In this document: in pieces, positions 1 through 48,261 of the stretch | How positions within the stretch are numbered: position 1 is the stretch's first letter | Layout of the letters: every line of letters starts with the position of its first letter | Origin: a virus | IMG/VR virus record: IMGVR_UViG_3300045988_064045 | Span: 1-48,261 of that record | Direction: 5' to 3' (one strand) | Length of the DNA stretch: 48,261 nucleotides | Made by a program: the position numbers and the translations under genes | Notes under the pieces: model-generated | Databases searched by the model: none | Seen by the model: the letters and a program-made list of their open reading frames with translations, nothing else | Told to the model about the DNA's origin: nothing

Positions 1-55
1 CTGAGGTGTTCGCGTTCTCTGCGGACTCAGATGCACTAGTAGCGGAAGCAGCACT
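1..55. repeat. 55-bp terminal direct repeat (identical to 48207..48261); circular-assembly overlap or terminal redundancy
   Basis: nt 1-55 (ctgaggtgttcgcg...gcagcact) are identical to the last 55 nt of the window. A 55-nt overlap is typical of a k-mer-sized circular-contig artefact. Confidence 0.9.
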
Positions 56-724
56 TGCTTCTTTACTCTCTCTAGCTTCAGAGACATAGCCATTGAACTT
101 GGTGTTGTACTCAGTAGCATCTGCATTGAACTGCTGGACAGTGTAGTCAACATCTGCCTTCTGTGCCTTCACAGACTCAAGGATGTTCTTAGATGTATCA
201 GCATCTGCCTTAGCATTGTCACTGTAAGACTTCGCGCTGTCACGGTAGCCCTCGGCATCTACTTTGGCATTCACAGCGTTAGTAGAAGCAGTGAGCGCAG
301 AAGCAGCACTCTCCTTAGACTTATTTGCAAAAGTCTCAGCTACCTGCGCGTTCTCTGCTACACTAGAAGCAATCCCACTTACTGTATCAGATACTGCAGT
401 CACTTGTTTTAAATAATTGTTCTCCTCAGTAGCGGAACTAGAAGATGCCTCTGCGAACTGTCCTGCATGTGTCACCTTCTCATCGATTGAGGAGATACCC
501 TCACGAGCAGCATCGGCACTCGCCTTTGCACTTGCAGCACTAGAAGCTGCGCTCTCAGCATCCTTCTTGACCAACTCACTGTAAGACTTCGCGTTCTCAG
601 CATAAGTCTTAGATGATGCCTCTGCATCAATTACTGCTTGAGGAAGGTAAGCATCACTGATGCGACCATTCTCACCGAGGATCGGGACCCTTGCTTTCTT
701 GTTAGTAGTTGAGATGTCGGCCAT
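1..724 (-). CDS. Ala/Ser/Asn-rich fibrous protein (tail-fibre or neck-appendage-like), 5' portion; ORF wraps the junction and continues at 48206..47962 (about 322 aa in total)
   Basis: ATG at 724..722 preceded by GAGGAGG (731-737, minus strand). Open frame runs off nt 1 and is in the same frame as the 47962..48150 track ORF once the 55-nt duplicate is removed. Translation is MADISTTNKKARVPILGENGRISDAYLPQAVIDAEASSKTYAENAKSYSELVKK... with repeated AKSYS(E/D)NAK coiled-coil heptads. Not in the ORF track because it has no in-window stop. Confidence 0.55.
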   Translation of the reverse strand, partial: MADISTTNKKARVPILGENGRISDAYLPQAVIDAEASSKTYAENAKSYSELVKKDAESAASSAASAKASADAAREGISSIDEKVTHAGQFAEASSSSATEENNYLKQVTAVSDTVSGIASSVAENAQVAETFANKSKESAASALTASTNAVNAKVDAEGYRDSAKSYSDNAKADADTSKNILESVKAQKADVDYTVQQFNADATEYNTKFNGYVSEARESKEASAASATSASESAENANTS

Positions 725-725
725 C

Positions 726-1451
726 TTATGCCTCCTCTAGATTCATATAGATAGACCCTCCATCGGAGGATTCAAGGAATGCCGGATACTGGACAATGAT
801 CGCGTCATCTGCAGTGGGATCTGGATACGCGTAGAAGACACGGTCAGCAGCCGCTTGCGCCGCCTTGTTTGCCAGGTCAGCTGCGTCATTGGCGTTCTTA
901 GTCGCCTTGTTCGCGTCCTGTGTAGCCTTCTCAGAAGATTGTATCGAGCCTTGCATCCTCTCGACCAATGGATCTACTTTAGACAACGCCTCTGTGATGT
1001 CTTGCTTTGCCTGTTCAATCTCTGTCTCATAGCCGGTGACTTTACCTAGAGCATCTTGGATGTCACCCCAGATGTCCTTCACGTCATCTTCTACTTCACC
1101 AGCATCTACACTGCCAGACTTGACTACCTTCAGACGGTTGAGCATCTTTGCTGTGACCATTCGAAGTTCACTGCCCTTGTAACCAAGTACAGATACTTCT
1201 AGCTCACTGCCATCTTCATCAATCAAAGTAGACGGTATTTTTAAATAGGGCGGCTCATAGACAAACCGCTTGGGGTCATCTACTCCATTTGACAATATCA
1301 CCTGCTTTGTAAGACCGTCCCACTCTGAGTCGAAGTCAATCTTTATAGCATCTACATTGATGCCGTTCTGGACAATGAACTTACCAGACATGATGGTGAT
1401 GAGTCGCTGGTCTACACTCAACACATGCAGGCACAGTTCTCGATCATTCAT
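726..1451 (-). CDS. hypothetical structural or fibre-associated protein with Ala-rich C-terminal coiled coil
   Basis: 241-aa ORF. ATG at 1451 with GGAGG 8 nt upstream. C-terminal third (IEQAKQDITEALSKV...ANKAAQAAADR) is compositionally like the adjacent fibrous protein. Confidence 0.5.
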   Translation of the reverse strand: MNDRELCLHVLSVDQRLITIMSGKFIVQNGINVDAIKIDFDSEWDGLTKQVILSNGVDDPKRFVYEPPYLKIPSTLIDEDGSELEVSVLGYKGSELRMVTAKMLNRLKVVKSGSVDAGEVEDDVKDIWGDIQDALGKVTGYETEIEQAKQDITEALSKVDPLVERMQGSIQSSEKATQDANKATKNANDAADLANKAAQAAADRVFYAYPDPTADDAIIVQYPAFLESSDGGSIYMNLEEA

Positions 1452-1454
1452 CTT

Positions 1455-1919
1455 CTACACCTCCTTCTTCAACACTGCTATGTGGATGTCTCCTACTTTG
1501 GTGCTTATGTCATGCACCTCGTCTTGTATCTCATCCACTTTGGATCCAAGCTCGTTTGAGTGACTCTTTGAGTCAAGTATCTGAGCCCTTATGACTTCGT
1601 TCTGCATCTCCATGTTGGAGATCTGTGAAGTCAATGCTTTGATCAGTTCAGACTGGTTAGACAGGATCTCGATCTGGTGTGCCATCTGGTCTACATTGGC
1701 TCTCCTTATGGACACGTCATCTTCTTGCCTACGTGCTTCTATCTCCAGTTGCTTGTTCTCTAGCTCATGCCTATGCTCACGGTCACGTTCTCTGGCTGGG
1801 ATGTAGTACTTAGCCATGATGTAGACAATTGCTACGATCACCAGCGCTGCTACTATTATGTCACCAGTAGCTTTCTCAAGTGATCTGCCAATGGCATCCC
1901 AGAAGTTCTCAGGTGGCAT
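1455..1919 (-). CDS. membrane-anchored coiled-coil protein (one TM then a long helical region); function unknown
   Basis: Track ORF 1455..2012. The first 31 aa (MQLGGLRCHLVAS...) are the translation of the palindromic element at 1982-1996. The likely start is ATG at 1919 (MPPENFW) with AGGAGG just upstream. TM segment IIVAALVIVAIVYIM is followed by a heptad-rich region. Confidence 0.45.
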   Translation of the reverse strand: MPPENFWDAIGRSLEKATGDIIVAALVIVAIVYIMAKYYIPARERDREHRHELENKQLEIEARRQEDDVSIRRANVDQMAHQIEILSNQSELIKALTSQISNMEMQNEVIRAQILDSKSHSNELGSKVDEIQDEVHDISTKVGDIHIAVLKKEV

Positions 1920-2022
1920 TCGTCCTCCTAGCTTCATTGCTTGTAATGCTAATGGGGACTTGCCCCTTTCTCTTGAAGCAACCAGATGACATCTGAGGCC
2001 ACCTAACTGCACCTACTATTAT

Positions 2023-2703
2023 CTATACCTTAATGACATTGAAAGGACCCCAGGTAGCTTCTGAGAGGTCCTCACGGGTGAATGGTGTTATGGAGTTGGT
2101 CCCATCATCTGGATCACGTAAGTAGATGTTCCCATCGGCTACTTTGTAGACCAACACGATATGTGATTGGTACGTCCTCTCACCGAGCTTACCAGACATA
2201 GATGCAATGCATACTGCACCATTGGAGACTTCATCCAATGCGGAATCAAAGTCCCATGTCTCTCCATCCCACTTGACATTCCATTCCTTAGACGCGTACT
2301 CACACATCCGGTCTGGATCGGTCATGGAGTCTGTGATCCAGTTCTCATTGCCGATACCAGCTAACTTATCTGGAGTCACATGACTACCATTCAAGTATTC
2401 CAGTGCCATGCACAGAGACACAAGCCCGCATCCATTGTCACCTACAGTACCACCAGCGTAGAAGACGTCTTTCCAACTTGGATCCTTCTGTAAGTATAGT
2501 GGGATGCTGCCCTTGCCATTTTTAATATCACCGGCTACATGCTGCTTGTGTTCAAAGAAGTTCTTCTCAGCTTCGGCTCCATCTTTGTATCCAATGGTGT
2601 ATTGCTCCTGTTGGTACCAGATGGAGAAGTAACTGGATGGGATCCAAAAGACCGAAGCAAGCAGGATGCCAACCAGAATGTACCATTTGCGACTCATGCC
2701 CAC
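2023..2703 (-). CDS. peptidase C39-like (papain-fold Cys peptidase) domain protein with N-terminal signal/TM anchor
   Basis: N-terminal hydrophobic stretch WYILVGILLASVFWI. GDNGCGLVSLCMALEYL matches the catalytic-Cys motif of C39-like peptidases, with a downstream His in SHIVLVYKV. Confidence 0.4.
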   Translation of the reverse strand: MGMSRKWYILVGILLASVFWIPSSYFSIWYQQEQYTIGYKDGAEAEKNFFEHKQHVAGDIKNGKGSIPLYLQKDPSWKDVFYAGGTVGDNGCGLVSLCMALEYLNGSHVTPDKLAGIGNENWITDSMTDPDRMCEYASKEWNVKWDGETWDFDSALDEVSNGAVCIASMSGKLGERTYQSHIVLVYKVADGNIYLRDPDDGTNSITPFTREDLSEATWGPFNVIKV

Positions 2704-4163
2704 TGGCCTTTCTTCGAATAGTATTCCCTGTCTTTGAGATCGGCTACTGTGACGGTGTCCAATGCATACCAGATAGCACTGAAGCTGTGTGGGTCAATGT
2801 TGAACTGATCCGGGATCATATCACCGTTCTTTGCTTTAGCATAAGTCAAGTCTGATAGTTCCCTGATCACATTGACACACCTACGATGGCACAGTATCCG
2901 TTGGAACCTCTTCACCTTACGGGTGTTAGAGAGGCGAGAACCTGCAAACTTGTTCCTGCATGCTCTGATCTCGAATCCCTTCTGACGGTAGTAAGTTATC
3001 GCCTTGGGGTCTTCATTATCTGCAATGATGGGGACTGGGTTACCAGATTCTCTTGCTCTCTTCTGTAGCTCCTTCAACCGTAGCATCTCTGGTAGTTCTG
3101 CGAACTTGTCGTCTGTGACATGGTTCATGTAGATCTCATCCCAGATGTAGAGAGTCTGCTTCTCTTGGTCTACACTCATGAACACCACAGCATTGAAAGA
3201 CTCCTCGAAGCCGAAGTCAAAGCCGATATACATGTTCCTGTAGCCCAAGCTACGGATATGCTCCATAGTCCTGTTCTCGATCATACCATGATGGATCACT
3301 CTGAACTGTGGTAGCACCTTAGTACCAGAAACTCCGAATTCTCCCCAGCGAGCGACCTTATACAGTGGCGGATCGTAGTTCCTGATACCGTCTAGTCGAG
3401 CTAAGTATCTGATAGGTAGCCAAGGGTTGTCACTTGGTATACTGTGGTGGTAATAGATACCATCATGGACTAAGCACTTCTTGTTGTAGAACTCTACTGG
3501 GTCTACTATGACTCTCTGTGTACCGTCATTATTGAGAGCTACAAAGAAGTGTGTATAGATCCAGTTACTTGTTGATACTGGGTTGGTAGTCAGGAAGAAG
3601 TGCATTGACACGTTTGGAGTTCGAAGGCGTCCTAGCAGCTCCTCATATCCAGAAAACTTCACCTCGGAAGCTTCCTCCAACCAGACAATCGAGATGCCAT
3701 TGATAGACTTGATCTTCTCCGGGTTGTCCATACCCTTGAAGATTATCTCTGAACCATTGGGGAACAGGATACTCATAGGAGACTTCTTAGCATACACCTT
3801 GTTGTTCTTAGGCGATAACTTGTTCCTGTCTTCAGTCAACAGATGCATGTCTTCGAGGATCTCTTTGAACAGAGAGAACGTGGAGTCATTGTGAGTAGCA
3901 GCTACTTCACGTACTACCAAGCACTTCCTCTTCTCAGACAAGAGTTTAAAAATGATCTTGAGGGCTACATGGTAGGACTTTCCAGAACCGTAGCCACCGA
4001 CCAGGAGATATGTCTCGTAGTTCCAGTCAAACAAGAAGTTTGCGAATGCTGGTCCCACCGGCTTGGTTATCTTCATTGTACCTTGCTTGGACCTAGTCAC
4101 CGCCCTACTACTTGACTTAGATCCATACCTACGATCAGATATCATCTTCCTCTTCCCAGTCAT
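2694..4163 (-). CDS. terL: terminase large subunit (PBSX/SPP1-type)
   Basis: Walker A LLVGGYGSGKSY. Nuclease-domain motif region MYIGFDFGFEESFNAVVF. Size about 480 aa. Immediately follows the small subunit. Confidence 0.85.
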   Translation of the reverse strand: MTGKRKMISDRRYGSKSSSRAVTRSKQGTMKITKPVGPAFANFLFDWNYETYLLVGGYGSGKSYHVALKIIFKLLSEKRKCLVVREVAATHNDSTFSLFKEILEDMHLLTEDRNKLSPKNNKVYAKKSPMSILFPNGSEIIFKGMDNPEKIKSINGISIVWLEEASEVKFSGYEELLGRLRTPNVSMHFFLTTNPVSTSNWIYTHFFVALNNDGTQRVIVDPVEFYNKKCLVHDGIYYHHSIPSDNPWLPIRYLARLDGIRNYDPPLYKVARWGEFGVSGTKVLPQFRVIHHGMIENRTMEHIRSLGYRNMYIGFDFGFEESFNAVVFMSVDQEKQTLYIWDEIYMNHVTDDKFAELPEMLRLKELQKRARESGNPVPIIADNEDPKAITYYRQKGFEIRACRNKFAGSRLSNTRKVKRFQRILCHRRCVNVIRELSDLTYAKAKNGDMIPDQFNIDPHSFSAIWYALDTVTVADLKDREYYSKKGQWA

Positions 4164-4851
4164 CTGGCCAGTAGTCTAGGTCTTCTTCTTCCTCTACTAC
4201 TGTGATCGGACGGCCTTTGCTGTCTCGATCCTTGTTCTCTTCCTTCTTCTTTTCCTTAGCTGCTTTCTTCTCCTCGGGAGTAGCTTTCCTCATCTCGATC
4301 GTCTTAGACTCAGGAGACTCAGTAGTCACTTCCGTCTTTGCGGAGGAGTCAGTAGCTTTTGTCACCTCGATGTGGATCGAAGAGTCATCAAGCATGTCTT
4401 CGAAGCTGATCTTCGACTCTGGTCTCCACTTGTCAGGTCGACGGTTCATAAGCCACATCTTGATAGCTGCTACACTCGGAGGCTCTTCTCGATTGGTAAC
4501 CTCTTCAGTCTGTTCGACTACGATTCCACGTCGCATGACAGTCGTTGTCTTGACCTCAGTGACTGGATGTCCGAGAGCTGCTTTCAGTAGTGCATTCTCG
4601 ACTTTGTAGTCTATGACGTCCCTCGAATCTCTCAATGCGAGTGCGAACTCCGGGCTTTCTTCCAACCAGCGATAGAGAGTAGACTTCTTGATGCCCATCT
4701 CTTTTGCCAGCTCACCGTAACTGCATCCATCTCGAAGTAGACCCTGAATGAGGATCAGGTTGTGCTCTTCTAGCCAGTAGTCCAATGAAGTCTCATCTCG
4801 TTTGGACTTAGCAGCAGAAGCAACCAAAGCCTTCGTGAGATTGTTCCTCAT
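4135..4851 (-). CDS. terS: terminase small subunit (HTH DNA-binding) with acidic DDW C-terminal tail
   Basis: HTH CSYGELAKEMGIKKSTLYRWLE. Position directly upstream of terL. C-terminus EEEDLDYWPDDWEEEDDI. Confidence 0.7.
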   Translation of the reverse strand: MRNNLTKALVASAAKSKRDETSLDYWLEEHNLILIQGLLRDGCSYGELAKEMGIKKSTLYRWLEESPEFALALRDSRDVIDYKVENALLKAALGHPVTEVKTTTVMRRGIVVEQTEEVTNREEPPSVAAIKMWLMNRRPDKWRPESKISFEDMLDDSSIHIEVTKATDSSAKTEVTTESPESKTIEMRKATPEEKKAAKEKKKEENKDRDSKGRPITVVEEEEDLDYWPDDWEEEDDI

Positions 4852-4925
4852 CTATGCTCCTAGCTGTTTATACAGCAATAGGAGAGCTGTAAGCCCTCCT
4901 GTCGCGTACTTCTATGTCAGTTCTT

Positions 4926-5303
4926 CTAGATTACCAGATCACCTACTGAGTTAGTCACCACGTACTTTGCTCTGCCGAACGAGTTCAGCTCGGATGCGAC
5001 TTTCTTTGCTTCGTTGTAAGTAAGATCAATCTTACCGATACTGAGACTTCCACTTGCTTTCTGTTGAGCAATACGGAACTTCGTCTCGTTTTTAAAATAG
5101 TCAACCAACTCGTCTTTGTCTACCAGGAAGTAGTAGAGACCCTCACCCTCATTGTAGATGACGCCTTTTGCTACAAGAGAGGAGAGGACTCCGCGCCACT
5201 TCTTGTCTCGATAGTCGATGTACGAATCGTCGATGTATCCGGTACCGTCATCGAACGTAGATTCGATCCATTCTCTCTCGAGCTCGGTGATGCTGATAGC
5301 CAT
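4926..5303 (-). CDS. hypothetical protein
   Basis: 125-aa ORF with RBS GGAGGGAAAC before ATG at 5303. No recognisable motifs. Confidence 0.4.
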   Translation of the reverse strand: MAISITELEREWIESTFDDGTGYIDDSYIDYRDKKWRGVLSSLVAKGVIYNEGEGLYYFLVDKDELVDYFKNETKFRIAQQKASGSLSIGKIDLTYNEAKKVASELNSFGRAKYVVTNSVGDLVI

Positions 5304-5339
5304 CTTGTTTCCCTCCTAGGAACTTTGCTTTGGCCTTCT

Positions 5340-5365
5340 AGCCAAAGAACCTTAGGGGCCTTTCG
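5340..5365 (-). terminator. stem-loop (TTAGGGG-N8-CCCCTAA) followed by a U-rich run on the minus strand; putative intrinsic terminator
   Basis: Plus strand reads ccttaggggcctttcgacccctaaag. On the minus strand the hairpin is followed by GGUUCUUUGG. Confidence 0.4.
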
Positions 5366-5392
5366 ACCCCTAAAGTAATTATACCATAAGTC

Positions 5393-5986
5393 TTATAGAT
5401 TGTAAACAAGAGCTTTCTTGTTATAGAAAGAGATCTGGTAGTGCTTACCACCATTCCAGTCGAAGTAGACTGCCAGAGACTTGATGTCTTCCTCTTTGAC
5501 TCGCTTGTAGCCGGGGACCTTCTTGAGGAACTTCTTGATCTCAGACTTGCTCACATTCAGATACCTGTCGTAGTTGCAGTTTCTGTTGGAGAACCTTTCG
5601 TAACGCTTCTCGCTGACTTCCTTGGAGAACTCCTCGTCAGTCGTGTAAGCATTGTTGTCGTTGTTGAGCTTCTTGGAGACACTGTAGAAGATCTCCTTCT
5701 TGACTTCATCGCCATTACCGATCCAAGCCGTCTGCATCGAATTGAAGAACTCGAAGCCAAAGTCGAAGTCCTCTACCAGATAGACAAGATTGCCGTAGAT
5801 GTGCTCATTTGACAAGGTGATCGAGAACATCCTGGTCTTGCCGTCCTTGACCAATGCAAACTTGAATATCTCGCCCTGATGGCCACAGTTGAATGCTGGA
5901 TTGACCATCCAGCCATTTGCAATGTGAGCCGCGATGTCATCAGTGGCGATCTTGGTGATCTCGTTGGTCTTGATGATGTTCTTCAT
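5393..5986 (-). CDS. hypothetical protein (about 197 aa)
   Basis: Track ORF 5393..6124, but its first 46 aa overlap a separately initiated small ORF. The likely start is ATG at 5986 (MKNIIKTNEITK) with GAAGGGAAAG upstream. Confidence 0.4.
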   Translation of the reverse strand: MKNIIKTNEITKIATDDIAAHIANGWMVNPAFNCGHQGEIFKFALVKDGKTRMFSITLSNEHIYGNLVYLVEDFDFGFEFFNSMQTAWIGNGDEVKKEIFYSVSKKLNNDNNAYTTDEEFSKEVSEKRYERFSNRNCNYDRYLNVSKSEIKKFLKKVPGYKRVKEEDIKSLAVYFDWNGGKHYQISFYNKKALVYNL

Positions 5987-6026
5987 TGTCTTTCCCTTCT
6001 CTAAGGACTTTACTTGATGTTCTGGA

Positions 6027-6191
6027 CTAGCGCTGCTCGAGATACTCGGCAACCTTGACTGCACGCTCGAAAGAATCGACGACCTCGAACTCACCAGAGG
6101 CGGTGGTGATGTGGAAGGAATCAAAGTCGTCTTTCCAGATGATGGTCTGGTTGTCGTTTTCCCACTTGGTGCCGCTGATCTTGTTGAACAT
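6027..6191 (-). CDS. small unlisted ORF (about 54 aa, MFNKISGTKWENDNQTIIWKDDFDSFHITTASGEFEVVDSFERAVKVAEYLEQR)
   Basis: Strong RBS CTAGGAGGCAAAAG immediately before ATG (about 6190). Below the 60-aa track threshold. Lies 50 nt downstream of extended -10 promoter a. Confidence 0.45.
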   Translation of the reverse strand: MFNKISGTKWENDNQTIIWKDDFDSFHITTASGEFEVVDSFERAVKVAEYLEQR

Positions 6192-6240
6192 CTTTTGCCT
6201 CCTAGCTACTTTGGAAAACCCCTTGTTTTCCTCTACAAGA

Positions 6241-6256
6241 ATATATTATCACAGTT
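6241..6256 (-). promoter_or_regulatory. extended -10 promoter (TGT GATAAT) on the minus strand, family member a
   Basis: Plus strand atatattatcacag gives minus-strand cTGTGATAATatat. An A-tract and TTGCTGATTCTG lie upstream, as at site f. Confidence 0.45.
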
Positions 6257-6332
6257 TCTGTGCAGAATACCACAGAATCAGCAAGTTTTTCAACTTTTTC
6301 TTGCTTGACTTCGAAGTACTTTCTGTTGTAGA

Positions 6333-6632
6333 CTAAGCTACAACGCCTTCCTTCTCGTAGTAGTTGATGCGACCGTTGTTGTTGTAGACACAGCTCATAG
6401 GCTTCACGAAACAATCGGAGTTCTTACCAATGCACTCGAACTCGTTCGCATCAAACTTACCAGCCTTGAGGGTTACCTTCTTGCCATCCTCGGTGGCGAA
6501 GACCAGACGCTTAGAAGCAGTCTCTTTGACGAAGTTGATCTTCTCGTAATTGACTGCCATGCCAGAAGCAGTCTCGCAAATGATGAGCTGGTCGCCATTC
6601 TCGATCGCGTTGAAGAGTTCGAACTTTTTCAT
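6333..6632 (-). CDS. hypothetical protein (99 aa)
   Basis: ATG at 6632 preceded by AGGAGG. Promoter b lies 50 nt upstream. Confidence 0.45.
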   Translation of the reverse strand: MKKFELFNAIENGDQLIICETASGMAVNYEKINFVKETASKRLVFATEDGKKVTLKAGKFDANEFECIGKNSDCFVKPMSCVYNNNGRINYYEKEGVVA

Positions 6633-6683
6633 CTCTTGGCCTCCTAGCCACTTTCCGAGGGACCGTTTCCCTCATCACGTATT

Positions 6684-6696
6684 CATTATATCACAC
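6684..6696 (-). promoter_or_regulatory. extended -10 promoter TGTGATATAATG, family member b
   Basis: Plus strand cattatatcacac gives minus-strand gTGTGATATAATg. Sits upstream of the 6333..6632 gene. Confidence 0.55.
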
Positions 6697-6740
6697 TTCT
6701 ACCTAGAATACGTGCAAAACTGCCAAGAATATGCATGTTT

Positions 6741-6914
6741 TTAGTGCATTAGCACGTAGATCAGCTTCATGATTCCGATGACTATCACTACCGGGGTGAA
6801 GAAACAGACGGCAGTCTCGAACACCACGGCGAGTATCCAGATGATCTGGTAGATCGTCCTAGCCACCACATAGTCCCACTTGTCCCTGAACTTCTTAAAG
6901 TCCTTGTAAGCCAT
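6741..6914 (-). CDS. small membrane protein (about 57 aa)
   Basis: Track ORF 6741..7058. The N-terminal part translates the conserved stem-loop element at 6934-6961 (HLVAS), so the likely start is ATG at 6914 (MAYKDFKKF...). TM segment IIWILAVVFETAVCFFTPVVIVIGIM. Confidence 0.35.
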   Translation of the reverse strand: MAYKDFKKFRDKWDYVVARTIYQIIWILAVVFETAVCFFTPVVIVIGIMKLIYVLMH

Positions 6915-7035
6915 GATCTTCCCTTGCCCCTGTGAGGCCACCAGATGCTTTCTAAGGCCCCTTGAGTTCTTTTGATATGTATCTACCCTAACATGCGTCC
7001 CGGGAAGCTCAGAAGGCACCTGGTACCTTCCCTTG

Positions 7036-7473
7036 TTATCTCGTGTACCCATTGTCATAAAGCCAATCTTCTAGCTGTGCCATGTAGATGACCATGTCTT
7101 CCAAGTCTTCCTTCTTGACGTCTACTACATCACCGTTGACAGTGGTGAACTCCTTAGGAGGGATCGGCAAAGAAAGCGGCTTCGAGATCTCGTATGACAC
7201 CGCGATGCCGAAGACACTCGCGAAGTCCAAGAAGATGATGAACCCTGATGCTGGCCCGAAGTAGAGACTGTGACCATCAGACCAAAGACCATCACCGAAA
7301 AGCAATGCTAGGATCGGAGTTGCTGCTAAGACAAACGTACTAATCTCTCGAAGGTTCTTCTTGAACCACTTGCCGAACCTCTCGAACTTGAATGCCATCG
7401 TGTTGCACAACGACTTGAACAAGTTCCTCTTGTCCTGCTTCTTCTCTACTCGCATTCTAGCAACTCCTAACAA
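7036..7473 (-). CDS. membrane protein, function unknown
   Basis: 145 aa with two hydrophobic segments (ISTFVLAATPILALLF and GFIIFLDFASVFGIAV). Confidence 0.4.
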   Translation of the reverse strand: MLGVARMRVEKKQDKRNLFKSLCNTMAFKFERFGKWFKKNLREISTFVLAATPILALLFGDGLWSDGHSLYFGPASGFIIFLDFASVFGIAVSYEISKPLSLPIPPKEFTTVNGDVVDVKKEDLEDMVIYMAQLEDWLYDNGYTR

Positions 7474-8015
7474 GTCCTTGACTTGGTCTTCTTCTTCGCC
7501 AAGTCTCTCTGGCGGACTGCTTCTTGGTCTGCCATCTCGTTCATTATAACACCTGAATGGCCTTTGACCTTGTAGAACTTCATAGAATCTAAAGTATCTT
7601 TAGCAGAAACGACACAGTCGTACATCTCTCGCCAGATATCTGAGTTCTTGACCCTGTTTCCAGACTTGGTGAACCAGTCATTAGCAGCCCAGTTCATCAA
7701 CCATCCGTTGTTCATCGCGTTGACTACATATGCACTGTCTGAGTAGATGATTCCTGAACAAGAACAGTCATTCACGTAAGCAGCTTCATTGACGATGTAC
7801 TTCAATGCTTCTAGAGCTGCAGTCAACTCCATGCGGTTGTTAGTTGTCTCCTCACTGTAGCCACCGAACAAAGCTTCAGTCTGCTGAAGTCCCATGTTCT
7901 GTGACTCGTCAATGACTACTGCCCAACCACCTGGACCTGGGTTGCCACTACAAGCTCCATCGGTGTAAGCCGTAAATTGTCGGGTTGTAATTGTCTGCAT
8001 GTTGCCTGGCCACAA
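7467..8015 (-). CDS. rnhA: ribonuclease HI
   Basis: YTDGACSGNPGPGGWAVV ... TNNRMEL ... KVKGHSG ... NEMADQ: the canonical RNase HI catalytic motifs (D, E, D, H, D). Confidence 0.85.
   Translation of the reverse strand: MWPGNMQTITTRQFTAYTDGACSGNPGPGGWAVVIDESQNMGLQQTEALFGGYSEETTNNRMELTAALEALKYIVNEAAYVNDCSCSGIIYSDSAYVVNAMNNGWLMNWAANDWFTKSGNRVKNSDIWREMYDCVVSAKDTLDSMKFYKVKGHSGVIMNEMADQEAVRQRDLAKKKTKSRTC
7542..7553 (-). promoter_or_regulatory. extended -10 promoter TGTTATAAT, family member c, inside the 3' end of the RNase H ORF
   Basis: Plus strand cattataacacc gives minus-strand ggTGTTATAATg. Confidence 0.35.
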
Positions 8016-8373
8016 CCTTTCCCTCTTTCACAAGCAAGAATGCCATCAAAGCAGACTTTGCTTCTATGTCATACAGTGTCTCCGCGACGACCATGCTCAG
8101 ATACCCCTGAGGGACACTAGCTCTATTACAGAAGGTCCTCATGTACGAGAAAGTGTTATCACCCCTATTGGTGATCCTGATGGCATCTGGTAGCATCTGG
8201 TACTTTCTGGACGTACACTGGACGAAGTTCTCTACCAAGTCTATGTCTGGACGACCTTCACAGTCCGTTTTTAATATCTTCTTCAGGAAGTTGTACCCCA
8301 AAGTCTTGTACTCTGGTTCTTTCTCCCAGTCAGATTCACAGACTTCTTTGATCTTGTCTTCTCGTCTACCCAT
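7948..8373 (-). CDS. hypothetical protein (141 aa)
   Basis: ORF in the gene chain; no recognisable motifs. Confidence 0.35.
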   Translation of the reverse strand: MGRREDKIKEVCESDWEKEPEYKTLGYNFLKKILKTDCEGRPDIDLVENFVQCTSRKYQMLPDAIRITNRGDNTFSYMRTFCNRASVPQGYLSMVVAETLYDIEAKSALMAFLLVKEGKVVARQHADNYNPTIYGLHRWSL

Positions 8374-8822
8374 CAGATACCAGTGCTTCCGTAACCGTTC
8401 TCGCCACGGTCAGACATCGTCATGCTGTCAACTTTGACTACATCACCAGTCGTGTACGGGACCATGATGATCTGGGCAATGCGGTCACCCTTGTAGAAAC
8501 AAATGTTGTGACCTGTGTTGTTCATGAAAGTAGCACCGAGTTCTCCTCGGAAGCCAGAGTCGACAATGCCGACACCGTGAGTCAGACCAATGCCTTTCTT
8601 GCCAAGACCAGAACGACCAGCAAGAAGCCCGAAGTAACCGTCTGGTATCTCGAGCGCAATACCGAACGAGATGAACTTGTAACTGTGTGGCATTATCGTG
8701 ACGTTCTCTGCACACTTCAGATCAAAGCCTGCGTCACCGAGATGAGCTCGACTCGGCTCGAACAGATCTGGGTTCGGGTAGTCTAGACCCTTGCCTTTCG
8801 GCATCCACTTCAAGTCCATCAT
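8373..8822 (-). CDS. dut: dUTP diphosphatase (trimeric dUTPase)
   Basis: Motifs AGFDL, LLAGRSGLG, GIVDSGFRGE and C-terminal RGENGYGSTG. Confidence 0.85.
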   Translation of the reverse strand: MMDLKWMPKGKGLDYPNPDLFEPSRAHLGDAGFDLKCAENVTIMPHSYKFISFGIALEIPDGYFGLLAGRSGLGKKGIGLTHGVGIVDSGFRGELGATFMNNTGHNICFYKGDRIAQIIMVPYTTGDVVKVDSMTMSDRGENGYGSTGI

Positions 8823-9424
8823 TTCACCTTCGTGTTATCACGGTTGTCATCATACATCTGGATCAGATCCGGCTCGTACTCTCTGACACAGTCATGCATC
8901 TTGACAGCCAGTTCTCGGACCTCCCACTGAGCATTATTGCCAAGACGAAGGTCAAAGAAGTGGAACAGCTCCCTGAAGTTAGTCGTCACCATCAAGTTAG
9001 TCTTAGTTGCTTCTGGGAGATAGAACCTCGCGTCCTCTGGTTTGAAACCAGCTTCAAGAGCAGCTTTGTACTCACGAGCACATGTCTGCATATGCTCACG
9101 GAAGTCTTCTTCGAAGTCCTTGACTCCATTGATCTCGGGAGGCACCACGTACCAGTCGTCACCAGAGAAGTTATATTTAATATACCGCTGGCTTTCTTGA
9201 CAGAAGCTCATCAGACGATGACGTACGAGTTGGTGTGAACATGCACGGGAGATACCGGAGATCTTGAACTGCACCTGAGCATGTTCTAGGATCGAAGTGT
9301 GTCCTACACCGTAACAAGACCGGATCCTCTTCAACGAGACGTCGTCTTTACCGTAACAGAGACCTGCTGCCAGACTGATCTGAGCTATCGGATCTGAACT
9401 GATGCTCACAATCTGTACTTCCAT
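8819..9424 (-). CDS. thyX: flavin-dependent thymidylate synthase ThyX
   Basis: ThyX signature RHRxxSxxxxSxR is present as LVRHRLMSFCQESQRY. Confidence 0.8.
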   Translation of the reverse strand: MEVQIVSISSDPIAQISLAAGLCYGKDDVSLKRIRSCYGVGHTSILEHAQVQFKISGISRACSHQLVRHRLMSFCQESQRYIKYNFSGDDWYVVPPEINGVKDFEEDFREHMQTCAREYKAALEAGFKPEDARFYLPEATKTNLMVTTNFRELFHFFDLRLGNNAQWEVRELAVKMHDCVREYEPDLIQMYDDNRDNTKVK

Positions 9425-9500
9425 CTTTTCCTCCTATTGATATGGGAAAAGCCGACCATCTCTAATCGGCTCCATTCATACCTGTGATTGTCAACCGAGA

Positions 9501-10079
9501 CTAGATGTCCCAGTCGTCCTCCTCGACCTCGGGCTCCTTCTCGATGACGGGCTCAGCCTTCGCAGCATCGTCCTTGAGCAGGATGTCCTTGTAGAAAGCC
9601 GCCTTCTGACGGGCCTTCACGTCGATGCAACGCTCCTTGCACATCTTGAACAGTTCACGGGCATTCATGCCGTCGTACGGAGTCGGGTCCTCAGGCTCGG
9701 CATCCATCTTCTCCTCGACTGGCTCCTTGGCCTTCTTCTCAGCCTTGGCCTTCTTGACGGGCTTCTTAGTCTCAGTCTCGGGCTCAGACTCGACCTTGGC
9801 ATCGTGCTCGCCCTCGACCTCAACGTCCTCCTCACCATCGAAGTCAGCGGAGGCATGCTCACAAAGGACCTTCTGTGCCTTACGGGCATTTACATAGTCC
9901 GGCATGAGCTTGGTCATCTCGAGGACGGTGTCCTTGGAGGTAGCCATGAGCTTGGCAAGATGGACAGTGAGCTGTCCGTAGCGGCCGACCATGTCCTTGA
10001 ACACCGCGGGATCCAGGGTGCCCTCATCGTACTTGACCATGTTCTGGACGAACTCATTGAAACTGTAGTTGACTGCCAT
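9501..10079 (-). CDS. hypothetical acidic protein with C-terminal HeH/SAP-like module and DDW tail (GC-rich gene)
   Basis: Track ORF 9501..10127, but promoter d's -10 lies at 10131-10136, so the start is more likely ATG 10079 (MAVNYSF) with GGAAGAAGAAA RBS. Lys/Ala/Glu-rich centre. C-terminus YDGMNARELFKMCKERCIDVKARQKAAFYKDILLKDD...EEDDWDI is paralogous to the C-terminus of the 23828..24634 protein. Confidence 0.45.
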   Translation of the reverse strand: MAVNYSFNEFVQNMVKYDEGTLDPAVFKDMVGRYGQLTVHLAKLMATSKDTVLEMTKLMPDYVNARKAQKVLCEHASADFDGEEDVEVEGEHDAKVESEPETETKKPVKKAKAEKKAKEPVEEKMDAEPEDPTPYDGMNARELFKMCKERCIDVKARQKAAFYKDILLKDDAAKAEPVIEKEPEVEEDDWDI

Positions 10080-10129
10080 TTTCTTCTTCCAATCTACTTT
10101 GATCTTCGGCGGAGACCCGCCCTTCATTA

Positions 10130-10142
10130 CATTATATCACAG
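10130..10142 (-). promoter_or_regulatory. extended -10 promoter TGTGATATAATG, family member d
   Basis: Plus strand cattatatcacag. The flanks are shared with site e (agttct...ctgtctcgacaa). Confidence 0.55.
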
Positions 10143-10144
10143 TT

Positions 10145-10417
10145 CTAAGAAGACTGTCTCGACAATGCCATCTCGTAAGCACTGTCTACCATGTCTCGAA
10201 AAGCCTTCAAGTCATCGACCGTCTTGAGCCAGGTGTTGGTGCCCTTCGGGTGTGTCTCGTATGTCTGACCAGAACTGTTAGTCAATGTCACAGCCGGCCC
10301 GATGAGGAAACCACCATTTGGAGACTCCGTGATTACTAGACTCTTAGCAGAACTCGTCTTCAACCGCCCGAGCTCGAAGTAGCCGTTGGAGTTACTCGTC
10401 GTCTCCCCAGTCGTCAT
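10145..10417 (-). CDS. hypothetical protein
   Basis: Track ORF 10145..10456 overlaps the upstream gene; an internal Met start is likely. Confidence 0.3.
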   Translation of the reverse strand: MTTGETTSNSNGYFELGRLKTSSAKSLVITESPNGGFLIGPAVTLTNSSGQTYETHPKGTNTWLKTVDDLKAFRDMVDSAYEMALSRQSS

Positions 10418-10781
10418 CGTCATCATCCACCTCCTCCTCAATGTCACAAGAAGCAACTACGCTGAACTCAGACACATCATCAGTCGTAAACGGAAGCATG
10501 TGCAACACGTCCATGTCTACAAAGTCAGACAAGCCCTTGAACTTGATCTTGCTAGTACCGTCATGATTGATACCGATGAAGTCGAGCAACATCTCACCGA
10601 CGACCATCTGTTTAGAACCAGGGACATTAGCTACAAGCTTGGTGTTCTGGTTGAGCATCTGGGTGAGCTGGACGACATTAGCCAGCTCAGAATACTTACT
10701 AGACAAAGTCAAGCCGACTTTGCCGTTCGCGTTCTGGTTGTAGCCGCCGTTGGAGACTACGATCTTGACTTCTACTTTCAT
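10392..10781 (-). CDS. hypothetical protein with poly-Asp/Trp C-terminal tail
   Basis: 129 aa. C-terminus CDIEEEVDDDDDDWGDDE. Confidence 0.4.
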   Translation of the reverse strand: MKVEVKIVVSNGGYNQNANGKVGLTLSSKYSELANVVQLTQMLNQNTKLVANVPGSKQMVVGEMLLDFIGINHDGTSKIKFKGLSDFVDMDVLHMLPFTTDDVSEFSVVASCDIEEEVDDDDDDWGDDE

Positions 10782-11266
10782 AATGCAGACTTCCCTTCCC
10801 TGCGATACTTCTGCCGGATCGACTCGAGGTACTTTTCTCTCGAACTCGAACTCGACTTGACTACATTCCGTGGTGTTTCCATACCATCATCTGAGGCATC
10901 CAGAAGCCCTCTGAGGCCACTTGTGTCTTCACATGAGTATATACCTGTGTCAAGGTATTCTGCCACCTCCTGTAGCTCCTCAGGCCTTACGAGTAAGTAG
11001 ATCTCATTTGACTTGAGGAACTGGATTGCAAACACCGGGATCTTCTTGTCGGTGAAAGCATGGACTTGAAGTTTGTCCAAGTCCAGCTTGTGCACCGAGA
11101 TGGAGTTGGCATCTGTAGACTTGAGCTGGCACAAGACGTGCTCGTTCTCACCATCTTCTTTAGCAACCCATCCATTGCCACTTCCGGGGACTTGCTTCAT
11201 CCCCAGAGACTCCATCACCTCGGCTTCGTTCTTGTAGTAGAACCTTCCGGACCGACCGGGCATCAC
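10778..11266 (-). CDS. PD-(D/E)xK nuclease, Hjc/RecU-like (putative)
   Basis: EAEVMESLGMKQVPGSGNGWVAKEDGENEHVLCQLKST resembles the Hjc-type E...GSG...D...(E/Q)xK arrangement. Confidence 0.35.
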   Translation of the reverse strand: MMPGRSGRFYYKNEAEVMESLGMKQVPGSGNGWVAKEDGENEHVLCQLKSTDANSISVHKLDLDKLQVHAFTDKKIPVFAIQFLKSNEIYLLVRPEELQEVAEYLDTGIYSCEDTSGLRGLLDASDDGMETPRNVVKSSSSSREKYLESIRQKYRREGKSAL

Positions 11267-11568
11267 ATACCCCTTGCCGACTCTGAAGCCATGTAGGAGA
11301 CCTGAGCCAACGTGTCAGATACTTCCTCGCATGCCTTCACCAACTGAAGCATACCTGTCGCACAGACCATCGGAACATTGTTCGGATCATGTGCATCTAC
11401 CTTTGTCAAGAAAGTGACTGGCATGAAGCCGTTGGAGAACGGGATCACACTCTGGACCACCCAGTCTGACTCAGCATCGTCCCTCATGAACAAGAAACCG
11501 GCGTAGGTGAACTGGATGCAGTTCTTACCGTCATAGACTCGACCATCAAGGTCTCCAAGCTTAATCAT
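11263..11568 (-). CDS. hypothetical protein
   Basis: Track ORF 11263..11610. The likely start is the internal MIKLGDLDG. Confidence 0.35.
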   Translation of the reverse strand: MIKLGDLDGRVYDGKNCIQFTYAGFLFMRDDAESDWVVQSVIPFSNGFMPVTFLTKVDAHDPNNVPMVCATGMLQLVKACEEVSDTLAQVSYMASESARGM

Positions 11569-11944
11569 TCGAAGGCCTCTCCATCTCGTAGACACTGTAG
11601 ATCTTGTCAATGATCTTCTCAGACTCGAACTTAGCTACGATGTCGGCATCACCCTTGAAGTCATGCGAAGCCAGGAACTTAGCCATCCGCTCGATCTCGT
11701 TCGCGATCTTGTCGAACTTACTGGGCTCATGGGATATGAGCTGAGTCGGGTTGAGCTTGATCATTTCGCAGACGTCAATGTTGTCGCCGTCATTGAATAC
11801 CGCACTGCGATTGCACCAGACGTAGTCTTTCGAAACTGCCACGACGGTGAATGCTTCACCATCTGCTGCGTTGAAGAACACGGCGCTGGAACCGGGGATG
11901 AGATCCTTGCCGTCCTGAGACTTCGGGTATTCCATAGTTGCCAT
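11561..11944 (-). CDS. hypothetical protein (127 aa)
   Basis: ATG at 11944 with GGAAGGAAAG RBS; about 60 nt downstream of promoter e. Confidence 0.4.
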   Translation of the reverse strand: MATMEYPKSQDGKDLIPGSSAVFFNAADGEAFTVVAVSKDYVWCNRSAVFNDGDNIDVCEMIKLNPTQLISHEPSKFDKIANEIERMAKFLASHDFKGDADIVAKFESEKIIDKIYSVYEMERPSND

Positions 11945-12008
11945 CTTACTTTCCTTCCTCTGAAGACTTACTGGGAGGGGAGCAACTTTCCGTCACTCCC
12001 CTCGGTAA

Positions 12009-12021
12009 CATTATATCACAG
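12009..12021 (-). promoter_or_regulatory. extended -10 promoter TGTGATATAATG, family member e (overlaps the stop codon of the upstream gene)
   Basis: Plus strand cattatatcacag. Confidence 0.55.
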
Positions 12022-12231
12022 TTCTGCTCGTTCTCTGTCGAGAACACACAAGAAGTAGTGGAAAAGCGTGTTCAATGCTACTTCCAAAGCAAACTTGTCC
12101 GAGACCTTGACTGAAGCACTGTAGATCTCTTCGACCAGATCGCTGTCTTCCAAAGCCGGCTTCACGTACTGTGGGTTCAAGTGGTCCTCAAGGATCGGGA
12201 GAACTACTTGCTGCTTGTAGCTAAGTCCCAT
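12016..12231 (-). CDS. hypothetical protein (about 71 aa)
   Basis: Track ORF 12016..12315. The likely start is the internal MGLSYKQQ. Confidence 0.3.
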   Translation of the reverse strand: MGLSYKQQVVLPILEDHLNPQYVKPALEDSDLVEEIYSASVKVSDKFALEVALNTLFHYFLCVLDRERAEL

Positions 12232-12248
12232 TCTAGCTTCAACTCCTT

Positions 12249-12485
12249 CTAGATCTCGACGTAGAAGACGCGGCCGTCGTAGAGCTTCACTGCATTGACC
12301 AGGAAACCGTTCCAATTGTCGACGAACACGTTCTTGACCTTGGAGAGCGAGATGCGAAGGGTCTCACCATCGAACGAGGTGAAGAAAGTGTCGGTGTCCT
12401 CTTCCATCTCCTTGATGTCGTCATCGGTGTAGAAGTCGTAGCAGATGGAAACGTTCTTCTGCTTGAGGCTCTTGGTAGGTTTCAT
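12249..12485 (-). CDS. hypothetical protein (78 aa); first gene of the early block
   Basis: ATG at 12485 with AGGAG RBS; 50 nt downstream of promoter f. Confidence 0.4.
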   Translation of the reverse strand: MKPTKSLKQKNVSICYDFYTDDDIKEMEEDTDTFFTSFDGETLRISLSKVKNVFVDNWNGFLVNAVKLYDGRVFYVEI

Positions 12486-12537
12486 TTTGAACTCCTGTCT
12501 CTCTAGACTACTGGAAACCCGCCGGATTGGCGTGATT

Positions 12538-12553
12538 CCATAGTATCACAAAG
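12538..12553 (-). promoter_or_regulatory. extended -10 promoter (TGA TACTAT), family member f, with upstream A8 tract and TTGCTGATTCTG box
   Basis: Plus strand ccatagtatcacaaag. Upstream on the minus strand is AAAAAAAATGCAAATTCTGCTGATTCTG, and the same box occurs at promoter a. Confidence 0.45.
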
Positions 12554-12675
12554 AACTGAGCAGAATCAGCAGAATTTGCATTTTTTTTGATAGACCATAG
12601 AAACAGGCAAGAATCTAAGCTTTTTGAACAAGAAGAGATAGATAAAAGCTAGTAAGACATGCAATATATAGAACA

Positions 12676-12845
12676 AAAGCCCAGATCTATATTGGATCTG
12701 AGCTTGTTATTTAATATCTGCTATGTCTGCTATCTGCTATGCTTATATCTATATCTGTTTCTCTCTTGTCTAAACAGCTATTATCTAACGTTGGCTTCTG
12801 TCTCTCGGGTCGTGCCGTTTGGCCTGTTTGGCCGCCCTACGGACA
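12676..12845 (-). ncRNA. candidate about 170-nt non-coding RNA (promoter k to intrinsic terminator), carrying a GC-rich 5' structure and 3x AUAGCAG repeats
   Basis: Extended -10 TGTTATAAT at 12852-12860 (minus strand). No ATG in the transcribed stretch. Terminator GCUCAGAUC-caauaua-GAUCUGGGC plus UUUUGUUCU at about 12676-12706. Confidence 0.3.
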
Positions 12846-13053
12846 AGGCCGATTATAACATAAGCCTAAAATTCTTGTAGATCTCACTTTTTCTCATCTG
12901 GACAAGTCCATGACTTCAATGGACATATCCAGCATAGCCAGATCTAGAAAACTCAGATTCTCAACTACTTCTACATGGAGAAAATTATACAAAACTTATA
13001 CAATTCAGATGTCCTCTGCGGAAGGCACTCATTGACTATGGGTATACATAAAT

Positions 13054-13074
13054 AAAGCCCCGTAAAGGGGCTTT
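13054..13074 (-). terminator. hairpin AAAGCCCC-GUAAA-GGGGCUUU followed by an A/U-rich run; terminator after the RuvC-like gene
   Basis: Perfect 8-bp stem directly downstream of the 13116 stop. Confidence 0.45.
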
Positions 13075-13115
13075 AGATGAGGACTGGATGCCTCTGGTAT
13101 ATGTTGTGGGTATAT

Positions 13116-13733
13116 CTATTCAATGGGCTTCAACACGGCTGGATCACATCTCACCAGGCATTGGGAGATAGCCATGGCATCACAGACATTGTCGTCGATG
13201 TGCAACTTCTTTCCAGACTTAGACATGAACGTGCCCTTGTTCTTACGCTTGGACTTGACTTCTGATATGAAACTGCTCTTCATGTGTTTCTGTGTCCGCA
13301 TTGCCCATTCTACAGTCGGGAACTTGTTCTCATTGACACCATACGAGTTCTGAGCTGGCTTGTTTGAACCAACCACTGCTGACTTCCAAGCGCGTGTGTC
13401 GACTGTGTAGACTGGGATAGACGGGAACTTAGACTTGACTGTGTCTTCGATAGACCCGTTCAATGACCCAGTAGCACGGATGTAGGAGATGCCGAGATTG
13501 TTCTGCGAGAAAGTCCGCATCCTCTCGTACACGACTGCATCTGGACTGTACTCATCCAGAAGCCTTATTAAAACTGCAGATACTGCTGCACGCTTCTCCC
13601 ACTTCTTCTTGCACGAGGAGAAGTCAACTGCTTCAGCATGGACTACCTTCATGCCCCTTGATACTGCGACAGCAGTCTCGGTGTAAGACTGGTCGATACC
13701 GATACAGACTATGTCAGATGTAGATCCCATCAT
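13116..13733 (-). CDS. ruvC: RuvC-family Holliday-junction resolvase
   Basis: N-terminal DIVCIGIDQSYTETAVAV (catalytic Asp region) and C-terminal DDNVCDAMAISQC (terminal catalytic Asp motif). The track's N-terminal MSSGGLIERI is a translation of the palindromic element; the likely start is MMGSTSD. Confidence 0.65.
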   Translation of the reverse strand: MMGSTSDIVCIGIDQSYTETAVAVSRGMKVVHAEAVDFSSCKKKWEKRAAVSAVLIRLLDEYSPDAVVYERMRTFSQNNLGISYIRATGSLNGSIEDTVKSKFPSIPVYTVDTRAWKSAVVGSNKPAQNSYGVNENKFPTVEWAMRTQKHMKSSFISEVKSKRKNKGTFMSKSGKKLHIDDNVCDAMAISQCLVRCDPAVLKPIE

Positions 13734-13752
13734 GATCCTTTCTATGAGGCCA

Positions 13753-13767
13753 CCAGATGACATCTGG
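13753..13767. promoter_or_regulatory. 15-bp palindrome CCAGATGACATCTGG (copy 2 of 3) between the candidate promoter and the RBS of the RuvC-like gene
   Basis: Perfect 7-1-7 inverted repeat, embedded in a larger near-palindrome GAGGtCCAGATGtCATCTGGtgGCCTC. Confidence 0.5.
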
Positions 13768-13802
13768 ACCTCTTTGACTTCTAATAGGTATATTCTATAG
13801 GC

Positions 13803-13842
13803 TCATATAGAAAAGGGGCCACAGAAAGGATCTGGTAGCCCC
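13803..13842 (-). terminator. intrinsic terminator (GGGGC-N18-GCCCC plus UUUUCUAUAU) after the Cas4-like nuclease gene
   Basis: Plus strand aaaaggggccacagaaaggatctggtagcccc. On the minus strand the stem is followed by the U-tract. Confidence 0.55.
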
Positions 13843-13851
13843 AAGTATAGA

Positions 13852-14676
13852 CTATAGACGGACACGCCCACCAGGTAGACCCCAACAACTGTCTTGGCAG
13901 GGGCAAGTCTTACATCTCTTGCAAGTAGGAGACTTTGCATCAGATGGACGTGAGACGAGTTTATGGTCATCGACTAGACGACGGTAAGCCCAGACAATCT
14001 GCTCAGCACGGTCAATGAATGGAGCTACTAGCTTGGGGTCATAGTCATAGACCTCAATCCTGAACTCCTGACTGTTCTTGTCGTCAGATAGGACGAAGCC
14101 CTTGTGGATGCCAGTCAAATGCATGTACCACTGGCACTGCTTCCAAGCTGAGGGATGCTTGGTCTGTTTTTTAAAAGAGAAGGTGTTGACTGACTTGATC
14201 TCACCGACCATAAGACCGTCATAGAACTCGGGGACACGACAGATGATGTCTGGAGTGTAGGACATCATGTACTTGTCGGAGAACTGTGTGTTGTCTAGCT
14301 GGTCCCATGTAGAATAGCCAGCACGGATCAGAAGTCTCTGCCACTTCTCATGGACTGCGTTGCCCTCTTCAAAGATCCTCATCAAGCCGATTGAAGTCTG
14401 TTCTCCTTGCTTCATGTGGTAGACAAGTGAGAGGACTTGCTGCCTGCAACAGAACGAGTTCTCAGATACCAACATCGCACTAGCATGGAGACCGACTCGC
14501 TCCTGAGACTCAGCACCTCGAGTCATCACATTACGTAGGAACTTGACTTCATTCTCGATATCTTTGTCAAGGTAGAACATCTTGTTGAAGATGTGGGCCA
14601 ACTTCTCAGCTTCACTAGTCTGAACAACTATCTTCTTCGAAGCAGCCTGTTTTTTAATATCGTCTACTACACCCAT
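13852..14676 (-). CDS. Cas4/RecB-like PD-(D/E)xK exonuclease with C-terminal 4-Cys (Fe-S) cluster
   Basis: C-terminal CKRCKTCPCQDSC cluster. Central ...DIICR...GEIKS...QCQWYMHL region is typical of RecB-family nuclease cores. Sits in a recombination module beside the RecA-like gene. Confidence 0.55.
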   Translation of the reverse strand: MGVVDDIKKQAASKKIVVQTSEAEKLAHIFNKMFYLDKDIENEVKFLRNVMTRGAESQERVGLHASAMLVSENSFCCRQQVLSLVYHMKQGEQTSIGLMRIFEEGNAVHEKWQRLLIRAGYSTWDQLDNTQFSDKYMMSYTPDIICRVPEFYDGLMVGEIKSVNTFSFKKQTKHPSAWKQCQWYMHLTGIHKGFVLSDDKNSQEFRIEVYDYDPKLVAPFIDRAEQIVWAYRRLVDDHKLVSRPSDAKSPTCKRCKTCPCQDSCWGLPGGRVRL

Positions 14677-15507
14677 CTACTCACAACCTTTCTGGAACCA
14701 GACTCCTACGAGAGCCAGATGGCCCTCAAGCTGTTCCATGTCAATCGAACTCACTTCTTCTAAGTCAGTACCCCAACTGTGCCTGATGACTTTGTTCTCG
14801 TACTTCTTCGGGATGCACATGTCATCAAGACCGTAACAGCTTCTGGCGACACGCCTTGCTTGGCGTTCAGACATTGCCCCTGACTCCATCAACAACATCA
14901 CTGCTTCTTCTGGGTCCATGTCCTGGTCTAGAAGCTCAGGAGACAGACACATGTAAGACGAGATGCTGGCCAACTTGACTCCCAACTGCCCCGAGAACAA
15001 TCTCCTCAATTGTGGGATGTGCTCAGCAAGTTCTTCTGGAGTCGGAGTCGGGTACCATCTGAAACTGCCTGCATTCGGGAAGTTCTTGACCTTCTCACCA
15101 CAACATTCTAGACAGACAAGATCATACCTCTTCTTTGCTTCAAAGCTTGTGCAATGGTCCCAGACCAAGTTTGACAAGATCGCGTCCATCGGCTCCAACT
15201 TTAGCAAGTGGGCTCTGTCGACGTTCTCGTGTACTGGCATCGGGAACTTAGAAGACATCCTCGGGATCTGCGTGTAGTCGTAAGACAAGTCGAGATAGTT
15301 GAACCAATAGTCAAAGAACCCGTCTTCCTTGCCAGACACACAGAGTCTGTTCTTGCCTGACTGGAACATGCGGACCAGCTTCTTACCAGACTTGACAAAG
15401 TAGGAGAATGAGTCTGATACAGGACTGTACCGGCGAGTCCAAGAAAAGCACTGCTTTGACTTGAACGTGTCGTCAAGTGAGAAGCCCGGCACCTCTATAC
15501 ACATCAT
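14677..15507 (-). CDS. hypothetical protein; weak HhH-like segment (EEAVMLLMESGAMSERQARRVARSCYGLDD)
   Basis: 276 aa. Resembles HhH-GPD glycosylases only at motif level, so low confidence. Confidence 0.25.
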   Translation of the reverse strand: MMCIEVPGFSLDDTFKSKQCFSWTRRYSPVSDSFSYFVKSGKKLVRMFQSGKNRLCVSGKEDGFFDYWFNYLDLSYDYTQIPRMSSKFPMPVHENVDRAHLLKLEPMDAILSNLVWDHCTSFEAKKRYDLVCLECCGEKVKNFPNAGSFRWYPTPTPEELAEHIPQLRRLFSGQLGVKLASISSYMCLSPELLDQDMDPEEAVMLLMESGAMSERQARRVARSCYGLDDMCIPKKYENKVIRHSWGTDLEEVSSIDMEQLEGHLALVGVWFQKGCE

Positions 15508-15737
15508 CTCGGGTGCCTTTCTCGATAGGTAGCAGCACGTTTGATGTAGGTATCTGCTTTGTCAAGGTCTTCATCAGCAGATTCTCCCACTTTAGACCCT
15601 GCACGGTACCTGTACTTCCATGCGCACAGAGCATAGTAGGACTTCACCATCTCCTCGGGGAACACTGCTTCCATCTCGTCCCAGCATTCCATCGGATGGA
15701 CTTTGTAGTGGTCGGGATCTTGCTTACTCATCTCCAA
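15504..15737 (-). CDS. DUF3310-like small phage protein
   Basis: HYKVHPMECWDEME ... YALCAWKYRYRAGSK ... DLDKADTYI is the pattern I associate with DUF3310. Confidence 0.45.
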   Translation of the reverse strand: MEMSKQDPDHYKVHPMECWDEMEAVFPEEMVKSYYALCAWKYRYRAGSKVGESADEDLDKADTYIKRAATYRERHPR

Positions 15738-16674
15738 CTGCCTCCATGTCTTTCTTAGTCACACGCCTTCCGAACTGCTCAGCCCTAGCCTTCATCAGTT
15801 CCTTCCTGATAGGTTGGACATCATCAAAGGAGACGAAGCCACGGTCAAAGAAAAGCGGGACGATGCACTCTCCGTACGGGTTGCACACCTTAGACTTCGT
15901 GACCTTGAACTTCATCAGAAGTCCGACCCTCTCGTTAGCAGCACTGTTGCGCGGGTCTTTGTTCGGGATCTCGATCCACTGGCGACGAGCAACTTGTATT
16001 CGAAGTGAACAGGCGTGTTTCAGCTTGTGTCCACCGGGTGTGTCTGTCTTCTCGCCGAATGCCATGGCGTTCATCTTGTCTCGGACTTGGTTGATGAAGA
16101 TCAACGTGGTGCCAGACTGCTCCAAGGCTATCTCTATGGGAGGGAGGTACTTTGTCAACAGACGGGGAATACCACCGATCCTGAACTCCTCGATCGAATC
16201 ATGACTTGCAGCTTTCTCGATCTTCTCCGCGTCATCTTTGGGGAACAGAGACGGGACTGAGTCGATGCCGATGATCGGGATACCAGCTCTAGCAAACTTC
16301 AATGTCTTGTTCATGGCGTCTTCACCATACTTGGCTCTGTACACGAGAAGTTGCTTCGGCCTGTTCCCGAAGACCTTAGCACGGTCAGCGTCAAAAGTAC
16401 CCTCAACTGGGATGTCCAATGCGAGTTGGTGGAGACCCATCAGATGGTAGAGTAATGTAGTCTTACCACTTGACTCAGCTCCATAGATCTCGACTACTCG
16501 TCCCTCCGGCATACCACCACCTATGATCGCGTCAAGGTCTTCGATGCCAGTAGACCATCTCTTGATGTCAAGGTTGGCATGCTTTGAACCTAGGGAATAG
16601 ACTGTGCCCTCACCTTCCTTCTTGTTGATGTCAGCGCACAACTTCATGATTGCTTCTTTGTCTGTCTTCGGCAT
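15724..16674 (-). CDS. RecA-family recombinase (UvsX/Sak4-like ATPase)
   Basis: [23 protein letters not shown] matches RecA [24 protein letters not shown]. The track N-terminus is spurious; the start is ATG 16674 (MPKTDKEAI) with GGAAGGAAG RBS. Confidence 0.75.
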   Translation of the reverse strand: [316 protein letters not shown]

Positions 16675-16735
16675 CTTCTTCCTTCCTTCTAGACAGGAAA
16701 GGGGCCAGCCCCTAGTTTGGAGCCAGCCCCTAGTA

Positions 16736-16906
16736 TCACATGTAGATGTAGTAGTCAGCGAGGGAATCAGGGTCTGCTGTGACCCATTTAGCCATGCTGG
16801 TGTTGTATGGATAGTCACCGTAGTAACCGTCGAAGACCTCAAGCCCGTCCATGTAGATCACGACTATTGACTCAGGGTCTATCTCAGGTATCATGTCTAT
16901 ACTCAT
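16736..16906 (-). CDS. small hypothetical protein (56 aa)
   Basis: AGGAGGCAAA-ATG at 16906 (MSIDMIPEID...); downstream of promoter j. Confidence 0.4.
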   Translation of the reverse strand: MSIDMIPEIDPESIVVIYMDGLEVFDGYYGDYPYNTSMAKWVTADPDSLADYYIYM

Positions 16907-16963
16907 TTTGCCTCCTAGCATCTTGGCTTTTCTTGCCGTAGCTCCCGAAGAAGCTTTTGAAAC

Positions 16964-16992
16964 ATTATAAGCCAATCTACACTTGAAGTAAA
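16964..16992 (-). promoter_or_regulatory. sigma70-like promoter j (TTTACT-17-TATAAT) on the minus strand
   Basis: -10 is the revcomp of 16964-16969; -35 is the revcomp of 16987-16992. Confidence 0.4.
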
Positions 16993-17002
16993 CAATAAGT
17001 TT

Positions 17003-17030
17003 GAGGCAACCAGAAGGCGTCTAAGGCCCC
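17003..17030 (-). terminator. conserved GC-rich stem-loop element (family GAGGCMACCAGAnG..TCTAAGGCCCC) downstream of dnaE
   Basis: gaggcaaccagaaggcgtctaaggcccc is near-identical to the 6934-6961 copy and similar to 13811-13842. On the minus strand it is followed by a U-rich run. Confidence 0.4.
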
Positions 17031-17098
17031 TATTTGAATTGGCCTATAAAGACATATATGCGATGTGTTAGAAAGGACCAGATAAGGACTGGTAGCTT

Positions 17099-19840
17099 CT
17101 AAGACCTAGCCATGAGCGATGAATTGTATTTAGTCACACCGGATATGTAGATTGACTTGTTGAACTGGAGAGCACCTGCTTCATGAAGAGCGTCAATCAC
17201 GCGGGAGGTGACCAGACGAGACTTGCATCTATCATAGAAGTCGTCATATGAACGGAAGACTCCGTTCTTGTCTCGCTCTTCCTTGATCTGTACGCAAGCT
17301 TTCTCGCCTACGTTCTTGATCGTAGATAGACCAAGTTGGATCACCTTCTCACCTTCCATCTTCCTGAGCTTAGTCTTGGGGTCTGACCAATTGACATGAG
17401 GCAGGAAGATAATCGAACCATCTGCTACAGCAAAAGACTGGAAGCGACCCATCTCTGAGTCATCCCTCGCGTACTTTAGCTTGGAGAACCAGTACTCGTT
17501 CGGGAAGTAAGTTTTGTAGAACATTTCTTCCATGGAGATCAAACTGTAACCGACTGAATGACCCTTATTAAAAGTGTAAGTCGTCATCTTCTCGAACAGG
17601 TCTGTAGAAGCTTCTTTGTCAAAGCCGTTCTTGACTGAGCCCTCGATGAACTTCTTGAAAAGCTCGTCCCTCATCTCATTGTAGAGACGCTGTGCTGACT
17701 CAGTCATGTGCGAGCCCTTCATCATCTTCATGACCTTGTCTGCATCTTGCCAGTCCATACCAGCCAAGTTGACACATATCCTCTGGACTTGCTCCTGATA
17801 GATAATCGTACCATACGACTCTGAAGTCTCGTTGTAGTAGTACAGCTTCTCAGCTTCATCCCTGTTGTACTTGTTCATCGCGTACATCTCAGGCTGACCA
17901 GTACTAAGAGGACCAGGTCGATTCATTGCAGACGCTGCTACAACGTCATTGAACGAGTCACAGTTGATCTGAGAAAGGATGTTACGTGCCGTAGGTTTCT
18001 CGAACTGGAAGACTCCATCAGTCCTACCCTCACGGAAGTTAGTCAACATTTTCTCGTCATTTACGATCTCGGTGTAGTCTACTGTGATTCCTGTCTCCTT
18101 GCGAAGATCTCCGATTGACTCCATCGTCTTCAGACCAAGGATGTCGAACTTGATCACGTTGATAGACTCGATATCTTCTAGATCGTACGAAGTGTAGACG
18201 TCACCTTTGGAATCTACTTTCAATGCGGTGTAGTCAAGAATGTTACCACCTGTGATAGCAACACCTGCTGCATGAGTACCGATGAAACGCACTTTCTTGT
18301 AGAGCTTCGAGAAGTGTGCTAAGATGTTGTCGTACTTCTTGTTGTACTGGATGCCCTGCGGAGAACTAAGCATACCTTCTGCATCTAGAACTGCAGTCGC
18401 GCCGTCGATATACCTGTTGACAAACTTCTTGATCTCAGCAAGTGTCTTTTTGTCCATCTTCAAGTCGTACTCGCCTTTGTCGTTCAAGACTTCAACTTGA
18501 AGACCACACACTTTAGCAAGATCATTCAGAAGGTTGTCAACTTTGTAAAGACCGTAAGAACAGATTCTAGCTGCGTGTCCCTCGTACTTCTTACAAAGGT
18601 ACTCTATCACCTCATGTCGACGAGAAGTCTCGAAGTCAAGATCGACATCTGGAAAGTTCTTCTTGTCTTTGCGCAAGAACCTTCGGAAGTCAAGTCCGAA
18701 GAACAAGCTGTCAACTTCTGTGATCTTCAATGCATATGCAACTAAGCAGTTACAGACCGAGCCTCGACCTGGCCCAACCTGAATACCATGGTCCTTAGCC
18801 CAGTTCGTGTAGTCAGCTACGATCAAGAAGTAGTCCTCGAAGTGGTGATATTTAATAACTTCAAGTTCTTCTTTGCATCTCTCAATGTATTCTTTCCTGT
18901 ACTTGCCTCTATCTTTGAGACCTTTTTTGACATTAGCAAGAAGAAGCTTCCAGGAATCCGTCTTACCGTCGTCAATCTTAGGAAGGACCAGTGGAAGATC
19001 TTTCAGATAGTCATCTTCACACTTCGCCTCGATCTCGTCGAGGTTTGCATACATCTCCTTCGCGAGTCTCTTCGCGTTGCCTGGCTTCAAATCCTTGCCA
19101 TGCATCTTCACGAACCTCATGAACATCTCGTCAGGAGCTGGCATGTACCTCTCAGAGTACGTGTCGACAATGTGGTCCATGTTGTGACCAGCAATCTCAT
19201 GCATCTTGCAGTATGTCGACATGTCATCTCGTCTACCTCGGTGCGAGTCTGAAGTCAAGATCATCTTCCAGCCGTGATGCTTTGACATCTCGATCAACCC
19301 GAGATTGACTTCTTCTTGGACTCCATGATCACTGATCGGATATGGTTGTATCTCGACATACAAGTCTTCACCGAAGATCTTCTCGAGCTCGACAATGAAC
19401 TTCTCAGCTCTTTCCGGATGCCCCTTCAAGATAGCTTGTGAAGAGTAAGAAGCAATACAAGCTGTAGTACAAATCAAACCTTCATGGTACTTCTTCAACA
19501 AAGACAAGTCCCAGATCGGATTGTAGTACTTTTGCTTGTCACCTTCAAACTGGATGCGGTTCAAGTTGCCGTAGCCTTTGAGGTTCTTCGCGATCAAGAT
19601 CAGGTGGTAGCCTCGCGTCTTCTCCTTGTACTTTGGGAGGATGTATCCCTCGACACCGAGGATAGGCTTTATGCCTTCGACTTTACAAGCTTCATAAGTC
19701 TGGATGAGACCATTCGTGTTACCATGGTTAGTCGTGCAAAGAGACTTGTAACCGAGTTCCTTAGCCAAAGCTGCAAGTTCAGTTGCTTTCCCGTACCCGT
19801 CGAAAGTCGAGTACTCGTCGTGGCGATGCAGATCAAACAT
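17099..19840 (-). CDS. dnaE: DNA polymerase III alpha-type replicative polymerase (DnaE-like, PHP domain + Pol III core)
   Basis: N-terminal PHP HRHDEYSTFDG...TNHGN. Core motif GPGRGSVCNCLVAYALKITEVDSLFFGLDFRRFL. 913 aa. Confidence 0.8.
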   Translation of the reverse strand: MFDLHRHDEYSTFDGYGKATELAALAKELGYKSLCTTNHGNTNGLIQTYEACKVEGIKPILGVEGYILPKYKEKTRGYHLILIAKNLKGYGNLNRIQFEGDKQKYYNPIWDLSLLKKYHEGLICTTACIASYSSQAILKGHPERAEKFIVELEKIFGEDLYVEIQPYPISDHGVQEEVNLGLIEMSKHHGWKMILTSDSHRGRRDDMSTYCKMHEIAGHNMDHIVDTYSERYMPAPDEMFMRFVKMHGKDLKPGNAKRLAKEMYANLDEIEAKCEDDYLKDLPLVLPKIDDGKTDSWKLLLANVKKGLKDRGKYRKEYIERCKEELEVIKYHHFEDYFLIVADYTNWAKDHGIQVGPGRGSVCNCLVAYALKITEVDSLFFGLDFRRFLRKDKKNFPDVDLDFETSRRHEVIEYLCKKYEGHAARICSYGLYKVDNLLNDLAKVCGLQVEVLNDKGEYDLKMDKKTLAEIKKFVNRYIDGATAVLDAEGMLSSPQGIQYNKKYDNILAHFSKLYKKVRFIGTHAAGVAITGGNILDYTALKVDSKGDVYTSYDLEDIESINVIKFDILGLKTMESIGDLRKETGITVDYTEIVNDEKMLTNFREGRTDGVFQFEKPTARNILSQINCDSFNDVVAASAMNRPGPLSTGQPEMYAMNKYNRDEAEKLYYYNETSESYGTIIYQEQVQRICVNLAGMDWQDADKVMKMMKGSHMTESAQRLYNEMRDELFKKFIEGSVKNGFDKEASTDLFEKMTTYTFNKGHSVGYSLISMEEMFYKTYFPNEYWFSKLKYARDDSEMGRFQSFAVADGSIIFLPHVNWSDPKTKLRKMEGEKVIQLGLSTIKNVGEKACVQIKEERDKNGVFRSYDDFYDRCKSRLVTSRVIDALHEAGALQFNKSIYISGVTKYNSSLMARS

Positions 19841-20544
19841 TACTCAGCCTCTTCTTCACGCTTCTTACCGAGCTCATAGTCGCGACGGTAGAGATGGAGT
19901 GAACCTGCGATATGCGTGTAAGTACCAAGGTCAACTCCGAGTTCCATTGCCATCAACATCTGCATGAACGTGAACTGGAACACATCAAACGGGAAGCCCA
20001 TCCAAAGATCATTAGACCTCATGTATGTCGTCATGTATAGCTTGCAATCACGGATGAAGAACTGAAGTGACACAGTACAGTTGACGTCCTTAGAAGGCGT
20101 GTCCCTTGGCTCCTTGATGTGGATCACTGCTTGACGAGAATCAGGATGCTTCCTGAGCAAGTCAACGACATAGTCCCACTGGTCAAAGCCGTACTTCTCC
20201 TTGATGCAATAGCCATAGTTGGAGTTCACGTTCTTACCGTCGTCCGAGAACCTCTCCCATGCTTTCGTGATCAAACCGATTGAATGGAGATCCCTCTTGC
20301 CACTGAGATACCAAGCGAGTTCACCGACCGTGTACCTGACCGACATCTTCCTGATGGGATTACTCATGAAGTTGCGAGTCGGATCATTTATGATGGTGAT
20401 TGCATTCAAGAACTCGCCGACAACTTCTCCGTCTCGAGAATCTAGCTGCTCTTCTTCAGCACCAGTAGAAAGAAGATCCCACCAGAACTTGAAAGCCTCG
20501 TCTGCCGTCTGTGCTCTGCAGATAATTCCAAGTTGATTGAACAT
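19840..20544 (-). CDS. ThyA-family pyrimidine C5-hydroxymethylase/methylase; Asp at the Asn177-equivalent position suggests dCMP hydroxymethylase
   Basis: Aligns to the E. coli ThyA C-terminal half. Nucleophile Cys present in NCTVSLQFF (PCH region), then RSNDLWMGFPFDVFQF...GTYTHIAGSLHLY. PFD replaces ThyA PFN. Only 234 aa, the size of phage dCMP hydroxymethylases rather than ThyA. A separate ThyX is present. Confidence 0.6.
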   Translation of the reverse strand: MFNQLGIICRAQTADEAFKFWWDLLSTGAEEEQLDSRDGEVVGEFLNAITIINDPTRNFMSNPIRKMSVRYTVGELAWYLSGKRDLHSIGLITKAWERFSDDGKNVNSNYGYCIKEKYGFDQWDYVVDLLRKHPDSRQAVIHIKEPRDTPSKDVNCTVSLQFFIRDCKLYMTTYMRSNDLWMGFPFDVFQFTFMQMLMAMELGVDLGTYTHIAGSLHLYRRDYELGKKREEEAE

Positions 20545-21743
20545 TACATTGACCTCTTCTGATACTCGAGCTCGTAGATGAACTTATGATAGTCATGCAT
20601 CCTGCCAAGACGAAGGCGAAGATATTTAATAACCTTCTCGCGAAGTTCAAGATTGTTGAACACGAAACACTTGCCAACGACGTCGGCTTTGTTCCTCACA
20701 GTCAACAGTGAAGCATACTTGCCAGCATAGTTCTTGATGAGGTCTTCGCCATAGTCTGCAATGAACAACGGGACGCACGAGTAAGTAACTGCTTCAAGTA
20801 CTCTTGCTGTCATGAACTTGTACTTACAGTAACTTGCTTTCGCGAACAAGATAGTAGTCTCAGCCTTCGAGTAAGTCTTGAACATGTCTGCCGTCTGAAG
20901 CCTTGGACCAAAGTTGATGTTTGGCCACGTCTCAGCAGAATCACGTCCGCCTTCAAGCCAGTTTCCATATACCTTCGTGTCGGCAAGTCCGTCTGGCCAA
21001 TACTGGTCTATGCACCAGTCCCTCTCGTAACGGTTGCCGACATAGACGAGAGAGTCTTCAATCCAGTTTTCGTCAGAGATGACTGGAAGTTCTTCAATAG
21101 CTTCTTTACTGAAGGGAATTGCCACTTTGACAGACTTGATGTCTTCGATAGCTTTCCACCTGTCTCCAAGTTCTACTACACAGAAGTTGAGACCAAGTTC
21201 TTTCAGTCTCTTTGCTTCAGAGTAAGAAAGCTTGTAGTCAAGATCGAAGATGAAAAGCGGCACGTTGTTATAGAGGCAATACAAGATGATGCAGTACTGA
21301 ATGTATACATCTGGTTGCCAAGAAGCACCTAGGCGATCTTTGGAGTCATAGTCATTCCTACCCTTAATATCCATCCTCCATTCATGCAGAATGAATTCTG
21401 GGGCCTCTTGTAGCTTCTCGTCAAACTTTCTGGTAATGTCGTTCATAGACATTTTACTTACATCATCAATGTAGTCAACCTTCGAAGTCCTGAGGTAAGC
21501 TTTCTCGCGATCACTTCCGGCGAAAGCTTTGAAGTCTTCACTACCGAGAGACTCATAAGCCGGCTTGTCACGGTCTGGCATAAGTTGGACGACATCATAT
21601 CCGGCTTCCTGAAGACCATTGATGATAGCCCACGAATAGAAAGCGTTCCCGTCTGGCGTGCTCACAAGATTCTTCTTGTTGTCCATCTTGTAGTCCCCTA
21701 GGAAGCCCCAAAAACTGTAACCTACTTTTGGCATTCTTACCAC
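20544..21743 (-). CDS. GT-B-like glycosyltransferase, putative hydroxymethyl-base DNA glycosyltransferase (paralog 1, 399 aa)
   Basis: Motif-level resemblance to T4 beta-glucosyltransferase (YVGNRYERD; MTARVLEAVTYSCVPLFIAD versus ITLRVWETMASDAVMLID, recalled from memory). Paralogous to the next gene. Sits adjacent to the hydroxymethylase. Confidence 0.35.
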   Translation of the reverse strand: MVRMPKVGYSFWGFLGDYKMDNKKNLVSTPDGNAFYSWAIINGLQEAGYDVVQLMPDRDKPAYESLGSEDFKAFAGSDREKAYLRTSKVDYIDDVSKMSMNDITRKFDEKLQEAPEFILHEWRMDIKGRNDYDSKDRLGASWQPDVYIQYCIILYCLYNNVPLFIFDLDYKLSYSEAKRLKELGLNFCVVELGDRWKAIEDIKSVKVAIPFSKEAIEELPVISDENWIEDSLVYVGNRYERDWCIDQYWPDGLADTKVYGNWLEGGRDSAETWPNINFGPRLQTADMFKTYSKAETTILFAKASYCKYKFMTARVLEAVTYSCVPLFIADYGEDLIKNYAGKYASLLTVRNKADVVGKCFVFNNLELREKVIKYLRLRLGRMHDYHKFIYELEYQKRSM

Positions 21744-22825
21744 TCCTTCTTGTTCCAGTATGATCTCACACTGCCAATATCTGTGAGCTTCTGCATTGAC
21801 TCAGATTCTTTGATAGCCTTAAGGACTTCTGAACTCTTTGAGCAAAAGTCTTTGTCCTTAAGCTTACTTTCTATCTCGTAGAATCCGTCTACCAGAAGCT
21901 CTGATTTGATTATATCATAGATATCTGGGAAAGACTTCTCAATTTCAGACAAATTACAAGACCTGAAGACATACGGTAGACAATTGCACCATACTGCTTC
22001 ACAGAATCTCTGCCAACTAAAAGTAGCAGGATTGTACGAGGGGATCACTGCTGTAGCTTTTGACGATGCCAACAAGGCGAAGTAGTCATCCTGCTTTACG
22101 AAAGCTTTCTTGCCCTTGCCCTTCCTGTTAGTATCACACAGGTTGATGTCAAGTGAGCAATTGCTCTCCAAGTCGTCTTTAATGCTTCTCAACCAGTCTC
22201 GACCATTGCCAGAAAGAGAGCAATAGAAAACAAAGTCTTTGTATTTCTCGACTTCATAGAACTTTGACATCTGCTTCCACCTGTAGTTCCAATACGGAGC
22301 TAAGTCATAGTCATCACCATCGACAAAGTAAAGTCGACTGAAGTTTTTAAAATGGAAGATCTGCTCAAGCCTTGCTTCATCCGGATCAATCACGTAGTGG
22401 TACACATGATCACAGATACTAGAAGCTACATCAACTAACGTCAGAAAGAAGTAGAAGTTCTTCATTGATACGTAATTGAAAGCGTATTGGTCGTTCTCCT
22501 TGTCGAAGAATTTGCCACCGACACTGCAGTCATTGTAGTTGAAGTTAGAATAGATAGGAAGTTTCATCAACAACAATGTTGAGATGTCTTCTTTCTCCAA
22601 GATGTCTTTAGCTTGTTTCCTAGCATCCTTCCAGCCTGTGATATCATCTGGAGTAAACTTGACTGAGCGGAAGCAACAACTTCTAGCAAGCTTGTCAGAC
22701 TTATACTTGTCAATCAAAACGAAGTCTTCATTTGGAAGAAAGTCAGTCAAAGACTCAACTAAGAACTTGACTACATTGTCATTGCTAGTAGCCATGTTGC
22801 CTGCAAGAAAGACACCTACTGACAT
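21737..22825 (-). CDS. GT-B-like glycosyltransferase paralog 2 (362 aa)
   Basis: Shares GNGRDW and R..EAV...C.P blocks with the 399-aa neighbour. Confidence 0.3.
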   Translation of the reverse strand: MSVGVFLAGNMATSNDNVVKFLVESLTDFLPNEDFVLIDKYKSDKLARSCCFRSVKFTPDDITGWKDARKQAKDILEKEDISTLLLMKLPIYSNFNYNDCSVGGKFFDKENDQYAFNYVSMKNFYFFLTLVDVASSICDHVYHYVIDPDEARLEQIFHFKNFSRLYFVDGDDYDLAPYWNYRWKQMSKFYEVEKYKDFVFYCSLSGNGRDWLRSIKDDLESNCSLDINLCDTNRKGKGKKAFVKQDDYFALLASSKATAVIPSYNPATFSWQRFCEAVWCNCLPYVFRSCNLSEIEKSFPDIYDIIKSELLVDGFYEIESKLKDKDFCSKSSEVLKAIKESESMQKLTDIGSVRSYWNKKEW

Positions 22826-23376
22826 TTGTTCGCGTCCTCCAGCCTAGGCTCCATAACCATGTTCTCATTCAATGAATAGAACTTCCTAGCAGCTTCTTCA
22901 ACTTCACGATCGATGTCATCAAACTCGATCCTAGTAGAAGCAATAGGAGACATAAGGAATGCAGCGTCCATTGTCTTGTAGTGCAAAGACAAGTCACGAC
23001 CATCCATAGCAGAAGCGCGTGCCGGTCCTTTCCTGTCGAACATGTAGTACATAAAGACGTGCTGACGCATATTTAATAAACGATCTTCAATCTTTCCGAG
23101 ATTAGCAAGTGCATCTTTGTAGATGTAGTTCCTGTCGATAAGACCATACGTGAAGTCAGTCAGGTGGAACCGGTCAAAGATCATTGGGGAGTTAGTCAAG
23201 TCAAGAATGTTCAGCATCTTCAACATCTTGTCAGTCTCGTTCGGACTGTCCATCCAATTGCCAAGGTCTACTGTCGTAGCATCATCATGATAGACTGGAA
23301 CCCCAATCCATTCAGAAAGCTTGTTAGCAAATGTAGACTTGCCCATCCTGTCAATGCCTTCAACTATGTAGATCAT
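22816..23376 (-). CDS. P-loop deoxynucleoside-monophosphate kinase (thymidylate-kinase-like)
   Basis: IYIVEGIDRMGKST matches the Tmk P-loop (FEGIDGSGKST). The likely start is the internal MIYIV. Confidence 0.55.
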   Translation of the reverse strand: MIYIVEGIDRMGKSTFANKLSEWIGVPVYHDDATTVDLGNWMDSPNETDKMLKMLNILDLTNSPMIFDRFHLTDFTYGLIDRNYIYKDALANLGKIEDRLLNMRQHVFMYYMFDRKGPARASAMDGRDLSLHYKTMDAAFLMSPIASTRIEFDDIDREVEEAARKFYSLNENMVMEPRLEDANKCQ

Positions 23377-23433
23377 CTGATCTCCATTTCTATAAAGACA
23401 AAGGGAAGCCTTTCGGCTTCCCCTCATCATTGA

Positions 23434-23802
23434 TTACTTGCAAGTAGATTCGATCCTGTCAGAGACAACCTTGAGCTTTTTCTCAATTGCCTCTGCCATG
23501 TCTGACGAATCAAACCCAGAATACAAGCACATATTCATCCAGACGATGAAGCAATCTGCTAGTTCGTCCTTCTTGTTAGCTGAGTCACACTTCTCGTTCC
23601 TGAAGTTTTTCCAACGCTTGTCAGCTTCAAGCACTTCACCGATCTCAGAGACAAGCTGTTGCACATGATAACTGCAAAGTTTAGGATCATCTACCGGAAG
23701 CACAGAGTCTTTGTCGATGCTTGAAAAGTCATCATACATACCACTAGAAAGAAGCTTCTCCTGATTAGAAGCTTGCTGACCAAACATAGATTCGAACGTC
23801 AT
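23434..23802 (-). CDS. all-alpha NTP pyrophosphohydrolase (MazG/dimeric-dUTPase/dCTPase-like)
   Basis: LVSEIGEVLEADKRW...EKCDSANKKDELADCFIVWMNM fits the E-x-x-E ... E-x-x-D metal-binding pattern of MazG-like enzymes. Confidence 0.45.
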   Translation of the reverse strand: MTFESMFGQQASNQEKLLSSGMYDDFSSIDKDSVLPVDDPKLCSYHVQQLVSEIGEVLEADKRWKNFRNEKCDSANKKDELADCFIVWMNMCLYSGFDSSDMAEAIEKKLKVVSDRIESTCK

Positions 23803-23827
23803 CTGACTACTCCTTGAATTCTAAAGT

Positions 23828-24634
23828 TTACTCGTCCCAGTCATCAGAATCGGGATCTCCGCCCTCTTCATCATCCCAGTCGTCTTCATCGCCCCAGTCA
23901 TCATTTGCCTTGTCATCCTCAAGAAGAAGATTGATGTAGAACGCTGCAGGTTTTTTAATAACTGCTTCGATGCCTCGTTCCTTACAGAGCTTGTAAAGCT
24001 CCTTTGCGGACTTGCCATCATACTCAGAAGAGTCCATGAGCTCGTCGTCATCATTGACTACGCGATTGAACTCATCGAGCTTCTCGTTCGTGTTGCCCAT
24101 GTACTTGTCAGTGTCAGGATAAGCTTCACGGAGGATCTTAAGGACGGCCTGCTTGGAGTAGGGCTTTGCCTTCGTGTTCTTGAACTTCTGCTTGTCCATA
24201 GGCATCACAGTGAAGGTCTTGTCAATACCCTTGCCGACCTGGGTGATGATGATGTCACGATCACAGAGAGTACCATAGTTCTCATAGATCGCAGCAAGTT
24301 GAGCAAGAGGAGAACAACGAGTCACTGCGAACATGAACAGAAGGACTTTGTTCTCGTCGTAGTCATACACAGACCAACAATAGTGAGTCTTAGAACGGAA
24401 GCCAGAATCAGGATCCTCTGCCTGCTCACAAAGTTCACAAGTCTTACCATAATGCTCGGAGCACACTGCCGTGATCCGCTTTTCCCAGTTGGAGTGGATG
24501 TTGATCTCCAGACCATCCTCCATGTCATTGAGGAAGCGGAGACGCTTCTTCGTACCATCACGGAAGTATACCAACTTCTGCTTGTTGGAGCCGGTCCTCT
24601 GAATGTCGCTCTTGATGCTGTCGAGAAGTCCCAT
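23828..24634 (-). CDS. hypothetical replication-associated protein with Cys cluster, C-terminal HeH/SAP-like module and long DDW acidic tail
   Basis: CSEHYGKTCELC cluster. C-terminus YDGKSAKELYKLCKERGIEAVIKKPAAFYINLLLEDD...DDWGDEDDWDDEEGGDPDSDDWDE. Confidence 0.4.
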   Translation of the reverse strand: MGLLDSIKSDIQRTGSNKQKLVYFRDGTKKRLRFLNDMEDGLEINIHSNWEKRITAVCSEHYGKTCELCEQAEDPDSGFRSKTHYCWSVYDYDENKVLLFMFAVTRCSPLAQLAAIYENYGTLCDRDIIITQVGKGIDKTFTVMPMDKQKFKNTKAKPYSKQAVLKILREAYPDTDKYMGNTNEKLDEFNRVVNDDDELMDSSEYDGKSAKELYKLCKERGIEAVIKKPAAFYINLLLEDDKANDDWGDEDDWDDEEGGDPDSDDWDE

Positions 24635-25632
24635 TACTTCACCTTTCTACTTTGACGATAATCACGCATCGTCCTTTTCCACATCCTGTCGAAAGTCTCC
24701 TGTGTCATGTCTCCTGGATCTTTGATACCCTTCAAGTACCTCATCCTAGTGACATTGAAGTCTTTTCTAAGACACTCCGTCCCCTTCCTTCCACACTCAT
24801 CATTGTCTAATGCGGAGACTAGATTCATTATACCACAGTCAAACAACTTTTGCTTCTGGTTTTCTGACATTTTCCATCCGAACAAAGCAACTACGTTCTT
24901 GACTCCAAACTGAAGAAACTTCAATCTGTCCATGAACCCTTCGACAACAACTACGTAGTCATCTCGTTCGTCTCCGAATCTCCCATAGTCGCCTACTAAG
25001 CAGTTAGACCTTCTGAAGCCTTTGTTGTAAAGATACTTCCTGTATGAAGCAGTTTCAGGATCATCTGTCCTGGACACCCAACCTTTGAACTTGCCATTGT
25101 CAAGTATCGGGAAGATCAACTGGTACGGGTCTCTGTAAGTCACCTTTGCTTTGACTTCCGCCAAAGTCTCGGGACCAAACCCTCTATCCTTCATATAAGA
25201 AGCTATCCTGATCTCCTCAGGTGTCTCAGGTGACATCCAGTCGACTTTACGGAGACCATGGTATAGATCATAGGCCTGAACATAAAGTTGCCTCTGAGAG
25301 GATCTGGTAGCCTCTGGGCACTGCTTAGAATATGATGGAAGCTCAGACTTCACTGTGCCATTGACTATCTTCTGGAACAGTACTAGCTCTTCAAGTGAGT
25401 TGAGGTTCCTCTTCATTCCCTCCATCTTCTTCATGAAGGTGAAAGCATCACCTCGAGCACCGCACCCGAAACAATAGAACTCACCAGACTCATAGTCAAC
25501 TTTCATTGACGGGTTCCTGTCAGGATGGAACGGACAGACTATCTTGTCTTGTCTAGAATAGATCCTATCTGCCAACCCGTAATGAAGTATCACTGCTGCG
25601 AGCTGATCGCCTTTTGACTTACTCGGTTCCAT
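24634..25632 (-). CDS. dnaG: DNA primase (DnaG-type: CHC2 zinc finger + Toprim)
   Basis: CPFHPDRNPSMKV...CFGCGARGD (CHC2). Toprim region VVVVEGFMD...LDNDECGRKG. Confidence 0.75.
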   Translation of the reverse strand: MEPSKSKGDQLAAVILHYGLADRIYSRQDKIVCPFHPDRNPSMKVDYESGEFYCFGCGARGDAFTFMKKMEGMKRNLNSLEELVLFQKIVNGTVKSELPSYSKQCPEATRSSQRQLYVQAYDLYHGLRKVDWMSPETPEEIRIASYMKDRGFGPETLAEVKAKVTYRDPYQLIFPILDNGKFKGWVSRTDDPETASYRKYLYNKGFRRSNCLVGDYGRFGDERDDYVVVVEGFMDRLKFLQFGVKNVVALFGWKMSENQKQKLFDCGIMNLVSALDNDECGRKGTECLRKDFNVTRMRYLKGIKDPGDMTQETFDRMWKRTMRDYRQSRKVK

Positions 25633-26161
25633 CTTCGGCTCGCTTAACAGTCACCCTGAACTGTGGCTTACCGACTGTCACTTCGTAGGTGCCAGCAAGA
25701 TCCTCTTTTTTAATAACACCAGTTTCAACCAGTTGGTCTATAGCATCCTTTGATACTTCTTTCTGGACATTGATGAGCGGAAGCACATCGGAGAACTTCA
25801 CACCATGTGCTTTCAACAACTTGGAGAAACCGTCCCAGTCAAGGATTGTCACGATCTTAGTTATGACTTCAGACTCATCTACAAAGTCTGGAAGAATCTC
25901 CTTCACCTTCTCGGGATAGAAAGTCACCTTGGTCTTGAAGAACCTTGTAGCCGAGAACACATTCCCGCTATCATCGTCGAACCAGAAGTTGTCTTCGCAA
26001 TCACTGTTCGCATCAAGGAAGTTTCCCATCTGCTTGTAGAAGTTAGCTTTTGCCTGCTCGAACTTCTTGTCTACTTTGTCCTTCTTTGCTTTGAGTTCCG
26101 AGAAAGTCTTGACTGCTTCCTCGGCTTCTTTCTCGCTAAGCGTCTGCTCTACTACTTTCAT
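25619..26161 (-). CDS. hypothetical protein (180 aa)
   Basis: ORF in the gene chain. Confidence 0.35.
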   Translation of the reverse strand: MKVVEQTLSEKEAEEAVKTFSELKAKKDKVDKKFEQAKANFYKQMGNFLDANSDCEDNFWFDDDSGNVFSATRFFKTKVTFYPEKVKEILPDFVDESEVITKIVTILDWDGFSKLLKAHGVKFSDVLPLINVQKEVSKDAIDQLVETGVIKKEDLAGTYEVTVGKPQFRVTVKRAEDGTE

Positions 26162-26534
26162 GATACTTTCCCTTCAACAGGTTGTATACCCACTTCGGCC
26201 AATGACCGTTGGTGTTGACCCAGATGATGTCATCAAAGTCAACTGTGAACTTCATACCATACTTCGTCTCAAGACATGCCTTCTTAGAAACATTATCTTT
26301 GGAGACGATCTTGGCTGACTTCACATTGTAGGCTTTAGTCCTGAACGCTACTAGATCACCTACATTTGCTTCGTCCACATACTCACTGCAGTTCAGGTAG
26401 TCATTCTCCGGAAAAGTAGCAAGTGCTTTCATAAGCTCCTTGTCGTCCTTCTCTTCACATCCGACCACCCCTCGCTTCTCTGCTGTAGAAAGAAGCTCTT
26501 CGTGGGACAAAGACTCAAGATAATCAATCCTCAC
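26136..26534 (-). CDS. hypothetical protein (GTG start)
   Basis: AAGGAGGTGA RBS, then GTG. Directly downstream of promoter g. Confidence 0.35.
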   Translation of the reverse strand: MRIDYLESLSHEELLSTAEKRGVVGCEEKDDKELMKALATFPENDYLNCSEYVDEANVGDLVAFRTKAYNVKSAKIVSKDNVSKKACLETKYGMKFTVDFDDIIWVNTNGHWPKWVYNLLKGKYHESSRADA

Positions 26535-26556
26535 AGATTGTCACCTCCTTCAAACT

Positions 26557-26570
26557 CATTGTATCACAAG
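26557..26570 (-). promoter_or_regulatory. extended -10 promoter (TGA TACAAT), family member g, at the boundary between the structural and replication modules
   Basis: Plus strand cattgtatcacaag. Confidence 0.5.
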
Positions 26571-27515
26571 TCACTGGACTTGTATAGGCTTTCCTGAAGA
26601 GTTATAGAAGTAAACTTCTACTTCCTCATTGACATTGCCAGACTCATCATAGATACTAAGCTTTGCTTGCCTTGGATTGCCCTGCTGATCATACACATAC
26701 AATGTGCCTGGTAACTCCACTGAATCTACTAGTTCTAGAAGAATGAACGGAGCATCTACTGTTACCTTCTTACCGTACCATTCATACATCGCACTTGCTG
26801 TAAAACCAAGGTAGTGCACGTCAGTCATTCCAGCCAGAGCACCTGATATCCACTGCTCAGTCAAGTCTAATGTCTCTGTCTTTGGGTTCGTCGCATCAGG
26901 CATTGTCGGGTATGTAGCATCAAAGCCGATGCTATCAGACATTGGCTGGCTTGTATCTGCAGAAGCAAACATGCACACGAGAGAAGTCAACCTTACAAAT
27001 GTACCTACGGCATCTAAGTTGCCAAGAGTGACAGAAGAAGTCACTGTGACTTTGCCCTTAGTCCTGTTTACTTTACCACTTGGGGAGATGCTCGTGATTA
27101 CCGGCTTCGGAAACTCAGGTATCGTGAAAGACAACTCAGCAAAAGACTCATGGTACGCTCCTGAGCTTGCAGTATACCAGCACTTAGACGAGATGGAGAC
27201 TGTGTCTCCTCTGTTGTAAGTGCCTATCAAAGTCCAGTCTCTGTTTGCTCCATATGAACCTTGATCTCCGAGAAATACTCGTTCTGTGCCATTGACAATC
27301 TTTGGCTGAGAACAAGTATAGTTTGCAATTGCCCAGCTTGGGCCATATCCCTTTTCTACATACACCTGAGAAGCCATGTAGACTTCTACCGATCCAGTCT
27401 TCAAGTCAACTATGTCACCGAGTCCAATCTGGACAATGACATGGTACTTAAGGCTGTCTGTATTTGTAATTCCTTCATTACCGTTTTTAATAGCGACTTG
27501 TTTCCTGAAAGCCAT
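26571..27515 (-). CDS. hypothetical tail or receptor-binding accessory protein (314 aa)
   Basis: Last gene of the tail module, directly after the fibre gene. Confidence 0.35.
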   Translation of the reverse strand: MAFRKQVAIKNGNEGITNTDSLKYHVIVQIGLGDIVDLKTGSVEVYMASQVYVEKGYGPSWAIANYTCSQPKIVNGTERVFLGDQGSYGANRDWTLIGTYNRGDTVSISSKCWYTASSGAYHESFAELSFTIPEFPKPVITSISPSGKVNRTKGKVTVTSSVTLGNLDAVGTFVRLTSLVCMFASADTSQPMSDSIGFDATYPTMPDATNPKTETLDLTEQWISGALAGMTDVHYLGFTASAMYEWYGKKVTVDAPFILLELVDSVELPGTLYVYDQQGNPRQAKLSIYDESGNVNEEVEVYFYNSSGKPIQVQ

Positions 27516-27517
27516 GG

Positions 27518-29233
27518 CTACATCACCTTAATGTAGATGTGACCAGGAGTTCCAGTAGCCGGCGGATCTGCTGTGCCTGAGGTGATGCCAAGATTTGCAA
27601 GCGTGATTCCAAGATTGTCTCTCGCCTGAGATGCGCTAGTAGCACCAGTTCCACCCTTGGATACATCCCACGCATAACTTGCACTTGATCCTCCGTAAGT
27701 GTAAGCTGAATAGCCACCTGGTATGATAGCTATGTCCCTCCACTGAGAACTGATGTAGTAGTTAGAAAACACAGAAAATGACATCGGTACTGGAGAATTA
27801 CCATACACATACGAGTTCCACTTGAACATTGTCAAGTTGTTAGAAGTAGGAGAAACTCCACCGACGAAGTAACGCTCAGTAGAATTGTTCACCTTGATGG
27901 CAATGTAGTCATTCACACTCATTTCTGGCTTGTCAAACTTGACAAACAAGCATTTGCCATTGATGTCTTCTTCAGATGGGACAGACGGAAGATCAGGAAC
28001 TGTCAACTTGAAGAAAGACACATTAGTCAAGCCTTTGTATGTGTTGCCTGAGCTCTCAAAGTCTGCATGGACTACATTCCCGTTCTCGACTGAGAAGACT
28101 TTTGAGTTACTTCCAACTCCAAGAATTGTCTTGACTTCTTCTAACGTCGAGCAACCTGTGCCACCTCGTTCAATTGGAAACACGCCTGACGTGATGTCAT
28201 TAGCTGAATGTTCATGAACTGAACTTGCTGCGCCTAGATTGTCCCTTGCAATAGCCGCCGTCGGAGCTCCTGTGCCGCCTCGAGAAACCGGCAAAAGCCC
28301 ATCTGTTATGTCATGAGTAGAATGTGTATGAGAAGAAGCCGCGGCGCCAAGATTCTCCCTAGCAGTCGAAGCATCTGTTGCACCAGTGCCACCCTTTGCT
28401 ACCGTGATTGGGTACTCGATCCTACTCTGGTCCAAGTCCCTGATAGACTGCTCGAGAGTGTCCATCCTCTTGTTGATGTTAGAAGCTGTGGTGCCATCTA
28501 GTGCATTGTTAGAATCATGCACCGCTTTGTCAGTCTGTGTCTTCAAAGTCTCTGTCTGAGAATTGACACTCGCGATCGCGGAATCTGCTCTCGAGTTGAA
28601 AGACGAGATCGCCTGGCTACCGTTGTTATTAAAAACCTCAATCTGCTGGTTAGCATTCGTGTCAAAAGACTCGACCTTGGCATTCAGCTGTTGTTGCTTT
28701 GTTGTCAAGTCTTCAATGAACTCACTCTCACTTGTGGAGACATTAGAAGATGCCGATGAGATTGAAGCATTTGCTTTTGTAGCTGCATTCTTTACTGCAT
28801 CTACCTGTTCCTCAATCTCTGTGATAGCTCGCCAGTCGGCGATGTAGTCTTTCGGATCAACATTGTCATCAATCGAGTCAGGGACGACAATCGAGAAGTT
28901 CTGTGTTGACTCGACGTAAGACGGGTTGTTGTAAGTCCCATTCTCGAACCTGAAGTATGCTACCGAGATCACACCCGGCTTCTTGAAAGCCTGAGACGGA
29001 AGTGTAGCTGTCACAATAGATCCAGAAAGAGAAGCTTCAGTCCTCACTGAAGTACCTGCATTAGTCAGGCATTCAAAGTAGCACTTTGAACCTGCAGGAA
29101 CATAATCTTCTCCATCGGCTTTGATGTTCGCCTTCACTACAGAAGACCCGATGTCTCCTACACGGACTGCTAAAATAGTCTTGCTCCTACGAGTCTTGTC
29201 CATGTCTAGATCAAATTCGAAAGTCCTTGCCAT
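27518..29233 (-). CDS. tail fibre protein with three GGTGAxxAxxAR(E/D)NLG repeats and N-terminal coiled coil
   Basis: KGGTGATDASTARENLG, RGGTGAPTAAIARDNLG and KGGTGATSASQARDNLG repeats. Ser/Asn/Ala-rich coiled coil at aa 130-280. Confidence 0.7.
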   Translation of the reverse strand: MARTFEFDLDMDKTRRSKTILAVRVGDIGSSVVKANIKADGEDYVPAGSKCYFECLTNAGTSVRTEASLSGSIVTATLPSQAFKKPGVISVAYFRFENGTYNNPSYVESTQNFSIVVPDSIDDNVDPKDYIADWRAITEIEEQVDAVKNAATKANASISSASSNVSTSESEFIEDLTTKQQQLNAKVESFDTNANQQIEVFNNNGSQAISSFNSRADSAIASVNSQTETLKTQTDKAVHDSNNALDGTTASNINKRMDTLEQSIRDLDQSRIEYPITVAKGGTGATDASTARENLGAAASSHTHSTHDITDGLLPVSRGGTGAPTAAIARDNLGAASSVHEHSANDITSGVFPIERGGTGCSTLEEVKTILGVGSNSKVFSVENGNVVHADFESSGNTYKGLTNVSFFKLTVPDLPSVPSEEDINGKCLFVKFDKPEMSVNDYIAIKVNNSTERYFVGGVSPTSNNLTMFKWNSYVYGNSPVPMSFSVFSNYYISSQWRDIAIIPGGYSAYTYGGSSASYAWDVSKGGTGATSASQARDNLGITLANLGITSGTADPPATGTPGHIYIKVM

Positions 29234-29872
29234 CTATTGCTCATCTCCTTCCCGTAAGTCTGCATTTGCAGTCAAAGACATAATGAAACTGTCACGCGCT
29301 CTATCGACTGCGTCTTCATCTATCATGTCATAGATAGAAGACGGGATCTTATAGAATCCGTCATCAACTTCTGGCGTCTCAGCATATGCACTGAAAGTCG
29401 TCAACTCATTGCCTAAAGATGGAAGACCTAGCATAGACCTAGTCTTAGATATACCTGAGAGGCTACGAGATGCCTTCTGAGGCCCATCATCAATCCTGGT
29501 AGTGTATATACCCACTTCACTTTGGTTGCCATTGATCTGAGCTTCTAGTTCATTGTAGGCGCTCGTCCATGCGTTCTCACCAGTCTCTGGATCAGGAGAA
29601 GGTTCTCCATTGTCCCTGATATACATCAAGAACTTCGCAGTCTCCTCATGTGATGTCGTCCCGAGAAGCAGGCCGTATGTCGCGAAAGCCGCTTCAGGAA
29701 TCATGTAATGGACACCACCACATCCTGGATTACCTTCAGACATAGATGAAGTCTCACTTGACTGGCTTATGAAAGCCTCCTTTGCTTTGTCAGACATCTC
29801 GTCTTCCGGTACAAAGAAGTCTAAGCCGTAATTGACTCCGTCATACTTCTCTCTGCTTACTTCCATCATCAC
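29234..29872 (-). CDS. hypothetical baseplate or tail protein (212 aa)
   Basis: Lies between the Tal-like gene and the fibre gene. Confidence 0.35.
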   Translation of the reverse strand: MMMEVSREKYDGVNYGLDFFVPEDEMSDKAKEAFISQSSETSSMSEGNPGCGGVHYMIPEAAFATYGLLLGTTSHEETAKFLMYIRDNGEPSPDPETGENAWTSAYNELEAQINGNQSEVGIYTTRIDDGPQKASRSLSGISKTRSMLGLPSLGNELTTFSAYAETPEVDDGFYKIPSSIYDMIDEDAVDRARDSFIMSLTANADLREGDEQ

Positions 29873-29874
29873 TC

Positions 29875-32124
29875 CTAACTTGGAAGAAGGACACCGAATG
29901 TGAACAACAAGAAAGTCGTAGAGTTAGACGGGAACAGAGTCGCGGTGTTCACGTTTATACTCAAGTTCTTGACTGTGCCATCACCTGTGTGGCTCCAATT
30001 CGCGTCGACTGAAGTCACCACCTTCTTCGGGAAAGAACATACATACGCGTTCCATCCACTCGGACCGCAGTTGGCAACAGAACAAATAAGCTTGTTGCCA
30101 TCAGACATCACATGGTCAACTGTCGCTTGCGGACGGTATGTACCATACTTAGGCGGGCTTGGCAATGTCGCCGAGAACGTGTTCGTGTAGAATGGAGTTA
30201 TCGTCTGAGCTGAAGTCCAGTTGACTGCTGGGAATGTACCAAGCTTATTAAAAGTGCCAACAAAACCACTAAAACTCAAGAACTTGTTGTCTGCATTAGC
30301 ATCAATACCGACAACGTAGCTGTCATTTTCTACATTCTTAATTACTTCAATGCCTGCATTTGTCGCGTCATTCGCTGAGACTTCCGGAGCATTTGCATAG
30401 AAGCCAGCATATGATTCTGACTTAGAACTCTTCTCATACTCTGAATAGCAAAATAACCTTAGAAGTCCTCCGAGTTTCGTGTCGTTGTCATATTGCTTCC
30501 TCTCACCGATTCTCATCCACGCACCTGGATCTCCTTTTTTGACATATCCGCCATGTAATGTCAATGCTGATACTTTTCCCTCTTCTTTAGTGAAAGTCTC
30601 AGAAGCAATGTAACTTTTCATGTAGTTCTCAGAACACACGAACTCGATTCCGGCACCTTTCATCTTGTCTGTGCCTTCATTCTCATACTGAGAAAACTCA
30701 GGATCTATCTGGACGTAGTCTCTTGTAGAAGAAGTCCTGAAGTAACCGTTAGCGTGAAGCTCGCCAGTGTTCAAATTCCAATAGGAGTTGCCTCCCTGGA
30801 TAATTCCAACCGTCATCATAGACGCGTTTATCGAACCGTCAGCCATCAATGCCAGATCATAAGTTCCATTGTAACCAGTGTTCGAATGAGCTAGTCCCTC
30901 TTTGTTCCAACGCCAGACATGTTGTGCTTCGTCAATGTCTGTAGAATCTCCAAGGTTGACAAGTTCCATCGGGTTGCCATTGACGTCATATACCCATTTA
31001 AAATAACCACCGTAGGAGCCCTTGATCTTCTCTGTAGCTTCTTCAATTGCCTTGTTGTAAGCAGAAGTCAAGTCTTTAGTTGCTTGGTCTATCTTCGAAT
31101 CAACATCTATCTTCTCTTTGACTAGCGACGCGATCGACGGTACGACTGCCGACAAAGTCACAGAGTCATTGTTCCTGTTCCCGCCTTCAATCCACTCGAT
31201 CACCTGATGGTCTACTCTGATCTTCCTGTCAGAGTCTATCAATGTGACTATCTGGTAGAGGTAGGTGTTAGAAGTAAGTCTTACGTCTGAACACTCATAT
31301 GAACGAGTAGGCTTACTGAGCTCTGCAAGTTTAGCTTTTGAAGCAGCGAGAAGATCTTCTTTTACAGTGTACCTCTCGTCATTCCATCCTACACATACTA
31401 TCTTGTCACAGTAGGAGATGTCTTCAACATACGGCTTTCCATTGTTGATACTTGCAAAAGTCAGATACTCGCCGGTATCTTCGTCTTGTTTACCGTATGC
31501 GTAAAGCCGTGTCGCGAACCCAGAAGACGAGCCCGTGAACCCGAGATCTGACATATTCAGATCCTTCATCACGAACTCGCCTGAAGCTTTGTATTCACTT
31601 GGATCAATGCATTTCACTACTTTAGCCAGCGTGTCAAAGTTGAACACGCAACCATAAGCTTCTGGACACTTGTCAAGGATCTCAAGTGGTGTGACTGCTT
31701 CAAGAGGCTTTCCCTCATTTGCTTCAATCGTAGTCCTCTTGGTGAACTTCTCTTGTCCAGACTTAGACCAACCATTCGGAAGGATTGAAGTGAGAATGTC
31801 ATCAAGTGAGCTATTGACTTTCCTGTATGATGTAATGATAGTAGCTTTCCACTCATCAAGATTGATGTCAGCATCAATGTACAGGATACCATTTCGGTCA
31901 TCTACATTCTTTATCAAGAACTCATTGTCTTGACCTCGAAGACCGATCACAGTCAATTTGACTTCTTCTTTCAAGTACTTCACGTACTCTGACTTTGAGT
32001 CAACCTGTAAAGACATAGTATCGAAGCCGTTGTAAGAATGCTTCACTGACCATGCATCATCTTCAATGAACAACGTTATCAAATTAGAAGCATTTGCTGG
32101 ATCATGTACTACTATCATTGCCAT
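29875..32124 (-). CDS. tail-associated lysin (Tal) / phage minor structural protein (prophage-tail endopeptidase-like N-terminus)
   Basis: 749 aa, directly after the Dit-like gene. Size and position are conserved in siphoviruses. Confidence 0.6.
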   Translation of the reverse strand: MAMIVVHDPANASNLITLFIEDDAWSVKHSYNGFDTMSLQVDSKSEYVKYLKEEVKLTVIGLRGQDNEFLIKNVDDRNGILYIDADINLDEWKATIITSYRKVNSSLDDILTSILPNGWSKSGQEKFTKRTTIEANEGKPLEAVTPLEILDKCPEAYGCVFNFDTLAKVVKCIDPSEYKASGEFVMKDLNMSDLGFTGSSSGFATRLYAYGKQDEDTGEYLTFASINNGKPYVEDISYCDKIVCVGWNDERYTVKEDLLAASKAKLAELSKPTRSYECSDVRLTSNTYLYQIVTLIDSDRKIRVDHQVIEWIEGGNRNNDSVTLSAVVPSIASLVKEKIDVDSKIDQATKDLTSAYNKAIEEATEKIKGSYGGYFKWVYDVNGNPMELVNLGDSTDIDEAQHVWRWNKEGLAHSNTGYNGTYDLALMADGSINASMMTVGIIQGGNSYWNLNTGELHANGYFRTSSTRDYVQIDPEFSQYENEGTDKMKGAGIEFVCSENYMKSYIASETFTKEEGKVSALTLHGGYVKKGDPGAWMRIGERKQYDNDTKLGGLLRLFCYSEYEKSSKSESYAGFYANAPEVSANDATNAGIEVIKNVENDSYVVGIDANADNKFLSFSGFVGTFNKLGTFPAVNWTSAQTITPFYTNTFSATLPSPPKYGTYRPQATVDHVMSDGNKLICSVANCGPSGWNAYVCSFPKKVVTSVDANWSHTGDGTVKNLSINVNTATLFPSNSTTFLLFTFGVLLPS

Positions 32125-32133
32125 ACCTCCCTA

Positions 32134-32877
32134 CTAAGAGACGAAAGTCGGATAGAAACTTACTTCGAAGTCTACCGAGGTGTTGCATTCGACTGTCATC
32201 TCTCCAATCCCTGCAATAGGGAAAGAAGTCAACGTCGAATCAAGAATCTTGTTAGCTCCAAGATGTGTGACTTTTCCGTTTATTCCGTCAATAACTACTG
32301 GCTCGTTCTGTGTCACATTTTTAATAACAAACTGTTCATTGTTGACAGAGAATGCAAGATCAGTCTTGTTTGAAAGATGGTGCGTAGCTTTGATGCATAT
32401 ACCAGATCTAACTGAACCTGGATTGTAGATGTGAATGCTTCTTTTTGAAGTCGCCTTCTTCACTACAAGTGGTAGATGACGGATCGCGTCAAGTACGATA
32501 TTCAACTGCGCTACCCATTCTATACCAGTCAAGCTGACTGAGTAAGAACTCATCACACAGTCATACTGTGAAGTCAAATCAACATCTGTCTCTATCATGC
32601 ATTTGCCACAAGCAACAATCAAGTCAGAAGCTTTCTTCAGGAGGTCCGACTTTGAATCACCGACAATGTAGAACACAAGACCAATTGACCCAGGTCTAAA
32701 GTCTATGCCGTACTGACTAAAGCCGGACTTTCCAATCTTCCTTGAAGAATCTGACTTGACTGAACCAGGTGAGTAATTGAAGGAGACAAGATCGGCATTG
32801 AAGACTGCGTATACATCACTACCATCAATTGAGATGGCGTCTCCAAGTCGCCGATTGATTACAATGTCACTTGTCAT
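32134..32877 (-). CDS. distal tail protein (Dit)
   Basis: 247 aa, directly after the tape measure. Confidence 0.55.
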   Translation of the reverse strand: MTSDIVINRRLGDAISIDGSDVYAVFNADLVSFNYSPGSVKSDSSRKIGKSGFSQYGIDFRPGSIGLVFYIVGDSKSDLLKKASDLIVACGKCMIETDVDLTSQYDCVMSSYSVSLTGIEWVAQLNIVLDAIRHLPLVVKKATSKRSIHIYNPGSVRSGICIKATHHLSNKTDLAFSVNNEQFVIKNVTQNEPVVIDGINGKVTHLGANKILDSTLTSFPIAGIGEMTVECNTSVDFEVSFYPTFVS

Positions 32878-35347
32878 CTTTGCTTGCCTCCTTCGCCTGA
32901 ACTCTCGAGACAGTCGGAGCTACTTTTCGTCCGACCTTCTCACCATCCATGTACACGTCTCCATCTTCCATGTGAATGTCAGTCTTGCACACTATCGGAG
33001 AGTCCTTCATCGCGTTCACTACTTCTTGACCGAAGCGAGTATAGTCGAACGTACTCGTGTTCGAGTAGTTAGACGAGAACTCGTTTCCAATGCCAAGTGA
33101 CTTCTGCATATCAGAGACTTTACTCATCAACTTTGCCGTCGAAGAAAGTTTGTCAATAGACTCAGTAGACGGCATTGAGGCTGCCAAGTCAATTGGCTCC
33201 ATCGAGATCTTAGACCCGACTTCATCACTGATTCGCTGACCATAGTCATCAACCTGGTCAAGCACAGACTTGAACTCATTCTCAAGCCCCTCACCGAGGC
33301 CCTCAATGATCCATCCACCATTCGGAATAAGAAGTTTACGGTCGTATTCCTCTGGTCCCTTGTGAGCTTGAATCCAGGAGCCAATGCCACCGACAAACGA
33401 CTTCACATTATTGAATGCTGACTTAATGCCTCGAAGCAAGCCATTGATGATTGACTTACCTGCGCCAAGTAGCAGGTTTCCAAGGTTACCGAGTGCACTT
33501 TTGATCTGACCAGGCAAGTTCCTCACGAAGTTCAACACCGTCTGGATGCCGTTTGACACTCCATTTTTAATACCATTGAAAGCATTTGTCACTGTCGTCT
33601 TACAAGCATTCCAAGCTGAAGAGAAGATGCTCTTGATGGTGTTCAAGATAGAACTGATAATGTTCTGGACATTTGTGATCGAACCTGTCACCACAGAGAC
33701 AATGGTGTTCCACACTGTCGAGATGACGTCCTTGATACCATTCCAGATTGAAGACACCGTGTCTTGAATGCCCTGCCATATGCCAGACAAAGTCGAAGTA
33801 AGACCATTCCAAAGGCCGATAGCTGTATCACAGATCCCCTGCCACACACTAGACAAGAAGTCTGCAATCGCTTGGAATATCTGTTGTGCACCTTCGCATA
33901 TCGCGTTCCAGATGCCAATGACTGCGTTTCTGAAGTCCTCATTTGTAGCAAGTAGTCCGACAATTGCTGCGACTACAACTGCTATCACTGCTGGAATTCC
34001 ACCGACAGCTGTGACAATAGTACCGATCACAGATACAATCGGTCCCAACACAGACATTAATGTACCGACAATAGATACCACAGGTCCTATCGCAGCAACA
34101 ACAAGTGCGATAGTCACGATCATCTGTTTGGTGCCGTCATCGAGAGACTTAAACCAATCAACACCTTGTTTGACAAGGTTCAAAATGTCAGTCAATGGAC
34201 CTGTACCTGTAGACCCGAGGTCAGCCAGACAGTCTTGCACTGATCTGATCGTCGAGGTGAACTGTGTTCCAAGTGACTGGCTGGCTTGATCTGCCATCTC
34301 TCCAGACTTGCCAGAGACGTCGTCGTAAGTATCTCCAACAGAGCTCATCGCGGTGATCATTGACATCGCGTTGTCTTCGCCAAGTGAAGACCAAATAGCA
34401 GAAGCTACTTGAGCTTGCTGGTACTTGTCAGACATTCCCCCGAGATCAGAGATGACTGACTCGTAGACTTCTTTGCCAGTAGCAGATCCGTCTTTCCATT
34501 TCTGGAAAAGGTCTTGCGTTGACTGGCTAAAGCTGCCAATGTTCTCATCCATTCGACCATCGGAGAGAGCAGTCTGGAACTCGTTCAGAAAGTCATTGCA
34601 CTTGTCGAGACTGTAAGCACCGTTGTTGACACCGTTCTGAAGGATCTGGAAGTATTCCTCAGCGCTGAAACCCATCTGACTGAACCTTGGTCCATACTCA
34701 GACAAGTTGTCACCGAGCTCGTCAGATACGTTAAGACCGTTCTGGCAACCAGAAGCAAACAAGTCCATGGCTTCTTGAGCAGACAACCCGAAGTTGTCCA
34801 TCAAGACTTTCACGCCACGGACTGATTCTTTGACATCTGCATCAAACAAGTCTGAAAGGTTCTGGACACCTGTCGTCACATAGTTCAGATCAGTGTTGTT
34901 CAAGTCTCCAAGTTGCTGACGAACCATGATGATGTCATTTGCTACTTGGTCAAGTGACTCACCAAAACCGTTCGTGTAGACTTGGCGTGCTACATCAGTA
35001 AGACGTTCTGTCTCATCGGAAGCAAGACCAAGAGAAGCTTGAATAGTAGAACTAGCTTTATTGACTTGATCTGCTTGTGTAACAGAAGCTGCGCCAACTG
35101 ACAAGATACCAGCCGACAGAGACAAAGACATCTTTGCTCCAACGCCTTGGATTACGTTTCCTCCGGCTGATATCTTAGAAGTTGCTTGGTCCCACTTGCT
35201 TTCAATTCCGCTTGTGCCTTTTCCGACGGACTCTTCCATCTTAGACGACGCGGAATCTAGTTTATCACTGGCTTCACTGAGTGCGTTCTTGAACTTCTCA
35301 ATGTCAAGGTCAAGGTAGCCCTCGATAGCTCCAGCAACAATCGCCAT
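32867..35347 (-). CDS. tail tape measure protein
   Basis: 826 aa. Central hydrophobic repeats (IVTIALVVAAIGPVVSIVGTLMSVLGPIVSVIGTIV...) and degenerate IWNxI / WxGI repeats. Follows the chaperone pair. Confidence 0.85.
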   Translation of the reverse strand: MAIVAGAIEGYLDLDIEKFKNALSEASDKLDSASSKMEESVGKGTSGIESKWDQATSKISAGGNVIQGVGAKMSLSLSAGILSVGAASVTQADQVNKASSTIQASLGLASDETERLTDVARQVYTNGFGESLDQVANDIIMVRQQLGDLNNTDLNYVTTGVQNLSDLFDADVKESVRGVKVLMDNFGLSAQEAMDLFASGCQNGLNVSDELGDNLSEYGPRFSQMGFSAEEYFQILQNGVNNGAYSLDKCNDFLNEFQTALSDGRMDENIGSFSQSTQDLFQKWKDGSATGKEVYESVISDLGGMSDKYQQAQVASAIWSSLGEDNAMSMITAMSSVGDTYDDVSGKSGEMADQASQSLGTQFTSTIRSVQDCLADLGSTGTGPLTDILNLVKQGVDWFKSLDDGTKQMIVTIALVVAAIGPVVSIVGTLMSVLGPIVSVIGTIVTAVGGIPAVIAVVVAAIVGLLATNEDFRNAVIGIWNAICEGAQQIFQAIADFLSSVWQGICDTAIGLWNGLTSTLSGIWQGIQDTVSSIWNGIKDVISTVWNTIVSVVTGSITNVQNIISSILNTIKSIFSSAWNACKTTVTNAFNGIKNGVSNGIQTVLNFVRNLPGQIKSALGNLGNLLLGAGKSIINGLLRGIKSAFNNVKSFVGGIGSWIQAHKGPEEYDRKLLIPNGGWIIEGLGEGLENEFKSVLDQVDDYGQRISDEVGSKISMEPIDLAASMPSTESIDKLSSTAKLMSKVSDMQKSLGIGNEFSSNYSNTSTFDYTRFGQEVVNAMKDSPIVCKTDIHMEDGDVYMDGEKVGRKVAPTVSRVQAKEASKDDK

Positions 35348-35366
35348 CCTAGGCTCCTTTCTCCTT

Positions 35367-35564
35367 CTATTGTAAGTCCAATGTCTTTATGTACTCACCG
35401 AAAGACTTATACTTCTTCGAGTAATGTGGCTCTTCTCCATCTCGCATCTTTGCTTCTATGAAAGTCATTGCCTCGTCGAAACAGTATGCTGTGAACTCGT
35501 CTTTGATGGAGAGGACTTCACTCGGAAGCTTGTTGAACGTCTTTGCTATGGCGAGAACGTTCAA
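35367..35564 (-). CDS. T-extension frame of the tail assembly chaperone (expressed only by frameshift, +1 relative to G)
   Basis: Open frame from about 35601 to 35367 with no credible independent start (the track's M is a TTG). Overlaps the end of the G-like ORF and ends 20 nt before the tape measure start. Confidence 0.5.
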   Translation of the reverse strand: MNVLAIAKTFNKLPSEVLSIKDEFTAYCFDEAMTFIEAKMRDGEEPHYSKKYKSFGEYIKTLDLQ

Positions 35565-35985
35565 GCACCTCTCGCTTGCGACGAAAGGATTCGAGAGCCA
35601 TCACACCATTCTGGGTGTAGTTGAACACTGCAAGTATCTGCTCGTCAGTAAGTTGGATACCGGCAGATACCATGTCATGGTAAGACGGCTCCACAAAAGC
35701 AGCATCGAGAATGATGTCAATCAACTCGTAAGTCTCGGAAGAGTCCTTAGAAGAAGGATCAATCGTGGCATTCGGTTTATTAAATAACTCGTTTGCTTTC
35801 GCAAGCAACGTGTTCGGTATCTTGCCAGTCTTGCAAAGCATGATCATAGACGGACGACGGAGGCGTGCAAAGAAACGTTGTCCCTCACCGAACTCCGGAA
35901 GCTCGACTACTTGACCTTTGCCATAGAGTGCAAGTTCTGCAATGCTGGTTACCTTCATGTTGTTGTTGCCTTCAATTGCTTCCAT
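35518..35985 (-). CDS. tail assembly chaperone (gpG-like)
   Basis: 155 aa, between the major tail protein and the tape measure. Confidence 0.6.
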   Translation of the reverse strand: MEAIEGNNNMKVTSIAELALYGKGQVVELPEFGEGQRFFARLRRPSMIMLCKTGKIPNTLLAKANELFNKPNATIDPSSKDSSETYELIDIILDAAFVEPSYHDMVSAGIQLTDEQILAVFNYTQNGVMALESFRRKREVLERSRHSKDVQQASE

Positions 35986-36010
35986 GATTGATCCTTTCTA
36001 GGAGTTACTG

Positions 36011-36604
36011 TTAAGCTGAGACGCTAGAAGAACTAGGAGAATCTGCGAGAACCGGAAGGGTCTTCACCATCTCGATCTTGTAAGGTGCCTGTCCATCTGC
36101 AGGAGCACTGTTGATGGTGTACTCAGGAGCACGGAACTCATCATCAGTGGAGTTGAACGAGACCGGCACTCCAGTGCAATTCGGGTAAGATGTCTTCTCA
36201 TAGCCGACGATCTGGCCAGCTGCATTGTACTGAGCACTGTAGGCGTTCAAAGTGAACTCCTTACCGGTGTCATCACTACCCTGGACGGGAGGAGTGTAGG
36301 TCTGGAAAGCACCATCAGACCCGTAAGTCACAGAGCCACCCTGGAGCATCTTGACGAGTTCAGGGTTGAACACGTTGTCGGTAAGCGTGATCTGAATGCC
36401 AGTAAGAGTGGACTTCTCCTTCTTCTGCGCCTTCAACTTACCCTTGATCATAAGCTTTACTGCGTCCTGAGTCTCAAGTTGCGGCTCTGTTGCAATCGAG
36501 TTAGAGGTGTCAAAACCAAACTCGTTGCCGCTGGAGTCCTCAATAGTCACGAGGGCAACATCAATAGTAGGGATCTCAGCCTTCGACTTCTTCGGATTAG
36601 CCAT
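36011..36604 (-). CDS. major tail protein
   Basis: 197 aa with strong RBS. Sits between the tail-terminator-like gene and the chaperone. Confidence 0.6.
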   Translation of the reverse strand: MANPKKSKAEIPTIDVALVTIEDSSGNEFGFDTSNSIATEPQLETQDAVKLMIKGKLKAQKKEKSTLTGIQITLTDNVFNPELVKMLQGGSVTYGSDGAFQTYTPPVQGSDDTGKEFTLNAYSAQYNAAGQIVGYEKTSYPNCTGVPVSFNSTDDEFRAPEYTINSAPADGQAPYKIEMVKTLPVLADSPSSSSVSA

Positions 36605-36614
36605 GTTTAACCTC

Positions 36615-36998
36615 CTAATAGTTCAGCTTGTAATTCTTGTATTCAATACCGACGTAATGTCCTTTCACTGCGTCGTCAAAATATGCTGGAGTCTGTTCGC
36701 CATCGTAAGGTAGGAACATCGGCTTCAACTCAGCCATTGCTTCCTTCACTGACTGGACCAATGACTCCAGTTCTGAATACTTGTTCCTCGGCACATAGCA
36801 CATGATGTTGTAGAGGTCTCTGACTGAGTCTGAGCTTGTAACAGCTGACGTCCCGTCATACTTTACAACTATGTACGGACTGAGGCAGTCTCCAGTCTTA
36901 GTAGAAGGGGGATAGACTTCGAACCCCTTCGACTTCAAGAAGAAGAACAGGTCTTGCCACCTGTTTTCTTTATATTTAAAACTAACCGGGTCTATCAT
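36615..36998 (-). CDS. tail terminator / tail completion protein (putative)
   Basis: Position only. Confidence 0.35.
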   Translation of the reverse strand: MIDPVSFKYKENRWQDLFFFLKSKGFEVYPPSTKTGDCLSPYIVVKYDGTSAVTSSDSVRDLYNIMCYVPRNKYSELESLVQSVKEAMAELKPMFLPYDGEQTPAYFDDAVKGHYVGIEYKNYKLNY

Positions 36999-37375
36999 TT
37001 AACCACCTTCTCGAGGAAGTTCTGGAACTCGTCGTAGATATCCGGGCCTTCCTTCTTTATAGTAGGTCTAATGATAGCATACTTAGCTTCGTGAGCAAGT
37101 TCTAGCCACTTGCCATAGTCAACACCATGTGACAACGTGATCCTCACGGTATGGTCATTCGGTTTCGACACCACTGCATCAAGACGACGTTTTGCTTCTC
37201 CAGTCCTGTCAGTCCAAGGTCTGTTCCTTTGCATATAGGACTTGAGTTTAGCTGCATTCGACTTTTGCAACATCTCGACTGCCGCCATCACCTTTGGCTT
37301 CAATTGCTCAAGTTTTGCAATAGTTTCTTCAGCGTCAATGTCAAGTGTTACTACCGAATCCGCCACCTTCATCAA
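36995..37375 (-). CDS. HK97 gp10-like head-tail adaptor
   Basis: Position, plus the RPWTDRTGEAKRRL segment. Confidence 0.4.
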   Translation of the reverse strand: MMKVADSVVTLDIDAEETIAKLEQLKPKVMAAVEMLQKSNAAKLKSYMQRNRPWTDRTGEAKRRLDAVVSKPNDHTVRITLSHGVDYGKWLELAHEAKYAIIRPTIKKEGPDIYDEFQNFLEKVVK

Positions 37376-37736
37376 CCTCCTGGAAACTAAGGTCAGCTAT
37401 CTTTCCCCAGTTTTGAACATCTACTGCTTTGACGAACTCAATCTTCCTGCCTTCAAACTCGATGTAGTCTCCATATTTAATATCGAGAACATCTGCTTCT
37501 TCTTTTAGACAAAGAACCATAGGCTGCTTTTTTGTCCTCGCGATCGAGGCATCACCTACTGTCTCTGTCTCATAGGAGTTGCTTTCATGGTATATGCCTC
37601 TCAGCATCCCGACAGTCACCACTTCACCAGAAAGCTCGTTGAACTCGTTTCGAGTCCTGCGCTTTATGACAAAGTCTTTACCTGACTGCTTTATCAACCT
37701 TGAAAGCTTGTAAGTCTCGAACTTCGTGTTATACAT
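37341..37736 (-). CDS. head closure / head-tail joining protein (putative)
   Basis: Track ORF 37341..37823; the likely start is the internal MYNTKF. Confidence 0.3.
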   Translation of the reverse strand: MYNTKFETYKLSRLIKQSGKDFVIKRRTRNEFNELSGEVVTVGMLRGIYHESNSYETETVGDASIARTKKQPMVLCLKEEADVLDIKYGDYIEFEGRKIEFVKAVDVQNWGKIADLSFQEVDEGGGFGSNT

Positions 37737-37986
37737 CGACAACACCTGAATTGTATTGACGATGGCGAGAAGCAAGTCGACGGAAGTAAGCACTCGTATC
37801 AGAAGTAGAAAGACCAGAAACACTGATAGTAGAATCTTCTGCTTTGACTAGAAGTAGATCATAGATCGTAGCTTCAAGATTCCCACCGTTCTTCTCATAG
37901 TAGTATTCGATGTCACCGTCTTCGAAGTAAGGAGACTGGACTTCTCGAGTCTCCCTGCGAATGGTCTCGATCTCGTCCAGAGTCAT
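37729..37986 (-). CDS. head-tail connector protein (putative)
   Basis: 85 aa, first gene after the capsid block. Confidence 0.3.
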   Translation of the reverse strand: MTLDEIETIRRETREVQSPYFEDGDIEYYYEKNGGNLEATIYDLLLVKAEDSTISVSGLSTSDTSAYFRRLASRHRQYNSGVVDV

Positions 37987-38000
37987 AGTCTCCTCCTCTT

Positions 38001-38300
38001 CTACTGAAGACCATTCTCAAGAAGGTACTTGGATACTACTTCCTCGACACCCTCACGAGTCTTGATCCCCTTGAGACCTACCATGTTGTCATGAGCAAAG
38101 TTCTTAAGCTCTGTATCGGTCCACTCAGACACAGGCTTGTCAAGCAGAGAAGAACCATCATCTGCGGCACCGTGAGGAGACTCAACGGGATCGTTATCGT
38201 TGTTCACCTCATGGAAACCAATGGGCTCATAGAAGTTATGGAAGCCACCGTCAGTGACAATGAACTCCTCAACGCCGTTCGTGATCTTCACCATTGGCAT
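38001..38300 (-). CDS. small protein with C-terminal HeH (Rho-N/SAP-like) motif
   Basis: SEWTDTELKNFAHDNMVGLKGIKTREGVEEVVSKYL. Confidence 0.35.
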   Translation of the reverse strand: MPMVKITNGVEEFIVTDGGFHNFYEPIGFHEVNNDNDPVESPHGAADDGSSLLDKPVSEWTDTELKNFAHDNMVGLKGIKTREGVEEVVSKYLLENGLQ

Positions 38301-38371
38301 TTGATTACCTCCGTTCTTACGACAGGGGCCGGGACTATGCCCGGCCCTAGTTGCTTTATCTCAGACTACTT

Positions 38372-39403
38372 CTAAGCAGTTGTAGTCAGGATGTAGACCT
38401 CATCTGCAGCCTCGAAAGACGGGAGGCAGATCTGGGAGACGATGGTCTCGACGTTCACCGGGTCAACCTTCTGAGCAGTGGTGACTGCGACACCAGTGTC
38501 AGTGATGGAGACATTGGCAGAAGAACCAGACATCAGGTCGGACTCGGCGGGAGTAGTACCAAACCAAGTCTTACCGAGGTTACCGTCCGGCATAAGCACG
38601 AAGGTGTTCTCGGGGACGTACTTTGTCTTAGTACCAGTGGACGAGATGTAGCGCTTGTCGTTGACCTCAACCGAGATACCGAGCTCCTGGAGCATGAACT
38701 CCCTGAGTCGGGTGTCAGAGACAACAGCCTGACCGTTAGACAGGACGAAGATGGACTTCTTCACCTTGTCGTTGTTACGGATGTTGCGCCAAGTAGCACC
38801 GTCGCACAGTGCACGGGTGATGGTCGCGCCAGTGTCATCCTGGATAGCCTCGGCTGCCTTTCGGATATCCTCAATGGGATCAGAAGTGGCAGTGTTAGAC
38901 CAAGACGTAGTCACGGAACCCTTGTGGGACACGCCGTAGTCGAAGGTGAAGTTCTGGCCGTTAGCAGTAAGCGCGACGGAACCTGTCGTCAGTGCCATCA
39001 TTCGCATAGCCTCTCGGGCTGCGGCGGCACCACGGAGAAGGTTGGTCTCGTCATCAAAGACACGATTGACAATGGAGTCAATGTAAGCCTGGTTGCCAGT
39101 TTCCATCACCATGTTGAGTTGCTGGCGAAGCTCCTCGTCAATGTAGGTGCTCTCCTTGAAGTAGGGCATCTCCGCGGAAAGACGGTCGAAACCGATACGG
39201 GGACGAGGAATGGAAGCAGCGTCAAAAGCGGAAGTGTTCAGGACAACGGGAAGGCCCTTGGAACCCTTGATCCACTTCAGATCAAGGCCGAGCTTCTTCT
39301 CGTTGGGGAACAGAGTCTCACCAAGGTAGGGAGCCTCATCCTGGTTGAGCTCCTCCCAGTAAGCAGTGATCTCAGTTGCACGAACAATATCAAAGATAGT
39401 CAT
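38372..39403 (-). CDS. major capsid protein (HK97-fold; lambda gpE-like family suspected)
   Basis: 343 aa, directly after the scaffold and a small gene. GC-rich codon usage differs from the rest of the genome. Confidence 0.6.
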   Translation of the reverse strand: MTIFDIVRATEITAYWEELNQDEAPYLGETLFPNEKKLGLDLKWIKGSKGLPVVLNTSAFDAASIPRPRIGFDRLSAEMPYFKESTYIDEELRQQLNMVMETGNQAYIDSIVNRVFDDETNLLRGAAAAREAMRMMALTTGSVALTANGQNFTFDYGVSHKGSVTTSWSNTATSDPIEDIRKAAEAIQDDTGATITRALCDGATWRNIRNNDKVKKSIFVLSNGQAVVSDTRLREFMLQELGISVEVNDKRYISSTGTKTKYVPENTFVLMPDGNLGKTWFGTTPAESDLMSGSSANVSITDTGVAVTTAQKVDPVNVETIVSQICLPSFEAADEVYILTTTA

Positions 39404-39419
39404 TTGCTATCCCCCTATC

Positions 39420-39797
39420 TTAAAGCTTGAGGAAAGACACGTTGGCAACCTTGTTGGCACCAGCAGTGACCTTTGCCTGGACATCGGACTCAAGTCGGTT
39501 GATGTTGACGAAACCGAAGATCAGCGCAGTACCGTTGGCATTGCCAGCAGTGACATCAACATCATGGAGAAGGACGGCATTCGCAGTAGAACCGACGGTA
39601 TCAGCAGTAGCAGCCGTGGAGAGCGAGCCATAGTCGATCACGATAGGCGTACCAGCCTTGGCGATCTTCTTAGAACCGACAACTGTACCGACGGCCTGAG
39701 CAACTACACAACCGACAGAAAACTGATGCTCGACATTAGCGAGAATCTGAGTAGGAGCACCGAGGGTCTCCTTGGTGATACCAGACTTGTTCAGCAT
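39420..39797 (-). CDS. hypothetical head protein (125 aa; decoration protein possible)
   Basis: Lies between the scaffold and major capsid genes; Gly/Ala/Val-rich. Confidence 0.35.
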   Translation of the reverse strand: MLNKSGITKETLGAPTQILANVEHQFSVGCVVAQAVGTVVGSKKIAKAGTPIVIDYGSLSTAATADTVGSTANAVLLHDVDVTAGNANGTALIFGFVNINRLESDVQAKVTAGANKVANVSFLKL

Positions 39798-39812
39798 AGT
39801 ATCTCCTTTCGA

Positions 39813-40526
39813 CTAATTTTTAAAATAATTAGACTTCCCACTGTTTGCACGGCGAGAAGTTGCGAGACGCTTACCGATAGAACCGGGTTGAGTCTTCGCA
39901 GGGTCGGAATTCTGGAGAGACGTCACATTCACAGTAGACCCTGTTCCCTTTGCGCGATTGGCTTCTTGCTGACGAGAAGCATCATCACCGACAAACCAAT
40001 CAGGGAACTTACTGCGAAGCATTGCAACCGCATCAGAGACACTCATCTCTTTACCGTTAGACTCGTTCTCCTTGATGGCGTTGTCAACAAGGACCGACAC
40101 CTCGTTCAAGATGTCTGCCTTTGCACCAGCAGCCATGCACTCGACCTTCACCTCGGCCTCATTAGCTCGACGAAGTGCATCCTCCAACTCAGCCGAGTTA
40201 CCGGAGCCGTCATCTGGATCAGTAGCAGGCTTCTGGCTTGCCACAAAGTTCTTCACCATGTTGACGAGTTCCTTATTGTTCGGGTCAATGCCGAGTGCAT
40301 TGTAAGCACTGTTGCGACCCTCCTGCTTCTCCTTCGTCATCATTGCAGTCACGTCAGACTGGGTGAACGTCTTCTCCTGAGTCTGCACCTGCTGGTTCTG
40401 AACCTGTTGGTTCTGGTCAATCACCTGCTGATTCTGACCATTGTTCTGGTCACCGTTCTGGTTCTGGTCGTCTACTTGGTTCTGGTTCTGAGGGTCCATG
40501 TTCTCTCCTTTGTCCATGACTTCCAT
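39813..40526 (-). CDS. scaffolding protein
   Basis: Gln/Asn-rich N-terminus (QNQNQVDDQNQNGDQNNGQNQQ) and helical charged C-terminus, directly before the capsid genes. Confidence 0.6.
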   Translation of the reverse strand: MEVMDKGENMDPQNQNQVDDQNQNGDQNNGQNQQVIDQNQQVQNQQVQTQEKTFTQSDVTAMMTKEKQEGRNSAYNALGIDPNNKELVNMVKNFVASQKPATDPDDGSGNSAELEDALRRANEAEVKVECMAAGAKADILNEVSVLVDNAIKENESNGKEMSVSDAVAMLRSKFPDWFVGDDASRQQEANRAKGTGSTVNVTSLQNSDPAKTQPGSIGKRLATSRRANSGKSNYFKN

Positions 40527-40575
40527 GGTGAGTTTACTATATGCAAATGGAAGCTTCTCTGCAAGTTCTCCTATG

Positions 40576-40962
40576 TCAGGACTGGTTTCCTGAAAAGTCG
40601 AGGACCAGAGTCAAACCGTCATCAAGCTTGACTTCCAGTCCATCCAACTTGTTTTCCAGTTTCTTCCTCGCACTCTCGAGGTCTGACTTCGCTTTGTCGC
40701 GTTCCATTTTTAATTTCTCTGAAGGCGAACCGGCGAAAGCTTCATGTAGTAGACTTACTTCTCTCTTCAAGATCATCTTAGAATGCTTGTCATCTACTTG
40801 GAGACAAACAGGTTCAAAGCATTTTGGACAAGTCTCGTATGTCAGATCATATTCCAAGTTGTTGTACTTGAACTTTGAACTGTGCACAGTGGAGATGAAA
40901 GAAACTGCTCCGCATGATGGACACTTGACTTTTGCCAAAAGACCACTTTCAGCTTTTCGCAT
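40576..40962 (-). CDS. zinc-ribbon (CPSCG...CPKC) coiled-coil protein
   Basis: Two CxxC pairs and a C-terminal heptad region. Has its own promoter, h. Confidence 0.4.
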   Translation of the reverse strand: MRKAESGLLAKVKCPSCGAVSFISTVHSSKFKYNNLEYDLTYETCPKCFEPVCLQVDDKHSKMILKREVSLLHEAFAGSPSEKLKMERDKAKSDLESARKKLENKLDGLEVKLDDGLTLVLDFSGNQS

Positions 40963-40980
40963 AGCTCCGCCTTCCTATAA

Positions 40981-40996
40981 ATTATATCACAAGTAA
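40981..40996 (-). promoter_or_regulatory. extended -10 promoter (TGA TATAAT), family member h, inside the head module
   Basis: Plus strand aattatatcacaag. Confidence 0.5.
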
Positions 40997-41012
40997 GACT
41001 CGAAGTATACTA

Positions 41013-41852
41013 CTAATAGTCAATATTTTCTAGACAATATTCGGTGAACTTTCCGATCTTCTTCTTGAGTTCAACCGGCACCATCTTCAACCACTTGCCT
41101 GGGATACCAGAAAGACCAAACCTCAAACCTGCGATCGAGCCTGCAATTGCTGCGATTGTATCAGAGTCTCCACCGTCATTGACGGCCCCAAGTACGACCT
41201 GTAAGTAAGTCTTACCGATCTTGTTCCACCATAGCACATTGTTGAATGTATTCGTGAGGCACCCAGTCGGCTTCTGAGGCCCCTTTACGTCCGTGTCAAA
41301 TGGTTTACCCATGAGAAGGTCTTGAATGATCTTAGAATAGGTCTGAATGACTTCTCTTGACTTCAAGGAATTGTGGGTGATCACACCCTGTTGGTCATTG
41401 TGATCATATAGACCTAGAAGAGCACATGGGAGAGCCCTCATCAAAGCACCATTTCCAAGGACTTCATCATCCCTGTCGATGAACTTGCCATTGTCAGCAA
41501 AGTATTCGATGCCTGCCAGACAAGCACCACCAACATCTTTTGGCATTCCTTCAAGCCATACTACAAACCTCTTCGCGACGTCCTTTTTAAAAACATCTAC
41601 ATCTGAAGAGTCAATGTCAGACAAGAACGAATCAATAATGCACATAGTCATCTCGGTGTCATCTGTGACTTCACCAGGCTTCAGGTTCAACCATCCACCT
41701 CCGATCATGTCCTTGACTCGACCATACTTAGCGATGACTTGATCTGAATCCATGAACTCAGTAGTAGCACCAAGAGAGTCGCCTATACAGAAACCGTATA
41801 GTGAACCTGCAATCTTATTCTTCAAGTTCATCTTAACTTCTGAAGAAGACAT
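41013..41852 (-). CDS. ADP-ribosylglycohydrolase (ARH/DraG/Tri1-like)
   Basis: GDSLGATTEF, TDDTEMT, GNGALMR and C-terminal GGDSDTIAAIAGSIAG: the di-metal ARH motif set. Confidence 0.8.
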   Translation of the reverse strand: MSSSEVKMNLKNKIAGSLYGFCIGDSLGATTEFMDSDQVIAKYGRVKDMIGGGWLNLKPGEVTDDTEMTMCIIDSFLSDIDSSDVDVFKKDVAKRFVVWLEGMPKDVGGACLAGIEYFADNGKFIDRDDEVLGNGALMRALPCALLGLYDHNDQQGVITHNSLKSREVIQTYSKIIQDLLMGKPFDTDVKGPQKPTGCLTNTFNNVLWWNKIGKTYLQVVLGAVNDGGDSDTIAAIAGSIAGLRFGLSGIPGKWLKMVPVELKKKIGKFTEYCLENIDY

Positions 41853-41866
41853 TTTCCTCCTCCAAC

Positions 41867-41891
41867 TTAGGCCCCTATGGCCATTATAACG
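41867..41891 (-). promoter_or_regulatory. AGGCCCCT-type element plus TATAAT -10 upstream of the ARH gene
   Basis: Plus strand ttaggcccctatggccattataacg (compare 17021-17045). The -10 is the revcomp of 41884-41889. The UTR carries GGAGGAGG. Confidence 0.3.
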
Positions 41892-41925
41892 ACATCTTAA
41901 ACCATATGCAGAAGCATGTAAACTG

Positions 41926-42192
41926 CTATTTTTCTTTCAGTTCACATTCCTCACCTGACATGACGTCTTCTGGCTTATGGTCATACTTGTAGCATTTTGT
42001 AACTACGCCGTAAAGCCGTCCATCTTTGTTCTCCTGACCATTTTTAAATGGGTCAGAATCATCATACCTGAACTTGCAATCAGCACAAGTAAGATCTGAT
42101 ACTTTAACTGGACTTGCCGCCATACTTTCTGATCTGATCCTCTCGTCAAATTCATTGCTGTTACTTGAAGCTAGATTTCTAGACATAGACAC
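41926..42192 (-). CDS. small 4-Cys protein (CxxC...C...C), unknown function, between the toxin-domain gene and the ARH gene
   Basis: 88 aa. RBS AGGAAGGAG. Downstream of the TATAAT at 42219-42224. Confidence 0.4.
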   Translation of the reverse strand: MSMSRNLASSNSNEFDERIRSESMAASPVKVSDLTCADCKFRYDDSDPFKNGQENKDGRLYGVVTKCYKYDHKPEDVMSGEECELKEK

Positions 42193-42234
42193 TCCTTCCT
42201 TGCTACAATCTTAATTCAATTATATACCTGTTAG

Positions 42235-44976
42235 TTATGACACGATCCTGAGGAATACTTTTACGAAAGCATCTTTGTGGTAGTCTTCTGACTTCTCGAT
42301 ACCGACACATTCGACCTTTGTACCAGGAGCCAAGAGGAACTCTCCTTCTTCATCTTTGAATGCTGACTTTGTCAGAACAGATATGCCCTTAGTACCTTCT
42401 GGAGCATCTATGATTACTTCTACAGAGCCACTGAAACCTCTTGAATATACAGAAGAAGTAGACGTGAATCCCTTGTACACTCCCTGTGATCCCTTGAAAG
42501 CATCGTTAAGTTCTTCTGCCGTCATTTCTTCTAGCCTTGCACTGTCTCCAATGAAGTCGTTACTATCCATGAACAGACCCACAAGGTCTCCATAGTCAGT
42601 ACATCTTCTCAAGACCATGTCTTCTTTAGTCCTAGAGTTCTCCATGTCTTCGTCAAGTATCTTCAGTATCTTCACAAGCCTATCTGACAAACCTTCTCTC
42701 TTCGCTGTACTGGCATCAAACTTCGTCTTACTTTTCCTAAGCCATCTATTGATCTTCTCGTACGGACCACCTGTATATTCATCAAGAGCTTCGATTGACC
42801 TGTCATCAAACTTAGCGAAGATACTCTTCTCACTCTTGATGAGTTTTGCTATCTTCTTGTTGTCTTCTTCTTCGGTGGAACTCATAAACTTCTTGAAGTC
42901 TTTCTTCATCTCATCAATTGACTTCTTCCTCAGCGTCACTTTCTCTACGTTTTTAGCAGTCTTATCTGCCACAATGTCACTAGCCAAGCCATTCTTTTTC
43001 AAGTCTTTAAGTTCATCTTCGATCTTAGCAACCTTGTCGATGTATGGCTTCAATTCTTCTATGTCAGACTTGAACAGACCAGTTGCTCTTGAGAAGTCAA
43101 ACTTGATATTATCAATGTAACGGTCTTCTATGCCAAAGTCTTTGAACTTCTTTATCATGGAAGCATCTCCTTCCATGACTTTACCTACAAACTTAGCAGA
43201 GATCTTGTCAGTCACACTGAAGTTCAGGTTTGCAACAGAAAGGTTAGAAGCTTCATCTGGGAACATCAACTTGTAAAGCTCGAGAATCTTCTTCTTGTCG
43301 TCCTCGGTGTAGCCACCAAGATAATCGCCTTTTAGACCAAGAGGTATGTCAAGCTTACCGTAAAGATACTCGCTAGAACCCTTAGGATTGATCTTCTTAA
43401 GTATCTCGTCGTAAGGTACGCCATCTTCTTTCATGTCCAAGAACTTCTTTATCTTGTTGACATCCTTCTTGCCAAGTTGCAGTTCCTTTGCGGCTTTGCT
43501 CAATGCTTTTTCTGAACTCTTCTTTGCTTCATTCAAGTCTTTTTCAAGCTCAGCAATGTCAACCTTCTTGACTGCAGAGTCAACTTTTTCTAGTTTATCA
43601 GACTTGACAAACTTATTAAATATTGAACCCTTGGTGTCGCCAAGCTTCTTACCGGTCTCAGATTCGAAAAGCTTCTTCACCTTGTTTTCAACAGATGACA
43701 CGTCGACACCGTCAATCACGTCATCTGAAAGTAAGTACTTCACAAAGTCCTCATTTGTAAAGTAGTCATGGTCATAAAGCTCGTTAAAGTACTTTTCTAC
43801 AGTCTTGCCTATCTCATTATGCACTTTGTCAGACAGACTATCAATAAGTTGAATATAATCTCCAGAATCAATTGCAGACTTGATATTCTTCTTATAGTTA
43901 GAAAACCACTTATTGAACTCATCTATGTTGTCAACAGCATCTTCAACTTTGTCAACAACATCTTCGACTTTGTCAATTACTTCTACCTTCGGCTTTGCTT
44001 TCGGCTTTACCTTAGGTTTGTTAGGAGTCTTCAATAGACTCTTCGCGAGTTCGTCTTTGTCATACCCGAGGAGATCGGCGAACTTGTCAATGCCCTTTGT
44101 CTTCTTGGTCTCCTTGCCATTGACCCAGTCTGCAAGTTGGTCAGTGATATCATCGTCAATGACTGGCTCCATCACACACATGCCATTAGGATGGTCTAGT
44201 GGAAGCTTAGACAATGCATAGACTTTACCGTTGCGCTTCTTACATATCTCGCATACACGAGAACCGTTAGCTATCCACTTGATCTTACTTATGAACGGGT
44301 TGTCCCAGGCAACTTGTGATACTGACTTCTGGTAAGCGTGCTGTGACAAAGTCCTTACCAGACGCTGTGCATTGTAGTCAGTCTTCCTACCATAGATCTT
44401 GGTACCGTCCGGACCAGTCCAATCCAACTTCTTTGTCGGGTCAACAAAGTCTCGTAGGTTCTCGGCAATCTCCTGGACACCCATCTGCATTGTCATGCCC
44501 TCTGCAACTATCCTATAGATAGTCTTGAGGTTCTTCTCGTTGTCTCCCCAGATGCTCTTCGAGAGAGACCATGAACCAGACTTACCACCATAGATCTTAC
44601 CAGTCACGATGGAGTTCACCACCGACTGGTTCACGTTACTGAAAGCAGCACTGACGTGACCCTTATTAAAACCAAGAGACTCAAGCCATTTTGCATTGTC
44701 TTCTACTACGGCATCAGACACAGACCCGATCGCTTGTGTCACCTTCGAGTACACACCATTGCTCAACTCTTTAGACCAAGCTTCGACTTGCTTCTTGAGT
44801 TGGGTGTAGTACATCTGCTGCAATGGAGCACTAGCAGTGTCTTTCTTCCCGTACTTCTTACCGAGATCATCGATCTTCTTGCCAAGCTCGACATACATCT
44901 GCTGGATCTCCTGCGATTCCTTAGCAGTGATTTTGTCTCGCATTCCATTAGCATATTCAAACGGGTTACTTGGCAT
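42235..44976 (-). CDS. MuF-family head morphogenesis protein fused to a C-terminal R-S-E ADP-ribosyltransferase toxin domain
   Basis: N-terminal 300 aa contain the MuF/gp7 motif WIANGSRVCEICKKRNGKVY...DHPNGMCVMEPV. C-terminus has YTGGPYEKINRWLR (NAD-binding ART motif), LRRC (catalytic Arg), GFTSTSS (STS motif) and EGEFLLAPG (ExE ARTT loop). A KPKVKPKAKPK/DKVED repeat linker separates the two. Confidence 0.8.
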   Translation of the reverse strand: MPSNPFEYANGMRDKITAKESQEIQQMYVELGKKIDDLGKKYGKKDTASAPLQQMYYTQLKKQVEAWSKELSNGVYSKVTQAIGSVSDAVVEDNAKWLESLGFNKGHVSAAFSNVNQSVVNSIVTGKIYGGKSGSWSLSKSIWGDNEKNLKTIYRIVAEGMTMQMGVQEIAENLRDFVDPTKKLDWTGPDGTKIYGRKTDYNAQRLVRTLSQHAYQKSVSQVAWDNPFISKIKWIANGSRVCEICKKRNGKVYALSKLPLDHPNGMCVMEPVIDDDITDQLADWVNGKETKKTKGIDKFADLLGYDKDELAKSLLKTPNKPKVKPKAKPKVEVIDKVEDVVDKVEDAVDNIDEFNKWFSNYKKNIKSAIDSGDYIQLIDSLSDKVHNEIGKTVEKYFNELYDHDYFTNEDFVKYLLSDDVIDGVDVSSVENKVKKLFESETGKKLGDTKGSIFNKFVKSDKLEKVDSAVKKVDIAELEKDLNEAKKSSEKALSKAAKELQLGKKDVNKIKKFLDMKEDGVPYDEILKKINPKGSSEYLYGKLDIPLGLKGDYLGGYTEDDKKKILELYKLMFPDEASNLSVANLNFSVTDKISAKFVGKVMEGDASMIKKFKDFGIEDRYIDNIKFDFSRATGLFKSDIEELKPYIDKVAKIEDELKDLKKNGLASDIVADKTAKNVEKVTLRKKSIDEMKKDFKKFMSSTEEEDNKKIAKLIKSEKSIFAKFDDRSIEALDEYTGGPYEKINRWLRKSKTKFDASTAKREGLSDRLVKILKILDEDMENSRTKEDMVLRRCTDYGDLVGLFMDSNDFIGDSARLEEMTAEELNDAFKGSQGVYKGFTSTSSVYSRGFSGSVEVIIDAPEGTKGISVLTKSAFKDEEGEFLLAPGTKVECVGIEKSEDYHKDAFVKVFLRIVS

Positions 44977-45006
44977 CGAAGACCTCCTCTCATAGGTTAG
45001 AAGCTA

Positions 45007-45021
45007 CCAGACGTCATCTGA
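45007..45021. promoter_or_regulatory. palindrome copy 3 (CCAGACGTCATCTGAGG) between the portal and MuF genes
   Basis: 14 of 15 identical to the copies at 1982-1996 and 13753-13767. Confidence 0.4.
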
Positions 45022-45047
45022 GGACATCTAATTGTTTGGATGGGTGT

Positions 45048-46685
45048 TTATTGGGCTTGCTGATTGTCAAGGCTTCCAGGGGCCTCTGAAAGGTCCCCAT
45101 CTTCTGGATTGTCCTCACCTTCACCAAGCGGGTTCTCATCTACTTTATTCACGTCAGAAGTATCAGGGTAGGGTACACCTGTCGAGAAGGAAGCTTCATT
45201 GATGATCTGCTGCTCCAAGGCGATCTGCTCGAGCTCCTCCTGGACCTCATCATCAGTAAAGTCACGCCACTTCTTCATGTAAGACTTTCGAGACATCACG
45301 TTACTCTCCACCTCAGTCAAGTCCATCTGCTTTGACTCGATCTCGTCCTCTGGAAGCGGGAGGACATTGTCTACTTCAATCTCGTAAGGGACATCCATCA
45401 ATATCGAGTCGACATATTCACGCGCTGTGTCAGGATACTCGAGTGCGCCTTGGATGATGATGTCAACCATCTCGGTCAAAGCCGGACCCCAAGCCTTCAT
45501 CTTCTCCTTGCAACGGACAATCAACGGCCAGTAGACCGCCTTCAATGCCTTGCCACTCGAGATCACACCAGTCATGGAATCAAGCGTCACATCAGGCATG
45601 TCAACTGTCTCGTAAGCAGAAGACTTGATCCTCTTCAAAGTCTCAGTCAATGCTGTCGAGTAAGAAAGACTGTGTTCGATAGAACCGACTGAAGCATGCG
45701 AGTTATCCAAGTTCTGGTCCGAGCCAAGGTCCCAGAAACTACCAGGAGCTCGAGACAAGTTCTTGGTACTGTTGCCATCCATGTCTATCGCGTAGTCGAC
45801 TGGATTCATTCCCTTCCGCTCAGCATCAATGTCAGCGTTGTTCAGACGGCTGAACCAAGACTCGTAACTCTCGAGGGACTCCATCTCGGATTCTCCGTCA
45901 AGGTCACCAGTAAGTCCATCGTTCAGGATCACTACTGCCGGGATACGACCGAGTGTGATCTCCATATGCTCGGTGATCAACTCGAGCTCTGTACCAATGC
46001 CATCATATAAAGCTTCATCCAGATAGACTTTGTCTTCACCATTGATAGTCTCAGTCGTGTACCGCTTCATGAAGATTCGGCGTTCATTGAGACGAGTACT
46101 GTCTTTCAAGATGATGAAAGCAACAAACTTGCTGAGCTCATTGGTGTTCATCTTGAACTCGTAGATGAACTGAGTAGACGGGATGAAGCATACTGTGATG
46201 CCGTCTTGCTCATTGAAGTTCACCAGACAACCGACTCGCTTACCGATGAAGCAGTCTCGAGCAGCCTTCACTACCTGCTGGTCGAACTTGTTTGTTTTTA
46301 AAACATTAGCTACAAGTCGATGTAGGTCATCAATTGCTTTGCTGTACTTCTCATCAGCTGGATAGTCATCCGACTTGAGCACGTCAATGTCAGGCGGCTC
46401 GGCAAACAAGAAGCGAGCTTCTTTGTCTATCAGAGAAGCTGCCATCTTGTAGTTCAACTTTGCTGGTAGGTAGTCAAGACCGGAACCCTCTGTCAAGAAG
46501 TCGGCTCCGTCTTTGTAGACTTTGTAGTAACCGACAATCTTTGCCAGCTCCATCTGCAAGTCGTGTGTGCCACTCTGGACTTCTCGGTTCAACAAGCTAG
46601 ATGGGATACGGTTGAAGACGGATATGATGTCCGCATCGGATTTGCTCTGCATCACCATCTTAGTTTCCTCAGACATGGGCATCAT
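45048..46685 (-). CDS. portal protein (SPP1 gp6-like)
   Basis: 545 aa with an acidic C-terminus, directly before the MuF gene. Confidence 0.55.
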   Translation of the reverse strand: MMPMSEETKMVMQSKSDADIISVFNRIPSSLLNREVQSGTHDLQMELAKIVGYYKVYKDGADFLTEGSGLDYLPAKLNYKMAASLIDKEARFLFAEPPDIDVLKSDDYPADEKYSKAIDDLHRLVANVLKTNKFDQQVVKAARDCFIGKRVGCLVNFNEQDGITVCFIPSTQFIYEFKMNTNELSKFVAFIILKDSTRLNERRIFMKRYTTETINGEDKVYLDEALYDGIGTELELITEHMEITLGRIPAVVILNDGLTGDLDGESEMESLESYESWFSRLNNADIDAERKGMNPVDYAIDMDGNSTKNLSRAPGSFWDLGSDQNLDNSHASVGSIEHSLSYSTALTETLKRIKSSAYETVDMPDVTLDSMTGVISSGKALKAVYWPLIVRCKEKMKAWGPALTEMVDIIIQGALEYPDTAREYVDSILMDVPYEIEVDNVLPLPEDEIESKQMDLTEVESNVMSRKSYMKKWRDFTDDEVQEELEQIALEQQIINEASFSTGVPYPDTSDVNKVDENPLGEGEDNPEDGDLSEAPGSLDNQQAQ

Positions 46686-46697
46686 ATCCGCCCCTTC

Positions 46698-47759
46698 CTA
46701 ATAGTAGATCTTCTTGCCAACTTGAATGACATTGGGATTGCTGATCCCGTTGGTGCGAGCCAGAGTCATGTAGTCATTCCCGTAGCCGAGCTTCTTCGCG
46801 ATGCCAGACAATGTGTCACCAGACTGGACAACGTAGTACCTTGCTTTCTTCTCCGAGTACTTCTCGTCGACTACTTTCTGGACTTCATTGTAACGAGATC
46901 CAAGCCGGCGTTTACGGGTATCGCCGTCACCGAACGTGCCCTTCATCACCTCGAGTGCAAGGGTCGACGCGTCAGACTCAAGAATGAAGTTCACTGCCGA
47001 CTGGATCTCATTGTAACGAGAGCCAAGTGCTGACTTGCGAGCATCACCTGAGCCATACTTACCGTAGATCACATCAGCTGCAATGTCATACACGTTGCCA
47101 CTTACTCCAGTAACAGGTTTGACTTCATTTGGAGTCACAGTACCAGAGATGAAGTCTTTTAGTGAACGACCGAGACAAGCATTACAGTCAACGCCACCGG
47201 AGATACCAGGGACACTGCCGTTAGAAGTGAACTGCCATAGATCACACTGCTTACCAGGAGTCCTGTGTGCATACCCGTCATTGGGCCCGTAAGTCGGAAT
47301 CCAGCGCCACTTCTCTCCGTAAGTGTCACCGCCGTACTCATTGAACAGATGGGCTGCAATGTATATGCCATTGTCAAGTCCAGTCTCGTTCAACTTAGAC
47401 ATTGCAGCTTTGATGCCGTCATGAGACTGACCCTCAACTTCTACATCAAGGATGTAGCCACGGCAGCTTGAACCACCAGCATATACCAGACGATTGATCA
47501 TACGCTCAGCTTCAGCAGTTCCACCATTACGGTAGAAGCCATACGCGTAGTACGGGATGCCGAGTCGCTGACATGCAGCTACATTACGAGAAAGCTTTGT
47601 ATCTGCGTGATCACCATCCTGGACTCGCAAGATAGCAAAGTGGATGTTGTGCTTCACAGTATCCCAGTCAATGTCACCTTGCCACTCAGACACGTCAATG
47701 ATGGTAGGTAGGATGCTACTCATCGGTACCAGAACCAATCTTGAACACCGAGTTACCAT
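46698..47759 (-). CDS. endolysin: GH25 muramidase + 2x CW_7 + LysM
   Basis: IDVSEWQGDIDW (GH25). Two repeats of (V/M)(I/K)YGKYG(S/D)GD(A/T)RK..LGSRYNE(I/V)Q..V(N/D) (CW_7-like). C-terminal YVVQSGDTLSGIAKKLGY...ISNPNVIQVGKKI (LysM). The start is either 47759 or the internal Met at 47723. Confidence 0.8.
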   Translation of the reverse strand: MVTRCSRLVLVPMSSILPTIIDVSEWQGDIDWDTVKHNIHFAILRVQDGDHADTKLSRNVAACQRLGIPYYAYGFYRNGGTAEAERMINRLVYAGGSSCRGYILDVEVEGQSHDGIKAAMSKLNETGLDNGIYIAAHLFNEYGGDTYGEKWRWIPTYGPNDGYAHRTPGKQCDLWQFTSNGSVPGISGGVDCNACLGRSLKDFISGTVTPNEVKPVTGVSGNVYDIAADVIYGKYGSGDARKSALGSRYNEIQSAVNFILESDASTLALEVMKGTFGDGDTRKRRLGSRYNEVQKVVDEKYSEKKARYYVVQSGDTLSGIAKKLGYGNDYMTLARTNGISNPNVIQVGKKIYY

Positions 47760-47958
47760 CCTCTACCTCAGGGATTCCGGCAATGCTAGTCAAGATCGAG
47801 ACGACGGCTGCTACACCAGAAACAGAGACGATCTGGACCCAGTCAAGATCCGTGAAGCCTACAGTGCCAGATCCGATCAGTGTCACAGAAGTCTGGGCAA
47901 ACGTCTTCACTGCTCGGATACCTGCTGCCTCTGCCCAGTCCTTGAATGTTGCTTTCAT
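47716..47958 (-). CDS. holin (two-TM class, about 80 aa)
   Basis: AAGGAG RBS. Two hydrophobic segments with a charged C-terminus. Its 3' end overlaps the endolysin start. Confidence 0.55.
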   Translation of the reverse strand: MKATFKDWAEAAGIRAVKTFAQTSVTLIGSGTVGFTDLDWVQIVSVSGVAAVVSILTSIAGIPEVEDGNSVFKIGSGTDE

Positions 47959-47961
47959 AAG

Positions 47962-48206
47962 TTACTCCTTACCTGTAGTAGTTACCTGCTCGGTAGCACC
48001 TTCAATCTCAATGCCAAGAAGTTTTGTAGGGAACGCGTCATCTACATGGATGAAGGTGTCCTTCTCCTTGCGAGTGAGTGTGCTAGCACCCAGTAGAGAC
48101 AAATTGTCAGCAACTTCCTTTGCACTGTTTGCTGCGTTTGTTGCACTCAAAGCTGCTGCGTCAGCTGAAGTCTTTGCTTTGACTTCACTAGCAGAAGCGT
48201 TAGTAG
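47962..48206 (-). CDS. 3' portion of the junction-spanning fibrous protein gene (see 1..724)
   Basis: Same frame as 724..1 once the 55-nt duplicate is removed. Stop TAA at 47962-47964. Confidence 0.5.
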
Positions 48207-48261
48207 CTGAGGTGTTCGCGTTCTCTGCGGACTCAGATGCACTAGTAGCGGAAGCAGCACT
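48207..48261. repeat. duplicate of nt 1..55
   Basis: Exact 55/55 identity. Confidence 0.9.

Follow-up and report, generated by a model that had tools for sequence, protein, structure and literature searches.

A non-coding operon boundary in a gut Clostridia siphophage: anatomy, strain variation and a possible role in replication

What does a phage with its genes packed on one strand keep in its only large gene-free stretch? The window (the whole 48,261-nt stretch of viral DNA analysed) is a circular assembly of about 48.2 kb, broken inside a gene, from a lytic-looking siphophage of gut Clostridia. Every tiled ORF of the window lies on the minus strand, and positions 12486-13115 form the largest stretch without a plausible gene (the next gaps measure 357, 264, 256 and 208 nt), in agreement with the original prediction of minus-strand gene packing interrupted by one large gap.

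Upstream of the gap lies a replication/recombination operon (PolIII-alpha through RecA, a Cas4-like exonuclease and RuvC), and downstream of it follow small ORFs, a Holliday-junction resolvase, ThyX, dUTPase, RNase HI (PF00075, E = 1.6e-33) and then terminase, with TerS-like and TerL (Terminase_3) genes ~8 kb downstream and a portal of siphovirus type. Its replication and recombination genes comprise a DnaG-type primase, PolIII-alpha, SSB, a RecA/UvsX-like protein, a Cas4-like exonuclease and two resolvases; neither an initiator nor a replicative helicase was recognised with Pfam/PHROGs among about 45 ORFs (several of them without annotation), and no antiterminator-like protein was recognised among the scanned phage ORFs. 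The proposal that the gap is a regulatory hub was supported in that it appears to form the boundary between two same-strand transcription units. Labelling these units "early" (left) and "replication" (right) was correct in that two units meet here but is too simple, because the left-hand genes include resolvase, ThyX, dUTPase, RNase HI and terminase. GC skew was uninformative across the window because the genes all share one strand.

In >30 independent assemblies of the same phage, gene callers placed no gene between RuvC and the 78-aa ORF downstream of the gap; the sole calls in this interval were three fragments of 25-31 aa, cut by contig ends. The 78-aa ORF was called in all assemblies and had no Pfam or PHROG match. 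Public runs with this phage include SRR25936318, ERR9710470, SRR16596997 and SRR22255866, and NCBI record OP031090.1 also contains it. Candidate hidden genes, namely the two plus-strand ORFs in the gap (41 and 73 aa) and a minus-strand Leu/Phe-rich ORF, were rejected: they lacked codon-position bias (at the third position in the plus-strand pair), their start codons varied, they were interrupted by stops or frameshifts (in other strains for the plus-strand pair), and their lengths shifted with an A-tract polymorphism.

Predicted promoters, terminators and the ORF-less unit between them

Table 1. Predicted features of the gap, in order of minus-strand transcription.
Feature	Positions	Strand	Remarks
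T1 intrinsic terminator	13053-13075	-	predicted; ends replication/recombination operon
P1 candidate promoter	12984-12989	-	perfect TATAAT; putative
Two TGGA...TCCA palindrome-like 12-mers	12899-12931		TGGACAAGTCCA, TGGACATATCCA; 21 nt apart, upstream of P2
P2 sigma-A-type promoter	12852-12881	-	predicted; Gram-positive extended -10
GC-rich 5' domain ("GC island")	12791-12851	-	imperfect hairpin, 23 pairs, about -21 kcal/mol
P2-T2 non-coding transcription unit	12670-12845	-	about 170 nt; putative transcript
Hypervariable spacer with "iterons"	12717-12790	-	purine-rich (64-68%), T-poor
T2 intrinsic terminator	12677-12705	-	predicted; 11-bp stem, U tract
AT-rich, pyrimidine-rich spacer	12566-12676	-	A7-A9 length polymorphism at 12581-12588; 25/111 sites variable
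P3 extended -10 promoter	12540-12550	-	TGTGA-TACTAT; would serve 78-aa ORF operon
P3-transcript 5'-UTR hairpin	12513-12539	-	GGAATCACGCC...GGCGGGTTTCC
78-aa ORF start	12483-12496	-	Shine-Dalgarno AGGAG 12496-12492, ATG 12485-12483

The extended -10 promoter that had been claimed at 12852-12860 was present on the minus strand (TGTTATAAT, with TCTACA 18 nt upstream). The P2 extended -10 is TATGTTATAAT (TATGt-TATAAT at 12862-12852), with 10 of 12 matches plus the TG, and its predicted start is ~12845. It was invariant (0/11 sites variable) in the 21 distinct strain versions of the gap that made up the conservation sample, and the -35 TCTACA (12881-12876) was weak and not conserved (3/6 sites variable). 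P2 is one of ~7 TRTGnTAnAAT sites located in intergenic gaps of the genome, and promoters of this type recur in the gaps of relatives. P3 sits within a nearly invariant 39-nt block (12565-12527; 2/39 variable), and TGTGATAAAATGGAATCACG, which is similar to it, was found in relatives L002 and L009. As for the P1 candidate, its TATAAT (0/6 variable) lies within a TGTATAAGTTT/TGTATAATTTT direct repeat, with neither a good -35 nor a TRTG motif. The palindrome-like 12-mers upstream of P2 were not conserved between strains (most carried TGGAGATATCCA and TAGAC... in their place, and 12903-12932 was rich in variable sites) and therefore are probably not operators.

Both terminators have the features of intrinsic (Rho-independent) termination, i.e., a G+C-rich stem, a short loop and a 3' U tract on the transcribed strand, and they were the top two minus-strand terminator matches in the window. 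T2 (AAGCTCAGATC-CAATATA-GATCTGGGCTT, then TTGTTCT) was the best match in the genome, which upheld the good terminator claimed at 12676-12706; its stems did not vary at any of 22 sites, and its loop varied at two of seven. T1 (AAAGCCCC-TTTAC-GGGGCTTT, then TTTATTTAT) has nine pairs, five of them G-C. The GC core of its stem was altered in only one of the 21 strains (at 13068), the other stem change (13054) fell in the outer A-T extension, and two of the five loop positions were variable.

Neither ATG nor GTG occurs in the ~170-nt unit from P2 to T2, as had been claimed for ATG. P2 and T2 both are, on the strain alignment, under purifying selection, so that it is reasonable to predict a discrete RNA of ~170 nt without an ORF. 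On the best reading, the operon boundary contains a real promoter-to-terminator unit of about 170 nt that is free of ORFs and has several candidate roles (see below). The original proposal of a candidate ~170-nt ncRNA thus stood as to an ORF-less unit with conserved promoter and terminator, but the transcript is only predicted and it matched no known family: a search of the whole window against Rfam 15 gave no match at gathering thresholds, that of 12300-13300 gave only chance-level matches (E 4-10), and no family corresponded to an AUAGCAG-repeat RNA.

Constrained and variable parts of the gap

Across the 21 strain versions 148 of the 630 sites of the gap (23%) were variable, with identities within the species of 91-95%. 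T1, T2, P2, the 55-nt 5' hairpin and P3 were nearly invariant, and hairpin variation was confined almost entirely to loops. No compensatory pair was found among the strain versions.

The GC-rich hairpin that opens the predicted P2 transcript is 55 nt long and carries the GTTTGGCC repeats in its 13-nt apical loop. Two of the 61 sites of the 5' domain varied (12820 and 12828), both in the apical loop, and at a pi (nucleotide diversity) of 0.010 the 50-nt segment 12844-12795 ranked near the bottom of the 5 kb compared. Downstream of all nine candidate promoters of the genome lies a 5'-proximal hairpin more stable than the genome mean; as modelled, such a hairpin is a general feature of the transcripts of this phage. 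Its invariance here at the level of sequence would fit a specific RNA-protein or DNA-protein contact.

The spacer that follows (12717-12790) was the most variable part of the gap, with 37 of 74 sites variable, indels of 2, 4, 6, 10 and 13 nt between strains and a pi of about 0.09, among the highest in the 5-kb comparison. The repeats from which the locus had been read as iteron-bearing do occur in the window strain (on the minus strand ATAGCAG x3 and GATATA x2, i.e., CTGCTAT three times at 12718-12740 and TATATC twice at 12744-12755; and GTTTGGCC twice at 12817-12833, with period 9), but they are not conserved across strains: i) ATAGCAG was present three times in 2/21 strains and once or twice in 13/21, and was absent in 6/21; ii) whether TATATC has its second copy differs between strains, as a 6-nt insertion/deletion; iii) tandem GTTTGGCC, put forward as a feature of the GC island, is a minor allele (2/21 strains) in the apical loop of a conserved hairpin; iv) GGCCAAAC was doubled in 2/21 strains. 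The units measure only 6-7 nt and occur two or three times, unevenly spaced (9 and 7 nt), and with a tandem-repeat score of 36 the CTGCTAT array did not stand out from the 28 arrays of its kind in the window. With the segment so variable, the units so short and no recognisable initiator gene, an iteron interpretation is not supported, and the repeats look like slippage-prone filler in the strain alignment.

Nor did the "BglII-type inverted repeats" hold up as a feature. AGATCT occurs at chance frequency in the window (29 observed vs 29.8 expected); its three copies in the gap amount to a marginal local excess (P = 0.007, uncorrected), one of them being part of the terminator stem, and GATC was neither enriched nor clustered in the gap. 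In base composition, no stretch of the genome is richer in A+T than 12566-12676 taken together with 12685-12784 (71% and 69% A+T; mean 53%, sd 4.7).

Beyond the species, the gap had no detectable similarity in 78 syntenic IMG/VR loci (blastn, nhmmer), positions 11500-14500 had no match in 50,697 phage records (blastn, word size 11), and exact patterns of T2 or the 5' domain had no match in JGI metagenomes and GTDB genomes; no homologue of the gap outside the species was found in these searches. Three leads were discarded or unconvincing: 22 viral-contig matches to GGCCAAACAGGCCAAAC lay on unrelated contigs and look like chance, k-mers common to relatives downstream of RuvC came mostly from one redundant clade and from a terminator stem, and aligning the gap with its closest relatives (L065 and L007) in MAFFT gave nothing convincing. 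What relatives do carry at the syntenic position are unrelated T-poor repeats (e.g., 21 nt x 6.5 in L008), and short tandem repeats occur in their leaders as well. In L004 and L009, GC-rich stem-loops are followed by unpaired A-rich repeats and then a terminator, in sequence unrelated to the gap and as a 3' UTR module without a promoter of its own; L002 has neither repeats nor hairpin. Hosts of relatives include Agathobaculum and Clostridium.

For a scan of this kind the practical lesson is a negative one: features read from a single genome (restriction-site palindromes, short direct repeats and small tandem GC motifs) were strain-specific noise. Comparison within the species singled out other elements as constrained, namely the second promoter, the -10 element and, among the hairpins, that of the 5' domain and the terminator stems.

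Candidate roles of the P2-T2 unit

Judged from sequence and conservation within the species, the gap is very probably the boundary of two same-strand operons with the anatomy described above, and a discrete RNA is rather likely to be made from the P2-T2 unit. The explanation that we prefer overall, at somewhat less than even confidence and by analogy with phage c2, is that the operon boundary would also have a c2-like, transcription-dependent origin role; an origin role of the unit, taken by itself, is advanced with distinct reserve.

Under the preferred explanation, T1 would close the replication/recombination operon, and P2, a conserved sigma-A extended -10 promoter, would start the ~170-nt ORF-less transcript, in which the 55-nt GC-rich hairpin would come first and a purine-rich spacer evolving fast by slippage and indels would come second. 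This transcript would end at T2; beyond it come the AT-rich spacer, P3 with a hairpin of its own at the 5' end of its transcript, and the next operon's ribosome-binding site. Non-coding transcription would be directed into the stretch of highest A+T content in the genome, immediately ahead of the promoter for the operon that follows, where the RNA or the act of transcription may help to open or prime an origin; the phage RNase HI, DnaG primase and PolIII-alpha could act next, and RecA, the exonuclease and the resolvases would support recombination-dependent replication. Transcriptional activation of an origin is possible in the sense of phage c2, by analogy, and not in the iteron sense.

A number of traits bear on origin function in general. 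Origin-like are i) the position of this sole large gap beside the replication module, together with its holding the most AT-rich windows of the genome; ii) its >90% conservation within the species, without detectable similarity in syntenic relatives; iii) the repeat arrays of relatives at the same place; iv) the RNase HI, primase, polymerase, SSB and recombination proteins that the phage encodes. Pointing the other way, i) T2 is strong and would release the RNA before the downstream AT-rich spacer; ii) a persistent R-loop is not obviously favoured, because in the 5' domain G is about as frequent as C and does not cluster, and because the spacer, although its purine content reaches the 99th percentile, stays below the genome maximum, and R-loop propensity was accordingly dropped as a candidate property; iii) the architecture in relatives is not uniform, the module of L004 and L009 being promoterless and L002 lacking repeats and hairpin; iv) invariance of the 5' hairpin also suits a small-RNA function. 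No DnaA box was found in the gap.

Less likely, though the most substantial of the alternatives, is that the RNA itself is the product: a free-standing phage small RNA shielded by its 5' hairpin and 3' terminator, which could regulate in trans, bind a protein or serve as a decoy by means of the conserved 5' domain and/or the single-stranded purine-rich repeats. The autonomous unit of promoter and terminator without an ORF would suit such a product, as would strong conservation of both ends around a variable middle and a 5' hairpin that varies in its loop only. Furthermore, P3 would be the downstream operon's own promoter, and P2 would then not be needed for that operon; L004 and L009 share the design in unrelated sequence. 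Against a small RNA stand the failure to match Rfam and the fact that conservation is lowest in the single-stranded part, the place to expect a base-pairing seed. Complementarity of the P2-T2 RNA to the rest of the phage genome was not significant (chance matches only), and neither homologues outside the species nor compensatory pairs were found.

It is improbable that the unit is instead a leader with a conditional terminator, in which P2 would be the promoter of the downstream operon and T2 an attenuator. A strong promoter with a terminator ~170 nt later and same-strand genes downstream would allow this; read-through of T2 would need a modified RNA polymerase or an antiterminator, by analogy with lambda PR'-6S RNA-tR', and the read-through RNA may fold into a long hairpin capped by T2 and be processed, as at lambda sib/tI, where RNase III cleaves read-through RNA. 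The 216-nt fold of 12595-12810 seemed to support the long hairpin (z of -6.2 on the minus and -3.6 on the plus strand), and frequent polymorphisms at its predicted pairs were G-U compatible on the minus strand. However, when the arms alone were compared with shuffled right arms, z was -2.8 in the window strain and between +0.2 and -1.1 in the 20 other strains. Only the window strain stands out; therefore the long hairpin mostly reflects a composition effect (purine-rich vs pyrimidine-rich), and it was kept as no more than a part of this explanation. The leader explanation is further weakened by the absence of compensatory changes, by the conserved P3 between T2 and the first gene, by the lack of a recognised antiterminator-like protein and by relatives, none of which showed the long hairpin.

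We rate almost equally low the possibility that the gap is punctuation only, with T1, T2, P2 and P3 insulating the operons, the P2-T2 RNA a functionless by-product and the repeats neutral slippage. The highly variable, indel-rich repeat segment, the comparable short tandem repeats throughout the window and in the leaders of relatives, and L002, which does without repeats and hairpin, are all consistent with it. What it leaves unexplained is the invariance of 59 of 61 positions of the 5' domain, of the extended -10 and of both terminator stems, vs the 23% of sites that vary in the gap as a whole.

A long shot is that the P2-T2 unit and the analogous modules at the same position in relatives (GC-rich stem-loops, unpaired T-poor tandem repeats and a terminator) represent a new phage "repeat RNA", in which short single-stranded motifs, arrayed and evolving fast, would be borne on a conserved hairpin handle. 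These motifs (YAGAYA / AUAGCA / UAAGAAC / UAGACU) would sequester a defence or RNA-binding protein of the host in the manner of CsrB-type sponges or pseudo-ToxI mimics, and repeat turnover would then reflect an arms race.

Very improbable is an iteron-type origin with the CTGCTAT and TATATC repeats as binding sites of a phage initiator: clustering of repeats in the sole large gap, an AT-rich flank and syntenic repeat arrays in relatives would speak for it, and the small, few and irregularly spaced units, the three ATAGCAG copies in only 2/21 strains and none in 6/21, the variability of the segment and the lack of a recognised initiator gene against. Least credible of all is a packaging site or genome end (cos, pac or terminal repeat) in the gap. 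In its favour, the circular assembly ENA k119_128879 opens at ~12580 inside the gap, several short contigs end there and a GC-rich block contains GGGCGGC. Against it, nine near-complete contigs (42-50 kb) of the same phage break at scattered map points and cross the gap uninterrupted, the window assembly is broken inside a gene, the TerS-like and TerL genes lie ~8 kb downstream, and hypervariable sequence or inverted repeats are where short contigs can be expected to break; genome termini in the gap were rejected.

Comparison with known systems

Type III toxin-antitoxin loci (ToxIN-like) combine tandem repeats of ~34-40 nt, a terminator and an endoribonuclease toxin gene; here, unlike in these loci, the repeats are 6-7 nt and the downstream 78-aa ORF matches no Pfam or PHROG family. 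Morons are autonomous promoter-terminator cassettes in phage genomes, which the P2-T2 unit resembles as a self-contained promoter and terminator between operons, absent as such from relatives, but its payload is non-coding and signs of mobility are absent (0 matches elsewhere). The pRNA of Bacillus phage phi29 (174 nt, Rfam RF00044) is likewise an ORF-less phage RNA of ~170 nt with a strong host-type promoter and a terminator at its end; on the other hand, Rfam gave no match here, and this phage has classical siphovirus TerS/TerL and portal genes and no protein-primed replication. In Firmicutes, 5' stem-loops stabilise mRNAs such as the ermC leader and phage SP82 early RNA. These share with the P2 transcript a GC-rich hairpin at or within a few nt of the (here predicted) 5' end, but the P2 hairpin is longer (55 nt) and invariant in sequence as well as structure.

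Iterons (lambda ori, P1 oriR, theta plasmids) are typically conserved repeats of 17-22 bp in at least three phased copies with an adjacent initiator gene. The gap is like such origins in having non-coding direct repeats beside an AT-rich stretch (12580-12784 being the most AT-rich of the genome), and unlike them in unit size, copy number, phasing and conservation, with no initiator recognised among the ORFs scanned. In phage lambda, the constitutive promoter PR' gives a short terminated RNA (6S RNA, 194 nt, ending at tR') upstream of same-strand genes, subject to Q antitermination. The gap shares with lambda PR' and sib-tI a short promoter-terminator RNA before same-strand genes and a position following a Holliday-junction resolvase region, and with sib/tI a terminator inside a potentially longer hairpin. 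It differs in that no Q-like gene or Q-binding element was recognised, in the extra promoter P3 after the terminator, and in a long hairpin no better than composition predicts in 20/21 strains.

The c2-type origins (c2, bIL67 and 923; Lactococcus Ceduovirus) are the known system on which the preferred explanation is modelled; marks of such an origin are that its fragment supports plasmid replication and that the first-promoter transcript is required. In the c2 ori, tandem promoters PE1 and PE2 flank a non-coding stretch with no ORF or RBS after PE1, and initiation depends on the non-coding transcript PE1-T (PMC7150918). There are three c2 ori types, each highly conserved in itself (above 90%) and without relation to the others (PMC7150918). 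The gap is unlike these origins in that it has no sequence homology to the c2, bIL67 or 923 ori (blastn); in that the c2 region separates divergent early and late clusters and all genes here are co-directional; and in that T2, a strong terminator, lies between P2 and P3. It is like them in i) a non-coding stretch between tandem same-direction promoters, both predicted, at the head of an operon; ii) no ORF or RBS after the first promoter (P2 here); iii) high conservation within a type and none between types; iv) a Firmicutes host and a siphophage virion. If transcribed as predicted, the P2-T2 unit would provide a candidate origin, as well as a conserved non-coding RNA with defined ends, for a widespread yet unstudied group of gut Clostridia phages that carry PolIII-alpha, RecA and RNase HI and possibly have hydroxymethyl-dU DNA. 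If the c2 analogy is true, the origin design of promoter, non-coding transcript and promoter would reach beyond the lactococcal phages.

Genome setting of the gap

Protein-family scans of the window ORFs indicated a siphovirus-type phage carrying genes for packaging and the virion (portal, major head protein, tape measure, tail proteins, TerL of the Terminase_3 type, a TerS-like HTH protein and an endolysin) and a replication/recombination block (DnaG-type primase, SSB, a thymidylate-synthase-like enzyme, PolIII-alpha, a RecA/UvsX-like protein, an OGG-like protein, a Cas4-like exonuclease and RuvC); these scans recognised neither an initiator nor a replicative helicase. All plausible genes lie on the minus strand. 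Among named phages, the nearest relatives are Agathobaculum phages AB434P2 and AB434P3 (PolIII-alpha 66% identical) and Clostridium phages recovered from sewage and human stool. The window starts and ends with the same 55 nt and is therefore a circular assembly with a unit length of ~48.2 kb; an Ala/Ser-rich ORF spans the junction, thus positions 1-471 are coding and not a second gap.

As originally predicted, a large gene-free stretch lies among the minus-strand genes: at 630 nt, the gap is the largest in the window (next: 357, 264, 256 and 208 nt). RuvC precedes it in the direction of transcription; downstream come a 78-aa ORF and several small ORFs, together with a second Holliday-junction resolvase, ThyX, dUTPase and RNase HI, and the terminase genes lie ~8 kb further downstream. 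The two resolvases flanking the gap are of different types and 2 kb apart. Gene callers left the interval between RuvC and the 78-aa ORF empty in over 30 independent assemblies of this phage, barring three fragments of 25-31 aa truncated at contig ends. Two plus-strand ORFs, of 41 and 73 aa, were rejected as genes: third-position bias was absent (variable sites at the three codon positions, 12/10/15 and 13/14/16), and other strains carried stops or frameshifts. Searches yielded neither a tRNA nor an Rfam family, whether at gathering thresholds or with E values allowed up to 10.

Elsewhere, a dense set of nucleotide-metabolism genes, together with a gene near the polymerase of an Agathobaculum phage relative annotated 'deoxyuridylate hydroxymethyltransferase', may point to DNA that carries hydroxymethyl-dU or is hypermodified in another way. 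The head-morphogenesis module includes an ADP-ribosylglycohydrolase-like gene (PHROG 6572, E 1e-40); the endolysin gene sits directly upstream of the portal gene, not after the tail genes; and, directly downstream of the gene for the major head protein, a hairpin of very high GC content (GGGGCCGGG...CCCGGCCC) probably serves the abundant capsid mRNA as terminator or stabiliser.

Variation among strains

The protein clusters of RuvC and of the 78-aa protein span dozens of strain variants from public assemblies, and these yielded 21 distinct gap versions (91-95% identical). This within-species comparison is the decisive evidence.

Coordinates of features, with variable sites among the 21 gap versions
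Feature	Position	Variable sites	Remark
Whole gap	12486-13115	148/630	non-coding
RuvC-like resolvase	13116-13763
T1, terminator after RuvC	13075->13053 (minus)	loop 2/5
P1, candidate promoter	12989-12984		invariant TATAAT
P2, promoter match	12881->12852 (minus)	-35 hexamer 3/6	TCTACA, 18 nt, TG-n-TATAAT
P2 extended -10	12862-12852	0/11	TATGTTATAAT
5' domain	12851-12791	2/61	first 61 nt around and after predicted start
'Iteron' segment	12790-12717	37/74	indels of 2, 4, 6, 10, 13 nt
T2, terminator	12705->12677 (minus)	stems 0/22, loop 2/7
A8 tract	12581-12588		A7, A8 or A9 by strain
P3 block, second promoter	12565-12527	2/39	TGTGA-TACTAT
78-aa ORF	12249-12485		3001-3237 in L121
PHROG 2002-type resolvase	10778-11266
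Other extended -10 motifs	40989, 26566, 12018, 10139, 6693, 5386, also 16992 (minus)		intergenic gaps
Nucleotide-metabolism set	19840-20544, 20544-21743, 8819-9424, 8373-8822, 22816-23430, 23434-23802		thymidylate-synthase-like enzyme adjoining glycosyltransferase-like ORF, ThyX, dUTPase, dTMP-kinase-like and MazG-like proteins
GC-rich hairpin	38325-38348
ADP-ribosylglycohydrolase-like gene	41013-41852
Endolysin gene	46698-47759
Identical window ends	1-55, 48207-48261
Repeats, locus L004			ATAGCA x6
Repeats, locus L009			TAAGAAC x7
Repeats, locus L008	18321-18454		21-nt unit x6.5
Repeats, locus L007	17290-17600		~300 nt, CTAGAAC-like
Repeats, loci L011 and L012	20068-20152; 20210-20281		12-nt units x6-7, 5' leader
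Repeats, locus L078	20143-20228		38-nt x2.2 or 21-nt x4.3, non-coding leader downstream of RuvC
Backward promoter, locus L007	17258-17230 (minus)		TTGACA, 17 nt, TACAAT

Judged by this variation, the constrained elements are the putative promoter P2, the predicted 5' hairpin, the terminators and the second candidate promoter. The variable -35 hexamer fits a P2 that would rely on its extended -10. Changes in the T1 stem were confined to the GC core in one strain and to the outer A-T extension. The 5' domain is predicted to fold into a hairpin (23 pairs, -21 kcal/mol), and both of its variable sites fall within the 13-nt apical loop. In a 5-kb comparison, nucleotide diversity (pi) was among the lowest in this domain (0.010) versus among the highest in the adjacent iteron segment (~0.09).

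The short repeats of the original prediction all occur as written, and they are weak evidence: i) only 2/21 strains have three copies of ATAGCAG and six have none, the second GATATA copy is an insertion/deletion polymorphism, and the CTGCTAT array is unremarkable among 28 arrays in the window (Tandem Repeats Finder score 36); ii) the BglII-type AGATCT occurs 29 times in the window versus 29.8 expected, with a marginal local excess in the gap (three copies, one of them part of a terminator stem) and no GATC enrichment; iii) the tandem GGCCAAAC, put forward as tandem GTTTGGCC, is a minor allele carried by two of the 21 strains. Thus, given the strain comparison, the features that first caught the eye are the unconstrained ones. 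An iteron origin is accordingly very improbable, and DnaA boxes were absent from the gap.

In the L121 lineage, the 78-aa ORF is only 65% identical and the gap just upstream still ~93%, placing a joint of mosaic recombination at the ORF's 5' end.

Promoters, terminators and related phages

Other elements of the original prediction held up, namely an extended -10 promoter (12852-12860), an intrinsic terminator (12676-12706) and an ORF-less stretch between them: P2 was matched, T2 and T1 were the two best minus-strand terminators in whole-window scans, and the 170 nt from P2 to T2 hold neither ATG nor GTG. The predicted ncRNA-style unit is strengthened by its conservation across strains. P2 belongs to a Gram-positive-type extended -10 family (TRTGnTAnAAT; often CTGTGATATAATG). 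All nine candidate promoters are directly followed by a hairpin of above-mean stability for 45-nt genome segments (percentiles 0.2-22), which places the GC island after P2 in a class of 5'-terminal stem-loops; examples are AGGGGTCGAAAGGCCCCT after 5386 and GAGGGGAGTGAC...GTTGCTCCCCTC after 12018. Stem-loops of this kind would shield the 5' end from mRNA decay in Firmicutes. The P2 hairpin is longer than the others and invariant in sequence.

RNAalifold also gave a 210-nt hairpin in which the purine-rich spacer pairs with pyrimidine-rich sequence beyond T2 (fold z-score -6.2 on the minus and -3.6 on the plus strand), at which frequent polymorphisms are G-U compatible. It was downgraded as mainly a composition effect: no compensatory changes were found in it, and only the window strain stood out when arms alone were compared with shuffled right arms (z -2.8; 20 other strains, +0.2 to -1.1).

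A PolIII-alpha search of IMG/VR yielded 77 syntenic loci, which maintain the order PolIII-alpha, RecA, exonuclease, RuvC; none showed sequence similarity to the gap. In many of them, RuvC, or one additional small ORF behind it, is followed by a non-coding stretch of their own that contains T-poor tandem repeats of unrelated sequence. L004 and L009 share an order of GC-rich stem-loops, unpaired repeats, terminator hairpin and then promoter, without an own promoter upstream; in L002 the GC-rich part is retained without repeats or hairpin. The repeats are dispensable in at least one lineage. The extended -10 motif recurs downstream of RuvC in relatives (GTGATATAAT), and TGTGATAAAATGGAATCACG in L002 and L009 resembles P3 with its initial transcribed sequence. 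Thus position and general design recur, while sequence does not. The arrays of L078, L011, L012, L008 and L007 are larger and lie in non-coding leaders downstream of RuvC; their copy number varies between near-identical contigs, and the 38-nt period of L078 is within the lengths typical of repeats in type III antitoxin RNAs. The near-consensus promoter in the L007 gap faces back towards RuvC, and the block around it is conserved in both L007 and L065.

The gap is very probably an operon boundary comprising T1, possibly P1, P2, the 170-nt unit that lacks an ORF and ends at T2, then an AT-rich spacer, P3, a 5' hairpin and the RBS of the 78-aa ORF. The P2-T2 unit is predicted, as somewhat more likely than not, to give a discrete RNA.

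Candidate roles of the P2-T2 unit

We tentatively rank first a transcription-dependent origin like that of Lactococcus phage c2, a reading that may well be wrong, because of the tandem promoters, the conservation pattern, the AT-richness (the gap holds the genome's most AT-rich 200 nt), the adjoining replication module and the gene set (RNase HI, primase and polymerase, with no recognisable initiator). Against it, the RNA would be released at T2, no sequence feature specifically favours an R-loop, and homology to c2 origins is lacking. The main rival, a free-standing small RNA, is possible at lower probability: its ends would be protected and P3 makes P2 unnecessary for the operon, but its single-stranded part is variable. 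Against the remainder of the genome, the predicted RNA showed no significant complementarity. An attenuated leader like lambda PR'-6S-tR' is unlikely, and pure punctuation slightly more so. A packaging site is the least credible: one circular contig was linearised within the gap and some short contigs end there, but genome termini in the gap were rejected as nine near-complete contigs of 42-50 kb span it and have their break points elsewhere.

For the c2-like origin, the likeness to known systems lies in layout and conservation. In Lactococcus phages c2, bIL67 and 923, initiation needs the PE1 transcript, and the origins, conserved within a type and unrelated between types, consist of tandem promoters flanking a stretch without ORF or RBS (PMC7150918); the gap, with its predicted promoters, shares both the arrangement and the type-specific conservation.

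Follow-up and report, generated by a model that had tools for sequence, protein, structure and literature searches.

Replacement of cytosine by sugar-decorated 5-hydroxymethylcytosine is a known anti-restriction strategy, and in T4 the glucosyl-hydroxymethylcytosine pathway comprises the gp56 dCTPase, the gp42 dCMP hydroxymethylase, the gp1 dNMP kinase, alpha-GT and beta-GT. The Enterococcus siphophages VPE25 and VFW have cytosine-modified DNA and carry b-gt together with a ThyA homolog related to the one described here; for VPE25, bisulfite resistance and modification at cytosine were shown experimentally (PMC4999554). Phages RB69, DLP3 and RL38JI possess glycosylated 5-hydroxycytosine clusters (PMC13326640), in which the ThyA homologs bear D169N, use flavin and yield 5-hydroxy-dCMP. 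Moreover, GT-B genes beside ThyS homologs are described as common in metaviromes in the part of a recent survey considered here (bioRxiv 10.1101/2023.12.21.572611). Since VPE25/VFW and metavirome surveys already show such modules, the preliminary description of the present locus overstated its case in calling it unusual outside T4-like myoviruses.

The window, i.e. the whole stretch of 48,261 nucleotides analysed here, contains a segment that is probably a pre-replicative cytosine-replacement and DNA-glycosylation operon. All five module genes proposed earlier are present on the minus strand at their expected positions, and are listed here with their context:

8373..8822, minus strand: dUTPase gene, context (Pfam dUTPase, 9e-30)
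8819..9424, minus strand: ThyX gene, context (Pfam Thy1, 1.4e-56)
17099..19840, minus strand: DnaE-type DNA polymerase III alpha gene, 913 aa (TIGR00594)
19840..20544, minus strand: ThyA-family enzyme gene, 234 aa; predicted folate-dependent dCMP 5-hydroxymethylase
20544..21743, minus strand: GT1, GT-B glycosyltransferase gene, 399 aa as ORF from GTG; conserved, presumably base-proximal DNA glycosyltransferase
21737..22825, minus strand: GT2, GT-B glycosyltransferase gene, 362 aa; accessory or second sugar transferase
22816..23430, minus strand: YorR/thymidylate-kinase-type P-loop nucleotide kinase gene, 204 aa as ORF (ORF call)
23434..23802, minus strand: MazG-like all-alpha NTP pyrophosphohydrolase gene, 122 aa (ORF call)
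23828..24634, minus strand: SSB-like protein gene, context (PHROG SSB, 3e-8)
24634..25632, minus strand: DnaG-type primase gene, context (Pfam Zn_ribbon_DnaG + Toprim)

The five module genes are tightly coupled, with start and stop codons that overlap within the window, and are flanked by the SSB/primase genes and by DnaE. GT1 and the ThyA homolog are strict neighbours with a 1-nt overlap, the start of DnaE overlaps the stop of the ThyA homolog, and a search for an internal terminator within the module found none. Judged from the sequence, GT1 most likely begins at the ATG at 21734 (396 aa), which has an AAGGAG Shine-Dalgarno, and the kinase most likely at 23376 (186 aa); both revised starts agree with those called for a near-identical contig. 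The DnaE polymerase noted previously is confirmed by a TIGR00594 score of 570 bits (cutoff 434).

About 30 viral contigs, as well as cultured Agathobaculum phages, share the order MazG–kinase–GT1–ThyA homolog–DnaE. In about 30 loci the MazG-like gene directly precedes the kinase, in 30 loci the ThyA homolog directly follows GT1, and in relatives DnaE keeps its place just downstream of the module. The SSB-like and DnaG-type primase genes, syntenic in about 30 loci, lie upstream and belong to this conserved string of replication/modification genes. GT2 is a movable accessory whose position varies among relatives. Radical-SAM variants also occur.

The 234-aa protein belongs to PF00303 (E = 5e-29) and its public name is 'thymidylate synthase', while its Agathobaculum phage homolog is named 'deoxyuridylate hydroxymethyltransferase'; family membership and both names would suit a plain thymidylate synthase, or else a dCMP methylase. 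However, alignment with E. coli ThyA upheld the catalytic Cys and the PFD motif (Asn177->Asp) recognized earlier, and the signature includes E58, W80, Y94, R126, D143, C146, T147, S167, D169, G173, P175, F176, D177, H207 and Y209, with the changes L143->D, H147->T, Q165->M and N177->D and with D169 retained. We compared diagnostic sites by criteria for ThyA-family enzymes from PMC13326640 and PMC5175136, using E. coli ThyA, SP-10 dUMP hydroxymethylase, T4 gp42, MilA and RB69 gp48 as controls, and the protein groups with the deoxy, cytosine, hydroxymethyl and folate-type enzymes at every one of them. The same signature is found in every complete neighbouring ThyA homolog among the GT1 loci (n = 32) carrying one. 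The best thymidylate synthase equivalog gives the protein 81 bits where the cutoff is 327, and it falls far under every NCBIfam thymidylate synthase cutoff. The dUTPase and ThyX previously placed at 8373-9424 are indeed there and form a separate dTMP route, so a second thymidylate synthase is unnecessary; a methyl product would also leave the adjacent glycosyltransferases without an acceptor hydroxyl. The match to deoxy-cytosine hydroxymethylases at every diagnostic site speaks strongly against a thymidylate synthase, in line with the earlier judgement, and the broader reading as an ordinary thymidylate synthase or dCMP methylase is hardly credible. The ThyA homolog is instead predicted from its sequence to be a deoxy-cytosine hydroxymethylase, i.e. 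a dCMP 5-hydroxymethylase.

Among PDB sequences, MilA ranks first (7e-33), followed by thymidylate synthase (1e-20) and the T4 dCH gp42 (3e-14). Bit scores are 163 for the VPE25 homolog, 117 for MilA, 57 for gp42 and 48 for RB69 gp48; Agathobaculum phage gp07 shares 62% identity with the window protein and the VPE25 homolog 45%. A flavin-dependent 5-hydroxy-dCMP synthase like RB69 gp48, with glycosyltransferases that build O-glycosides on 5-hydroxycytosine, would fit the cassette layout (nucleotide kinase, GT, ThyA homolog) seen in RB69, DLP3 and RL38JI, the relatedness of the kinase to RB69 gp45, and the changes L143->D/E and N177->D common to both enzyme classes. However, the diagnostic D169N is absent, the folate-site residues W80, G173, P175, F176 and Y209 are all kept here and all lost in RB69 gp48, and gp48 is the weakest reference match; we consider this possibility very improbable.

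Both GT1 and GT2 gave confident GT-B structure models. Whether they would fall into unrelated folds had been set as a test beforehand, and T4 beta-GT ranked first or second among the structural matches of each, as the GT-B-like reading had anticipated. Profile-profile comparison with a beta-GT family gave probabilities of 97% and 86.5%, the R...R and RxxE motifs being aligned, and the GT1 HMM detects VPE25 b-gt at 1e-9. Neither protein resembles alpha-GT in sequence. Pairwise BLASTP of GT1 against GT2 shows no significant similarity (E = 0.21), and their families are linked by profile-profile comparison only (probability 93.6%, E = 2e-7, ~14% identity, C-terminal half). They are remote homologs rather than recent paralogs, which qualifies the paralogy suggested earlier. 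Several observations count against the proposed pathway: neither GT reaches a curated GT family cutoff, at the sequence level their N-terminal (acceptor) domains match no DNA GT, lipid- and polysaccharide-acting GT-B enzymes score as high as beta-GT for GT1, and the ORFs scanned contain no gene for sugar-nucleotide synthesis. It is rather improbable that 5-hmC (or another C5 derivative) stays unglycosylated while GT1 and GT2 modify virion proteins, host teichoic acids, receptors or the like, because GT1 adjoins the ThyA homolog in 30 loci and is fused to it in one lineage, both genes lie inside the replication/nucleotide-metabolism string and not among structural or lysis genes, and their profile matches to the beta-GT family are specific.

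Single-sequence matches of the kinase and the MazG-like protein are weak, and both assignments are reinforced by family profiles and motifs. The kinase family profile matches SPbeta YorR (2axp, E = 4.7e-9), yeast Tmk (E = 7e-8) and RB69 gp45, which is the 5hoC-cluster nucleotide kinase (hhalign probability 95.7%); the GKT P-loop and DRF motif are invariant, and PHROG_761 is matched at 5e-10. No chain named deoxynucleoside monophosphate kinase appeared at E <= 1 in the kinase profile search. The dNMP kinase proposed earlier is a P-loop nucleotide kinase, but YorR/Tmk-like and not gp1-like, and we propose that it acts as an hm-dCMP kinase. The MazG-like protein matches Pfam MazG at E = 8e-4 (20.1 bits, below the cutoff of 22) and a PHROG NTP-PPase at 6.5e-6, and shows no significant similarity to T4 gp56, PDB sequences or solved dCTPases. 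Its EXXE...EXXD motif, E53xxE56...E80xxD83, is invariant across 17 syntenic homologs; MazG is matched by 11 of these 17 family members and dUTPase_2 by 9, which strengthens the MazG-like NTPase first suggested.

In the proposed pathway, the MazG-like enzyme would hydrolyse dCTP to dCMP + PPi, thereby supplying substrate and excluding dCTP. The ThyA homolog, as its complete active-site signature predicts, would convert dCMP and methylene-tetrahydrofolate to 5-hydroxymethyl-dCMP, which the YorR/Tmk-like kinase and then host NDP kinase would raise to hm-dCTP. DnaE, the polymerase that would need to accept the modified dNTP, would build it into DNA, and GT1 would move a sugar from a host NDP-sugar to the hydroxymethyl group after replication; GT1 is the invariant partner of the ThyA homolog, and its fold and donor-site motifs are shown. 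GT2, the accessory GT-B enzyme, may add a further sugar or form an alternative linkage, and ordinary dTMP would come from the ThyX and dUTPase encoded elsewhere. The hydroxymethylase product, sugar, linkage and acceptor are all given as we infer them. The core reading, with hm-dCMP synthesis, kinase, MazG pyrophosphatase and beta-GT-type GTs, is supported in silico and holds on all in silico tests run. The C-containing palindromes CATG, GGCC and GTAC are still under-represented, which would be unexpected if all C were protected and counts against the pathway, though as a weak test.

GT1 might instead act straight after the ThyA homolog and glycosylate hm-dCMP as a mononucleotide, with the kinase and DnaE handling a glycosylated nucleotide and GT2 perhaps still acting on DNA. 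The 1-nt overlap of the two strictly adjoining genes would suit such an order, and so would a natural GT1::ThyA-homolog fusion (GT1 N-terminal) found in one lineage from two samples, but the fusion is rare (1 among the 120 homologs listed) and could come from a single indel at the ATGA overlap, with no channeling implied. RB69, DLP3 and RL38JI keep their kinase-GT-ThyA cassette beside a separate gp1-type dNMP kinase; the authors cannot tell whether the substrate of the first glycosylation is the mononucleotide or DNA, and saw no single-GT activity on 5hoC-DNA (PMC13326640), all of which counts for this order. However, the nearest structural and profile relatives of the GTs include the DNA-acting beta-GT. 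We also know of no replicative polymerase shown to incorporate glycosylated dCTP genome-wide, and overall regard glycosylation of the mononucleotide as unlikely.

If glycosylation of 5-hmC in DNA is the correct reading, the phage DNA would be resistant to restriction enzymes and probably to CRISPR nucleases, and a known strategy would here be assembled from mostly uncharacterised enzyme families in an uncultivated ~48-kb phage. The module shares with T4 its logic and predicted set of activities, the diagnostic sites of gp42, and two GT-B enzymes with beta-GT as top or near-top structural match and donor-binding motifs aligned. In contrast, the ThyA homolog stands much closer to MilA and to its VPE25 counterpart than to gp42, the kinase is of the YorR/Tmk type, the MazG-like protein has no significant gp56 match, alpha-GT-like sequences are lacking, and the genes adjoin one another in a single operon beside DnaE, whereas those of T4 are scattered in a genome with a family-B polymerase. 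'T4-like' therefore applies to function, but not to orthology.

MilA is the closest solved sequence relative of the ThyA homolog, and MilA/BcmA CMP 5-hydroxymethylases share D143, C146, D169 and D177 with it; they belong to nucleoside-antibiotic pathway clusters rather than a phage replication module, and the ribose-preference residues Ala176 and Lys133 of MilA are replaced by Ser and Arg, as in deoxy-specific enzymes (PMC5175136). The RB69/DLP3/RL38JI ThyA homologs likewise have MilA as their best structural match, and their clusters have the same order of YorR/Tmk-like nucleotide kinase, GT-B and ThyA homolog (PMC13326640), but D169 and the folate-site residues are retained in the window enzyme, GT1 and GT2 have no sequence similarity to RB69 gp46:47, and NDP-arabinose genes are absent from the window. 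The metavirome ThyS-associated GT-B clusters, read as pre-replicative hypermodification, represent the same general class; that survey is statistical in kind, and the parts considered make no mention of the GT1/GT2/kinase/MazG architecture, the fusion or the radical-SAM variants (bioRxiv 10.1101/2023.12.21.572611). In VPE25/VFW (Andrewesvirinae) the ThyA homolog has an identical signature and lies near a GT-B beta-GT and near DnaE. However, the VPE25 genome is 86-kb, no MazG or YorR-like kinase homolog was found in the region examined, and its GT, with 42% identity, is clearly orthologous to T4 beta-GT, whereas GT1 and GT2 are only remotely related. The closest annotated relatives are the cultured Agathobaculum phages AB434P2 and AB434P3, with a GT2 homolog 28% identical and a very divergent GT1-like gene (7.8e-7). 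They have the same string, which runs SSB-like, MazG, kinase, GT1-like, ThyA homolog, GT2 and DnaE, and their module also encodes a cytidylyltransferase-like and a weak choline-kinase-like protein.

The window is an essentially complete phage genome, and its other genes include those for the small and large terminase, portal, major head protein, endolysin, RecA, a Cas4-like exonuclease, a RuvC-like resolvase and RNase H. The preliminary description had proposed a five-gene DNA-modification module, a phage-encoded DnaE and a separate ThyX and dUTPase at 8373-9424, and the ORFs for all of these were recovered. The layout is as follows, with GT1 and GT2 denoting the two GT-B-like proteins.

Features of the proposed module and of the genes for ordinary dTMP supply
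23434-23802, minus strand, MazG-like protein, 122 aa
22816-23430, minus strand, kinase, 204 aa as ORF (likely start 23376, giving 186 aa)
21737-22825, minus strand, GT2, 362 aa
20544-21743, minus strand, GT1, 399 aa from GTG (likely ATG at 21734, giving 396 aa)
19840-20544, minus strand, ThyA homolog, 234 aa
17099-19840, DnaE, directly downstream of the ThyA homolog
8373-8822, dUTPase
8819-9424, ThyX

An SSB-like gene and a primase lie upstream of the five-gene string. Start and stop codons along it overlap or almost meet (overlaps of 10 nt for kinase/GT2, 1 nt for GT1/ThyA homolog and 1 nt for ThyA homolog/DnaE), and no convincing terminator was found within the string. The longest-ORF starts of GT1 and the kinase are probably wrong. 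The N-termini of homologs and the genes called on an almost identical 49.9-kb contig both point to the ATG, which has an AAGGAG Shine-Dalgarno sequence in front, as the most likely start of GT1, and to 23376 as that of the kinase.

The ThyA homolog, named 'thymidylate synthase' in public records, is a PF00303 protein (E = 5e-29), and its closest PDB sequences are ranked as the CMP 5-hydroxymethylase MilA (7e-33), thymidylate synthase (1e-20) and T4 dCMP hydroxymethylase, gp42 (3e-14). We compared it with enzymes of known specificity at diagnostic sites (E. coli numbering), using the criteria of two earlier studies (PMC13326640 and PMC5175136). The nucleophile Cys146 is present in all reference enzymes and is kept in the window protein. 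At site 143, a hydrophobic Leu excludes water and gives a methyl product, and Asp or Glu allows hydration and gives a hydroxymethyl product; at site 177, Asn selects uracil and Asp selects cytosine (PMC13326640). ThyA accordingly has L143 and the hydroxymethylases D or E, and site 177 is N in ThyA and the SP-10 dUMP hydroxymethylase and D in T4 gp42, MilA and RB69 gp48 (a 5-hydroxy-dCMP synthase); the window protein has D at both. The flavin-dependent 5-hydroxy-dCMP synthases of the RB69 gp48/DLP3 gp80 type carry a D169N signature (PMC13326640), and the window protein has the D found elsewhere. Deoxyribose preference is ascribed to Ser167 and Arg126', and ribonucleotide preference to Ala176 and Lys133 in MilA numbering (PMC5175136). 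Sites 126/167 are K/A in the ribo-preferring MilA and R/S in deoxy enzymes and in the window protein.

Judged by this alignment, the window protein has a deoxy, cytosine, hydroxymethyl and folate-type pattern at every diagnostic site. Its residues at 143, 146, 169 and 177 are identical to those of T4 gp42 and set it apart from the controls, and the same pattern recurs at the 32 GT1 loci with a neighbouring ThyA homolog, without exception wherever that homolog is complete. The Asn177-to-Asp switch and the conserved nucleophile noticed earlier are thus borne out. Since ThyX already supplies dTMP, we predict from the site pattern that the protein is a dCMP 5-hydroxymethylase. An assignment as thymidylate synthase (EC 2.1.1.45), already considered unlikely in the preliminary description, is opposed by N177->D, L143->D and H147->T, and by scores far under every TS cutoff (best NCBIfam TS equivalog 81 bits vs 327). 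A 5-hydroxy-dCMP synthase of the RB69 gp48 type is opposed by D169 and by W80, G173, P175, F176 and Y209, which are kept in the window protein and lost in RB69 gp48. A CMP (ribo) hydroxymethylase of the MilA/BcmA kind is likewise opposed by Ser and Arg at the ribo-preference sites, despite MilA being the best PDB match.

Two further proteins of the string are the kinase and the MazG-like protein. An invariant GKT P-loop and DRF motif (R28, G30, K31, T33, D86 and R87) mark the kinase family, whose profile matches SPβ YorR (4.7e-9) and yeast Tmk (7e-8) in the PDB, as well as RB69 gp45, the 'nucleotide kinase' encoded in the cytosine-hypermodification cluster of RB69 (95.7% probability). The kinase of the DLP3 cluster is YorR-like too. 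By these profile matches the window kinase belongs to the Tmk-like/YorR-like nucleotide kinases, with hm-dCMP as its predicted substrate. The earlier reading as a P-loop dNMP kinase holds in so far as a P-loop nucleotide kinase is concerned, and the 37 PDB sequences that the kinase profile matches at E <= 1 include no chain named deoxynucleoside monophosphate kinase, the name under which T4 gp1 (1dek/1del) is deposited. The metal-binding motif of MazG and the all-alpha NTP pyrophosphohydrolases is EXXE(12-28)EXXD. In the MazG-like protein it takes the form E53-I-G-E56 and E80-L-A-D83, 23 residues apart and invariant in 17 homologs, which supports the all-alpha NTP pyrophosphatase assignment made from the sequence. 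The protein itself scores 20.1 bits against the Pfam MazG cutoff of 22, and its homologs at E < 0.01 match MazG (11/17) and dUTPase_2 (9/17). The family profile gave nothing significant against PDB sequences, and its alignment with T4 gp56 by hhalign was not significant (probability 1.8%), the EXXE/EXXD regions being the part aligned.

GT1 and GT2, both named 'hypothetical' in public annotation, had been described as paralogous. Recent paralogy is ruled out by pairwise BLASTP, which shows no significant similarity (E = 0.21). The two family profiles do align over ~200 C-terminal columns (93.6% probability, E = 2e-7, ~14% identity), hence the proteins are remote homologs. The GT1 family comprises 449 homologs, with no functional name among the matches listed, and an exhaustive HMMER search for GT2 gave 237 cluster representatives. 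Neither protein reaches the cutoff of any Pfam or NCBIfam GT family: window GT1 matches Glyco_trans_1_2 at 1.9e-4, under the curated cutoff, and window GT2 has no Pfam match, with Exostosin_GT47 found in 30/61 and Glyco_trans_1_2 in 15/61 of its relatives. Searched as HMMs against PDB sequences, the two family profiles returned nothing significant, and neither megablast of the module nor tblastn of GT1 found anything among 50,697 phage records.

As modelled, both proteins have a two-domain GT-B fold superposable on T4 beta-glucosyltransferase (beta-GT). The structural matches of GT1 are WlaC (22.9), T4 beta-GT (22.4), T4 alpha-GT (21.1) and the phage HY126 GT (17.7), and those of GT2 are T4 beta-GT (17.7, rank 1), WlaC (15.6), alpha-GT (15.5) and the HY126 GT (14.7). 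Among predicted viral structures, GT1 matches GT-B proteins, including entries named DNA β-glucosyltransferase and SP-15 glycosyltransferases. We also built a beta-GT family alignment of 9 members, drawn from annotated genomes of T4-like, Enterococcus and metagenomic phages; when viral contigs were scanned by pattern for relatives of beta-GT, two Enterococcus phage loci came up and no others. The GT1 family matches this alignment over 184 columns (97.0% probability, E = 9e-11) and the GT2 family with 86.5% probability (E = 4.5e-6), in both cases in the C-terminal domain only, and the GT1 HMM alone matches the b-gt of Enterococcus phage VPE25 (1e-9). Invariant R238/R241 and R314/E317 of GT1, and R209 and R273/E276 of GT2, align with beta-GT R191/R195 and R269/E272, which we take to be UDP-glucose ligands; these roles, and that of Asp100 as the catalytic residue of beta-GT, reportedly come from the structures of Morera et al.

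Comparison by hhalign showed no relation of GT1 or GT2 to T4 alpha-GT, the VPE25 'nucleotide sugar synthetase-like' protein or RB69 gp46/47. Membership in the T4 alpha-glucosyltransferase family is rejected for lack of sequence similarity to alpha-GT. Together, the fold, the beta-GT profile matches and the absence of similarity to alpha-GT and RB69 gp46/47 argue for predicted GT-B enzymes with a donor domain that shows a remote but specific relationship to the DNA β-glucosyltransferases. The two proteins would thus be remote relatives of the beta-GT family and not strict members, and the modelled acceptor domains resemble it at fold level only. Net charge and pI, considered as a hint of DNA binding, gave no useful signal (pI 5.2-9.1 for known DNA GTs; median pI 5.4 for the GT1 family and 8.5 for the GT2 family).

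The distribution of these genes was surveyed in 38 IMG/VR loci fetched with the GT1 profile and two Logan contigs, whose ORFs were scanned with the window proteins. A ThyA homolog lies directly downstream of GT1 in 30 loci and within a few kb of it in two jumbo-phage loci; five very distant GT1 homologs (<=32% identity) have none nearby, and three further loci are truncated. The recurring order is primase, SSB-like, MazG, kinase, [slot], GT1, ThyA homolog, [slot], DnaE. GT2 precedes GT1 in 9 loci, as in the window, follows the ThyA homolog in 11 and is absent from 8 that are complete across the interval. From this distribution we read GT1 as the invariable companion of the predicted hydroxymethylase and GT2 as an accessory. 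On that reading the base-proximal sugar would be added by GT1, and a second sugar or an alternative linkage by GT2.

Other proteins are also found in the slots. For instance, ~15 syntenic loci encode a ~285-aa radical SAM protein between kinase and GT1 (PF04055 at 1e-12, above cutoff; motif CxxxCxxC / CNSxCKTC; L011:6142-7017, L017:5035-5907 and 13 other loci), suggesting further tailoring of the sugar or base within the cassette. A weak GT8-like protein occupies a slot in two loci, and neither protein was found in the window. One relative (L007:13247-14053) encodes FolD, a methylene-THF dehydrogenase/cyclohydrolase, a few kb from its module, consistent with a boosted one-carbon folate supply for hydroxymethylation. 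The kinase is paired with GT1 on 262- and 300-kb contigs (L032 and L035). In a 462-kb uncultured jumbo phage (LR756500.1; 3081-4582 and 5998-7254) a YorR-like kinase immediately precedes a ThyA homolog, and a beta-GT homolog of 26% identity lies ~1.4 kb beyond the latter; hence the kinase-ThyA-GT association spans very different phage types.

On these grounds we consider it likely that hm-dCMP is made and phosphorylated, incorporated by DnaE, and glycosylated as hmC in DNA by GT1 and then GT2. In this model MazG would convert dCTP to dCMP, and the ThyA homolog, as predicted from its signature, would convert dCMP and CH2-THF to hm-dCMP. The kinase and then host NDK would yield hm-dCTP for incorporation by DnaE, and GT1 followed by GT2 would glycosylate the hmC in DNA from host NDP-sugars; no sugar-nucleotide synthesis enzyme was found among the window ORFs scanned. 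The GT-B fold and the donor motifs behind the last step are observed, and the product, sugar, linkage, completeness of C replacement, MazG specificity and glycosylation timing are all predictions. Readings in which the module produces 5-hydroxycytosine, the ThyA homolog is a plain TS or CMP-specific, or the GTs act on something else are disfavoured, since specific tests count against each of them.

The main live alternative concerns the timing of the first sugar transfer. In one lineage, known from two samples as 45-kb phage contigs without GT2, GT1 and the ThyA homolog are fused in frame into a single 613-aa protein with GT1 at the N-terminus (L006:8001-9842 and L007:4661-6502), possibly Rosetta-stone evidence that couples hydroxymethylation with first-sugar transfer. 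This fusion and the strict adjacency of the two genes hint that GT1 might act on an hm-dCMP mononucleotide channelled from the ThyA homolog and not on DNA, and the authors describing the RB69/DLP3 cassette cannot tell mononucleotide- from DNA-level first glycosylation (PMC13326640). However, the fusion is rare and could be a tolerated indel at the ATGA overlap. We regard such channelling as improbable, and it seems just as doubtful that the YorR-like kinase and adjacent DnaE evolved to phosphorylate and polymerise already glycosylated dCTP, as this route would entail.

As a proxy for protected C-containing restriction sites we also used palindrome avoidance, and the outcome was mixed with no useful signal: CGCG is twofold over-represented (z ~6), CATG, CTAG, GTAC and GGCC occur at ~0.66-0.72 of expectation, and GATC, TCGA and AGCT occur at expectation. 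Two other genes of the window may be mentioned here. A 276-aa ORF (14677-15507, minus strand) has a weak match to OGG_N, the 8-oxoguanine DNA glycosylase N-terminal domain (5e-5; 23.9 bits vs cutoff 23), and no PHROG or NCBIfam match; its neighbours are RecA (15724-16842), the Cas4-like exonuclease (13852-14676) and the RuvC-like resolvase (13116-13763). A 913-aa protein (42235-44976, minus strand) has an N-terminus matching head-morphogenesis/minor-head proteins (SPP1 gp7-like) and a long C-terminal extension with weak matches to pilot/ejection and tape-measure families, and may be an ejected internal protein.

If the model is correct, a whole clade of ~40-60-kb uncultivated phages swaps cytosine for glycosylated 5-hmC, and this would matter for escape from restriction and from CRISPR among gut Firmicutes; the host of the nearest cultured relatives is the gut anaerobe Agathobaculum. 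Virome sequencing could then be biased at library preparation, bisulfite treatment or nanopore base-calling. The public names of the key enzyme and both GTs would be corrected, and two large GT-B families, so far uncharacterised and with only a remote link to T4 beta-GT, would become candidate DNA glycosyltransferases. The cassette combines a fixed core (MazG, kinase, GT1, ThyA homolog) with a swappable slot (GT2, radical SAM, GT8-like, cytidylyltransferase), and may therefore represent a library of hmC hypermodifications provided by nature. Whether the first sugar is transferred before or after replication could be approached through the GT1::ThyA fusion. Should the mononucleotide route prove true, it would be the first known route by which phage DNA is glycosylated pre-replicatively, would settle the same question for the homologous RB69/DLP3 cassette, and would make the fusion in the sister lineage a Rosetta-stone signature of coupling.

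This kind of system is well known, with T4 as its paradigm. A relative of the ThyA homolog lies next to a b-gt in the Enterococcus siphophages VPE25 and VFW, whose DNA is bisulfite-resistant, and a kinase-GT-ThyA cassette is known from the 5-hydroxycytosine phages RB69/DLP3 (PMC13326640). Metavirome mining has also found GT-B genes often neighbouring thymidylate-synthase homologs (bioRxiv 10.1101/2023.12.21.572611). The supposed rarity of such modules outside T4-like phages is, to that extent, contradicted by VPE25/VFW and these metavirome neighbourhoods. The closest cultured relatives, Agathobaculum phages AB434P2/AB434P3, have a ThyA homolog 62% and a GT2 28% identical to those of the window. 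They share its gene string and add two genes, one cytidylyltransferase-like (PF01467 at 2e-11, above cutoff) and one weakly choline-kinase-like, which in AB434P2 are gp04-gp05 inside the module (L001:1314-2853), suggesting that AB434P2 makes its own activated donor, possibly not UDP-glucose. What is new is a specific, widespread and unannotated implementation: a predicted hydroxymethylase of the MilA/VPE25 clade, two uncharacterised GT-B families, a YorR-like kinase and MazG, laid out as one operon that is joined to the phage's DnaE replication module in a genome of ~48 kb. Its accessory slot is variable, and a GT::ThyA fusion occurs naturally among its relatives.

Follow-up and report, generated by a model that had tools for sequence, protein, structure and literature searches.

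A putative MuF-ADP-ribosyltransferase toxin cassette with a four-cysteine mini-protein and a DraG-like hydrolase in an apparently lytic phage

Described systems and the phage locus

In MuF polymorphic toxins the N-terminal MuF domain is joined to a C-terminal toxin that is polymorphic, and a small ORF lies downstream (Zhang et al. 2012, PMC3482391; Jamet et al. 2017, PMC5576092). Fusions of MuF to ADP-ribosyltransferases (ARTs) were catalogued in 2012 (PMC3482391), 2017 (PMC5576092) and 2022 (Iyer et al. 2022, PMC9503650, for MuF-fused Alt/VIP2 ARTs), and ARTs make up 14% of the catalogued MuF toxins (PMC3482391, PMC5576092, PMC9503650). In 2012, ADP-ribosyl(arginine) hydrolases (ARG/ARH) were recognised as enzymes that provide the immunity to R-S-E ART toxins (PMC3482391). 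In the Bacteroides stercoris prophage PhiBxa, a head-morphogenesis module encodes the MuF-ART Bxa, the ARH immunity protein BAH and the small inhibitor Bsi, all experimentally characterised (Brown et al. 2021; Alexei et al. 2024, JBC, PMC11699363). R-S-E ARTs neutralised by DraG-like ARHs are also found in Serratia proteamaculans (Tre1/Tri1, 6DRE) and Listeria (Lmo0066/Lmo0067, 8ZA7). Tre1 is delivered by PAAR/T6SS.

Alt of phage T4 is not known to need a MuF fusion to enter the T4 head. Like the protein proposed here, it is a capsid-carried ART of a lytic phage that is injected with the DNA (PMC8120803, PMC9503650); no T4 ARH or inhibitor was found in the literature cited here. The Apk2/Aph1/Tis1 system is similar to the present one in pairing a MuF toxin with a structural immunity protein, which is always present, and with a product-degrading hydrolase of variable occurrence, although Apk2 is a (p)ppApp synthetase where the toxin described here is an ART, and its hydrolase is of the HD type and acts on alarmones (PMC10083569).

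The window, i.e. the whole 48,261-nt stretch that was analysed, holds a complete, circular genome of 48.2 kb (GC 46.8%), that of a siphovirus-like gut phage infecting Clostridia-type bacteria (probably Oscillospiraceae); its relatives were found in gut samples of animals and humans. A cassette of MuF-ART, mini-protein and ARH genes lies inside the head-morphogenesis operon, directly downstream of the portal gene and followed by the scaffold, decoration and MCP genes, and this order is kept in relatives whose MuF is only ~49% identical. The minus strand carries all three ORFs, at the positions given in an earlier note on this DNA (Table 1). Since the same three-part design has been demonstrated experimentally in the Bacteroides prophage, the arrangement is not novel, but a new example of a known system. 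As for Bxa, the toxin gene is accompanied by genes for an ARH, of the type that undoes Arg-ADP-ribosylation, and for a small protein that is not an enzyme, and the MuF N-termini of relatives bear alternative toxin domains. The two differ in host (Gram-positive Clostridia versus Bacteroides), in genome (apparently lytic versus an integrated prophage) and in the ARH (nearest to DraG, whereas BAH is described as ARH1-like); the small protein belongs to a new Cys4 family and is likened to Bsi by description, and the activities of the phage proteins are predicted ones.

A search of all ORFs of at least 100 aa found no integrase, excisionase or repressor, and the phage supplies its own DNA polymerase, primase, RecA, ThyX and dUTPase. 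The phage thus looks lytic, consistent with its description as apparently virulent in the earlier note, whereas toxin-bearing MuF proteins were reported in temperate phages only (Jamet et al., PMC5576092). Among phages, the ARG domain has been reported as rare and mostly confined to jumbo or actinobacterial ones, while here it is stable in a family of ~48-kb phages.

Table 1. Features of the locus (window coordinates)
Feature	Position	Strand	Basis
DraG-like ADP-ribosyl(arginine) hydrolase, 279 aa	41013..41852	-	PF03747, DraG, Tri1, TIGR02662 matches
Promoter-like motif GTTTACA-N17-TAAGAT, mini-protein/ARH intergenic	41894..41923	-	scan; conservation
4-Cys mini-protein, 86 aa	41926..42186	-	probable start ATG at 42186; GTG at 42192 would give 88 aa
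Exchanged module: distal linker, ART domain, most of mini-protein gene	41990..43570	-	blastn breakpoints
MuF-ART fusion gene, 913 aa	42235..44976	-	ORF; PHROG 1657; PF03496
C3/Vip2-type R-S-E ART domain, aa 701-913	42238..42876	-	profile vs PDB, AF2, Foldseek
Codons E877-G878-E879, ExE, arginine-type ARTT motif	42340..42348	-	E877, E879 invariant
Codons S839-T840-S841, STS motif	42454..42462	-	invariant or nearly so
Codons R790-R791, catalytic Arg, strand beta1	42604..42609	-	conservation; AF2 model strand 99-105
K/D/E-rich linker, aa 321-700	42877..44016	-	homologue length comparison, sequence
MuF/SPP1-gp7-like N-terminal domain, aa 1-320	44017..44976	-	profile matches; near-isogenic comparison

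The fusion protein and the hydrolase

The 913-aa protein matches PHROG 1657 ('head morphogenesis') over aa 14-364 (E 2.4e-41) and TIGR01641 (phageSPP1_gp7) with E 5.5e-8 and 33.2 bits, under the 39.65-bit cutoff; Pfam Phage_Mu_F was not significant (E 0.077). Its putative MuF membership rests on the PHROG profile and the sub-threshold TIGRFAM match. An invariant CxxC...DHPNGMC motif (C242, C245, H262, C267) is present in the N-terminal domain. Nearly all of the 1237 homologues carry PF03496, and their lengths range from 557 to 1043 aa because the linker is polymorphic in length; the linker-coding DNA contains a 21-nt tandem repeat (43928-43976).

The earlier note had called a complete R-S-E ART set at the C-terminus and suggested profile and structure searches, which bear out both domain calls. 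Pfam ADPrib_exo_Tox (PF03496) is matched over aa 724-901 (E 8.5e-17, 61.6 bits versus a 23.4-bit cutoff). Profile comparison with the PDB gave Certhrax (8e-16) and Lmo0066 (2.6e-15) as best matches, followed by C3larvin, Vip2, C3, CDTa and iota Ia, with Tre1 at 8e-4, and the AF2 model of the domain is a confident ART fold (pLDDT 95, pTM 0.89), for which Foldseek returned Plx2A (9e-13) and 8za7_B (2e-12). The latter, the best structural relative besides Plx2A, is the Listeria ART whose structure was determined together with that of its bound ARH (8za7_A), which in turn matches the ARH of the window; both partners of 6DRE likewise match window proteins. The motif YTGGPYEKINRWLR quoted in the note is present at aa 734, R790 and R791 lie in an LRRCTD motif (R790 is invariant in A3, R791 in A5), and the STS aligns to that of Lmo0066 and Certhrax. 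Judged over 23 ART alleles and 14 full-length homologues, the motif residues are invariant or nearly so. Since ExE is typical of arginine-modifying ARTs (PMC8120803), the motif suggests that the ART ADP-ribosylates arginine residues.

The ARH, placed two genes downstream in the note as a full DraG/Tri1-type enzyme, lives up to that description. It matches Pfam ADP_ribosyl_GH (PF03747, E 1.5e-45), TIGR02662 (2.6e-51), DraG of R. rubrum (2woc, 7e-40) and Tri1 (6dre_A, 1.4e-24). The catalytic E-D-D of DraG (E28, D60, D97; PMC8120803) maps to E32, D64 and D106 and is intact, and the second metal motif, GGDSDT (residues 227-232), is conserved. ART and ARH are predicted to be active enzymes. The likeness to Tre1/Tri1 holds for the pairing of an R-S-E ART with a DraG-like ARH; it does not extend to the full analogy, in that the inhibitory N-terminal extension of Tri1 is absent from the phage ARH. 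Tri1 unites occlusion, through this extension, and hydrolysis in one protein, whereas here occlusion would presumably fall to the separate mini-protein, and delivery would proceed through the phage head rather than by T6SS.

The mini-protein and its exchange with the ART

The four cysteines noted earlier are confirmed, and 12 homologues share all of them without exception (C34, C37, C65, C81); the length of 88 aa is not, since the start is probably the ATG at 42186, which is preceded by the Shine-Dalgarno sequence AGGAAGGAG and gives the 86 aa called in relatives. The protein is probably zinc-binding. It has no match in Pfam, PHROG, NCBIfam or by fold (model of moderate confidence, pLDDT 73.6), and its family is tiny, on phage-sized or smaller contigs. 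One orphan copy (L060) is found in a non-phage setting.

The earlier note had given the mini-protein and ARH genes -10 elements of their own, as a hint of separate regulation. TATAAT hexamers are indeed present at 42224-42219 and 41888-41883 (the second shifted one base from the 41884-41889 first read), but a sigma-70-type scan of 38000-48261 gave 11 promoter-like sites versus 10.7 expected from shuffles. Such sites are therefore no commoner than chance, and that the antidote is regulated separately is not established. The one promoter-like motif that is conserved, the intergenic GTTTACA-N17-TAAGAT, is kept in close relatives, and similar motifs follow the toxin gene at the same place in distant ones; as some of these lack the ARH, it looks like a promoter of the downstream capsid operon.

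Comparison by blastn with near-isogenic phages (L004, L027-L030) placed the breakpoints of an exchanged module within the linker (left edge at about 43563-44023) and within the 3' end of the mini-protein gene; its GC content is 40.8%, versus 46.8% for the genome. Backbones of near-isogenic phages are 93-100% identical. In these five, portal (97%), ARH (94-97%) and MCP (98-100%) are highly identical, while identity falls to 34-37% in the ART and 41-45% in the mini-protein; L031 shares the allele, and there every compared protein is at least 95% identical. The MuF N-terminal domain is 95-98% identical among near-isogenic phages with differing ART domains, as for P0005-P0022, where the ART domain is at 33-38%. 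At least 25 ART allele clusters occur among the top 120 homologues. Spearman coefficients over 27 near-isogenic pairs were 0.80 for ART and mini-protein and -0.08 for ART and ARH, and over 190 pairs 0.66 for ART and mini-protein versus -0.01 for ART and portal. The mini-protein thus varies with the ART and not with the backbone, and the ARH with the backbone and not with the ART allele. As ART and mini-protein are swapped together over a stable ARH, the former is likely to have in the mini-protein an allele-specific partner, which we propose to be a cognate, non-enzymatic inhibitor or partner, and in the ARH a generic enzymatic antidote or eraser. The co-variation could partly be plain physical linkage, because the mini-protein gene directly abuts the ART-coding end, and the roughly three independent alleles on the present backbone mean few independent exchange events.

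Linkage, or a chaperone relationship, could also yield this co-variation if the mini-protein were an assembly chaperone or adaptor resembling a zinc ribbon, on which a given ART allele depends for folding or for loading into the capsid, or merely an unrelated small protein of the head module that is linked to the toxin. We consider this improbable. It would agree with the lack of homology to any known immunity family and with L005, whose ART-like C-terminus is very divergent and which lacks the mini-protein gene, so that the mini-protein is not obligatory. On the other hand, small size, a position directly downstream of the toxin and joint exchange are hallmarks of polymorphic-toxin immunity (PMC5576092, PMC3482391), Bsi and Tis1 are direct precedents for an inhibitor, the mini-protein is absent from all toxin-less relatives, and the L060 copy recalls orphan immunity genes.

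In all five relatives with a short MuF (305-306 aa) both ART and mini-protein are absent, and none has an intact ARH: what four of them retain is an ARH-like ORF, shortened and without the GGDxDT metal motif, and L025, the fifth, gave no ARH match. Four others (L012, L017, L018, L021) have ART and mini-protein and lack the ARH, which mirrors the variable hydrolase of Apk2 systems (PMC10083569). The finding of intact ARH only beside toxin-bearing MuF genes speaks against its being an independent backbone gene that is not, or not only, an antidote to its own ART, for example a counter-defence enzyme removing ADP-ribose added by ARTs of the host or of competing phages, with a merely historical adjacency to the toxin. 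We regard this as unlikely, though somewhat less so than the chaperone role discussed above. In its favour, the ARH follows the backbone, it is kept at 94% identity in L005, where the ART is barely recognisable and the mini-protein gene missing, and a generic Arg-ADPr eraser would also counter ARTs injected by superinfecting relatives. However, ARG immunity is strictly associated with R-S-E ART toxins (PMC3482391), BAH is enough to neutralise Bxa (PMC11699363), and from an antidote that is an enzyme one would not expect co-variation with the toxin allele.

Proposed function of the cassette

The explanation that we favour, and hold to be likely, is a three-component MuF polymorphic-toxin cassette in a head-morphogenesis operon. 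By analogy with SPP1 gp7, the N-terminus would bring the protein into the procapsid at the portal, with the long variable linker as a tether for the C3/Vip2-type ART. The protein would probably be ejected with the DNA, and would modify arginine residues, as ExE suggests, in proteins of the cell just infected. Late in infection, new toxin would be restrained in two ways in the cell that produces it: the mini-protein may bind the ART as an allele-specific stoichiometric inhibitor or partner, like Bsi for Bxa and Tis1 for Apk2, and the ARH may strip Arg-ADP-ribose from modified proteins, in analogy to BAH, to Aph1 and to the part of Tri1 that is enzymatic. The toxin/antidote logic of the earlier note, and its link to MuF polymorphic toxins, hold up well with Bxa/BAH/Bsi as precedent (PMC11699363). 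A toxin acting after ejection would later have its marks erased by the phage's own ARH, which is puzzling.

It appears to us quite doubtful that the ART stays out of the next host, acting instead as a late regulator in the producing cell, like T4 ModA/ModB, or as a factor that is released at lysis and affects animal cells or bacteria nearby, be it a Bxa-like fitness factor or an interbacterial toxin. Bxa is the only characterised MuF-ART and does act on epithelial cells after release (PMC11699363), packaging of a MuF toxin has never been directly demonstrated (PMC10083569), and the gut origin of the relatives would fit a released factor. Nevertheless, a long-term lysogen fitness factor makes little sense in a phage that looks lytic, and the fusion to a portal-associated head protein, kept in more than 1000 homologues, argues for virion incorporation; gp7 of SPP1, a minor capsid protein at the portal, binds to phage DNA before injection (PMC10083569).

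What is new here, within the polymorphic-toxin cassette that we favour, is the joint exchange of ART and mini-protein and the presence of the cassette in a complete, apparently lytic genome. ART domain and mini-protein move between phages as one recombination unit, while the ARH remains in the stable backbone.

The head-morphogenesis protein and its toxin domain

The three open reading frames of the earlier note, encoding a MuF-ART fusion, a four-cysteine (Cys4) mini-protein and a DraG-like ADP-ribosylhydrolase (ARH), are all present on the minus strand as it had described. Over its N-terminal ~320 residues, the fusion resembles PHROG 1657 (E 2.4e-41; 'head morphogenesis') and TIGR01641 phageSPP1_gp7 (E 5.5e-8), for which a score of 33.2 bits stays under the cutoff of 39.65 bits; Pfam Phage_Mu_F (PF04233) did not match the protein significantly (E 0.077). 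A CxxC...DHPNGMC motif in this region is invariant in 14 homologues, and head-morphogenesis proteins of Clostridium phages were matched by tblastn. The region is a MuF / SPP1 gp7-like head-morphogenesis domain such as that of MuF polymorphic toxins. As for those toxins, the gene lies in the DNA-packaging and head module next to the portal: an SPP1-type portal gene (PF05133) is directly upstream, and the scaffold, decoration and major capsid protein (MCP) genes are downstream.

At the C-terminus, where a complete R-S-E catalytic set had been proposed, Pfam ADPrib_exo_Tox (PF03496) matches residues 724-901 above its gathering score (E 8.5e-17). A profile of 23 ART alleles matches Certhrax (8e-16) and Listeria Lmo0066 (2.6e-15), as well as C3larvin, Vip2, C3, CDTa and iota Ia, and Tre1 weakly (8e-4). 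The AlphaFold2 model of the domain is confident (pLDDT 95, pTM 0.89), and Foldseek related it to C3/Vip2-type ARTs with a probability of 1.00. Homologues show little or no variation at R790/R791, S839-T840-S841 and E877-G-E879, and these residues sit on the expected strands of the model. The domain has the ART fold and the marks of the C3/Vip2-like class: the beta1 Arg, the STS motif and the ARTT motif (E/Q)xE. Profile search and structure prediction, two of the checks that had been suggested for this domain, thus both recover an ART fold. We infer arginine-specific activity from two features, the ExE motif and the DraG-type partner.

The MuF part would bring this arginine-type ART into the capsid, from which it would be ejected, as suggested by the precedents of SPP1 gp7 and T4 Alt (summarised in PMC10083569 and PMC9503650). 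The K/D/E-rich linker between the two domains varies so much in length that homologues span 557-1043 aa. Within it lies a short tandem repeat, and large in-frame linker indels distinguish the proteins of close relatives.

Features of the window and of relatives' loci (L-numbers); positions refer to the window unless a locus is named
Feature	Position	Strand	Description
Terminal direct repeat	1-55 and 48207-48261		exact, 55 nt
Cysteine peptidase	2023-2703	minus	Peptidase_C39_2-like, E 1.7e-8
dUTPase	8373-8822
ThyX	8819-9424
ThyA-like	19840-20544
Glycosyltransferase-like	20544-21743
Kinase-like	22816-23430
MazG-like	23434-23802
zn128	40576-40962	minus	128 aa, CxxC...CxxC; PHROG 1315, unknown function; between ARH and scaffold genes
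ARH	41013-41852	minus	279 aa, DraG-like; PF03747
GTTTACA-N17-TAAGAT	41894-41923	minus	upstream of ARH
Motif counterparts	L001 8206; L003 4533; L008 9221; L017 8813; L018 9688; L021 9214
Right breakpoint	41986-41994		blastn; within 3' end of mini-protein gene
Mini-protein ORF	most likely start ATG 42186		86 aa; between toxin and ARH; Shine-Dalgarno and relatives
MuF-ART fusion	42235-44976	minus	913 aa; ORF
MuF-ART linker	42877-44016	minus	K/D/E-rich
Left breakpoint	43563-44023		blastn; in linker
Tandem repeat in linker	43928-43976		21 nt, 2.3 copies
Portal	45048-46685		SPP1-type
Endolysin	46698-47759		GH25 + CW_7 + LysM
Holin-like	47716-47958
Third-allele region	L005 4206-6887		includes 570-aa MuF protein; IMGVR_UViG_3300045988_076636
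MuF ORF and ART-like region	L017 6558-8500; L018 7001-9400		MuF ORF stops at 441-457 aa
Shortened ARH-like ORF	L019 7927-8541		~205 aa
Orphan mini-protein homologue	L060 190-426		GCA_964369635.1, contig CAYJGN010000079.1

The two candidate partners of the toxin

The ARH matches PF03747 with an E-value of 1.5e-45 (156.6 bits against a cutoff of 26.2), DraG (2woc) with 7e-40 and Tri1 (6dre_A) with 1.4e-24. The catalytic residues of DraG, E28, D60 and D97 (PMC8120803), correspond to E32, D64 and D106, and GGDSDT, the second metal motif, is likewise unbroken. The catalytic Asp and the ligands of the binuclear metal centre are in place, as in the all-helical ARH domains of the DraG-like family, of which the protein is a member, and its conserved residues predict a catalytically competent enzyme adjacent to the ART. 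This bears out the earlier proposal of a full DraG/Tri1-type hydrolase two genes downstream of the toxin, both in the profile search against ADP_ribosyl_GH and in the retention of the metal-binding residues, whose loss would have spoken against it. Since its scores reach neither the DraG nor the Tri1 equivalog cutoff, the ARH is best described as a family member that is orthologous to neither. [quoted passage not shown] The ARH would be a generic enzymatic eraser, with an activity that is predicted from its catalytic residues.

The small ORF right downstream of the toxin is present, conserved and exchanged along with the toxin domain. Its start codon is the most likely one because a strong Shine-Dalgarno sequence lies upstream and relatives are called at 86 aa. 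The mini-protein has no match in Pfam, PHROG or NCBIfam. A word-indexed homology search with an 88-aa form returned one near-identical cluster only, and exhaustive HMMER and profile searches were required: the former, covering 1.84 billion representatives, found only 10 clusters, all of 68-91 aa, and the latter 33 clusters, every one on contigs of at most 50 kb. C34, C37, C65 and C81 are invariant, as are E20, D43, K71-P72 and V75, which suggests a zinc-binding mini-domain. No fold was assigned, since AlphaFold2 gave a model of moderate confidence only (pLDDT 73.6), for which Foldseek found no meaningful match in the PDB. This previously undescribed family is a candidate ART inhibitor; that it could act stoichiometrically and in an allele-specific manner is suggested by where its gene lies, by the joint exchange with the ART and by the precedents of Bsi and Tis1. 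A homologue in a bacterial assembly (L060; 39% identity, E 1.5e-14) is not preceded by an ART and lies among ordinary bacterial genes (RibD_C, GGDEF, PNPOx). Possibly, a host genome carries it as an orphan immunity gene; the contig is just 4.6 kb long, and the context uncertain.

The earlier note had read separate control of the antidote into -10 elements preceding the mini-protein and ARH genes. The TATAAT hexamers do exist, but promoter-like sites in the region occur at chance level (11 against 10.7 expected), and the hint of separate control is not substantiated. A GTTTACA-N17-TAAGAT sequence upstream of the ARH gene is kept in close relatives. The promoter-like pattern GTTTACA-N16/17-(TGG)TAtAAT/TAAGAT reappears in divergent lineages, some of them without an ARH, close behind the toxin gene or the toxin and mini-protein genes; the window holds no further copy of it, and it may be a capsid-operon promoter. 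We rejected GTTTACA as a recurrent genome-wide phage promoter, as it occurs twice in the genome against ~5 times expected by chance. No terminator-like site was found between the three genes.

Exchange of the toxin module and gene content in relatives

We retrieved 1237 MuF-ART homologues from contigs of ~45-52 kb, and PF03496 is present in almost every one. The order portal, MuF-ART, mini-protein, ARH, ~125-aa protein, scaffold, decoration and MCP is kept down to ~49% MuF identity. The top 120 homologues contain at least 25 ART allele clusters, and in one set of homologues (P0005-P0022) the N-termini are 95-98% identical, the ART domains just 33-38%. Such variable C-terminal domains on closely related N-termini are as expected of a MuF polymorphic toxin.

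Five near-isogenic phages (L004 and L027-L030) were compared to the window. Their backbones are nearly the same, with identities of 97% for the portal, 95-98% for zn128 and 98-100% for the MCP. The ARH is 94-97% identical, against 34-37% for the ART domain and 41-45% for the mini-protein. A further relative, L031, carries the same allele as the window and is at least 95% identical throughout. The exchanged module extends from the linker into the 3' end of the mini-protein gene and has a GC content of 40.8%, compared to 46.8% for the genome. In 27 near-isogenic pairs, the identity of the ART correlates with that of the mini-protein (rho 0.80) and not with that of the ARH (rho -0.08), which follows the MuF N-terminus (rho 0.87); in 190 pairs from 20 loci, the values are 0.66 for ART and mini-protein and -0.01 for ART and portal. 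About three alleles only are found on the window's backbone, and physical linkage alone contributes to the co-variation, because the mini-protein gene abuts the ART-coding end.

Five relatives carry a short, toxin-less MuF protein (305-306 aa); ART and mini-protein are absent from all of them, and none has an intact ARH. Four (L019, L020, L023 and L024) have a ~205-aa ARH-like ORF that aligns to ARH residues 7-25 and 189-276 and has lost GGDxDT, and L025 has no ARH match. The shortened ORF looks like a decayed or repurposed ARH remaining after toxin loss. The two partners also occur singly: L012, L017, L018 and L021 have the ART and mini-protein and no ARH, and L006, L009 and L010 have the ART and ARH and no recognisable mini-protein homologue. 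Weak matches to MqsA-antitoxin-like zinc ribbons (E 0.002-0.02, below cutoffs) led us to try zn128 as a fourth cassette member. It was rejected, since it is present in toxin-less relatives too and tracks the backbone; its position is kept there, and it is therefore part of the head module, not of the toxin cassette.

Two further arrangements were observed. L005 has a third allele on the same backbone, in which the very divergent C-terminus gives no Pfam hit and shows weak ART-profile similarity, with R, STx and ExE-like motifs; its ARH is kept (94% identical), and no mini-protein gene is present. In L017 and L018, ART-like similarity starts right after the MuF stop codon, which may reflect an assembly error, a frameshift in the gene or a toxin encoded by an ORF of its own.

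Lifestyle, host and relation to known systems

The terminal direct repeat indicates a circular, complete genome of ~48.2 kb. Pfam and PHROG scans of all its ORFs of at least 100 aa found no integrase, excisionase, repressor or partition genes; they did find a family-A-like DNA polymerase, primase, SSB, RecA, RuvC-like and Cas4-like nucleases, RNase H, ThyX, a ThyA-like protein and dUTPase. The description 'apparently virulent' thus stands as far as the lack of detected lysogeny genes carries it: the phage is apparently lytic, as judged from absence of evidence. It does not share the association of MuF toxins with temperate phages and prophages (Jamet 2017), which is an association and not a mechanistic requirement. 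The closest relatives in bacterial assemblies are free MAG contigs of ~47-54 kb from the guts of horses, deer, yaks and humans, classified as Oscillospiraceae, Clostridia, Faecousia and Scybalousia, and Mb-scale isolate chromosomes carry only relatives at 30-34% identity. These taxa, together with the GH25, CW_7 and LysM domains of the endolysin, indicate a Gram-positive host. Neither megablast of the region against GenBank phages nor tblastn searches of 50,697 phage records with the ART domain and the mini-protein gave a match, so that there is no cultured reference phage. The window has no tRNAs.

Several other features of the genome were observed. The holin-like and endolysin genes sit between the large terminase and portal genes, inside the packaging/head module (46698-47958; 2694-4163 across the circular junction), an unusual order that is kept in relatives. 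The cysteine peptidase gene adjoins the large terminase gene and is also found in L027. The ThyA-like to MazG-like cluster (19840-23802), apart from which lie the ThyX and dUTPase genes, looks like a DNA-hypermodification pathway; a modified pyrimidine is suggested by the presence of two genes of thymidylate-synthase type in a phage of 48 kb.

MuF has been described as a toxin-delivery module, and ARG, which occurs strictly with R-S-E ARTs, as the sole immunity protein that is an enzyme (Zhang et al. 2012, PMC3482391). ARTs make up 14% of 191 MuF toxins (Jamet et al. 2017, PMC5576092); fusions of Alt/VIP2 ARTs to MuF are numerous, and few phages encode ARG (Iyer et al. 2022, PMC9503650). Bxa, an Arg-specific antibacterial ART, has two antidotes: the adjacent ARH (BAH) counters it enzymatically, and the small protein Bsi physically (Alexei et al. 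2024, PMC11699363). The logic of Apk2/Aph1/Tis1 is the same, and the window cassette, likened by layout and description, appears to have the same toxin, inhibitor and eraser design as Bxa/BAH/Bsi. Tri1 combines two immunity modes in one protein, whereas here they are apparently split between two, as in Bxa; and Tre1/Tri1 relies on PAAR/T6SS delivery, whereas the window toxin has a MuF-like N-terminus. The cassette differs from known systems in its Gram-positive host, lytic-looking genome, new mini-protein family and naturally occurring near-isogenic variants, which record the exchange of toxin and partner as a module. Since its logic is already present in the MuF, Bxa and Apk2 literature, the novelty is modest; the observation of the earlier note is confirmed, and its interpretation partly supported.

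A further reading, which we consider rather improbable, is that in a strictly lytic phage the cassette acts as a timed write/erase device for host takeover and as a weapon when phages compete with each other. As infection begins, the ejected ART would modify arginines of the host with ADP-ribose, and the backbone-encoded ARH, expressed later, would erase those marks as well as those that superinfecting relatives make with their own ARTs. Allele-specific inhibitors, which competing phages or hosts could carry, would drive the diversification of the co-exchanged ART/mini-protein alleles, for which inhibitors the orphan gene of L060 in its bacterial context could be an example.

The proposed toxin, inhibitor and eraser design is found in a widespread ~48-kb family of gut phages of Clostridia that is apparently lytic, whereas the published characterised MuF toxins, Bxa and Apk2, are prophage-encoded. 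Near-isogenic variants differing only in the ART/mini-protein module provide a clean comparative system, which could address whether the toxin is ejected, which target it modifies and why both a stoichiometric and an enzymatic antidote are kept. Current views are extended to another host phylum and lifestyle, rather than overturned.
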